Below, one piece after another: positions 1-36,903 of a DNA stretch of 36,903 nucleotides. The position numbers and the translations under genes were made by a program. Source of the stretch: Pseudomonadota bacterium (GTDB lineage Bacteria; Pseudomonadota; Alphaproteobacteria; Micropepsales; Micropepsaceae); assembly GCA_040387395.1 (NCBI GenBank), contig JAZKDV010000162.1, positions 1-36,903 of the forward strand. Reading direction: 5' to 3'. The notes below the pieces were generated by a model, which was given only the letters and a program-made list of their open reading frames with translations, did no database searches and was not told the origin of the DNA. The first letter of the stretch is position 1, and each line of letters starts with the position of its first letter.

Positions 1-61
1 GGCGTCCGAGAAGTTCTCTTGCCGGATCACGAAGACCGGTAACCGCCCGTCAATCGAAAAC

Positions 62-90
62 AAAAAAGCCCGGTGACACCGGGCTTTTTC
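62..90. terminator. Rho-independent terminator, probably bidirectional
   Basis: AAAAAAGCCCGGT-GAC-ACCGGGCTTTTTT: perfect GC stem with A and T tails, just downstream of the 112..786 minus-strand gene. Confidence 0.85.
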
Positions 91-111
91 TCTTTTCAAG
101 TGCTGCTGCGC

Positions 112-786
112 TTAGTCAGCCGCGAAGCAGTAGAACTGACCCGCACCGCCGGTCTTGACCAGGGATTCCTGGCTGCAGCCCTGCGAACCGTGGGCCGAAT
201 TCCACGAAACGAAGTTGCGGTTGGTGTTGGGACCGCTGCGGTCGTGATGGCCCAGCACCGCGGAACCGTCCGCGTTCTTGGTCCAGTTGCCGCAGGTGGT
301 GTCGGTGGTTCCCAGGTTGGGCATGTAGCGGCCGGCCGAGTCCGAGCCGGTCAGCATGTCATGGGTGTTGGGCGTGTCACCGCGGCCGTTCACCGGCATA
401 CCCTTTTCATTGAGCAGGTTGGCCTTGGTCAGGTTGGAATTGGCGCCGTCATGCAGGTCGTCCACGCTCTTGGCGATGGTCACGCCCTTGGCATTGACCC
501 ACGGACCCTTGCCGATGCGGTCGCGCGCATCCACCGGACCGGCGCCGTTCGGCACCTGGGTGGCCGAGAGATAGGCGCGCCAGTTAGTCTTGGTCGAGCC
601 GGCGGCCTTGGCCAGCATCGCGCAATGCGCATCCGCGCCCGCCAGGCCGCCGAGATTGGCGCCATCGCCCTTGCCGACGCTGGTGATGAAGAAGCTCATA
701 TTGCCCTGCGCATTCACGGTGGCGGCACCCGCCAGACAGACCGCCGCGCCGGCAAACAGCAAAGAACCCCAAAGCTTGTTTTTCAT
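112..786 (-). CDS. Secreted endostatin-like / C-type-lectin-fold protein
   Basis: Sec signal peptide (MKNKLW...VNA|Q); motifs SFFITS, GGLAGADAHC, WRAYLS, TCGNWT, WNSAH, FYCFA; four Cys; GGAGGG Shine-Dalgarno upstream. Confidence 0.7.
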   Translation of the reverse strand: MKNKLWGSLLFAGAAVCLAGAATVNAQGNMSFFITSVGKGDGANLGGLAGADAHCAMLAKAAGSTKTNWRAYLSATQVPNGAGPVDARDRIGKGPWVNAKGVTIAKSVDDLHDGANSNLTKANLLNEKGMPVNGRGDTPNTHDMLTGSDSAGRYMPNLGTTDTTCGNWTKNADGSAVLGHHDRSGPNTNRNFVSWNSAHGSQGCSQESLVKTGGAGQFYCFAAD

Positions 787-933
787 GAAAAATCCCTCCC
801 TTGGAAAATTGATCGGCCGGTATCACCATGCCGAAATATGGCGTAAAAAAGGCGTATCCCGCCTTCAAAGCGCGGTTTTGCTGGCTTTATGGGGCTGCGG
901 CTGCGGTTTGTACCGTTGGAGCGGCTGCGGGAC

Positions 934-2793
934 TCAGACCGCCTGCAGCAAGGCCTGCCGGGCAGGTCGCGGGACGGTCACGGTGATGCGGGTGCCACGG
1001 CCCCGCGCGCTGTCGATGCGGATGTCACCCTTGTGCAGATCCACCAGCGCCTTGGTCAAAGGCAAGCCCAGGCCGGTGCCTTCGTAGCGCCGCTCCAGCC
1101 GGTTATCGACCTGCGCGAAGGGCTGGAAGGCGACCTCCACATCTTCCGGATTCATCCCGATGCCGGTATCCCCCACCGTGACCGCGATCGCGTCGGACGT
1201 TTCGGCGACCTCGAGCGAAATCGTGCCGCCGGATTCGGTGAACTTGATGGCGTTGGACAGCAGGTTGAGGAAAACCTGGCGCAGCTTGGCTTCATCGCCG
1301 GCCAGCAGGATATCGTGATCGGGAATATGCGCGTCCAGCCTGTGGCCGGCGGCAGCGCATTGCTCGCGCACCATGGCGATGCAGTCGTCCAGCACTCCGC
1401 GCATGTCCACCGGCTTTTCATCGATCACCAGCTTGCCGGCTTCGCTGCGCGACAGGTCCAGCACGTCATTGATCACCGACAGAAGGTGGCGGCCACTGCG
1501 CAGGATGTCGCCCGAATAATCGAGATAGCGCTCATTGCCGATGCGGCCGAAAAGCTGGCCGGAAATAATCTCCGAAAAACCGATAATGGCGTTCAGCGGC
1601 GTGCGCAGCTCGTGGCTCATATTGGCCAGGAAGCGGGTCTTGGAGCTGTTGGCGGCTTCGGCCTCGCGCTTGGCGCGGCGCAGGCTTTCCTCGCGCTCCT
1701 TGATGGCGGTGAATTCCGACAGGAAGATGATCGAGCCGCCTTCCGACGTGCCGCTGCCGGTCATGCGCAGCCAGCGCCCGTCGGCCAGTTCCAGCTCGGC
1801 ATGGCCGGAAATCGAGATGTCCTCGCTGGGCGCCTGGGTCGGCGCCAACTGCTGCTGGATCAGCGCCAGCGCGGTCTCGAAGGCGGTGCCCGGAACCAGC
1901 TGCGGCGCAATGGCGGGGAAGAATTCGCGCAAGGTGCCGTTGGCAAGCGCGATGCGCCCGTCGGGCGCCACCAGCATCACGCCTTCGCGGCTGGTTTCCA
2001 GCGCGTCGGCCAGGCGGTTTTCGGCGGAACGGCGCATCGCCGTCTCGCGGTCCATCATGCTGCGGATACTGTCCTGCATCACCGTCATCGAGCCCAGCAG
2101 CGCGCCGGTCTCGTCCTTGCCGCCTTGCGGAATCGGGGTTTGAAGCTCGCCCTTGGCGATGCGGTCGGCGACGCTGGCGGCGGCCTGCAGCGGGCGCACG
2201 ATGCGGCTGCGCAGCAGCAGCGTGATGCCGGCGGCGAGCAGCAGCGCCAGCGCCGTCATGGCGATCAGGGTATACTTGTAATTGGCGATATTGGTCACCG
2301 TCTGGCGGCGGCCCACGAAGCTGTGACCGGTGTTGAACTCGATCAGGAGGTCGAACTTCTCGTCGATCTGGCGGTCCAGCCTGATCAGCTCGGCGATCTC
2401 GCCCCTGTCGCTCGCGGCCTGCCAGCGTTTTATCAGGGGACGTAACTCGGCGATCATCTGCTGCTCATCGGAATGCAGGCTGCGCTGCGCGGCGACATCC
2501 AGGTCTTCGTTGAAGGTTTCCGCCAGGGCGGCGATCTCCGCGGCAATGGCGGGACGGGCTGCCGGTGTCGCCTGCTCGAAGCGCATTTCCACCAGCTGCA
2601 TTTCGGTGAAATCATTCTGGGCGGCGCGGGCGTAATTGATCGCCATCAGCGGGCCGTCGAAGGTGGTCACCGCGATATTGCCTGCCGCCGACAAGACGCC
2701 ATAGCTCGCCAGCCCCATCAGCCCGATGATGGCGCTCATGACGGCGAAGGCGCCAAAAATCTTGGCGCCAATCGTGTATCTGGCGAGCTTCAT
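934..2793 (-). CDS. Membrane sensor histidine kinase (periplasmic helical domain, HAMP, PAS-like, HisKA, HATPase), PleC/DivJ-like H-box
   Basis: Two TM helices; HAMP (IVRPL...IAKGEL...DETGAL); H-box FLANMSHELRTPLNAIIGFSEI; N-box NLLSNAIKFT; G1 DTGIGM; F-box AFQPF; G2 GTGLGL. Confidence 0.92.
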   Translation of the reverse strand: MKLARYTIGAKIFGAFAVMSAIIGLMGLASYGVLSAAGNIAVTTFDGPLMAINYARAAQNDFTEMQLVEMRFEQATPAARPAIAAEIAALAETFNEDLDVAAQRSLHSDEQQMIAELRPLIKRWQAASDRGEIAELIRLDRQIDEKFDLLIEFNTGHSFVGRRQTVTNIANYKYTLIAMTALALLLAAGITLLLRSRIVRPLQAAASVADRIAKGELQTPIPQGGKDETGALLGSMTVMQDSIRSMMDRETAMRRSAENRLADALETSREGVMLVAPDGRIALANGTLREFFPAIAPQLVPGTAFETALALIQQQLAPTQAPSEDISISGHAELELADGRWLRMTGSGTSEGGSIIFLSEFTAIKEREESLRRAKREAEAANSSKTRFLANMSHELRTPLNAIIGFSEIISGQLFGRIGNERYLDYSGDILRSGRHLLSVINDVLDLSRSEAGKLVIDEKPVDMRGVLDDCIAMVREQCAAAGHRLDAHIPDHDILLAGDEAKLRQVFLNLLSNAIKFTESGGTISLEVAETSDAIAVTVGDTGIGMNPEDVEVAFQPFAQVDNRLERRYEGTGLGLPLTKALVDLHKGDIRIDSARGRGTRITVTVPRPARQALLQAV

Positions 2794-2845
2794 GCTAAGC
2801 GGTTACCTGCGCCGGCGAACGACGAATTATTATTGCCGCTACAGG

Positions 2846-2861
2846 GTTTATGGCGCCTTAA
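2846..2861 (-). promoter_or_regulatory. Putative CtrA-binding site upstream of the histidine kinase
   Basis: Minus strand TTAA-GGCGCCA-TAAAC (1 mismatch to TTAA-N7-TTAA), followed 11 nt later by an AT-rich -10-like CAATAAT. Confidence 0.5.
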
Positions 2862-2910
2862 GGCTTTTCCCGCGCCGCTGCCGGGCCGCCCAGGCCACAG
2901 CTTTTCCGGG

Positions 2911-3228
2911 CTATTTCACATGCACCGTCATCTTCATGGTGGGGTGGATGTGGCAGCGCACCTGGAAGGTTCCGCTGCGCAGAAAGGTTTGATTAATATT
3001 CTCGCCCGGCCCCTTCTCCTCGGAGTCGAACTGGCCGTCGACATAGACCTGATGCACGAAACTGTCGCCGTTGGTGAAAGTCAGGCTTTCGCCCCGCATG
3101 ATCGTCACGGCGGCGGGACGGAAGGCGCGGCCCTTCTGGACGATGCGCCGGTTATCCGCCGCCTGGGCCGCCAGCACCAGCGACAGGGCGGCGGTCACAA
3201 GGCAAGCCAGGGTCAGATGTTTTTTCAT
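2911..3228 (-). CDS. Periplasmic cupredoxin (type-1 copper protein, amicyanin-like ligand loop)
   Basis: Signal peptide (..AAQA|A); upstream His (FVHQVY) and C-terminal CHIHPTM giving His/Cys/His/Met ligands. Confidence 0.85.
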   Translation of the reverse strand: MKKHLTLACLVTAALSLVLAAQAADNRRIVQKGRAFRPAAVTIMRGESLTFTNGDSFVHQVYVDGQFDSEEKGPGENINQTFLRSGTFQVRCHIHPTMKMTVHVK

Positions 3229-3242
3229 GCCGTGTTCCTTCG

Positions 3243-3545
3243 CTAGTTCACACGCACAATCAGCTTCATCTTGGGATGGATATGGCAGCGCACTTCAAAG
3301 GTGCCGGAGCGGGGGAAGCTTTCCACGATATTCTGGCCCGGACGCCGCTCCTCGGAATCGAACAGCCCTTCGGAATAGATCTGGTGGATGAACTCGTCTT
3401 CGTTGGTGACGGTAATGGACTGGCCCTGGCGGATGGAGATTTCCGCTGGAAGAAAGCGGCGTCCCTTCTGGGCGATGGTGTTGGTGCCCTGCGCGAAGGC
3501 TGTCGCGGGGATGGCGATCATCAGGAGCAACGCCAGCTTCTTCAT
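3243..3545 (-). CDS. Periplasmic cupredoxin, tandem paralog
   Basis: Signal peptide (..TAFA|Q); FIHQIY and CHIHPKM; clearly homologous to 2911..3228 (QKGR.F.PA, FDSEE..PG.NI, RSGTF.VRCHIHP.MK). Confidence 0.85.
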   Translation of the reverse strand: MKKLALLLMIAIPATAFAQGTNTIAQKGRRFLPAEISIRQGQSITVTNEDEFIHQIYSEGLFDSEERRPGQNIVESFPRSGTFEVRCHIHPKMKLIVRVN

Positions 3546-3955
3546 TGGGTCACCACATGGCGCTGCATCGGCGCCAGGCGCGCCAGGAAACGGTTTTGGG
3601 TGGCGAAGGGAATGCCCACGTTGTCCATCGCCGCCTGAAGATCTTCGACCACCGCGTTGAAGTCGGCATTGGTCAGGCGCAGGCCCTTATGGGCTTCGGC
3701 CATGCCGTGCCCCTTATACTCGCAAGGTCCACCGGCGATCTGGCAGAACTGGACTTTGAACTGGGCCCGAACCCGGTCCATGTTGGATTCCTCGAAAATC
3801 TTGCTGATGCGCGGATCGGCGAGATAATTCTCCACCGAAGCATCCACGATGCGGTCAATGCCCGCCTGGCCGCCCATGTCGGTGAACAGCGTGTCCTGGG
3901 CAAACGCCGGCGAGGTGGCCAGAACCAGAAGCGAAAGCGCGAGAACCTTTTTCAT
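3542..3955 (-). CDS. Group I truncated hemoglobin (GlbN-like) with N-terminal signal peptide
   Basis: LF..MGG..GI, LADPRI..IF, GGP..Y.G..M..AH.GL, DFNAVVEDL motifs; proximal His in MAEAHKG; ATG at 3955 overlaps the upstream TGA. Confidence 0.88.
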   Translation of the reverse strand: MKKVLALSLLVLATSPAFAQDTLFTDMGGQAGIDRIVDASVENYLADPRISKIFEESNMDRVRAQFKVQFCQIAGGPCEYKGHGMAEAHKGLRLTNADFNAVVEDLQAAMDNVGIPFATQNRFLARLAPMQRHVVTQ

Positions 3956-4845
3956 CACAGTCCTGCCTGTAGCGAGAGATAGGCGCCGCGCTGATCGTCG
4001 CGGATCACGATATTGCCCAGATCGGCATAGGCCAGGGTCGCGGAGAGGTTCTTGTTGAAGAAATAGGCCGCGAAAATATCCCAGGCCGCCTGTTCCTTGG
4101 CGATGGAAAGATTGTTGGGCTTAGTGCGCAGCTCCGCCCCCACTGCAAAGCGGCGGCTGAACAGATAGGCGGCCGAGCCTTCGAACTGCGCGCTATAGCC
4201 GGCATGCCGGTCACCGCCAAAGCCCAGTATGCCGAACTGGTTGGCGCGGGTGTGGCGCCAGGTGGCGTTGACGAGCAGGCTTTGCGCCAGGAACAGTTTG
4301 CTGGCGGAAAGATAATAGTCGGTCCCCTGGTCGGATTTTCCACCCACCGCGCCGATCACCGCGCCGCGGTCGTTTTCCTTGTGCTGCAGGCCGACGGAAA
4401 GCTGCGGCAGCCAACTGTCCTGCTCATAGACCGCATCACCGATCAGCTTCAGCTTGGCGCCGAAAATGTTCTGGTGGAAGGTAAAGCCGCGCCCAAGGCC
4501 CAGCGCCGCGCCGACCTCCTGGGTGTCGAATTCCTGCCAGGCATAGGAAAGCTCCAGCCGGTCGAACAGGCCGACCGCGACGCCCGCGCTGTGCAGCGTG
4601 TAATCGGGAAGCAGCACAGTGGTGTAATGAACATTGGCGCCGACGCCGTCGCGGGTGCCATAGCCGGTGATCATGGCCCAGTTGGCCAGGCCGCCGCCGC
4701 CCGCGCCTTCGATCTGGCTGACGCCGCCGGTGGCCAACAGCTTGCCGCCGTCGAACAGATCCCAGGGCTGCGCCAGGGCGGATGTCGCCAAGATGGACAT
4801 GAAGAGCCCGGCCACAAACGCAAAACACGACAGGGCCAGACGCAT
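3955..4845 (-). CDS. DUF3034-family protein, probable outer-membrane beta-barrel
   Basis: Signal peptide; GKLLATGGVSQIEGAGGGGL.NWA.ITGYG motif; alternating amphipathic strands ending YLSLQAGL; start set to ATG 4845 (AAGGA RBS). Confidence 0.78.
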   Translation of the reverse strand: MRLALSCFAFVAGLFMSILATSALAQPWDLFDGGKLLATGGVSQIEGAGGGGLANWAMITGYGTRDGVGANVHYTTVLLPDYTLHSAGVAVGLFDRLELSYAWQEFDTQEVGAALGLGRGFTFHQNIFGAKLKLIGDAVYEQDSWLPQLSVGLQHKENDRGAVIGAVGGKSDQGTDYYLSASKLFLAQSLLVNATWRHTRANQFGILGFGGDRHAGYSAQFEGSAAYLFSRRFAVGAELRTKPNNLSIAKEQAAWDIFAAYFFNKNLSATLAYADLGNIVIRDDQRGAYLSLQAGL

Positions 4846-4888
4846 CGCAGGTCCTTGGAGAAGCACGCACTGCTCTAACCTCGCCTGG

Positions 4889-4904
4889 GTTAAGGGCGCA
4901 TAAA
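4889..4904 (-). promoter_or_regulatory. Putative CtrA-binding site upstream of the DUF3034-globin-cupredoxin operon
   Basis: Minus strand TTTA-TGCGCCC-TTAAC (1 mismatch), about 45 nt upstream of the ATG. Confidence 0.5.
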
Positions 4905-4940
4905 GCCTGGTTCCTGCTGGAATCGGCGGGCAAGCGGGGG

Positions 4941-4969
4941 TGGACAGGGGGTGGGGCTTGGCCTATATC
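4941..4969 (+). promoter_or_regulatory. Putative sigma-70 promoter of tRNA-Met
   Basis: TGGACA-N17-TATATC, 16 nt before the mature tRNA. Confidence 0.55.
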
Positions 4970-4985
4970 CCCCCACCTTCCGTGA

Positions 4986-5062
<77 letters not shown>

Positions 5063-5068
5063 TCGGAC

Positions 5069-5099
5069 AAAAGGCCCGGCCCAAAGCCGGGCCTTTTTT
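5069..5099 (+). terminator. Rho-independent terminator after tRNA-fMet
   Basis: AAAAGGCCCGGC-CCAAA-GCCGGGCCTTTTTT. Confidence 0.85.
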
Positions 5100-5202
5100 C
5101 GTCCGGCCCGGCGGGAAGCTCCTGATTCTTGGGGATTTTCGCAACCGCGAAGGCTCTGCGCGCCCAATCTATGTGCAACACTGATCGAGGCCCGAATCGT
5201 GA

Positions 5203-5231
5203 TTGCCGGGGGGGTGGGCCGTCGCTATAAC
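5203..5231 (+). promoter_or_regulatory. Putative sigma-70 promoter of dksA
   Basis: TTGCCG-N17-TATAAC, 60 nt upstream of ATG 5292. Confidence 0.55.
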
Positions 5232-5291
5232 CCCGGCCCTCAGGGCGGGTTTGCGAGCGTGTTTTCCCGCACTGCGTTGAAGGGAGTGTGC

Positions 5292-5708
5292 ATGGGAACC
5301 CAGGTCCCCGCCGACTACCGGCCTTCGGATAACGAGCCCTTTATGAATGAGCGCCAGCGGGAGTATTTCCGCCGCAAGCTCAATGTCTGGAAAGACGAAA
5401 TTCTCAAGGAAAGCCGCGAGACCATCCAGAACCTGCAGGCCGAGACCGTGCCGCACGCCGATCTCGCCGACCGCGCTTCCACCGAGGCCGAACGCCAGCT
5501 CGAACTGCGCACCCGCGACCGCCAGCGCAAGTTGATCGCCAAGATCGACGAGGCGCTGCGCCGGATCGAAGACGGTTCTTACGGATTTTGCGAAGAGACC
5601 GGCGAACCCATCTCGCTCAAGCGCCTGGACGCACGCCCCATCGCCACCTTGTCGATCGAGGCGCAGGAACGTCATGAACGGCGCGAAAAGGTCTATCGCG
5701 ACGACTAG
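5292..5708 (+). CDS. dksA: RNA polymerase-binding transcription factor DksA
   Basis: EPFMNERQREYFR, coiled-coil tip DLAD, RDRQRKLIAKIDEALRRI, YGFCEETGEPI..KRLDARPIATL; AGGGAG RBS before ATG 5292. Confidence 0.96.
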   Translation: MGTQVPADYRPSDNEPFMNERQREYFRRKLNVWKDEILKESRETIQNLQAETVPHADLADRASTEAERQLELRTRDRQRKLIAKIDEALRRIEDGSYGFCEETGEPISLKRLDARPIATLSIEAQERHERREKVYRDD

Positions 5709-5791
5709 GTGCGTCGTTCGCGCCGTTCCTTTGTTGAATGGCCGCGCTATGCGCGGCGGGCGGCGCGAAAAGGTCTATCGCGACGACTAGG
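5679..5791 (+). repeat. 31-bp perfect direct repeat of the dksA 3' end (5679-5709 and 5761-5791)
   Basis: CGGCGCGAAAAGGTCTATCGCGACGACTAGG occurs twice, separated by 51 bp that contain the hairpin GCCGCGC-TAT-GCGCGGC. Confidence 0.92.
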
Positions 5792-5796
5792 CAGGA

Positions 5797-6045
5797 CTAG
5801 TCCCGCCGGCCTTCCTGCTTGGTCTCGCGCTTCTGCTGCCGGCACTCGGCACGGCTGTTATCGCTCGCCGTAATGCAGGCCCGCTTCTCCACCCTTGCGC
5901 TCTGGCGCGTGTCGCGGCGATCACCGCGCCGCTCCATGCCCCGGGTCTGCGCAGCGGCAGTCTCAGTGCTGATGACGACAGTGACCCCGCTGGTTGCCAG
6001 GATCGCCAGGGCGCCCAGCAGAGAAACGGTTTTTGATTTAAGCAT
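5797..6045 (-). CDS. Small (82 aa) secreted Arg-rich hypothetical protein
   Basis: ATG 6045 with GAGG RBS; signal peptide MLKSKTVSLLGALAILAT...TAAA|Q; mature part TRGMERRGDRRDTRQ...C...C. Confidence 0.65.
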   Translation of the reverse strand: MLKSKTVSLLGALAILATSGVTVVISTETAAAQTRGMERRGDRRDTRQSARVEKRACITASDNSRAECRQQKRETKQEGRRD

Positions 6046-6242
6046 CGTCTGAACCTCATCGGTATGGTGCCATCCGCCCGCTCTGGCATCGGTTGCATTG
6101 CGGCTTGGGCCGTGAGCGCTGGACGGAGGTGAGCCTGCGCTGTGGCGGCGGGCACGGTGGGCGCTTCCCTTGCGGCCAGCCATTGGACTTAGGCCCACTC
6201 TTTGCGCGGGAACCGGTGTTGCCGGTCCGTCCATTAAAAACG

Positions 6243-6276
6243 AAAGAGCCCGGTCACAAGACCGGGCTCTTTTTTT
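6243..6276. terminator. Rho-independent terminator hairpin downstream of flgH
   Basis: AAAGAGCCCGGTC-ACAA-GACCGGGCTCTTTTTTT. Confidence 0.8.
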
Positions 6277-6298
6277 CTTCCCACCGTTTGTTCGGTGA

Positions 6299-7021
6299 TT
6301 ACCAGGGCATGATGATGTCGAGCAGCTGCGAACCATAGCGCGGCTGCTGCACATCGCTGACCGTGCCGCGGCCGCCATACGAAATGCGGGCTTCGGCGAT
6401 CTGGGTCAGGTTGACGGTATTGTCCTGGGTGATGTCTTCGCGGCGCACGATGCCCGAGACGCGCATGTCGCGCAGCTCGTTGTTGACGCGCACCTGCTGG
6501 TGCCCGTCGATCACCAGGTTGCCGTTGGGCAGCACCTGGGCGACCAGCGCCGCCAGGGTCAGGTTGATGGATTCCGAACGCGCCACGGCGCCGGTGCCGG
6601 TGTTGGAAAGGTCCGAGCCCATCTTGACCAGGCTGGAGGGATCGAGCTGGCTGGGGAAGGCTTTTTCCAGGCCGAACAGATTGTCCATGCTGGCATTCTC
6701 GCTGTTGGCGCGGCTGCGCGACGTGGTGTTGGACAGCTTGGCGGCATCGGCGGTCGAGACATTGACCGTGATCACGTCGCCAATGGCGCGGGCGCGCGGA
6801 TCGTTGAAGAAGCTCTTGGCGCCGGCCTGCCACAGCGAATTGTTGATATGGCGGATCGGCGCGGGGCCCGGAATCCCGGCCACGATCTGGCTGCCGGCGG
6901 GATTGCCCACCGCGGCCATGCGCGGGGCTTCGCCGATTTCCGAAATCCGCGTCGCGGCCGAACAGGCCGCCAGGGGACCCGCGATTAGAAGGAGAGTGGT
7001 GATTTTCGCAAAGCGACGCAT
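6299..7021 (-). CDS. flgH: Flagellar L-ring lipoprotein FlgH
   Basis: Lipobox LAAC; NSLW, FFNDPRA..IGDVITV, VLPNGNLVI.G..QVRVN.E, IAEARISYGGRG, ending MPW. Confidence 0.96.
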   Translation of the reverse strand: MRRFAKITTLLLIAGPLAACSAATRISEIGEAPRMAAVGNPAGSQIVAGIPGPAPIRHINNSLWQAGAKSFFNDPRARAIGDVITVNVSTADAAKLSNTTSRSRANSENASMDNLFGLEKAFPSQLDPSSLVKMGSDLSNTGTGAVARSESINLTLAALVAQVLPNGNLVIDGHQQVRVNNELRDMRVSGIVRREDITQDNTVNLTQIAEARISYGGRGTVSDVQQPRYGSQLLDIIMPW

Positions 7022-7030
7022 GGTGAAATC

Positions 7031-7543
7031 CTATCGACGGGCAAGCTTGGTGGGAGCGGAGATCGGGCCGCCATTGGCGCGCACGGTGCCGGGCGAAACG
7101 ACAGTGGCCGAGATCATGCGGAAGGAGGCGGGGTTCTGGATGGTGACGGTGTCGCCGATGCCGCCTTCGCTCATGGCGCGGCCCATCGCCACCAGCTCCA
7201 CGCCGGGGGCGCTGAACTGCATGGTGACCGACTGGCCCTTGGTGATGACGATCGGACGGCGCACATCGTCGCCGCGGAACGGCTGACCATTGGACAGGAC
7301 GCGGCGCGCCTGCATGCCGGCAATTTCTTCGATCTTCGTGGGCACGCCCGCCATCAACGTATTGCCATCCACAGTGGCGTAAGTGAGATCGCTTTCCACG
7401 ATCACTTCACCGCGCGGGATGTCGCGGGCCGGGACCACGACGCGCACGGTAGCGGCCTGGACGGCGGCGGGCAGCAGGATCAGGAACGCGGCGAGGAGCG
7501 TCGGCGAAAGCCGGAGCGACCAAAAATAAGTTGCGGTTTTCAT
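7031..7543 (-). CDS. flgA: Flagellar P-ring assembly chaperone FlgA
   Basis: Signal peptide, SAF-like VVPARDIPRGEVI, VITKGQSV, GRAMSEGGIGDTVTIQN; lies between flgG and flgH; start ATG 7543. Confidence 0.92.
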   Translation of the reverse strand: MKTATYFWSLRLSPTLLAAFLILLPAAVQAATVRVVVPARDIPRGEVIVESDLTYATVDGNTLMAGVPTKIEEIAGMQARRVLSNGQPFRGDDVRRPIVITKGQSVTMQFSAPGVELVAMGRAMSEGGIGDTVTIQNPASFRMISATVVSPGTVRANGGPISAPTKLARR

Positions 7544-7547
7544 GATG

Positions 7548-8336
7548 TTACGACCCCAACCTTGCGGTGTTCTGCAGCATCTGGTCGGCGGCAGAGACAA
7601 CCTTGGAATTCATTTCATAGGCGCGCTGGGCGGTGATCAGCGCCGTGATCTCGTCGACCGAGTTCACGTTCGAGGTTTCCAGGAAACCCTGCTGCAGGGT
7701 GCCGTAGCCGGTGGAGCCCGGCACGCCGGCCTGGGGCGAACCCGATGCGGCGGTTTCCAGATAGAGATTGCCGCCGACCGCGTTCAGGCCCGCCTCGTTG
7801 GGGAAGCGCGTCAGTTCGAGCTGGCCGACCGTGGTGGGTTCGGCCTGGCCGGCAACGCTGGCATTGACCTGGCCCTGGGCGTTGATCTGCACCGACAGGG
7901 TGTTCTGCGGAATGGCGATGCCCGGCTGCACGACCAACCCGTCCTGGGTGACGAGCTGGCCCTGGGGCGAAAGACCGAAATTGCCGGCGCGGGTATAGCC
8001 GTCGGTGCCGTCGGCCTGCTGGATGCGGAAGTAGCCCGCGCCCTGGATGGCGACGTCATAGGGATTGGAGGTGCTCTTCAGGTCGCCCTGGGTGGTGACG
8101 CGGTAGATCGCGCTCATGCGCACACCCGCGCCAATCTGCACGCCCGAGGGCGCGTAGGTGCCAGTGTCCGAGGTCTGGGCCCCCGGGGTCTGGATGTTCT
8201 GGTAGAGCAGGTCCTGGAATTCGGCCCGCTGCTGCTTGAAGCCGGTGGTGTTCATGTTCGCCAGGTTGTTGGCGATGACTTCGACATTGGTCTGCTGGGC
8301 GAGCATGCCAGTCGAGGCGATGGAAAGAGCGCGCAT
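7548..8336 (-). CDS. flgG: Flagellar distal rod protein FlgG
   Basis: MRALSIASTGMLAQQ..IANNLANMNTTGFK, FQDLLYQ, GFLETSNVN.V.E...LITAQRAYEMNSK. Confidence 0.97.
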   Translation of the reverse strand: MRALSIASTGMLAQQTNVEVIANNLANMNTTGFKQQRAEFQDLLYQNIQTPGAQTSDTGTYAPSGVQIGAGVRMSAIYRVTTQGDLKSTSNPYDVAIQGAGYFRIQQADGTDGYTRAGNFGLSPQGQLVTQDGLVVQPGIAIPQNTLSVQINAQGQVNASVAGQAEPTTVGQLELTRFPNEAGLNAVGGNLYLETAASGSPQAGVPGSTGYGTLQQGFLETSNVNSVDEITALITAQRAYEMNSKVVSAADQMLQNTARLGS

Positions 8337-8348
8337 GTTGGAATCTCC

Positions 8349-9086
8349 TTACGGCATACGACCAAGCTTCTCGATAGCCTGGCGTTTGAGGTCTTCGTGG
8401 GACTTGGACAGCGTGGCGGTCGCTTCGTAAGAGCGCATCACCTCGATCATCCGGCTGATTTCGATCACCGGCTGGACGTTGGAGCTTTCCAGCATCTTCT
8501 GCTTCAGGCTGGTGGCGGTGGGCACGATGGCGGCCTGGTCGGTGGAATAGAGATTGCCGCCATGCTTGGTCATGCCGGTGGCGGTATCGGCGAAATCGAC
8601 GATGCGGATCTTGGCGAGCTGGCCGGTCTTGCCGCTGAGCGTGCCATCCTGCGCGATAGCGATGTCGCCATCATCGGGGGTGATGGTGATGGCGCCGCCA
8701 TCGCCCTGCAGGGCATGACCGTCGGTGGTGACGATCTGGCCGTTGGCGTCCAGGTTGAAATGGCCGTCGCGGGTGTAGCGCAGCCCGGCGGGCGTCTGCA
8801 CAACGAAATAGCCCTTGCCGGAGATCGCCACGTCATACATGGCGCCGGTGCGCTCGATGTTGCCCTGGCTGGTGTCGCGCAGGATGCCGGCATCCTTGAC
8901 GAAGCTGACGGGCTGCATGCCGGTCTGGCCCTCGGCGGGACGCATCTGGCTGATATATTCTTCGAATTTGGCGGCTTCGCGCTTGAAGCCCGGCGTCGAG
9001 GCGTTCGCGATATTGTTCGCGATCACGTCTATCGCGCGATAGGCGGCGAGCTGCTGCGAAAGACTAACGAGAAGTGAATTATCCAT
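8349..9086 (-). CDS. flgF: Flagellar proximal rod protein FlgF
   Basis: IANNIANASTPGFK, YTRDGHF, LESSNVQPV.E; start ATG 9086. Confidence 0.95.
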   Translation of the reverse strand: MDNSLLVSLSQQLAAYRAIDVIANNIANASTPGFKREAAKFEEYISQMRPAEGQTGMQPVSFVKDAGILRDTSQGNIERTGAMYDVAISGKGYFVVQTPAGLRYTRDGHFNLDANGQIVTTDGHALQGDGGAITITPDDGDIAIAQDGTLSGKTGQLAKIRIVDFADTATGMTKHGGNLYSTDQAAIVPTATSLKQKMLESSNVQPVIEISRMIEVMRSYEATATLSKSHEDLKRQAIEKLGRMP

Positions 9087-9123
9087 GGCCGACGGATCCT
9101 TTCTGGTCCGACGCAACCAACAG

Positions 9124-9139
9124 TGCAGCCGCCATGCCA
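9124..9139 (-). promoter_or_regulatory. Sigma-54 (-24/-12) promoter of flgFGAH
   Basis: Minus strand TGGCATGGCGGCTGCA (GG-N10-GC), about 37 nt upstream of flgF. Confidence 0.75.
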
Positions 9140-9188
9140 GCGGGAAATCCCCGTTTTATTGATGTTTTCGCGCATGCCGGAAGCGACG

Positions 9189-9205
9189 CGGAAATTCTTG
9201 CCGGG
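9189..9205 (-). promoter_or_regulatory. ftr-like enhancer (FlbD-binding site) for flgF
   Basis: Minus strand CCCGGCAAGAATTTCCG; a second half-site CCCGGCAA at 9220-9227; upstream of the sigma-54 site. Confidence 0.55.
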
Positions 9206-9229
9206 CGTTTGACGCCCCACCCGGCAATT

Positions 9230-9246
9230 TGAACCACTCCTTAACC
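9230..9246 (+). promoter_or_regulatory. CtrA-binding site of the fliL promoter
   Basis: TGAA-CCACTCC-TTAACC (1 mismatch); fliL is a CtrA-activated class II gene in Caulobacter. Confidence 0.65.
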
Positions 9247-9294
9247 ACGTTTGCTTACCTTGGCGCGGAGACGAAGAGCGCTGGGAAGAATTCC

Positions 9295-9858
9295 ATGGCC
9301 AATAAAGAGAAAGAAACCGAAGCGGCGGACGGCGAGAACGCCGAAGCCACGGGCGAAGGCGCGGATGCCGCGCCGAAGAAAGGTTTTGGTAAGATTCTCG
9401 GCATGCTCAAGAGCAAGAAGATGCTGATGTTCGGCGTCCCGGCTCTTGTGGTGCTTCTGGGCGGCGGCGGCGCCGGCGCCTACTTCTTTATGGGCGGCAG
9501 CCACGACGAAGGCGCGGCCGAGCATGTGGAAGAAGTGCCCCTGACCCCACCCAAGGTCGCCTTCAGCGACATGCAGGACATCCTGGTCAATATCCAGAGC
9601 AGCGACGGCACCCCCGCCTATCTCAAGCTGGGCGTTTCGCTGGAACTGGACGACGAGGAACAGAAGACCGCGCTGGAGCCGCTGATGCCCCGCATCACCG
9701 ACCAGTTCCAGGCCTATTTGCGCGAACTGCGCCTCGACGACCTGAAGGGTTCGGCCGGCGTGCTGCGCCTGAAGGAAGAGCTGCTGCGCCGCGTCAATGT
9801 GGCCGCCGCTCCCTACAAGGTCCGCGACGTGCTGCTCAAGGAAATGATCGTCCAGTAA
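9295..9858 (+). CDS. fliL: Flagellar basal body-associated protein FliL
   Basis: Single TM with GGGGAGAYFF; ILVN, YLKL.VSLE, PRITD.FQAYLRELR..DL.GSAG, VLLKEMIVQ; start ATG 9295. Confidence 0.95.
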   Translation: MANKEKETEAADGENAEATGEGADAAPKKGFGKILGMLKSKKMLMFGVPALVVLLGGGGAGAYFFMGGSHDEGAAEHVEEVPLTPPKVAFSDMQDILVNIQSSDGTPAYLKLGVSLELDDEEQKTALEPLMPRITDQFQAYLRELRLDDLKGSAGVLRLKEELLRRVNVAAAPYKVRDVLLKEMIVQ

Positions 9859-9909
9859 GCGCCGACGCGCCCATTAAATAAGTGCCTCAAGGATTGAAGG
9901 TCCCAGACC

Positions 9910-10965
9910 ATGGCTGACGAAACCCCCGCCGCCGAAGACACCGCGCCCGATGCGGCTGCCTTTGAAACCACGCCCGAAACCGGCGCAGCCGCCGAACGGG
10001 TTCTGAATCAGGAAGAAATCGACTCGCTTCTGGGTTTTGACGTCGGCGCCGACCAGGCCCAGGACAAGTCCGGCGTCCGCGCCATCATCAATTCGGCGCT
10101 GGTGTCCTATGAACGCCTGCCGATGCTGGAAATCGTCTTCGACCGCCTGGTGCGGCTGATGACCACCTCCTTGCGCAATTTCACCAGCGACAATGTCGAA
10201 GTCAGCCTGGATTCCATCACCTCGATCCGCTTCGGCGACTATCTGAACTCCATTCCCCTGCCCGCCATTCTGGCGGTGTTTCATGCCGAGGAACTGGACA
10301 ATTACGGCCTCTTCACCGTCGATTCCAACCTGATCTATTCGATCGTCGACGTGCTCCTGGGCGGCCGCCGCGGCTCCAGCGCCATGCGCATCGAGGGCCG
10401 TCCCTACACCACCATCGAACGCACCCTGGTCCAGCGCATGATCGAAGTGATCATGCAGGACATGTGCGCCGCGTTCGAACCCCTGGCGCCGGTCAATTTC
10501 AACCTGGACCGCCTGGAAACCAATCCGCGTTTCGCCGCCATCGCGCGCCCCGCCAATGCCGCCATCCTGGTCAAGCTGCGCATCGACATGGAAGACCGTG
10601 GCGGCCGCACCGAATTGCTGCTGCCCTATGCCACGCTGGAGCCGATCCGCAAGCTGCTGCTGCAGCAGTTCATGGGCGAAAAGTTCGGCCGCGACTCGAT
10701 CTGGGAAAGCCATCTGGCGACCGAACTCTGGTCCACCAAGGTCGATATCGAAGCCATCCTGGACGAACAGACCATGCCGCTGAACCAGGTGATGAACCTG
10801 GAAGTCGGCCAGACCATGATGCTGGGCGCCAATCCCGATTCCAAGATTCAGCTGCGCTGCCGCGGCGTGCCGCTGCTCACCGGCCGGATGGGCCGGGTCG
10901 GCGCGAACGTCGCGGTGCGGGTTGACGAAGCCATCGAACGCACGGACGCGTCCCGCGCCCTTTGA
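9910..10965 (+). CDS. fliM: Flagellar motor switch protein FliM
   Basis: CheY-binding peptide RVLNQEEIDSLLG; YERLPMLEIVFDRL; IEGRPYTTIE; C-terminal SpoA domain. Confidence 0.97.
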   Translation: MADETPAAEDTAPDAAAFETTPETGAAAERVLNQEEIDSLLGFDVGADQAQDKSGVRAIINSALVSYERLPMLEIVFDRLVRLMTTSLRNFTSDNVEVSLDSITSIRFGDYLNSIPLPAILAVFHAEELDNYGLFTVDSNLIYSIVDVLLGGRRGSSAMRIEGRPYTTIERTLVQRMIEVIMQDMCAAFEPLAPVNFNLDRLETNPRFAAIARPANAAILVKLRIDMEDRGGRTELLLPYATLEPIRKLLLQQFMGEKFGRDSIWESHLATELWSTKVDIEAILDEQTMPLNQVMNLEVGQTMMLGANPDSKIQLRCRGVPLLTGRMGRVGANVAVRVDEAIERTDASRAL

Positions 10966-10995
10966 TTTCAACGTTTATTTGAAAGAGACACCACC

Positions 10996-11412
10996 GTGAA
11001 CATTCCCATGGACCTGACCTTTTATCTTGAACTGGCGCTGCAGGTGCTGCTGGCCTTCACGCTCTGCTATTGCGTGGTGCTGGAACGCCGCCTGGCCTCC
11101 GTGCGCAAGGGCCAGGAAGGCCTGTCGCGCACCATCGGCGAACTCAACATGGCGATCGCCGGCGCCGGCGCATCGCTCCGCGCCCTGAAATCCGCCGCCG
11201 GTGAAGCCGCCCAGACGCTGGATGAGCGCCTGAAGCGCGCCCGCCTGCATATCGACGAGCTTTCGCTGCTGACCGCGTCGGGCGAACGCATCGCCCAGCG
11301 CATGGAAGCGTCCGCCGCCGCCCCGCGCGTGGCGCGCGAAATTCCCGACATGCCGCTGCCGTCCACCTCGATCCTCAGCCGCCTGAACCGTTCTGAAAGC
11401 GCCGTGCAATGA
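10996..11412 (+). CDS. Small bitopic coiled-coil protein (DUF6468 / PflI-like by position)
   Basis: N-terminal TM then LERRL..VR coiled coil; position after fliM matches the alphaproteobacterial fliLM operon; exact start uncertain. Confidence 0.6.
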   Translation: MNIPMDLTFYLELALQVLLAFTLCYCVVLERRLASVRKGQEGLSRTIGELNMAIAGAGASLRALKSAAGEAAQTLDERLKRARLHIDELSLLTASGERIAQRMEASAAAPRVAREIPDMPLPSTSILSRLNRSESAVQ

Positions 11413-12158
11413 GATTCCCCCGCTATGCCCGCCTTCTGCCGTCCGTCGTCGTGGTCGGCGCCGCCCTCCTGGTGCTGAAGACCAGCGGCTTGGTGCATGA
11501 AGCCTATGCCGAAGCCAGTGAGGCGGCGGTTTCCATGACCAAGGATCCGGTTGCCGCCAATCCCGACTATGCCGGCGGCGCGGACGACGAGCTCGCCTCG
11601 GCCAGCGAAGTCAACGTGGTCAATGCCCTGGGCAAGCGCCGCAAGGAACTGGACGCACGCGCCGGAACGCTCACCACCCAGGCCGCCATCATCCAGGCCG
11701 CCGAAAAGCGTGTCGACGCCAAGATCGTCCAGTTGCAGCAGCTTCAGTCCAAGATCACCGCTCTCCTGCAGCAGCGCGACGACGCCCAGAAGGCGCAGGT
11801 CGCGGCGCTGGTGAAGACCTATGCCGCCATGAAGTCCAAGGACGCGGCGCGCATTTTCAGCAACCTGCCCGACGATGTGCTGATGTCGGTGGCGCAGGAA
11901 ATGAAATCCGACGTGCTGGCCCCGATCATGGCCAGCATGAATCCGGAAAGCGCCCAGAAGCTGACGGTGAAGCTGGCCAACCGCCTGACCCTGCCGCAGA
12001 CCACCGATGCGCCGGCCCCGGCCCCCGCCCCGGTGGCCGCGCCCCAGGATGCCGCCGCCGCCACCCCGGCCGCTGCGGCCCCCGGCACCCAAGCCGCCGC
12101 CGCGCCCAAGCCGGCGACCCCTGCTGCGACGGAAAATGCTGAAAAACCAAAGACTTAG
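11409..12158 (+). CDS. motE: MotE-family periplasmic flagellar motility protein
   Basis: N-terminal hydrophobic anchor, coiled coil, LVKTYAAMKSKDAARIF...IMASMNPESAQKLT (MotE/MgtE_N-like), Pro/Ala-rich tail. Confidence 0.75.
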   Translation: MRFPRYARLLPSVVVVGAALLVLKTSGLVHEAYAEASEAAVSMTKDPVAANPDYAGGADDELASASEVNVVNALGKRRKELDARAGTLTTQAAIIQAAEKRVDAKIVQLQQLQSKITALLQQRDDAQKAQVAALVKTYAAMKSKDAARIFSNLPDDVLMSVAQEMKSDVLAPIMASMNPESAQKLTVKLANRLTLPQTTDAPAPAPAPVAAPQDAAAATPAAAAPGTQAAAAPKPATPAATENAEKPKT

Positions 12159-12162
12159 TTGT

Positions 12163-12178
12163 TTAACCCGAGGTTAAC
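12163..12178 (+). promoter_or_regulatory. CtrA-binding site (perfect consensus)
   Basis: TTAA-CCCGAGG-TTAAC upstream of the large TPR gene. Confidence 0.8.
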
Positions 12179-12218
12179 GCGACCCCGCGATTATAGAGTG
12201 AGAAGGGGAGCAGTTTCG

Positions 12219-15200
12219 TTGATCCGCACGGTCCGCAGCATCGCATTGGTGATGGCGCTTGGCGTCAGCGCACCGGCATGGGCCGACAGCGTCAGCGGCG
12301 CGACGCAGGACGGTTATGGCCGGCTGAGTTTTTCGATTCCCGCCACCACCAAGGTCAGCGCCACCACCACCGGCGGCGTGCTGGCCATCAGCTTCAGCGC
12401 CAAGACCGATGTTGATCCCGCGGCGATCACCGCCGCCCTCCCGCGCCTGATCTCCAGTGGCCGCGCCGATGAAGACGGCAAGACCTTGCGCTTCACCCTC
12501 AGCCAGCCGGTCAAGCTGCATGTCAGCCAGCTTGGCGCGCGCGCCGTGGTGGATGTCGCGCCGACGAATTTCACCGGCGTGATGCCGGACCTGGTGGCGC
12601 CGCCCAAGGTAGCGCCCAAGCCGCTGGACATGGCCAGCCTGCCGGAAATCAAGCTGCGCACCGGTTCCTATGAAAAATTCACCCGGCTGGTGTTCGACTG
12701 GCCGCAGAATGTTTCCTACCAGGTGTTTCCCGGCGCGGGAAAAATGAGCATCCGCTTCGCCGCCCAGGCGCGCGCCGACGTTTCGGTGATCGCGCGGCTG
12801 GCGCCGCCCTGGGTAAAGAATGCCGCCTGGCGCCTCGACGGCCAGAGCATGCTGGTGGAGTTCGATACCGACTCCGATTCCGGCTATCACCATTTCCGCG
12901 ACGGCAACAAGATCGTGCTGGATATCCTGGCGCCCAAGACCGACGTCGCGGCCTACGCGCCGCCGGGCACCGCCAAGCCCGTCGCCACCAAGATGGCCGC
13001 CAAGACGGATGCGAAAGTGGCGGCCGGACCCGTCAGCAAGGCGCAGGCCGAAAGCATCGCCCAGACCGCCGCCGCCGTCAGCGGCAAGAAGCCGGACGCC
13101 AAGCCTGATGCAAAATCTGGCGCCAAGCCCGAAATCAAGACCGCCGAGGCCAAGCCGGCCGAGGTAAAACCCGCAGAAACGCAAACGGCCGAAGCCGCGC
13201 CTCCGGTTCCGGACGTGCCGGTGGCCGATGGCAAGCGCACCCGCGATGGCGCATTGATCACGTTCAAGGGCGCGGGCGGCCGCGCCACCGCCGTGTTCGT
13301 GCGCGGCCTCACCGCCTGGGTGGTGCTGGAAAACGCTCCCAACTTCGATTCCCGCAACCTGAAAACCACGCTGGGCGATTTCGCCGAACGCCTGGATGCG
13401 GTTTCGAGCAACGGTCTGGGCATTCTGCGCGTCACCCTGAAGGCCCCGGCGCAGATCGGCGCGCGCGGCAAGGGCCCCGACCTGGAAGTCGAGATCGCGC
13501 CCCAGGTTGCGCCCGCCCCGGTGGTCATCGGTTTCGCCCGCAACCAGTCCGATCCCAAGCGCGCCTCGCTCTCGACCTTGCTGCCCGCCGCCGACCGCGC
13601 CTTCCAGCTTCTGGATCCGGACAGCGGCGACATGCTGACCATCGTTCCGGCGGCGCCGGGCCGCGGCATGCCCAATATCCGCGTCTTCGCCGATTTCGCC
13701 GCCTTGCCCACCGCCAGCGGCCTTGTGATCACGCCCTATGTCGACGATCTGAAAGTGGATGTGGCGCAGGCGCGGGTGGTGATTTCGCGCCCCGCCGGCA
13801 TGGCGCTGACCCCGCCGCAAATGCCGCTGGGCCAAAGCCCTTCGGCCATGGCGCGCTTCGGCAACGGGCCGTCCTATCTGAATTTCGCCAAATGGGGCGT
13901 CGCCAGCGGCGGCAGTTTCCTGGCCACCGAACGCCGCCTGACCCAGGCCGCGGCGCGGCAGTCCTCCGCCAAGGCCGGCGCGGCGCGGCTGGAACTGGCG
14001 CGCTTCTATCTTGCCAACGGCTTTGCCGCCGAAGCGCTGGGCGTGATCAACCTGCTGCAGACCAACGATCCGGCCTTAATGGGTGATGCCCAGCTCGCCA
14101 CCATGCGCGCGGCCGCCGCTTACATGATGGGCCGTTATCGCGACGCCCATAACGAACTCAGCGGCGCGGCGTTTGACGCCGACCGTCACGCTGCCTTCTG
14201 GCGCGGCCTGACCGATGCCGGCATGGAAAACTGGAAAAGCGCCCACCTGCACCTGCAGCGCGCCAGCCTGGTGCTCGACCGCTATCCCGCCCTCTGGCAG
14301 GCCACGGCACATCTGGCCGATGCCGAGGCCGCGCTGGGCATGGGCCGCCTCGATCTTGCCGATGCGGCGCTGAGCCGCCTGCCCAAGGAACTGGAATCGC
14401 GTCAGGCGCTGGTGGCGGAACTGGCGCAGGCGCGGCTGGCCGCGGCGCAGAACAAGTATCGCGCGGCGACCGCGCAGTTCGTCAAGGTCGAGAAAAGCGG
14501 CGACGAGAAGCTGGCGGCGCAGGCGATCTTCCATCACACCAATGCCGCGCTGAACGCCGGCGCCATCACCGTGCCCCAGGCGATCGAAAAGCTGGAAAAG
14601 CTGCGTTTCCGCTGGCGCGGCGACCAGCTGGAAATGAAGACGCTGCGCAAGCTGGCCTCGCTGTATTTCGGGCGCGGCCAGCACCGCGACGGCCTGAAGA
14701 CCTTGCGGGTGGCAACCCAGAATTTCACCGGCCAGGACGCCGCGCGCGTGGCGCAGGACGACATGCGCGCCGCCTTCGTCAAGCTCTATCTGAAGGGCGA
14801 TGCCGACAAGATGAAGCCGGTGGATTCGCTGGCGCTGTTTTACGACAATATCGATCTCACCCCGATCGGGCCGGACGGCGATGACATGATCCGCCGCATG
14901 TCGGACCGGCTGGTGGCGGTGGACCTCTTGGGTCCGGCCGCGAGCTTGCTCGCCTATCAGGTGGACAAGCGCCTGGAAGGCATCGCCAAGGCACAGGTCG
15001 CTACGCGTCTGGCCGCCGTTTATCTGATGGACCACAAGCCGCAGCAGGCGGTGAACGTGATCCGCGGTTCGATGATCACCGGCCTGCCGCAGGAAGAAAT
15101 GCATCAGCGCATGCTGCTGGAAGCGCGCGCCTTCGCCGCGCTCAAGCAATGGGACAATGCGCTGGACCTGATCGCGGTGGACGAATCCGATGACGCCCGA

Positions 15201-15566
15201 CGCCTGCGCGCCGACATCTATTGGGAAAGCGGCAACTGGGCGATCGCCGGACAGAAGGCGGAAGAACTGGTGGAACCGCGCTGGGCCGATGCAACCCCGC
15301 TATCGATCACCGACCGCGCCCATGTGCTGCGCGCCGCCGTCGCCTATTCGCTGGCCAGCGACCAGGCGGGGCTGGAGCGCATCCGCACCCATTTCACGCC
15401 CAAGATGAAGAATACGCCCGACGGCAACCTGTTCGCGGTTCTGTCGGCCAGCATCGACGCCCATGGCCTGGCCTTCCGCGAAGCTGCCGCCAAGATCGCG
15501 GCGGTGGACACGCTGCAGTCCTTCATGAAGGACTTCAGCAAGCGCCACGCGGATGTGAAGAGCTAG
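12219..15566 (+). CDS. Large periplasmic TPR-like protein of the fliLM-motE locus
   Basis: TTG start after AAGGGGAG RBS; signal peptide (APAWA|D); N-terminal beta domains (FTRLVFDW), Lys/Pro/Ala linker, long helical repeat region (LARFYLANGFAAEALG; RFRWRGD; LADRL-like MSDRLVAVDLL). Confidence 0.8.
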   Translation: MIRTVRSIALVMALGVSAPAWADSVSGATQDGYGRLSFSIPATTKVSATTTGGVLAISFSAKTDVDPAAITAALPRLISSGRADEDGKTLRFTLSQPVKLHVSQLGARAVVDVAPTNFTGVMPDLVAPPKVAPKPLDMASLPEIKLRTGSYEKFTRLVFDWPQNVSYQVFPGAGKMSIRFAAQARADVSVIARLAPPWVKNAAWRLDGQSMLVEFDTDSDSGYHHFRDGNKIVLDILAPKTDVAAYAPPGTAKPVATKMAAKTDAKVAAGPVSKAQAESIAQTAAAVSGKKPDAKPDAKSGAKPEIKTAEAKPAEVKPAETQTAEAAPPVPDVPVADGKRTRDGALITFKGAGGRATAVFVRGLTAWVVLENAPNFDSRNLKTTLGDFAERLDAVSSNGLGILRVTLKAPAQIGARGKGPDLEVEIAPQVAPAPVVIGFARNQSDPKRASLSTLLPAADRAFQLLDPDSGDMLTIVPAAPGRGMPNIRVFADFAALPTASGLVITPYVDDLKVDVAQARVVISRPAGMALTPPQMPLGQSPSAMARFGNGPSYLNFAKWGVASGGSFLATERRLTQAAARQSSAKAGAARLELARFYLANGFAAEALGVINLLQTNDPALMGDAQLATMRAAAAYMMGRYRDAHNELSGAAFDADRHAAFWRGLTDAGMENWKSAHLHLQRASLVLDRYPALWQATAHLADAEAALGMGRLDLADAALSRLPKELESRQALVAELAQARLAAAQNKYRAATAQFVKVEKSGDEKLAAQAIFHHTNAALNAGAITVPQAIEKLEKLRFRWRGDQLEMKTLRKLASLYFGRGQHRDGLKTLRVATQNFTGQDAARVAQDDMRAAFVKLYLKGDADKMKPVDSLALFYDNIDLTPIGPDGDDMIRRMSDRLVAVDLLGPAASLLAYQVDKRLEGIAKAQVATRLAAVYLMDHKPQQAVNVIRGSMITGLPQEEMHQRMLLEARAFAALKQWDNALDLIAVDESDDARRLRADIYWESGNWAIAGQKAEELVEPRWADATPLSITDRAHVLRAAVAYSLASDQAGLERIRTHFTPKMKNTPDGNLFAVLSASIDAHGLAFREAAAKIAAVDTLQSFMKDFSKRHADVKS

Positions 15567-16327
15567 AGCTTATTCTGCTTTAGCCAGCCCAAGGCACGTT
15601 CGACCAGCTTTTCCCAACCCGGTTCGCCGATCAGCCAATGGCCCAAGCCCGGCAGCACTTCCGCCGTGGCGCGGTCACCATACAGCGCGGCGATGCGCGC
15701 CACGGTGCTGGGCGGATTGATGCGATCCTCGCTGCCTGTCAGGAACAGCAGCGGCGCGGTGACCGCCTCGGCCTCCACGGCGCTGGCGTGATTCATGTCC
15801 AGCGCCCAGTTCATCACCTCGAAGGTGGCGCGCCCGGATTCCGGCACGAAGCGGTCATAGACCGCGTCGCGCGTGCTTTTGGGCAGCTTGTCCAGCGAAT
15901 GCGCTAAGGCGATATCGCGCTGCGGTTCCAGAAGCTGATTCCAATAGCCGGGCCGCAGATGCATGGACTGGGCGGCACCGATCTCGAACAGGGTGGTGGG
16001 CGAGACGCCCCAGGGCGGCGACGGCGCCAATAAAACAAGCGCGGCGACTTTCGTGCGCGCGGCCAGCATCTGGGCCAGCAAGCCGCCCATGGAATGGCCC
16101 ACCAGAATGGGCGGGGCCTTGAGCGCGGCTATCTCTTCTTCCAGGTCCGCCGCGTAATCGGCCAGCCCGGTGGTGCCGAGCGCCTTGGGCGCGGGGTTTA
16201 TGTCGTGAAAGCGCAGGGGCGGCGCGGTGACGGCATAGCCGGCCGCTTCGAATTTCTCCTTGAGACCGTCCAATGACCAGGGACCGCAAAAGGCGCCATG
16301 GATCATCAGGACCGGGGATTTCTTCAT
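15563..16327 (-). CDS. Alpha/beta-fold hydrolase
   Basis: IHGAF oxyanion motif, GHSMGG nucleophile elbow, GSED acid, GLGHW His; ATG 16327 overlaps the rppH stop. Confidence 0.9.
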   Translation of the reverse strand: MKKSPVLMIHGAFCGPWSLDGLKEKFEAAGYAVTAPPLRFHDINPAPKALGTTGLADYAADLEEEIAALKAPPILVGHSMGGLLAQMLAARTKVAALVLLAPSPPWGVSPTTLFEIGAAQSMHLRPGYWNQLLEPQRDIALAHSLDKLPKSTRDAVYDRFVPESGRATFEVMNWALDMNHASAVEAEAVTAPLLFLTGSEDRINPPSTVARIAALYGDRATAEVLPGLGHWLIGEPGWEKLVERALGWLKQNKL

Positions 16328-16788
16328 GCGTATTTCCCGAGCGCCGCGATCACGCTGCGATAGGTGTCGCGCTTGAAGGCGACGATCAGCGCCGGCAGGT
16401 TCTCCAGGCTGACCCATTGAAAGGCGGAAAATTCCGGCTCATGGGAGGCCAGGTCGATGTCGCGATCCTCGCCGGTGAAACGCAGGGCGAACCATTTCTG
16501 GCGCTGGCCCTTGTACTTGCCATGAAAGGCGACGCCGATCAGATGGACCGGCAGGTCATAAGTGACCCAGTCTTCCATCTCGCCCAGGATCTCGGCCTTG
16601 TCGGTGCCGACTTCTTCCTGAAGTTCGCGCAGGGCCGCCTGTTTGGGCGTTTCGCCCTTGTCGATGCCGCCCTGCGGCATCTGCCAGCCTTCCACGGTCT
16701 GGTCGATGCGCTTGCCGACGAACACCTCGCCGTTCTTGTTGAACAGCATGATGCCGACGCACGGCCGGTAGGGCAGATCGGAAGACAT
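16324..16788 (-). CDS. rppH: RNA pyrophosphohydrolase RppH (NudH)
   Basis: YRPCVGIML, Nudix box WQMPQGGIDKGE...AALRELQEEVG, GQRQKWF, PEF..FQWV, FKR..Y. Confidence 0.95.
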   Translation of the reverse strand: MSSDLPYRPCVGIMLFNKNGEVFVGKRIDQTVEGWQMPQGGIDKGETPKQAALRELQEEVGTDKAEILGEMEDWVTYDLPVHLIGVAFHGKYKGQRQKWFALRFTGEDRDIDLASHEPEFSAFQWVSLENLPALIVAFKRDTYRSVIAALGKYA

Positions 16789-16821
16789 ATTCCCCTGAAC
16801 GTTACGGGCGCTGAGCGCCTG

Positions 16822-17877
16822 TTATTGTGTGGGGGTCACTATGGCGGAAACCGGCACCAGCACAAAGCCCCGTGCCTGCAGCCCCTTCGCCCAGGCGGCG
16901 ATGCGGGCGATGGACACCGGATAGAGGAAGGCGGAACCCACGGCGCTGCCGCTGGTGCGGGCCTGGGTTTCCAGTTCGGACAGCCGGCGGTCGATTTCCA
17001 GCGCGGTCTGGATGCCGTCCACGGTGGCGTTGCTCTGGACCGCCGGAATGCCGACCTGCGCCGCCACATTGGGCGCCACCGATTGTGCGGCGGCGCCATT
17101 GTCGAAGAAATAGAGGCCGCGGCGGTTGAGATAGGTCAAAGCCGGCGACAGCGCCGAACTGTCCGACAGGAAGCGCTGGCCCAGAAGATTGGTCACCCCG
17201 GCATAGCCGGTGAAGCGCGACAGCGCCCATGTCAGGCGCTGGATATTGGCGGCTTCGTCCTGGCCGGCGCGCAGGGTGTGCGGACCCGGATCGCTGTCGG
17301 GGAAATCGAACGGCTCCATCGGAATCTGCAGCAGCACTTCATGTCCGCGTCCGCGCGCCTGGGATACCCATTGCCCGACATCGCCGGCATAGGGGGCAAA
17401 GCCCAACGTGACGCCGGAGGGCAGGTTGTCGAGCGCCGCCTTGGTGGCGCTGGCGGAAACGCCAAGGCCGCTGACCACGATGGCGATCTTGAACTTGGCG
17501 CCCATGGCGGCGGGCGCCGCATAGGCTTGCATGGGCTTGCGCCCGTCATCGGCGATGCGCGGCAGCGGGCCGCTGGCGCTGTTTTCGATCAGCGCGGGAT
17601 CGGCCATCAACGCCTTGCCGGCATAGATGGGCTGGGTGACAGCGGCCACCGCGCTGGCCTCGGCAATCGCGGCCACGTCCGGTGACAAGGCCGGGCCATG
17701 GGCGCCGGGCGCCGCGCCCAGCTCCAGGGTGATGGCGGGCGCGGCGGGGCGTCCGAACAGTGTTATGGCCAGGATTCCCGCGGCAAACAGGCAGGCGGTG
17801 AAGGAGCAGGCGAACGCCAGAGCGCGACCGCTCTTGGACACGGCAAACCCTTCTGCGGAATCGACAGCAGCCACCAT
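16822..17877 (-). CDS. Divergent polysaccharide deacetylase (YibQ-like)
   Basis: N-terminal TM; IAIVV.GLG, VTLGFAPY, GHEVLLQIPMEP, DPGP.TL, GVTN.LG.RF; position after ctpA. Confidence 0.88.
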   Translation of the reverse strand: MVAAVDSAEGFAVSKSGRALAFACSFTACLFAAGILAITLFGRPAAPAITLELGAAPGAHGPALSPDVAAIAEASAVAAVTQPIYAGKALMADPALIENSASGPLPRIADDGRKPMQAYAAPAAMGAKFKIAIVVSGLGVSASATKAALDNLPSGVTLGFAPYAGDVGQWVSQARGRGHEVLLQIPMEPFDFPDSDPGPHTLRAGQDEAANIQRLTWALSRFTGYAGVTNLLGQRFLSDSSALSPALTYLNRRGLYFFDNGAAAQSVAPNVAAQVGIPAVQSNATVDGIQTALEIDRRLSELETQARTSGSAVGSAFLYPVSIARIAAWAKGLQARGFVLVPVSAIVTPTQ

Positions 17878-17899
17878 GCTCCTATTTATGAAGGAGCAT

Positions 17900-17916
17900 G
17901 GTTACGTGCTGGTTAA
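17900..17916 (-). promoter_or_regulatory. Putative CtrA-binding site upstream of the polysaccharide deacetylase
   Basis: Minus strand TTAA-CCAGCAC-GTAACC (1 mismatch); core ends 24 nt before the ATG. Confidence 0.5.
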
Positions 17917-17922
17917 CAGGTC

Positions 17923-19245
17923 TTAACGGGGGGTGGCTGCCGTCTTGGCCGGCGGCGGGGTGGTGACCGAGGCCACCGTCATTTTTCCGCGCAGCAGGTC
18001 CAGGGCATAGGCAAGCTGGAAGTCGTCATACTTGGTGCCCGCCGCCGGCTTGATCACCGGCGCATTGGTCCGCTTGGCCGGCACCGGTTCGCCCGACAGA
18101 TGGCCACGCAGATCGGCTTCCGAGGAGCGCGCCAGCTTGGGCACATTGGCTTCATCGCCCTGCGCCACCTGGATGTCCGGGATGATGCCCTGCGCCTGGA
18201 TCGAATGACCTGACGGCGTGAAGTAACGCGCCGTGGTCAGGCGCAGCGCGCCGCGGCTTTCGCCGAGCGGGATGATGGTCTGCACCGATCCCTTGCCGAA
18301 GCTGGTGAGCCCGATGATGGTGGCGCGCTTGTGGTCCTGCAGCGCGCCCGCGACGATTTCCGACGCGCTGGCCGTGCCCGCATTGATCAGGATCACGATC
18401 GGCTTGCCATCCGTGACGTCGCCGCTCTTGGCGTCATAGCGCTGGGTGTCTTCGCTGCGGCGGCCGCGGGTGGAAACGATCTCGCCGGTGCCCAGGAAAT
18501 CGTCCGACACCTGGATCGCCTGATCCAGCAAGCCGCCGGGATTGTTGCGCAGGTCCAGCACATAGCCCTTGATGCCGGGGCCGATCTGCTTCTTGAGATC
18601 GCGCACCGCGCGCTCCAGGCCGTCGGCGGTCTGTTCGTTGAAACCGGGCATGCGGACATAGCCGATATCGCCTTCGCGGCGGAACGCGGCGGCATCCACG
18701 CGCACGATGGCGCGCACCAAAGTCACGTCAAACGGCTTCTTTTCGCCTTCGCGCAGGATGGTCAGCGTGATCTTGCTGCCCGCCGGGCCGCGCATCTTGT
18801 CGATGGCTTCGTTCAGCGGCAGGCCCTGGATGGAGCCGCCATCGATGCCGGCGATGCGGTCGCCCGACTTGATGCCGGCGCGCGACGCAGGCGTGCCGTC
18901 GATCGGCGAGATCACCTTGATCAGGCCGTCTTCCTGCGTGACTTCGATGCCGACGCCGCCGAACTGGCCCTTGGTGGTGATCTGCATGTCGCCATACGAC
19001 TTGGCGTCCATGTAGCTGGAATGGGGATCGAGGTTGGATACCATGCCCTGGATGGCGGCGTCGATCAGCTCGCTGTCCTTGACCGGGCGCACATAGTTGG
19101 CGCGCACGCGCTCGAAGGCGTCGCTGAACAGGTCCAGCTGTCCATAGGCGGATGCATCATTGGCGCCCTTGGCTTCCGGCAGCGCGATCATGGCCACGGC
19201 GAAACCGCCGACCAGGCCCATGCTGACCAATGCAAACTTATTCAT
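17923..19245 (-). CDS. ctpA: Carboxyl-terminal processing protease (S41A)
   Basis: LDPHSSYM, PDZ GGVGIEV, LDLRNNPGGLL, TASASEIVAGALQD, SFGKGSVQ, LTTARYFTPSG; start ATG 19245. Confidence 0.95.
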   Translation of the reverse strand: MNKFALVSMGLVGGFAVAMIALPEAKGANDASAYGQLDLFSDAFERVRANYVRPVKDSELIDAAIQGMVSNLDPHSSYMDAKSYGDMQITTKGQFGGVGIEVTQEDGLIKVISPIDGTPASRAGIKSGDRIAGIDGGSIQGLPLNEAIDKMRGPAGSKITLTILREGEKKPFDVTLVRAIVRVDAAAFRREGDIGYVRMPGFNEQTADGLERAVRDLKKQIGPGIKGYVLDLRNNPGGLLDQAIQVSDDFLGTGEIVSTRGRRSEDTQRYDAKSGDVTDGKPIVILINAGTASASEIVAGALQDHKRATIIGLTSFGKGSVQTIIPLGESRGALRLTTARYFTPSGHSIQAQGIIPDIQVAQGDEANVPKLARSSEADLRGHLSGEPVPAKRTNAPVIKPAAGTKYDDFQLAYALDLLRGKMTVASVTTPPPAKTAATPR

Positions 19246-20537
19246 GTGCCGTTCGCCTTTCCAACTGCGGGGCGCAGATTCAACTTCAACCATGGCGCGG
19301 GATTCTGGCCATGACCGCCGTGACGTAATTCGAAGTACAGCCTGTTATCCGATCCTTCAGCGGGCATGGTTCCAACCGGCTCGCCCGCCAGCAATTGATC
19401 GTTTGGCCTAACCGTCACGCGTCCCAGTCCCGCCAGGACCACATCGTAGCCAGTGGTTATCTCAACTATCAAGACTTGTCCGCTTTTATGGTAAGGACCG
19501 GCGAAAAGAACCTTGCCATCCGAGGGCGTAATCACCTGGGCCCCCGCCCGGGTTGCATAGGTAAGGCCCGGATTGCCCTTTTCCCCGCCTCCCGTCACGG
19601 TTCCGACCACCGGTTCCAGCAGCGAATTCCTGGCCAGTCCCCCGCCGGAACCGCTGTTCTGCGCGGTCACGAACACGACGCTTTGCTGGGAGGTTCCATT
19701 TTGGCGCAAGGCCCGGACCCGGGCCGCCAGCGCCTGGAAGTCGGCGGCCTCGCGGGCGATGACCGCCAGCTGGGCCTTCAGGCTGCCATAGGCGTCGGCC
19801 GCCCCCGCCGCTTCCTTTTCCTTGCGCGCCACAAGCTCGTCGAGTTCGGCGCGCGCGATCCCCAGGCGGACGCCGGTGTCGGCGGCCTGGTGGCGCTGTT
19901 GCTCCAGCGCCGCGCGGCTGCGCTTCAAGGCGTCGATGCGCCGCGACAGGAAAGCGGCCTGGGCATAGACCGACGGCAGCGACGAGCCGATCAGCATGGC
20001 GCCCCGCGCCGCGCCCAAGGCATCGCCCGGATGCATGGCGATCGCGGGCGGCATGTCGTGCTGCAATCTTTGCAGAACCGCCAGAAGGCGGGTCACCGCC
20101 ACACGGTCGTTGGCGAAGCCGGCGCTGAGCCGCCTGTTCTCCGCTTCCAGCCTTTCGATCTGCAGGTCGGCGGCGATGCGCATCCGTTCCAGCGCCTCGA
20201 TGCGCTGGGCGGTGGCGATCAGGCGGCGGCGCAGCTCCATCGCCTCGGCCGCCAGCATTTCGCTTTTCGCCCGCGCGCTGGCCAGTTGCGGCTGGCCCTG
20301 CTTGAGCTCCGACGACAGGCTCTGGAGTTGCTGCGCGCTGGACGGCAGGGTGGACAGCACCTTGCCCGGCAGCGCGCGGGAAAGATCGATCGGTACTTCG
20401 GGCCTGTCGGCGCGCAGCGCCGGACGCGGCGTGGGGCGGAACGGCGCCATCACTTTTTTTGGTTTCTGTGCGAGCGCGTCGAACGCGGGTTGTCCCAGAA
20501 GAGCGGCGGCCAGGAGGAAGGCGAGCCTGGCTTTCAC
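19242..20537 (-). CDS. envC: Murein hydrolase activator EnvC family (coiled coil plus degenerate M23)
   Basis: Signal peptide, long coiled coil, C-terminal DGKVLFAG...GQVLIV...GEPVG...LYFELR; gpmI-envC-ctpA order. Confidence 0.85.
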   Translation of the reverse strand: MKARLAFLLAAALLGQPAFDALAQKPKKVMAPFRPTPRPALRADRPEVPIDLSRALPGKVLSTLPSSAQQLQSLSSELKQGQPQLASARAKSEMLAAEAMELRRRLIATAQRIEALERMRIAADLQIERLEAENRRLSAGFANDRVAVTRLLAVLQRLQHDMPPAIAMHPGDALGAARGAMLIGSSLPSVYAQAAFLSRRIDALKRSRAALEQQRHQAADTGVRLGIARAELDELVARKEKEAAGAADAYGSLKAQLAVIAREAADFQALAARVRALRQNGTSQQSVVFVTAQNSGSGGGLARNSLLEPVVGTVTGGGEKGNPGLTYATRAGAQVITPSDGKVLFAGPYHKSGQVLIVEITTGYDVVLAGLGRVTVRPNDQLLAGEPVGTMPAEGSDNRLYFELRHGGHGQNPAPWLKLNLRPAVGKANGT

Positions 20538-22072
20538 GCGCCGCGCACCAGCAGGGAATGACCACTCATCACCTGCGGCTGGGGAAGGCCCATCAGTTCG
20601 AGCAGCGTGGGCGCGACATCGGCCAGCCGGCCATTCTTCAATGTTGCGCCCGCCGGCGCGCCAAAGGCGATGACGGGGACATCGAGCGTGGTGTGCGCGG
20701 TGTAAGGGACGTCGCTACCGGGATCCTGCATCATCTCGATATTGCCGTGATCGGCGGTGAGCAGCATCACGCCGTCCACCTTCTGCAGCGCCGTCATCAG
20801 CCGGCCCAGGCAGATGTCGATCGTGTCCACCGCTTTCACCGCCGCGCTCATGATGCCGGTATGGCCCACCATGTCGGGATTGGCGTAGTTGCAGACGATC
20901 AGGTCGTATTTGCCGCTGACAATGGCCTCTTCCAGCTTTTCGGTGACTTCGTAGGCGCTCATTTCCGGCTTGTGGTCGTAGGTCGCCACTTTGGGACTGG
21001 GCACCAGGATACGGTCCTCGCCGTCGAACACCTGCTCGCGTCCGCCATTCAGGAAGAAGGTGACATGGGCGTATTTCTCGGTCTCGGCGATGCGCAGTTG
21101 CTTCAGGCCGGAACGCGCCACCACTTCGCCCAGCGTCTCACGCACATCCTCCGGCGGGAAGACCGCACCCATCAGCGTCCTGAGATGATCGGAATATTCG
21201 GTCAGGCCCGCCGCGCCGCCGAACACCGGAATGCGCACGCGTTCGAAACCGTCAAAGCCCTTGTCCAGAAGCGCCGCGGAAATCTCGCGCGCCCGGTCGG
21301 CGCGAAAATTGGCGAACAGCAGCACGTCGCCATCTTCCACCCCGGCATAATCGCCCAGAACGCAGGGCACCAGGAATTCGTCGGTGACGTCTTCGGCATA
21401 GGAGGATTCAATCGCCGCAGCCGCATCGTCGAAGCGGCGGGCGGAAGCGTCGATGATGGCGCTGGTGCATTTCTCCACCCGGTCCCAGCGCTGGTCGCGG
21501 TCCATGGCATAGAAACGGCCCGACAGGGTCGCCAGCCTTACGCCGGCCAGCCCCGCGATGTCGCCGAGGAATTTGGCGACAAAGCCGCCGGCACTTTTGG
21601 GCGGCGTGTCGCGGCCATCGAGAAAGCCATGCACGAAGACCGGCACGCCCGATGCGCTGCAGATTTTCACCAGCGCGGCGATGTGGTCCTGATGGGAATG
21701 CACCCCGCCGGGCGACAGCAGGCCCATGATGTGCACGGCGCGCTGGGCGCTTTTGGCATTCTCGATCAGCGACAGCAGCACGGGGCGGCGCGCCAGGCTG
21801 CCGTCTTCGATCGCGACATCGATGCGCGGCAGGTCCTGGGCCACCACCCGCCCGGCGCCGATATTCATGTGCCCGACTTCGGAATTGCCCATCTGCCCCT
21901 TGGGCAGGCCGACCGCATTGCCGCTGGTTTCCAGCAGGGCATGGGGGCAGGTCGCCAGCAGGCGGGTGTAATTGGGAGTGTGACCTTGCGCGATGGCATT
22001 GTCCGGGGCGGCTTCCGGGCGCCAGCCCCAGCCATCGAGAATGCAAAGAAGGGCGGGGCGCGGCGCGGTCAT
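20534..22072 (-). CDS. gpmI: 2,3-bisphosphoglycerate-independent phosphoglycerate mutase
   Basis: ILDGWG, GQMGNSEVGH, GGVHSH, DGRDTPP, AETEKYAHVTFF, NPDMVGHTG, TADHGN. Confidence 0.98.
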   Translation of the reverse strand: MTAPRPALLCILDGWGWRPEAAPDNAIAQGHTPNYTRLLATCPHALLETSGNAVGLPKGQMGNSEVGHMNIGAGRVVAQDLPRIDVAIEDGSLARRPVLLSLIENAKSAQRAVHIMGLLSPGGVHSHQDHIAALVKICSASGVPVFVHGFLDGRDTPPKSAGGFVAKFLGDIAGLAGVRLATLSGRFYAMDRDQRWDRVEKCTSAIIDASARRFDDAAAAIESSYAEDVTDEFLVPCVLGDYAGVEDGDVLLFANFRADRAREISAALLDKGFDGFERVRIPVFGGAAGLTEYSDHLRTLMGAVFPPEDVRETLGEVVARSGLKQLRIAETEKYAHVTFFLNGGREQVFDGEDRILVPSPKVATYDHKPEMSAYEVTEKLEEAIVSGKYDLIVCNYANPDMVGHTGIMSAAVKAVDTIDICLGRLMTALQKVDGVMLLTADHGNIEMMQDPGSDVPYTAHTTLDVPVIAFGAPAGATLKNGRLADVAPTLLELMGLPQPQVMSGHSLLVRGA

Positions 22073-22078
22073 GGGGGC

Positions 22079-22107
22079 AAAATAGAAAGCCCGGCCCCCC
22101 CTGTCTA
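22079..22107 (-). promoter_or_regulatory. Putative sigma-70 promoter of gpmI (likely leaderless)
   Basis: Minus strand TAGACA-N17-TATTTT, then 6 nt to the ATG; no Shine-Dalgarno. Confidence 0.5.
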
Positions 22108-22121
22108 TCTCTTTGAAGCCT

Positions 22122-22694
22122 TTAGCGGAATTCCGGCCCCGTGGCCCAGAGCACCAGCGACTTGCGCACCCCCCTGGTCACCGGCGTGACCCGGTGCAGG
22201 AAGAAGGATGGAAAGGCGATCACGGTGCCGCGGCCGCGCGGGGCCGATATCGGCTGGCTTTCGATCTGGAACTGCAGCTCGCAGCCGTCGTAATCGGCCG
22301 GATCGCTGAGCTGGACGCTGAGGGAAATCTTGCGCGGCTTGAAGTTCTTGTGCCCGAAATCGATGTGCCAGTCGTAATGACCACCCTGCCGCCCGTCATA
22401 GATGGTGTATTGCAGGTTCTCGAGCCCGGTCAGGTCGAAGCGGTAGAAGTCGGTATTCAGCCGCAGCACGATCTGGGACAGCCGCTCATAGAGCTTTTGC
22501 GTGTCGGGACCGTGTTCGATCCAGGCCAGATCGGTGATGCGCACCGCGTCGATTTCCCCGCTTTGCCCTTCCAGCGTGCCCCTTTTGTGCAGCAGCGCAT
22601 CGCCATAAGCGACGATGGCATCGACTTCCGCCGGGTCCAGCGCGCCTTCCCAGGCTACGAAGGGCCCCTGCACAACGGGATGCGGTGATGACAT
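22122..22694 (-). CDS. 2OG-Fe(II) oxygenase (prolyl-hydroxylase/PKHD-like), paralog E
   Basis: QYTIY..GGHYDWHID, RKISLSVQLSD, FPSFFLHRVTPVTRGVRKSLVLW: HxD...H facial triad and RxS. Confidence 0.9.
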   Translation of the reverse strand: MSSPHPVVQGPFVAWEGALDPAEVDAIVAYGDALLHKRGTLEGQSGEIDAVRITDLAWIEHGPDTQKLYERLSQIVLRLNTDFYRFDLTGLENLQYTIYDGRQGGHYDWHIDFGHKNFKPRKISLSVQLSDPADYDGCELQFQIESQPISAPRGRGTVIAFPSFFLHRVTPVTRGVRKSLVLWATGPEFR

Positions 22695-22787
22695 AGAGCA
22701 GGCCCTCGCAAGCAGCGTTCCGAGGCCTATTTGAACTCAGGTTCCACGGCCCGCACAACAAGCGATTTTCGGCACGGTGCGGCCCCT

Positions 22788-24386
22788 TCAGGCGCGCTGG
22801 CGCCGGCCGAACAGCATGGTGATGTTGATGCGGCGGTTCTCATAGCCGTCCGCAAAGGCGATCTCGTCGGTCTTGTGAAACAGGTTGGAGTCGAAGATCA
22901 CCGCGCGGTTGGCGCGATACGGAATCTTGATCGGCTTGGCGCCGGTTTTGGCCAGAAGTTCATAGGCCGCGCTTTCATCGGCATTGAACTTGGCAAAGTC
23001 CCAGGCCAATGGCGCCTGCTTGTCCCAGACCACCAGGCCGCCGCCTTCCGGATCGAGATTGGCTTCGTCCGGCGAGATCCAGAAATTCACATTCACCGCC
23101 GCCTCGTCGGCATGGATGCCGATGCCTTCCAGCTTGCTGTCATACTTGAAGGCCCAGTGGTAGCGCAGCGGATGTTCGGCGAAAATCTCGCGGAAGGTGG
23201 TGCTCAATTCTTCCGCGATCTGCGCCAGAAGCGGCGCCGCGAAGCCCGACTCCGGGAAGGCGCCCAGATAGCCCTGGTTATAGGCGGTGTGCCAGACAAC
23301 CGAGCCCCGGCAATAGCGGCGCAGGCTCGTCAGCGCTTCGGGTGTCAGCAGATTGTCGATCACCACCAGGTTGGGATCGCTGCTGAGCCAGGCTTTTGCA
23401 ACCGCCGCCGCATTCTGCGGATTGACCGCCTGCCCGCTCAACCTTTCGCCGCCGACGAAACGCGTGCTTCCACCATGGGCGGCGCGCCATTGCTGCTGCT
23501 CGCGGTCATGGGCGATCTGATGCGCGGGCTTGTTCTGCGCCGGCGCGGCGTCGCCATAAGCCAGTTCCGCGACCCGGCGAAAATCGCTGAAGCTTTCCTC
23601 CAGGCGGTTCATTTCGCTCAAGACCTTGCCGCGAACCGCCAGGGCGGGAACATTGTCGGGATCGCTCGCCAGCGCGCTGTCCAGGCTTTCCAGCGCTTCC
23701 TCGAACCGGCTGAGTTCGCGCAAGGTGAAGCCGCGATTACTCAGGGCCACCGGCAAGCCGGGCTGTACCGCCAACGCGCGGTCCAGGCTCTCCAGTGCTT
23801 CTTCGGCGCGGCCCAGCTCCGACAGGGTTGCGCCACGGTCGGTCAGGATCTCGGCAACATCGGGTTGAACCGCCAGCACGGCGTCATAGTCCTTGAGCGC
23901 CAGGTCAAAGCGTTTCATCTGGCGCAGAATGTCGGCGCGGCGATGCAGCGCTTCGATGTCGCCGGGGCGCAGCGCCAGCGACCAGTTGGTGCAGTCCAGC
24001 GCCTCTTCCGAACGTTTCAGCTGCACCAGGACACCCGACAGGGCATTCAGCGCCGCAAATTCGCCCGGGGAAAGCGTCAGCGCCCGGCGGTAACTGGCGA
24101 CAGCTTCCTCGGGGCGGCCTGCCCCCGTCTGCACATGGCCCAGATTGATCCAGGCCTCGGCGACTTGCGGATTCAGTTTCAGCGCGGCCGTGATCAGATC
24201 GATTGCCTGCAGATGCTGGCCCTGCTGGAAACGGATCACCCCCAGCATGTGGCGCGGCGCGAAGCTGGCCGGCTCCATTGCCAGCACCTGATGATACAGC
24301 CGCTCGGCCGCGGCCAGGTTGCCGCCTTGATGAAGCGTGATGGCCTGGTCGAACAATTCCTGCAGCGCAGGGCGGGGCAAATTCAT
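22788..24386 (-). CDS. TPR-repeat protein fused to a C-terminal 2OG-Fe(II) oxygenase domain
   Basis: About 8 N-terminal 34-aa TPRs (AWINLG, ALSNRG, EEALESLDRAL); C-terminal WAFKYD..GIGIHADEAAVNVNFW...AVIFDSNLFHKT...RRINITMLF; start ATG 24386 (GTG 24419 possible). Confidence 0.82.
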   Translation of the reverse strand: MNLPRPALQELFDQAITLHQGGNLAAAERLYHQVLAMEPASFAPRHMLGVIRFQQGQHLQAIDLITAALKLNPQVAEAWINLGHVQTGAGRPEEAVASYRRALTLSPGEFAALNALSGVLVQLKRSEEALDCTNWSLALRPGDIEALHRRADILRQMKRFDLALKDYDAVLAVQPDVAEILTDRGATLSELGRAEEALESLDRALAVQPGLPVALSNRGFTLRELSRFEEALESLDSALASDPDNVPALAVRGKVLSEMNRLEESFSDFRRVAELAYGDAAPAQNKPAHQIAHDREQQQWRAAHGGSTRFVGGERLSGQAVNPQNAAAVAKAWLSSDPNLVVIDNLLTPEALTSLRRYCRGSVVWHTAYNQGYLGAFPESGFAAPLLAQIAEELSTTFREIFAEHPLRYHWAFKYDSKLEGIGIHADEAAVNVNFWISPDEANLDPEGGGLVVWDKQAPLAWDFAKFNADESAAYELLAKTGAKPIKIPYRANRAVIFDSNLFHKTDEIAFADGYENRRINITMLFGRRQRA

Positions 24387-24461
24387 TACCCGTGGTTCGC
24401 GCAGAAAAAATCTTTCCACATGACAAAACCGCCCGCGGGTACAAGCGCTGTCGCGTGCAAC

Positions 24462-24627
24462 GATCGTAACATTTGATGAGCTTTCGGCGCAGACTTTGCG
24501 GCGCCTATTTGCGCTCAGCTTCTATCGCGCACAACGAGTGATTGCCGCACGACCCGATGTTAGCAGTGTCAGGCGCGATGTTATCAGTGTCAGGCGCACA
24601 GATGATAACATTTGATAGGTTTCGCCG
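24462..24627. repeat. Nested intergenic repeats: 21-bp tandem pair, 9-bp inverted repeat and flanking imperfect direct repeat
   Basis: CGATGTTA(G/T)CAGTGTCAGGCG twice (24555-24575, 24576-24596); ATGTTATCA...TGATAACAT (24578-24586 / 24603-24611); TAACATTTGAT at 24467-24477 and 24606-24616. Confidence 0.85.
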
Positions 24628-24638
24628 TTTGCCAGCGT

Positions 24639-25238
24639 CTACTTGAACTCCGGTCCTACCGCCCAGACGACGAGCGACTTTCGCACGCCCGATGTGATCG
24701 GTGTCACGCGATGCAGGACGTAGGACGGAAATGCGATCACCGCACCGCGCGTCCTGGGCGCAACATCGGTGAGATTGCCGGCGCGCACTTCCAGGTCGCA
24801 GCCCTGATAGTCCGCCGAATCGCTCAACTGGATACTGATCGACAATTTGCGCGGCTCCTGCGCCGCCGCGTCATAACCTTTGCCGTAATCCTTGTGCCAG
24901 TCGAAGTGGCCGCCTTCGGCGCCGTCGTAAACGGCATATTGAAACGTCACCACGCCGGACAGGTCATAGCGGAAGAACTGGGCGTTCAGCCGCAGCACCA
25001 CCTCTTCCATCCGGGCGTAAAAACTTTCCGTCTGCGCATCGCGCATCAGCCAGGCGACGCGGGTGACGCGGATACTGTCGAGCCCCGTCCCCTTGGCGGC
25101 GAGCTCCGCCCTCTCCTGGCCCAGCCGGTCAGCATGCTGCTCGATCGCGTCCAGCTCTGCCTTGCTGAACAGATTCTCCCAGACCACCAGGCCGCCCGGC
25201 ATGAGGACGGGTGATGACGCGGGATTGAATAACGACAT
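24639..25238 (-). CDS. 2OG-Fe(II) oxygenase, paralog D
   Basis: FQYAVY..GGHFDWHKD, RKLSISIQLSD, FPSYVLHRVTPITSGVRKSLVVW; start ATG 25238. Confidence 0.9.
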   Translation of the reverse strand: MSLFNPASSPVLMPGGLVVWENLFSKAELDAIEQHADRLGQERAELAAKGTGLDSIRVTRVAWLMRDAQTESFYARMEEVVLRLNAQFFRYDLSGVVTFQYAVYDGAEGGHFDWHKDYGKGYDAAAQEPRKLSISIQLSDSADYQGCDLEVRAGNLTDVAPRTRGAVIAFPSYVLHRVTPITSGVRKSLVVWAVGPEFK

Positions 25239-25275
25239 GTACGCCCCCACTCGTGTCTTATTTACTCAAGGACCT

Positions 25276-25848
25276 TCATTTGAAATCCGGTCCGGTGATC
25301 CAGATCACCACCGCCTTGCGCGTACCGCTGACGATCGGCGTCACCCGGTGCAGGACATAGGACGGAAAGGCGATGACCGCACCCCTCTCCCGCGAGGCGG
25401 TATCCACCGTCTTGCTGGCATGGAACTGCAGGTCGCAGCCTTCATACTGCGAACCATCGGTCAGCTGCAGCGAAAAGGAAAGCTTGCGCGGCACTTCCAC
25501 GTAACCCTGGTCCACATGCCAGTCGAAATAGGCCCGCTCCGGCCCGTCATAGATGGTGTACTGGAACAATTCGGAAAAGCCGCTGAGCGAGAACTGCCAT
25601 ATCTTGTCGTTGAGGGTGCGGGCGACGCGTTCCATCCGGTCATAGAACCAGTCGGTTTCGGCGTTGCGCGCGATCCAGGCGGTGCGCGAGATGCGCGAGG
25701 CATCGTCTTCCTTGCGCGGCGCCTCGCCCGATACCAGCGCCTTCTCCGCCGTCAGCCTGTCGCCGTAAGCCTCGATACGGTCCAGTTCCTCGGGCGTGAA
25801 AGCGCCGGTCCAGGTGGCGAAGGGCAGCGTGCGGGTGCGGCTTTCCAT
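25276..25848 (-). CDS. 2OG-Fe(II) oxygenase, paralog C
   Basis: FQYTIY..AYFDWHVD, RKLSFSLQL, FPSYVLHRVTPIVSGTRKAVVIW; start ATG 25848 by alignment with paralogs. Confidence 0.9.
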   Translation of the reverse strand: MESRTRTLPFATWTGAFTPEELDRIEAYGDRLTAEKALVSGEAPRKEDDASRISRTAWIARNAETDWFYDRMERVARTLNDKIWQFSLSGFSELFQYTIYDGPERAYFDWHVDQGYVEVPRKLSFSLQLTDGSQYEGCDLQFHASKTVDTASRERGAVIAFPSYVLHRVTPIVSGTRKAVVIWITGPDFK

Positions 25849-25853
25849 GGCGA

Positions 25854-26447
25854 TCAGCGGAATTTTGGGCCTGTGACCCAGACGACCATCGACCTGCGCG
25901 TGCCGGACGTCACCGGCGTCACCCGGTGCAGGACATGCGAGGGAAAGGCGATGGCCGAGCCCCGCTCGCGCGGCGCGTCTTCCACCTTGTTGCCGGCATT
26001 GAACTGCAGGTCGCATCCTTCATAGGACGCGGCCTCGCTGAGCTGCACCGTCATGGAAAGCTTGCGCCGCACATGCAGCGGGCCCTGATCGACATGCCAG
26101 TCGTAATGGCCGCCCGCCGCGCCGTCATAGACGGTGTATTGAAAATGTTCGGAGAAGCCCGTGAGATCATATTGATAGGACTGGTCGTTGAGAGCCCGCG
26201 TCACGCCCTGCATGCGGTTGTAGATCCACTTGGTCTCGGCATTCTGCTCGATCCAGGCGGTGCGCGTGATACGGACCTTGTCATGCTCCGTGGTCTGCTC
26301 GTCTTCCGGAACGCCCAGAAGATTGGCCCGCTCGGGCATCAGCCCGTCACCATAGGATTCGATCCGGTCCATTTCGCCGGACGAGAAGGCATTCGCCCAG
26401 GAGACGAAGGTCTGCGTCGAGTCCTGATTTTCGCCCCCCCGGGTCAT
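25854..26447 (-). CDS. 2OG-Fe(II) oxygenase, paralog B
   Basis: FQYTVY..GGHYDWHVD, RKLSMTVQLS, FPSHVLHRVTPVTSGTRRSMVVW; ATG overlaps the upstream TGA. Confidence 0.9.
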   Translation of the reverse strand: MTRGGENQDSTQTFVSWANAFSSGEMDRIESYGDGLMPERANLLGVPEDEQTTEHDKVRITRTAWIEQNAETKWIYNRMQGVTRALNDQSYQYDLTGFSEHFQYTVYDGAAGGHYDWHVDQGPLHVRRKLSMTVQLSEAASYEGCDLQFNAGNKVEDAPRERGSAIAFPSHVLHRVTPVTSGTRRSMVVWVTGPKFR

Positions 26448-27034
26448 CAGAGAAACTTTGGTCCGGTGGTCCAGACCACCAGCGACCTTCGCGTGCCTGA
26501 TAGCACCGGCGTTACGCGGTGCAGGACATAAGAGGGAAAGGCGACGACGGTCCCACGCGCGCGCGGCGCGACCTCGACATTGCCGCCGGCGCAGAATTGC
26601 AGGTCGCAGCCCTGATACTCGGACGGATCGCTGAGCTGCACCGTCATGGAGAGCTTGCGCGGCACTTGGAGCGGCCCGTGATCGACATGCCAGTCATAAT
26701 GCCCCCCTTCGCTGCCATGGTACACCGTGTACTGGAAATTCTCGGAAAAGCCGCGCAGGTCATATTGATAGGTCTGGTCGTTCAGCGCTTGGGCCACGCC
26801 CTGCATGCGGTCGAACAGCCATTTGGTGTCGGCATTGGGCTCGATCCAGGCGGTATGGGTGATGCGCAGGCGGTCGGCGGCGGCGGTCATGTCGCCCTGC
26901 GCGGTGCCCGCGAGCTGCACCCGCTCCGGCATCAGGCTGTCGCCATAGGCCACGATCCGGTCCACTTCCGCGGGCGTGAAGGCATCCGCCCAGGCGGTAA
27001 AGGTCAGCGTGGAGAGGCGGGTTTCTTCGTTCAT
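26447..27034 (-). CDS. 2OG-Fe(II) oxygenase, paralog A
   Basis: FQYTVY..GGHYDWHVD, RKLSMTVQLSD, FPSYVLHRVTPVLSGTRRSLVVW. Confidence 0.9.
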   Translation of the reverse strand: MNEETRLSTLTFTAWADAFTPAEVDRIVAYGDSLMPERVQLAGTAQGDMTAAADRLRITHTAWIEPNADTKWLFDRMQGVAQALNDQTYQYDLRGFSENFQYTVYHGSEGGHYDWHVDHGPLQVPRKLSMTVQLSDPSEYQGCDLQFCAGGNVEVAPRARGTVVAFPSYVLHRVTPVLSGTRRSLVVWTTGPKFL

Positions 27035-27172
27035 GGGCTGCGGAAAATAGGGCCTTGATTGGCCTTAGTCCATCGGCGCGCACCGTTACGCAGATGCGAA
27101 ACGCAAACCGCCCATGCCCCTGCCGCACAGCAGGCAATGCGGGAACTGTGTAAGCTCGCCCTTGAGGGACGC

Positions 27173-28432
27173 ATGCAGCAACGCACCATCTTCGGACGGC
27201 ATTACGCCCTGGCCGTGGTCGCCGTGATCTTCGTGGCGCTGCTGGCGGCGGCGGGGCTGCGCTCCACCCCCGGCGTCTTGATGGTGCCGTGGGAAGAAGC
27301 GTTCGGCTGGTCGCGCGGGGTGATCAGCTTCGCCGCCGCTTGCGGCATTTTCCTGTTCGGCCTGACGGGGCCTTTTGCGGCCGCCGCCATGCAGCGGTTC
27401 GGGATCCGCGCCACCGTGATCGTGGCGCTGGGCATGATGAGCCTGTCCAGCTTCGTCAGCCTGTTCATGACGGCGCCGTGGCAGCTGATCGTCACCTGGG
27501 GCCTGGTCTCGGGCATCGCCTCGGGCTGCATCACCAATGTGCTGTCGGCCACCATCGTCAATCGCTGGTTCGTCACCAATCGCGGACTGGTGATGGGCCT
27601 GTTCGCCGCCTCAACTTCCACCGGCACGCTGATTTTCTTTCCCGGCTTGTCGGCCATCGCGCAGGCGGGCGGCTGGCAGCCGGTGGTGCTGTGCGTGGCG
27701 CTGGCCATGCTGGTGCTGATCCCGCTGGTGTATTTCCTGCTGCCCGAATGGCCGGCCGATGTCGGGCAGGTTCCGTTCGGCGCCGATCCCGATCACCCGC
27801 CGGAAATCCGCGACACCGGCAATCCTTTGAAAACCGCCTTCGCCGCATTGGGTGAAGGGGCGCGCAGCCGCGATTTCTGGCTGCTGTCGGCGACCTTCTT
27901 TGTCTGCGGCTTCACCACCAACGGGCTGGTGGGCACCCACATGATCGCGCTGTGCCATGATTACGGCATGACGGTGGTGGCGGCGGGCAGCCTGCTGGCC
28001 ATCATGGGCGTGTTCGATCTGGTCGGCACCACGGCGTCGGGCTGGCTGACCGATCGCTATGATCCGAGGAAATTGCTGTTCGCCTATTACGGCCTGCGCG
28101 GCCTGTCGCTGATCTATCTGCCCTTCGCCGATTTCAGTTTCTTCGGCCTGTCGCTGTTCGCGGTGTTCTACGGCCTGGACTGGATCGCCACCGTGCCGCC
28201 CACCCTGGCCATCGCCAACCAGCGCTTCGGCATCAAGAAGGCGCCCATCCTGTTCGGCTGGATTTCCGCCAGCCACCAGATCGGGGCGGCCTCGGCCGCC
28301 TTCCTGGCCGGGGTATCGCGCACCGGCTCCGGCTCCTACCTCCAGGCGTTCGTGTTCGCCGGCTTTGTGGCGGTGCTGGCGGCCTTCCTGTCGCTGATGA
28401 TCCAGCGCGCGCCCAAGACGCAAGCCGCCTAG
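27173..28432 (+). CDS. Major facilitator superfamily transporter
   Basis: About 12 hydrophobic helices; FGWSR, NRWF...RGL..G, GWLTDRYD.R motifs; GAGGG RBS before ATG 27173. Confidence 0.92.
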   Translation: MQQRTIFGRHYALAVVAVIFVALLAAAGLRSTPGVLMVPWEEAFGWSRGVISFAAACGIFLFGLTGPFAAAAMQRFGIRATVIVALGMMSLSSFVSLFMTAPWQLIVTWGLVSGIASGCITNVLSATIVNRWFVTNRGLVMGLFAASTSTGTLIFFPGLSAIAQAGGWQPVVLCVALAMLVLIPLVYFLLPEWPADVGQVPFGADPDHPPEIRDTGNPLKTAFAALGEGARSRDFWLLSATFFVCGFTTNGLVGTHMIALCHDYGMTVVAAGSLLAIMGVFDLVGTTASGWLTDRYDPRKLLFAYYGLRGLSLIYLPFADFSFFGLSLFAVFYGLDWIATVPPTLAIANQRFGIKKAPILFGWISASHQIGAASAAFLAGVSRTGSGSYLQAFVFAGFVAVLAAFLSLMIQRAPKTQAA

Positions 28433-28445
28433 CAGGCCAATTAAG

Positions 28446-28548
28446 CCCGGCAATTGCTGCCCATAGGCGGCCGAACACTGTTCGGCATCACCGTAAGCAG
28501 TTGTTATAGATAGGCTATTTTTCGAGGGACGGCGGCACGGTTCTGGCA
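28446..28548 (+). promoter_or_regulatory. Sigma-54 promoter of flgI with ftr-like enhancer and IHF-like site
   Basis: CCCGGCAATTGCTGCCC (28446-62, ftr-like), palindrome GCCGAACA-C-TGTTCGGC (28470-86), IHF-like TAACAACTGCTTA on minus strand (28494-506), CGGCACGGTTCTGGCA GG-N10-GC (28533-48). Confidence 0.7.
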
Positions 28549-28582
28549 AAGACATGCGCGAACATAAAGGCAGAAGCCGAAC

Positions 28583-29713
28583 ATGCGCCGCGCACCTTAT
28601 TATCTCCGCCTCGCCGCCCTCGCCGTGGGAATAGCCATTGCGGCTGCCCCCATGCCTGTCCTGGCCTTCAGCCGGGTCAAGGATCTGATCGAGGTGCAGG
28701 GCATCCGCGACAACATGCTGGTCGGCTATGGCCTGGTCGTGGGCCTGAACGGCACCGGCGACAGCCTGAAGAACGCGCCTTTCACCCAGCAGAGCATCCA
28801 GACCATGCTGGAGCGGCTGGGCGTCAACACCCGCGGCCAGGTGATGCAGACCAAGAACGTCGCCGCCGTGATGGTGACCGCCAGCCTTCCCGCCTTCGCC
28901 TCCCCCGGCACCCGCATCGACGTTTCGGTGTCGGCGATGGGCGACGCCAAGAACCTGCAGGGCGGTACCTTGCTGGTGACGCCGCTGTTCGGCGCCGACG
29001 GCCAGACCTATGCGCTGGGCCAGGGCCCGGTGGCGATCGGCGGCTTCTCCGCCCAGGGTGACGCCGGCAGCGTGACGCGCGGCGTTCCCACCGCGGGCCG
29101 CATCTCCAACGGCGCGATCGTGGAAAAGGACACCGGCTTCCAGCTCGCCGGCCTCAGCTCGCTGAAGCTGTCGCTGCACAATCCCGATCTCACCACCGCC
29201 ACCCGCATCGCCAAGGCGGTCAACGCCTATCTGGGCGGCGGCAATGCCAAGGCCATCGATCCGTCCAATGTCGAACTGGCCGTGCCCGCCAACTATCCCG
29301 GCGGCGTGATGGCGCTGCTGACCGACATCGAGCAGGTCAAGGTCGATCCCGACCAGCAGGCCAAGGTCATCATCGACGAGAATAGCGGCGTGATCGTGAT
29401 GGGCGCGGATGTGCGTATCTCCACCGTGGCTATCGCCCAGGGCAACCTGACCATCAAGGTCACCGAGACCCCACAGGTCAGCCAGCCTTCGCCCTTCTCC
29501 CAGACCGGCGACACCGCCGTCGTGCCGCGCACCAACATCCAGATCGACGACAGCAAGGGCAACAAGATGACCGTGCTGAAGGAAGGCGTGTCGCTGCAGC
29601 ATGTGGTGGACGGGCTGAATGCGCTGGGCGTCGGCCCGCGCGACGTCATCTCCATCCTCCAGGCCATCAAGGCCGCCGGCGCCTTGCAGGCCGATATCCA
29701 GATCATCGGTTAA
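28583..29713 (+). CDS. flgI: Flagellar P-ring protein FlgI
   Basis: RVKDL..VQGIRDN.LVGYGLVVGLNGTGD, KNVAAVMVTA.LP, GGTLLVTPL, ILQAIKAAGALQA. Confidence 0.97.
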   Translation: MRRAPYYLRLAALAVGIAIAAAPMPVLAFSRVKDLIEVQGIRDNMLVGYGLVVGLNGTGDSLKNAPFTQQSIQTMLERLGVNTRGQVMQTKNVAAVMVTASLPAFASPGTRIDVSVSAMGDAKNLQGGTLLVTPLFGADGQTYALGQGPVAIGGFSAQGDAGSVTRGVPTAGRISNGAIVEKDTGFQLAGLSSLKLSLHNPDLTTATRIAKAVNAYLGGGNAKAIDPSNVELAVPANYPGGVMALLTDIEQVKVDPDQQAKVIIDENSGVIVMGADVRISTVAIAQGNLTIKVTETPQVSQPSPFSQTGDTAVVPRTNIQIDDSKGNKMTVLKEGVSLQHVVDGLNALGVGPRDVISILQAIKAAGALQADIQIIG

Positions 29714-29724
29714 GGGAGGGGACC

Positions 29725-30045
29725 ATGGAAGCCAGTGCTCAAAGCGCCATGTTCCAGGCCCAGCAGCCGGCGCTGCCCACGCGGCCCAGCGGCATCATGG
29801 ATCCGGCCAAGGCGGCCCACGCCGCCAAGGAATATGAAAGCGTCTTCATCTCCCAGTTCCTGGGTGCGATGTTCTCCGGCATCAAGTCCGACGGCATGTT
29901 CGGCGGCGGTCAGGGCGAGGAAATGTTCCGCTCGATGATGGTAGATCAGTATGCCAAGGGCTTGCAGTCGCGCGGCGGCTTCGGCCTGGCCAGCGCCATG
30001 CAGGCCGAACTTCTCAAGCATCAGCAGGCGCCGGTGGCGCCATGA
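29725..30045 (+). CDS. flgJ: Short rod-binding FlgJ-like protein without muramidase domain
   Basis: AAKEYESVFISQFL..MF, FGGGQGEEMFRSMM.DQYAK, GGFGLA; directly after flgI. Confidence 0.82.
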   Translation: MEASAQSAMFQAQQPALPTRPSGIMDPAKAAHAAKEYESVFISQFLGAMFSGIKSDGMFGGGQGEEMFRSMMVDQYAKGLQSRGGFGLASAMQAELLKHQQAPVAP

Positions 30046-30476
30046 GCGACGCCGCTGTTCAGGACGGGCCCCGCATCGAACGCCTGATCTCCATGGCCGA
30101 GCGGCTGATCGTGGCGCTGGAAAGCGACATCGCGGCGCTGAAAGACGGACGTCCCGACTCGCTGATCACCGCCGATCCAGAAATCCAGAAACTCACCGCG
30201 CTTTACGGACGCGAAGCCCAGGGCTTCGATCCGCGCATCGCCCAGGCCGCGCCGCCGAGCCTGCGCCAGCGCTTTATCGCCATCACCGCCAAGTTCCGCG
30301 AGGTGTTGCAGATGCACGCCCGCATGCTGACACGCGTCAAGAATGCCAGCGAAGGCATGGTTAAAGCCATTGCCGCCGAAGTCGATCGCGCCAATGCGCC
30401 GACCCGCACGTATGGGCCGAGGCCCGGTTATGCGCCGCAGGCTTCGGGCGCGATGATCTTTAATAAAGTCATTTAA
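30042..30476 (+). CDS. flbY: FlbY / FlgN-like flagellar export chaperone
   Basis: Small all-helical protein coupled to flgJ; SEGMVKAIAAEV...TYG C-terminal motif; flgI-flgJ-flbY order as in Caulobacter. Confidence 0.6.
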   Translation: MSDAAVQDGPRIERLISMAERLIVALESDIAALKDGRPDSLITADPEIQKLTALYGREAQGFDPRIAQAAPPSLRQRFIAITAKFREVLQMHARMLTRVKNASEGMVKAIAAEVDRANAPTRTYGPRPGYAPQASGAMIFNKVI

Positions 30477-30479
30477 CTG

Positions 30480-30572
30480 CCCCCTCCGGTTTCAGCTTTC
30501 TCTCGGCTCGCTATCGCTCGCCTCGAACGCTGAAACCACCTCCCCCTTCATGCGCTACGCGCAAGGGGGAGG
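30480..30572. repeat. CIR/RIME-like palindromic intergenic element
   Basis: CCCCCTCC-GGTTTCAGC...GCTGAAACC-ACCTCCCCCTT...AAGGGGGAGG: two adjacent stem-loops. Confidence 0.6.
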
Positions 30573-30616
30573 CGGACCTGTACTTGCTCAAACAAGATGG
30601 ATTTAGAATGCCTACC

Positions 30617-30717
30617 CGGCGCGAGAGATTTCGTGGCGTGGGCAGGAGCGTCGCGCGGAGCGTGCGAATAGCACGTGAGCACGCGCGACGAACCCACGAC
30701 GCGAAAGATCCGCGCCG
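30617..30717. repeat. About 100-nt imperfect palindrome, RPE-like
   Basis: Nested pairing CGGCGCG/CGCGCCG, TTTCGTGGCGTGGG/CCCACGACGCGAAA, CGTCGCGCG/CGCGCGACG, CGTGC/GCACG around GAATA. Confidence 0.65.
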
Positions 30718-33450
30718 TTAGCCGCCGAGGAGAGAGGCGGCGAGATTGTATTGCGCCAGCATCGACGTCTGGTACGACGACGCCTGGCCGCTATTGTTGC
30801 CGATGGTTGGCACGCCCGGCGGCTTGTTGGTGGTCTGATAGGTGCTCTGCAGCGCGGACAGCACGCCCAGCAATTGCGAGCGCGCCGCGTTGGCGCCGGT
30901 GCGGGTGGAAATATCCAGGGTGCCTGCGAAGCCCAATCCATACGTCGGCGTGATGCCGGAGTCTTCGGCCTTGGCGGTCTTGCCGTCCTTGGCCGGCGCG
31001 GTCAGCACGCCCGGTTCGATGCCCAGCCGGCCCAGCGCGTCGAAATCCTTGGGACCTGAGAGCAGCGTGATGGTGTGGCCGGGATTGACGGCGAGCTTCA
31101 GGTTGGAGGCGCCGCCGGTATAGTTGGTCTTGGCCTTGCCGATGCCGCCGATCTGGGCGTTGATCTTGGTGGCCAGCGAGTCAAACGTCTCGCCCTTGTC
31201 AATGGTGATGGTGGCGGTGCGGGGGGCCGTGCCTTCGATGCGAATCTTGAAACTGTCACCGGCGCGCAAGGTGGTCTGCGCGGTCAGGTCCACCGACTGG
31301 CTGAGATTGATGGTGCCGCGCGGCAGGCCCAGCGCATCCAGGACGCTCGACCCTTGCGTGTCGATGGCGATGCCGGCGCCGCTGGAGACGCCGCCCGCGC
31401 CGCCGAACTGTTTGGTCCATTTGACGGTGCCGTCGCTGTTCAGCGCCGTGGCGAACGCATTGTTGACGTTCTGGATGTTGCGCGTGGCGCCCGCGAAGGT
31501 GCCGGTGGTGGAGCCGGTGACATAGATCGTGCCGTCACCCGCGACCGTGACCGCGCCCGCCGTGTCGGTGGTGGCAGTGCCGATATAGCTGACCTTGTCC
31601 GGCGTGGCGGTGGCGCCATTGTCGGTCAGGCTGAAGACGAAGGCATCCATGCCGCCGCTGGCGCTGGCGGCGATGCTGGCGCTGCCGCTCGCGGTCAGGT
31701 TGGCGTTGCTGGTGGTGCCGGAGAGATAGACCTTGCCGCCCGACACCGCGAGGCCGCCGATGCCGCCGCCCGCCGCCAGGTCGCCCAGGTCCTGCGACCA
31801 GAGCGGCGCGGAAGTGATATCGCCGCCGGCATATTTCGCCACGATGGCGCGGCCGTTCTGCACGCTGGCGACATACAGGCTGCCATCGGCGCTGGTGGCG
31901 GTGGCCGCGACACTGTCGCTGCCGCTGGTGCCGAACTGGGTGTCCGACAGCAGCTTGCCCTTGGAATCGAACTTGGCGAGGAAGGCGTCGCCCTTGCCCT
32001 GCGCGACTTCGCCCGAGCCGATCACGCCGCCCGAAACGCTGCCGCCGATATAGATATTGCCGCTGGCATCGACACTGACAGTGTTGGACTGGTTGGTCGC
32101 CAGGGTCTGGATCTGCTTGATCCAGCTCTGCTCGCCACTGGCGGTATAGCGCGCGACAAAGGCGTCATTGTTGCCGTTGGAGATCGAAGTGGTGGTGAGC
32201 TGGGCGGTGGAAGCGCCGGTGACCACCACGCCGCCCGACGGGTCCAGCGCCAGGGCATAGCCATTGGCGCTGCCGGCGCTGCCCAGAAGCTTCTGCCACA
32301 CCACGCGGCCAGCGGAATCATACTTGGTCAGATAGGAATCCTGCGATCCCTGGTTGAGCTGGTTGGCGAAATCGCCGGTGGCGTTGCCGATGACATAGAT
32401 GTTGCCGCTGGCGTCCACCGCACTGGCCTTGGCCGTGGTGGTGCCGCCGGTCGAGCTCTGGTTGACGCTGAAAGTGGCGGTGGGGGTGCCGTCGAGGCCC
32501 GACAATTTGGTGAGGCGCCCGGTCTGGTCGGCCGCAGTGGTGGTCACTGCCGACGTGACAGCGTTGGTGGTGGTGTTGGTTTCGGTGGCGCTGCCCGAAT
32601 TGCCCACCAGATAAAGCGACGGGCTGGCCGTGGCCGAGAGGCTGACCTGTTCGGTGCCGCCCGGCGTGATCTTGAGGCCATAGGTGGCCAGGGCGCTGCT
32701 GGTCTGGGTTTCGCCCTGCACCGTCTTCTGGAACCGGGTGGAGAAACCGCCCGCCGACAGTTGCTCGTTCACGTAAGAGACGATGTTGCTGAGGTTCAGC
32801 GTGCCCGAAACCTGGGAGAGATCGATCGCGACATTGGTGGTGACGCCGCCCTTCTTCACTGCGATGGTGAAGCTGTCGGAGGCCGACAGGCCTTGCAGCG
32901 GGTCGTTCACCCGCGAATTGGTGACGAATTTCTTGGTTTCATAAGTGAAACTGCTGAAGGCGACGCCGGCGGTGGAGGTCACCGAATCCGACGGCTTGGT
33001 GGCTTGCAGGTTGAAATTGTTGAAGTCGGTGGAGCCGAGATACTTCTGCACCTGCTCAAGGCCGGCCTGGAAGCGCGTGTTCAATCCGCCGAGCTGGCCG
33101 CTGGTCGCGGCCGGGCGCTGCGCCATCTTGGAAATATAGGCCAGCGTGTTCACCGCGCTGTAGAGCGCAAAGAGTTTCTGGTTGTCCTGCTCCATCTTGG
33201 AGTCTTTGGTCGCGCCGGGCGACAGCGGTACCTTCGACGTATCCAGGAAGTTCGTGGTGGAAAGAACCTTGGCGTCCTGCTTGGCGTCGGTCTTGGTGAT
33301 GATGTTCCAGGGCGGCTCGCTGGTCGGCTTCTTCTGCAGCGCCTGCATCTGGGCCACGCGCGCATTGCCCGCGGCGAGCGCCGACGGACTCCCATTGCGT
33401 TGCGCCTGGTAGAAACCCAGCAGCACGGACATGTCCAAGCCATTGACCAT
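30718..33450 (-). CDS. FlaEY-like flagellar protein with central SBBP-type beta-propeller repeats
   Basis: No Sec signal; helical N and C termini (QKLFALYSAVNTL; RSQLLGVLSALQSTY...LAQYNLA); Ser/Thr/Gly-rich; repeats AVDASGNIYVIG / DAFVARY..SG...W.KQ; flagellar context and CtrA box. Confidence 0.65.
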   Translation of the reverse strand: MVNGLDMSVLLGFYQAQRNGSPSALAAGNARVAQMQALQKKPTSEPPWNIITKTDAKQDAKVLSTTNFLDTSKVPLSPGATKDSKMEQDNQKLFALYSAVNTLAYISKMAQRPAATSGQLGGLNTRFQAGLEQVQKYLGSTDFNNFNLQATKPSDSVTSTAGVAFSSFTYETKKFVTNSRVNDPLQGLSASDSFTIAVKKGGVTTNVAIDLSQVSGTLNLSNIVSYVNEQLSAGGFSTRFQKTVQGETQTSSALATYGLKITPGGTEQVSLSATASPSLYLVGNSGSATETNTTTNAVTSAVTTTAADQTGRLTKLSGLDGTPTATFSVNQSSTGGTTTAKASAVDASGNIYVIGNATGDFANQLNQGSQDSYLTKYDSAGRVVWQKLLGSAGSANGYALALDPSGGVVVTGASTAQLTTTSISNGNNDAFVARYTASGEQSWIKQIQTLATNQSNTVSVDASGNIYIGGSVSGGVIGSGEVAQGKGDAFLAKFDSKGKLLSDTQFGTSGSDSVAATATSADGSLYVASVQNGRAIVAKYAGGDITSAPLWSQDLGDLAAGGGIGGLAVSGGKVYLSGTTSNANLTASGSASIAASASGGMDAFVFSLTDNGATATPDKVSYIGTATTDTAGAVTVAGDGTIYVTGSTTGTFAGATRNIQNVNNAFATALNSDGTVKWTKQFGGAGGVSSGAGIAIDTQGSSVLDALGLPRGTINLSQSVDLTAQTTLRAGDSFKIRIEGTAPRTATITIDKGETFDSLATKINAQIGGIGKAKTNYTGGASNLKLAVNPGHTITLLSGPKDFDALGRLGIEPGVLTAPAKDGKTAKAEDSGITPTYGLGFAGTLDISTRTGANAARSQLLGVLSALQSTYQTTNKPPGVPTIGNNSGQASSYQTSMLAQYNLAASLLGG

Positions 33451-33473
33451 GCGCGAAATTTCGCATTTGCGGC

Positions 33474-33489
33474 GTTAAGGCAGGGCTAA
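33474..33489 (-). promoter_or_regulatory. CtrA-binding site for the FlaEY-like gene
   Basis: Minus strand TTAG-CCCTGCC-TTAAC (1 mismatch); core ends 24 nt before ATG 33450. Confidence 0.6.
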
Positions 33490-33519
33490 CGTCAACCGTA
33501 AAAGCCCTGGAAAACACGC

Positions 33520-33535
33520 TTAACGACGCCTTAAC
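33520..33535 (+). promoter_or_regulatory. CtrA-binding site (perfect consensus) for the FlmG-like gene
   Basis: TTAA-CGACGCC-TTAAC; core ends 24 nt before ATG 33559. Confidence 0.8.
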
Positions 33536-33558
33536 GCACCGCCCGCCAGACTGCGGAT

Positions 33559-35046
33559 ATGAGCGCCGCCTATCAATCCGGCCTGAAGCTGTCGTCACAG
33601 GGACGGCATGTGGAAGCCATCGCCCAGTATGAACAGGCATTGGCGGCCAAGCCGGACGACACCAAGGTGCTGTTCGCGCTGGGCAATACCGCCCAGGCGC
33701 TGGGTTTGGGCGACGCCGCCCAGCAATTCTATCGCCAGGTGCTGGCGCTGGAGCCCGCCCGGCTGGAAGCCCTGGTCAATCTCGCCAATATCTTGCGCAC
33801 CGCCGGCCAGTTCGATGCGGCGATTGCCTTGCTGGAGCCGGCCGTAGCCCGCGCCCCCGAAAGCCCGGAGCTGCACCTGACCTTAGGATCGGCGCGGCGC
33901 GAAAAGGGCGAGGACGAGGCGGCGATATTCCACTACCGCGCCGCGCTGGCGATCCATCCGACTTACGCCCCCGCGCTGGCCAACCTGGCCGACATGCTGT
34001 GCGACGCGGGCGACCGCGTGCAGGCCCGAACACTGTACGATGCCGCCATCAAGGCCGAACCCCGCAACCCGCAAGCGCGGCTGAACCGGGCGGTTCTGCA
34101 TCTGCTGAACGGTGATCTGAAAGAGGGCTGGCGCGACTATGCCGCGCGGGCCGAAGTGCCGGGCAAGGTGCCCAGCATCGGCGGTGAACAGCGTTTGGTC
34201 CCTTGGACCGGCGGACCCTTGAAGCGCACGCGCCTTTTGGTGCGCGCCGAACAGGGCGTGGGCGACCAGATCCTGTTCGCCAGCGTGATTCCCGATCTCG
34301 CCGCCCGCGCCAGGGCCGAAGGCGGCAGCATCGTGATGGAATGCGAGCCCCGTCTGGTCGCGCTGTTCGCCCGTTCCTTTCCCGACATCACGGTCCGGCC
34401 GTCGGTGATTCGAGAGCTCGGCGGCGCGCCTATAGCGGATTATGGCTGGCTGAAATCCGCCGGCGGCGCCAATGCCGCGATCCTGATGGGCAGCCTGCCG
34501 CGCATCCTGCGCGGCACCATCGAGGCCTTTCCCAATCCGCACGCCTTCCTGGTACCGGACGCAGGCGAAGTGGCCCATTGGAAATCACAATTCGGCGAAG
34601 GCGCGGTCGGCTTGTGCTGGCGCAGCGGCAAGCTGGGCGGCCACCGCTCGATCCAATTCGCCTCGCTGGCCGCCTGGGGAGAGTTTCTCCGCGGCCTGGA
34701 TCGCAATTTTGTCTGCGTGCAGTACGACGCCAGCGCCGAAGAAGTGGCCGAACTGGAAAAGCTGAGCGGCCGCAAGATCTTTGTGCCGCAAGGCATCGAC
34801 CAGAAGAATGAACTCGACCGCACGGCCGCGCTGATAGCGGCTCTGAGTGATGTCATCACCGCCCCCACCGCCGTGTCCTGGCTTTCGGCCGGCGTGGGCA
34901 CCCGCACCTTCAAGATGCTGTACAACACCAGCTGGATGGCCCTGGGCCAGAGCTATGAGCCTTTCGCGCCATCCTGTGAATGTGTGATGCCGCAGGAACG
35001 CGGCGACTGGTCCGACGTCTTCGCGCAGGTCAAAGCGAAATTCTAG
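33559..35046 (+). CDS. flmG: TPR-GT-B glycosyltransferase, FlmG/FlbA-like flagellin glycosyltransferase
   Basis: About 5 N-terminal TPRs then EQGVGDQILFAS, CEPRLVALFARSFP, MGSLP, GLCWRS, VQY, LDRTAALIAALSDVI; CtrA box; adjacent nonulosonic-acid genes. Confidence 0.7.
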   Translation: MSAAYQSGLKLSSQGRHVEAIAQYEQALAAKPDDTKVLFALGNTAQALGLGDAAQQFYRQVLALEPARLEALVNLANILRTAGQFDAAIALLEPAVARAPESPELHLTLGSARREKGEDEAAIFHYRAALAIHPTYAPALANLADMLCDAGDRVQARTLYDAAIKAEPRNPQARLNRAVLHLLNGDLKEGWRDYAARAEVPGKVPSIGGEQRLVPWTGGPLKRTRLLVRAEQGVGDQILFASVIPDLAARARAEGGSIVMECEPRLVALFARSFPDITVRPSVIRELGGAPIADYGWLKSAGGANAAILMGSLPRILRGTIEAFPNPHAFLVPDAGEVAHWKSQFGEGAVGLCWRSGKLGGHRSIQFASLAAWGEFLRGLDRNFVCVQYDASAEEVAELEKLSGRKIFVPQGIDQKNELDRTAALIAALSDVITAPTAVSWLSAGVGTRTFKMLYNTSWMALGQSYEPFAPSCECVMPQERGDWSDVFAQVKAKF

Positions 35047-36842
35047 AGCGCGGCTTTCAGCGGCTCACGCGCAACCGCCAAAGCCGCCGACAGGTCGGCC
35101 GCAATGCGCGCCGCGCCCTGCCCGTCCATCAGCGACAGACCGACATTGCGCATCTCGCGCCGTGCCGCCGGCTTGTTCAGCAGCCATTGCACCGAGCGCA
35201 GGATGTCTTCATCCGACGCCTTGTCCATCGTGCCCAGCGAGAGGCCCATGCCGGCATCGGCAAAGGCGGACGCGGACGCCGCATGATCTTCGGTCAGGCC
35301 CAGATAGATCGCCGGAACGCCGCAAGCCGCCAGTTCGTAGGCGGTGACGCCAAAGGCGCAGAGCGCGACATCGGCGCTGGCATAGGCGGTGGACAGGTCG
35401 TCGGCGCCCTCCACCGTCTCATAATTCTTTTTCAGCGACACTAGGCGGCGGGCCACGGCGGAGCCGTCCTTCATCCCGGTGCCGATGACGAAGCGCACGC
35501 GGAATACCGAATCCAGCGGTCCCAGCGCCTTGGCCATGCGCAAAGTCAGGCCAAAGGGATCACTGCCGCCCATCGCCACCAGCAGGGTGGGCAGCGAAGA
35601 CGGCGCACGCGCCGCGCCGGTGCCCGGACCCATCCCCAGCAGCGACCATTCCCATCCCAGGCGCGGCAGGGTGTTGGAGCCCGTCCAGTCCAGCGCCTTG
35701 GCGCCCGGCACCGGCGGATAATAGGCATAGTCGGCAGCCAGGCGGCGGTCGTGGCCGTCATCGATCACGGCCGTGACCGACACGCCGCGCTTGAGCTTTT
35801 CCAGTTCGGCGCGGCCAGGGCCTTCGCGGCCATCCAGCAGGAAAATGTCAGGACTGTTGGCGTCGATCAGGGTTTCGAGGTCGGAGGCGCCATGCAGCAT
35901 GGCGGTCTGGAATCCGGCGCGGCGGATGGGCGTGGCGGCGTCCTCGCTGCCATTGAGCGCGAAGATCGCGCCAATGCCTTCGCGGTCGCGCAAGGCGCGC
36001 GCCAGCGCCACCATGCGCTTGACATGGCCATAGCCGAACTTGCCGCCGCCATCGCAGCGGATCAACGCCAGCCCGCCCGACATGCGGATCGATTTCTGGC
36101 GCACATGGGCGTTGATCTGGTTCAGTTCCGGCTCGCGTTCCAGCAGCAGCAACAGGTCGGCCAGCGAGGCCTCGCCGGCCCTGGCCGTCAGCCGGGCGTG
36201 CACCGCTTCGATAAAGGCGAGATCGTCCGGCGTGTCGATGGTGAAGCGGCCGCCCTTTTTCGCCAGCGACGGATAGGGCGCGGCGCGCACGATCTTCACG
36301 AAATCGGGATGCAGCTTGAAATAGCCGGTGACGTGCTCGCGCGCTGCCGGATCATGGGCGGCATCCATCATCAACCGGTCCAGAGCGCGGCGGCTGAAGG
36401 GATCGACGCCTTCATGGGCGCATTCCGCGCCTTCTTCCAGCAGCACATAATCGCCGTCCTGCTCGATCAGCGTGGCGATCAGGTGATCGACGAAACCGGC
36501 ATCGATAAAGGGCGCGTCCGACGAGACGCGGACGATAAGATCGGCATCCAGCTTTTCGGCCGCGCCTGCATAGCGCGCCAGCACATCGTCTTCCGGACCG
36601 CGCACCACAATGACGTTGTTGGCGTTGCACCATTCGACAATCGCCTCATCGGCGGGATTGGTGGTGGTGGCGACCGCGATGTCTTCCAGCAGCCGGCATT
36701 TCTTGAGCCGGTGAACGATATGCCACAGCAGCGGCTGGCCGGCGATGGGCTTGAGCACCTTGCCGGGCAGGCGTGTCGACCCCATGCGGGCCTGGATCAC
36801 CGCTACGACACGGATGTTTTCACGGGCGAAAGTCGCGCTCAC
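35043..36842 (-). CDS. Fused SpsF/PseF-type cytidylyltransferase and PseG-type UDP-sugar hydrolase (FlmC-FlmD-like)
   Basis: N-terminal IQARMGSTRLPGKVL, GPEDDVLARY, REHVT.Y, TIDTPDDL; C-terminal RCDGG..FGYGHVKRMVALA, MGGSDP, FGVTAYELAACGVP, DGQGAARIA. Confidence 0.85.
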   Translation of the reverse strand: MSATFARENIRVVAVIQARMGSTRLPGKVLKPIAGQPLLWHIVHRLKKCRLLEDIAVATTTNPADEAIVEWCNANNVIVVRGPEDDVLARYAGAAEKLDADLIVRVSSDAPFIDAGFVDHLIATLIEQDGDYVLLEEGAECAHEGVDPFSRRALDRLMMDAAHDPAAREHVTGYFKLHPDFVKIVRAAPYPSLAKKGGRFTIDTPDDLAFIEAVHARLTARAGEASLADLLLLLEREPELNQINAHVRQKSIRMSGGLALIRCDGGGKFGYGHVKRMVALARALRDREGIGAIFALNGSEDAATPIRRAGFQTAMLHGASDLETLIDANSPDIFLLDGREGPGRAELEKLKRGVSVTAVIDDGHDRRLAADYAYYPPVPGAKALDWTGSNTLPRLGWEWSLLGMGPGTGAARAPSSLPTLLVAMGGSDPFGLTLRMAKALGPLDSVFRVRFVIGTGMKDGSAVARRLVSLKKNYETVEGADDLSTAYASADVALCAFGVTAYELAACGVPAIYLGLTEDHAASASAFADAGMGLSLGTMDKASDEDILRSVQWLLNKPAARREMRNVGLSLMDGQGAARIAADLSAALAVAREPLKAAL

Positions 36843-36903
36843 GCTGCTTCGCCCTTATAGGCCATGCGGATGTGCCTCAGCGGGCGCATGCCGTCGGCGG
36901 GAT
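36839..36903 (-). CDS. 3' end of an upstream gene cut by the window edge (possibly a NeuB/PseI-type synthase)
   Basis: Reads ...PADGMRPLRHIRMAYKGEAA* with the stop overlapping the GTG of the next gene (GTGA); product guessed from context only. Confidence 0.35.
   Translation of the reverse strand, partial: PADGMRPLRHIRMAYKGEAA

What the first reader, a model, noticed from the sequence alone, without database searches (positions are those of the whole stretch)
22122..27034. Array of five paralogous 2OG-Fe(II) oxygenases plus a TPR-fused oxygenase: candidate multi-enzyme protein-hydroxylation system
Seen: five co-oriented 190-199 aa paralogs sharing QY.(I/V)Y..HxD..RK(L/I)S..QL..GC(D/E)L..FPS..LHRVTP..SG.R.S..W..GP.F. 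Four are closely spaced (TGATG overlap, 5-nt and 37-nt gaps) and the fifth lies beyond a sixth, different oxygenase fused to about 8 TPRs. All six keep the HxD...H iron triad, so none looks decayed. None has a signal peptide, and no NRPS, PKS or obvious precursor peptide is adjacent. Known: this fold includes prolyl/lysyl hydroxylases, PKHD-type enzymes and cyanophage oxygenases, usually single or scattered in bacterial chromosomes. Inference: a dedicated cytoplasmic hydroxylation cascade on a protein or glycan. The array lies between two flagellar blocks and about 6.5 kb from a FlmG-like TPR-glycosyltransferase, so flagellin or another exported protein is a candidate, but this link is positional only.
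Basis: partly seen in the sequence, partly recalled or inferred. Interest (0 to 1): 0.82.

Follow-up and report, generated by a model that had tools for sequence, protein, structure and literature searches.

The report
Tandem prolyl-hydroxylase-like genes in Rhizomicrobium
An uncultured alphaproteobacterium carries five diverged copies of an enzyme predicted to hydroxylate prolines in proteins, whose phage relatives sit beside collagen-like fibre genes; the copies likely act on different host proteins that are still unknown and likely not flagellin, and the larger sixth enzyme is likely a late insertion rather than a partner.

Summary
The array is real: five intact paralogs (45-68% identical) plus an 8-TPR oxygenase. 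The host groups with Rhizomicrobium/Micropepsales. The small genes occupy a fixed site upstream of gpmI in one clade, in 1-5 copies; position-specific orthologs are under purifying selection and keep distinct substrate loops. Fold and N-terminal profile match peptidyl prolyl 4-hydroxylases (PPHD, PHD2, vCPH); the PiuC/YbiX cut-offs are not met. The dedicated-cascade reading fails. The TPR-oxygenase lies in 1 of 38 such arrays, has five scattered paralogs in this genome, and is flanked by fragments of small-oxygenase genes, one from a paralog intact in kin. Four 97-100% complete relatives with 4-5 copies have no flagellin match. Phage homologues sit beside collagen-like fibres with Pro in the Y position (31 of 40 such fibres have one), but no such protein was found in this host. 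This scan noted phage fibre-hydroxylase links before on other DNA. Best reading: an expanded family of stand-alone protein prolyl hydroxylases, probably of phage origin (direction not shown). Host substrates are unknown and no chemistry has been shown.

The parts
26447..27034 (-). ox1, 195-aa prolyl-4-hydroxylase-like 2OG/Fe(II) oxygenase (H116, D118, H172, R182)
   Evidence: PF13640 E 1e-12; PHROG61 E 4e-30; model pLDDT 91, Z 19.1 to PPHD 4iw3; dN/dS 0.07-0.21 in 4 ortholog pairs
25854..26447 (-). ox2, 197-aa paralog of the ox1 subfamily (68% identical to ox1); absent from the closest relative L041
25276..25848 (-). ox3, 190-aa paralog with its own subfamily
   Evidence: PHROG61 E 7e-23 (no Pfam hit at E 0.001); dN/dS 0.07-0.21 in 5 pairs; tree
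24639..25238 (-). ox4, 199-aa paralog with a long loop after HxD; relatives also occupy a second fixed locus beside NAD-glutamate dehydrogenase
   Evidence: dN/dS 0.11-0.20 in 5 pairs
24505..24580 (-). degenerate duplicate of the ox4 3' end
   Evidence: 73% over 78 nt to ox4, E 8e-6
24398..24454 (-). 5' remnant of a sixth small paralog (ox4b) that is intact at this position in relatives L042, L043, L044 and L065
   Evidence: 14 of 19 aa identical to ox4b residues 3-21 of L042, E 1e-4 in a local database; tree
22788..24386 (-). 8-TPR protein fused to a distinct 2OG-oxygenase domain (H425, D427, H504, R519); likely a late insertion; one of six copies in this genome
   Evidence: dN/dS 0.13 against L041
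22727..22771 (-). 3' remnant of an ox4-type gene, ending in its stop codon
   Evidence: 12 of 14 aa identical to the ox4 C-terminus; 83-87% DNA identity to ox4 ends of three relatives, E about 1e-11
22122..22694 (-). ox5, 190-aa paralog with its own subfamily, 49 nt upstream of gpmI
   Evidence: dN/dS 0.14-0.27 in 5 pairs
20534..22072 (-). gpmI (phosphoglycerate mutase), the fixed downstream anchor, followed by an M23-family (EnvC-like) gene and an S41 peptidase gene; context, not part of the system
   Evidence: Pfam; 38 related loci

Best explanation
The five small genes are a tandem expansion, at a fixed site upstream of gpmI, of one enzyme family predicted to be peptidyl prolyl 4-hydroxylases, each copy likely working alone in the cytoplasm on different host proteins encoded elsewhere, while the TPR-oxygenase is likely a late insertion that displaced a sixth copy. 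Shown: fixed site, variable copy number, stable subfamilies, purifying selection, remnants beside the TPR gene. Inferred mechanism: Fe(II) held by HxD...H and 2-oxoglutarate held by the distal Arg react with O2 to give succinate, CO2 and trans-4-hydroxyproline in a peptide clamped by the finger loop and the loop after HxD; those loops differ between subfamilies, which would set substrate choice. Inferred origin: a phage gene whose native job is likely to hydroxylate Y-position prolines of collagen-like fibres, re-purposed after capture. The host substrates are not identified; EF-Tu (as for PPHD) and Pro-rich linkers are candidates only.
For: Top structural matches are PPHD-EF-Tu 4iw3 (Z 19.1, rmsd 3.6, 180 aligned), Trichoplax PHD (19.1) and viral collagen P4H vCPH (19.0), above PiuC (17.6); Foldseek gives the same top hits. 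The N-terminal-half profile hits P4H-TM, BaP4H and PHD2 (E 1e-4 to 7e-3) and does not list PiuC; the invariant Arg, Tyr and HxD and the near-invariant Trp align with the PHD2 motifs. dN/dS is 0.07-0.27 in 19 ortholog pairs against 0.11-0.19 for gpmI. Position-specific clades have subfamily-specific loops. 38 gpmI-linked loci hold 1-5 copies and only 1 holds the TPR-oxygenase domain. Remnants flank the TPR gene. Phage homologues: 25 of 49 have a Gly-rich ORF within 1.5 kb; 31 of 40 distinct GNPG-motif fibres have a family member in the locus, against 7 of 80 neck-gene-anchored loci. Ghosh 2012 (PMC3368898, passages) states that bacterial and viral collagens lack the Y-position Pro preference.
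Against: No chemistry or expression is shown. Identity to any characterised P4H is only about 20%, and whole-length sequence searches rank PiuC/Sbal_3634 first. No G-x-P-G or collagen-like protein was found in this genome (88.5% complete), and only 3 of 36 relatives have a weak Collagen match, so the phage substrate type is missing in the host. In the independent neck-gene set no Y-Pro fibre occurred, Gly-rich proteins were not significantly enriched beside the oxygenase (4 of 7 vs 21 of 73, p 0.20) and the enriched class was X-Pro collagen (2 of 7 vs 1 of 73, p 0.019). The GNPG pattern was taken from oxygenase-anchored fibres, so one search is not free of kinship. Phage monophyly was not rejected (p-AU 0.37), so phage-to-host transfer is not shown; other alphaproteobacterial copies branch outside.
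Confidence: 0.55

Rival explanations
1. A genome-wide, dispersed tailoring network. The small oxygenases and TPR-oxygenases hydroxylate a shared surface or exported protein other than flagellin, and TPR-fused glycosyltransferases, sulfotransferases and methyltransferases then decorate the hydroxyls.
For: Of 201 genus genomes 51 have the small family, 60 the TPR-oxygenase domain and 43 both. This genome has 31 TPR proteins by a local search. In relatives a small oxygenase sometimes lies near a TPR-GT41, JmjC, TPR-sulfotransferase or TPR-methyltransferase gene (L210, L211, L217; L474). Skp1 hydroxylation followed by glycosylation is a precedent (PMC7864055, passages).
Against: The co-occurrence follows one clade on a 46-genome gpmI tree and the independent-pairs test is not significant (3 pairs, median p 1). 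No shared substrate gene lies beside these loci.
Confidence: 0.2
2. PiuC/YbiX-like role: small-molecule hydroxylation or 2OG turnover tied to iron or redox balance rather than protein modification.
For: Best whole-length PDB sequence hits are PiuC and Sbal_3634 (E 3e-17); PiuC Z 17.6 is within 1.5 of the best; single copies sit in varied metabolic contexts.
Against: Scores are far below all four PKHD/YbiX cut-offs (best 72 bits against 143). The PiuC match covers only the C-terminal half. The genome has its own PiuC-like gene behind a 768-aa gene that looks like a TonB-dependent receptor (C158; judged by eye). No iron-uptake gene flanks the array.
Confidence: 0.15
3. One reading: a dedicated six-enzyme cascade in which the TPR domain presents flagellin or another flagellar export substrate.
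For: Co-orientation and tight spacing; flagellar genes on both sides; the TPR-oxygenase is under purifying selection (0.13).
Against: TPR-oxygenase in 1 of 38 arrays; remnants of small paralogs at its ends; five other copies scattered in the genome; no flagellin match in 7 of 27 near-complete family-bearing genomes, including G022, G080, G167 and G209 with 4-5 copies, and no FliF in the four flagellin-less relatives tested.
Confidence: 0.05
4. Anti-phage function: host copies mis-hydroxylate Pro-rich proteins of infecting phages.
Against: The only PADLOC match of the small genes is the generic CRISPR-associated 2OG profile; no defence-island context; purifying selection as strong as on gpmI.
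Confidence: 0.05

Closest known systems
Pseudomonas PPHD (EF-Tu prolyl 4-hydroxylase, 4iw3) and the PHD/EGLN family
   Same: Best structural match (Z 19.1); stand-alone cytoplasmic bacterial enzyme; same HxD...H...R...W layout
   Different: About 21% identity; up to five diverged tandem copies; substrate unknown here
Chlorovirus PBCV-1 vCPH (5c5t), viral collagen prolyl 4-hydroxylase
   Same: Z 19.0, rmsd 2.7, 165 aligned; phage members of this family lie beside collagen-like genes
   Different: vCPH uses Lys for the 2OG carboxylate (recalled), this family Arg; no collagen-like substrate found in the bacterium
PHROG 61 / T4-GC 412 phage 2OG-Fe(II) oxygenases (e.g. HTVC008M AGE60406)
   Same: Sequence family match (PHROG61 E 1e-21 to 6e-33; AGE60406 E 1e-43 in a 21-protein set); Phold paper reports EGLN3 likeness of phage 2OG oxygenases and lists PHROG 61 among human-like groups (PMC12774648, passages)
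   Different: Chromosomal, fixed, duplicated and matched in GC3 to its neighbours (0.80-0.82 against 0.81 for gpmI)
Tandem dioxygenase arrays of cyanophage Syn9 and firmicute Syn9-gp52-like triplets (Iyer et al. 2010, PMC2938197, section 11)
   Same: Tandem 2OG oxygenases including a TPR-fused family; the TPR-oxygenase domain here is weakly related to gp52 (E 2.5e-6 in a 21-protein set)
   Different: Syn9 mixes at least five families with halogenases; here five copies of one family that is not gp52-like (E 1.8), and no halogenase
PKHD-type hydroxylases PiuC/YbiX
   Same: Best whole-length sequence hits in the PDB, C-terminal half
   Different: Below the family cut-offs; no TonB receptor beside the array; about 30 aa shorter

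Membership tests
2OG-Fe(II) oxygenase superfamily (small paralogs) | DSBH fold with HxD...H triad and 2OG-binding Arg/Lys | tested here: met
   PF13640 over cut-off in 4 of 5, PHROG61 in 5 of 5
2OG-Fe(II) oxygenase superfamily (TPR-fused domain) | DSBH fold with HxD...H triad and Arg | tested here: met
Peptidyl prolyl 4-hydroxylases (PHD/PPHD/vCPH type) | Fold nearest to P4H structures | tested here: met
   Top three Z-scores are P4Hs, tied at 19.0-19.1; PiuC 17.6
Peptidyl prolyl 4-hydroxylases (PHD/PPHD/vCPH type) | Conserved substrate-site residues (finger-loop Arg..Trp, Tyr before the DSBH, aromatic before HxD, Arg after HxD, terminal Trp) | tested here: met
   Profile alignment to PHD2, P4H-TM and BaP4H over the N-terminal half; invariant columns. 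The aromatic before HxD is Phe rather than Tyr in ox3 and ox4. The roles of these residues in PHD2 are recalled.
Peptidyl prolyl 4-hydroxylases (PHD/PPHD/vCPH type) | Catalyses trans-4-hydroxylation of peptidyl proline | not testable with these tools
   needs an enzyme assay
PKHD-type hydroxylase PiuC/YbiX | NCBIfam PRK05467 score over cut-off | tested here: not met
   best 72 bits against the lowest cut-off of 143
PKHD-type hydroxylase PiuC/YbiX | Encoded behind a TonB-dependent iron receptor | tested here: not met
   neighbours are gpmI and an MFS or flgI gene in 38 loci
Syn9-gp52-like tandem arrays (Iyer 2010) | Homology to Syn9 gp52 | tested here: not met
   small family profile E 1.8; only the TPR-fused domain has a weak match. 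The paper's supplement with family lists could not be read.
   1 of 38 loci, 6-kb flanks, 4 loci cut by contig ends
Flagellin modification system (FlmG type) | Lost or decaying when flagellin is lost | tested here: not met
   arrays of 4-5 copies kept in G022, G080, G167 and G209 without a flagellin match; G022 and G080 each have one copy with internal stops

The most novel reading that the evidence does not exclude
A bacterial lineage domesticated the prolyl 4-hydroxylase that aquatic phages use on animal-like (Y-position Pro) collagen fibres and diversified it into at least five substrate-specific subfamilies, giving the bacterium its own hydroxyproline proteome that TPR-fused glycosyl-, sulfo- and methyltransferases then decorate, a Skp1-like hydroxylate-then-glycosylate pathway in a bacterium.
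Probability: 0.2. Interest if true: 0.72.

Novelty: new variant of a known kind. Interest (0 to 1): 0.42.

Why it matters
Few bacterial protein prolyl hydroxylases have a known substrate (PPHD on EF-Tu, PMC7864055 passages). Five selected paralogs with different substrate loops would point to a wider bacterial hydroxyproline proteome and give small, soluble enzymes to test. The phage side makes an open question testable: what virus-encoded P4H-like genes modify is described as cryptic (PMC9301287, passages), and Y-Pro collagen-like fibres beside this family are direct candidate substrates, contrary to the statement that viral collagens lack Y-Pro preference (PMC3368898, passages).

Tried and rejected
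Flagellin as substrate: rejected. This genome itself has no Flagellin_N match but has FliF and is 88.5% complete, so that blank was not used. TPR-oxygenase as co-evolving partner: genus-level co-occurrence (43 of 51) collapses to one clade (the 46 genomes were hand-picked across presence classes, and 15 of the 60 chosen had no gpmI match). Host substrate search: no G-x-P-G, collagen-like or phage-fibre-like protein in this genome; the DNA pattern in five relatives gave scattered hits near control level; Collagen Pfam in 3 of 36 genomes, weak. Neck-gene-anchored control did not reproduce a Y-Pro link. Complex prediction of a phage family member with a 33-residue fibre segment gave no answer (score 0.02) and is not used as evidence. 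Sequencing runs: no RNA holder listed. Promoter and terminator scan at chance level. TPR-oxygenase domain in IMG/VR by single query: no confirmed relative; one cyanophage hit in GenBank phages. No shared flanks among the TPR-oxygenase paralogs of this genome. AU test of phage monophyly not rejected; the tree with the Rhizomicrobium clade joined to the fibre-linked phage clade scored 25 log units above the quick free tree, but the group was named after seeing the tree. Ten paper searches returned no paper on this array or on Y-Pro phage fibres paired with this family; subscription journals are mostly not covered, and the Iyer 2010 supplement could not be read and may list these families.


Full report
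Observation. I call the small genes ox1-ox5 from 27034 downward. Four pass Pfam 2OG-FeII_Oxy_3, all five match PHROG61, and none reaches a PKHD/YbiX cut-off. The TPR protein has 8 repeats. Its C-terminal domain has no Pfam family but folds as a 2OG oxygenase and belongs to a large family (2171 clusters at E 0.001). Titles of the closest related loci place the host among Rhizomicrobium/Micropepsales.

Distribution. The small family was found in 11 of 36 same-genus genomes and 0 of 24 genomes of other families with a single query, in 51 of 201 genus genomes with a profile, and as single copies in 16 of 300 other genomes of the class with a wider profile. Of 79 related loci, 38 lie directly upstream of gpmI, with 1 (10 loci), 2 (18), 3 (3), 4 (4) or 5 (3) copies; 41 lie elsewhere. 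These include a second fixed site near NAD-glutamate dehydrogenase and a P22-like prophage. On a 46-genome gpmI tree the upstream oxygenase is confined to one supported clade; 7 of the 10 genomes outside it have flgI directly upstream of gpmI with no oxygenase, one more shows flgI behind a split gpmI match, and two show no window gene. The flagellar flanks are therefore the backbone into which the gene inserted.

The paralogs are maintained, not drifting. Array positions form orthologous groups across species. dN/dS is 0.07-0.27 in 19 ortholog pairs, like gpmI at 0.11-0.19; ox2 had no ortholog in the test. The loop after HxD is conserved within and differs between subfamilies; this loop and the finger loop bind substrate in prolyl hydroxylases (PMC7864055, section 8 part 1). 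GC3 matches the neighbours.

The TPR-oxygenase is a latecomer. Its domain occurs in 1 of 38 gpmI-linked loci, the 95%-identical relative L041. Other relatives have a further small paralog, ox4b, between ox4 and ox5. In the window the 5' end of ox4b survives at 24398-24454, just before the TPR start, and the 3' end of an ox4-type gene at 22727-22771, just after its stop. The genome holds five more copies of this TPR-oxygenase in unrelated places, one with an internal stop. Across the genus 43 genomes have both families, 8 only the small one, 17 only the TPR one and 133 neither, but this follows one clade and the independent-pairs test is not significant.

Flagellin is unlikely. Of 27 near-complete genomes with the family, 7 have no Flagellin_N match, among them G022 (97% complete, 4 copies), G080 (100%, 5), G167 (98%, 5) and G209 (99%, 4). 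FliF was also not found in the four flagellin-less relatives tested. G022 and G080 each have one copy with internal stops, so some decay occurs there.

What the enzyme is. The ox1 model (pLDDT 91) matches PPHD, Trichoplax PHD and viral collagen P4H best (Z 19.0-19.1), with PiuC at 17.6; Foldseek ranks PPHD and PHD2 first. Whole-length sequence profiles rank PiuC first, over the C-terminal half only. A profile of the N-terminal, substrate-binding half hits P4H-TM, BaP4H, PHD2 and algal P4H, weakly (E 1e-4 to 1e-2), and does not list PiuC. This supports 'works like a peptidyl prolyl hydroxylase'; activity is untested.

Phage context. The family is abundant in viral contigs (530 confirmed, limit reached; 349 GenBank phage records). 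Of 49 distinct phage members, 25 have a Gly-rich ORF within 1.5 kb. Conversely, 31 of 40 distinct fibres found by a GNPG motif have a member in the locus, against 7 of 80 loci anchored on a neck gene. Among 57 distinct collagen-like ORFs, 35 of 39 with Pro mainly in the Y position lie within 2 kb of a member, against 2 of 11 with Pro in X; these sets were anchored on the oxygenase or on the Y-Pro motif, so the contrast is biased. Against this reading, the neck-anchored set held no Y-Pro fibre and its oxygenase loci were enriched for X-Pro collagens instead (2 of 7 vs 1 of 73). Y-position Pro is the hydroxyproline site of animal collagen and is reported as not preferred in bacterial and viral collagens (PMC3368898, passages). 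Earlier notes of this scan report phage fibre-hydroxylase cassettes on other DNA; they are not independent evidence.

Origin and substrate. The Rhizomicrobium copies, with three gammaproteobacterial ones, form one clade (SH-aLRT 98) within a mostly phage group, while most other alphaproteobacterial copies branch outside (25 locus groups were thinned out). Phage monophyly was not rejected and a sister relation to the fibre-linked phage clade is compatible, so phage origin is likely but not shown. No fibre-like substrate was found in the host, and single copies in other bacteria show no common neighbour. I infer action in trans on host proteins encoded elsewhere.

Comparison and verdict. Tandem dioxygenase arrays with a TPR-fused member are in print for cyanophage Syn9 and firmicutes (PMC2938197, passages and section 11; supplement unreadable). 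The small family is not Syn9-gp52-like. EGLN3 likeness of phage 2OG oxygenases is in print (PMC12774648, passages), and viral P4H genes have been linked loosely to collagen in tail fibres (PMC9301287, passages). PMC7029224 (passages) added nothing on this family. I found no paper on this array in ten searches. It is a new variant of a known kind: a selected, subfunctionalised expansion of P4H-like enzymes with an unrelated insertion, not a dedicated cascade. Interest 0.42.

Noticed in passing
L126:1662-5174, L123:3-2267, L125:3058-5055, L140 and loci L300-L379: Phage collagen-like proteins with Pro almost only in the Y position (e.g. 50 Y against 1 X in L126), directly upstream of this oxygenase family; L126 also carries an ordinary X-Pro collagen further upstream and a glycosyltransferase downstream.
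   Followed up: partly
L026:9676-10260, L120, L024, L025, L087: A closely related subfamily (about 80% DNA identity) sits in mobile-looking contexts, including on the opposite strand between portal and capsid genes of a P22-like prophage; some share about 250 nt of downstream DNA.
   Followed up: partly
window genome G000, contigs C5, C18, C29, C36, C38, C52, C130, C191, C194, C222, C227, C234, C237 and others: 31 TPR proteins found by a local search, many ending in what look like GT41, 2OG_Oxy_5 or methyltransferase domains (judged from C-termini, not scanned); a cupin/JmjC-like gene follows the C194 TPR-oxygenase.
   Followed up: partly
L027 (G022:C35:16000-35900), L044, L046: Flagellar genes flgI and the FlmG-like gene are truncated or split in relatives that lack flagellin, a snapshot of flagellum loss.
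   Followed up: partly
L036, L103, L105, L107, L113: Second fixed locus of an ox4-like subfamily directly behind the NAD-glutamate dehydrogenase gene, whose product is the 2-oxoglutarate co-substrate; link positional only.
   Followed up: no
window 35043-36842: Fused cytidylyltransferase plus PseG-like hydrolase beside the FlmG-like TPR protein, a likely nonulosonic-acid pathway gene.
   Followed up: no
window 112-5000: Sensor kinase, two cupredoxin-like proteins, a bacterial globin and DUF3034 in one cluster, followed by a 224-aa ORF with a weak endostatin-domain match.
   Followed up: no
G000:C256:3994-5040: Exported protein with a run of about 30 prolines; a possible but untested substrate type.
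   Followed up: no
L071, L073, L076, L078, L079: Gammaproteobacterial (one titled Steroidobacteraceae) single copies nest inside the Rhizomicrobium clade, suggesting transfer between classes.
   Followed up: no
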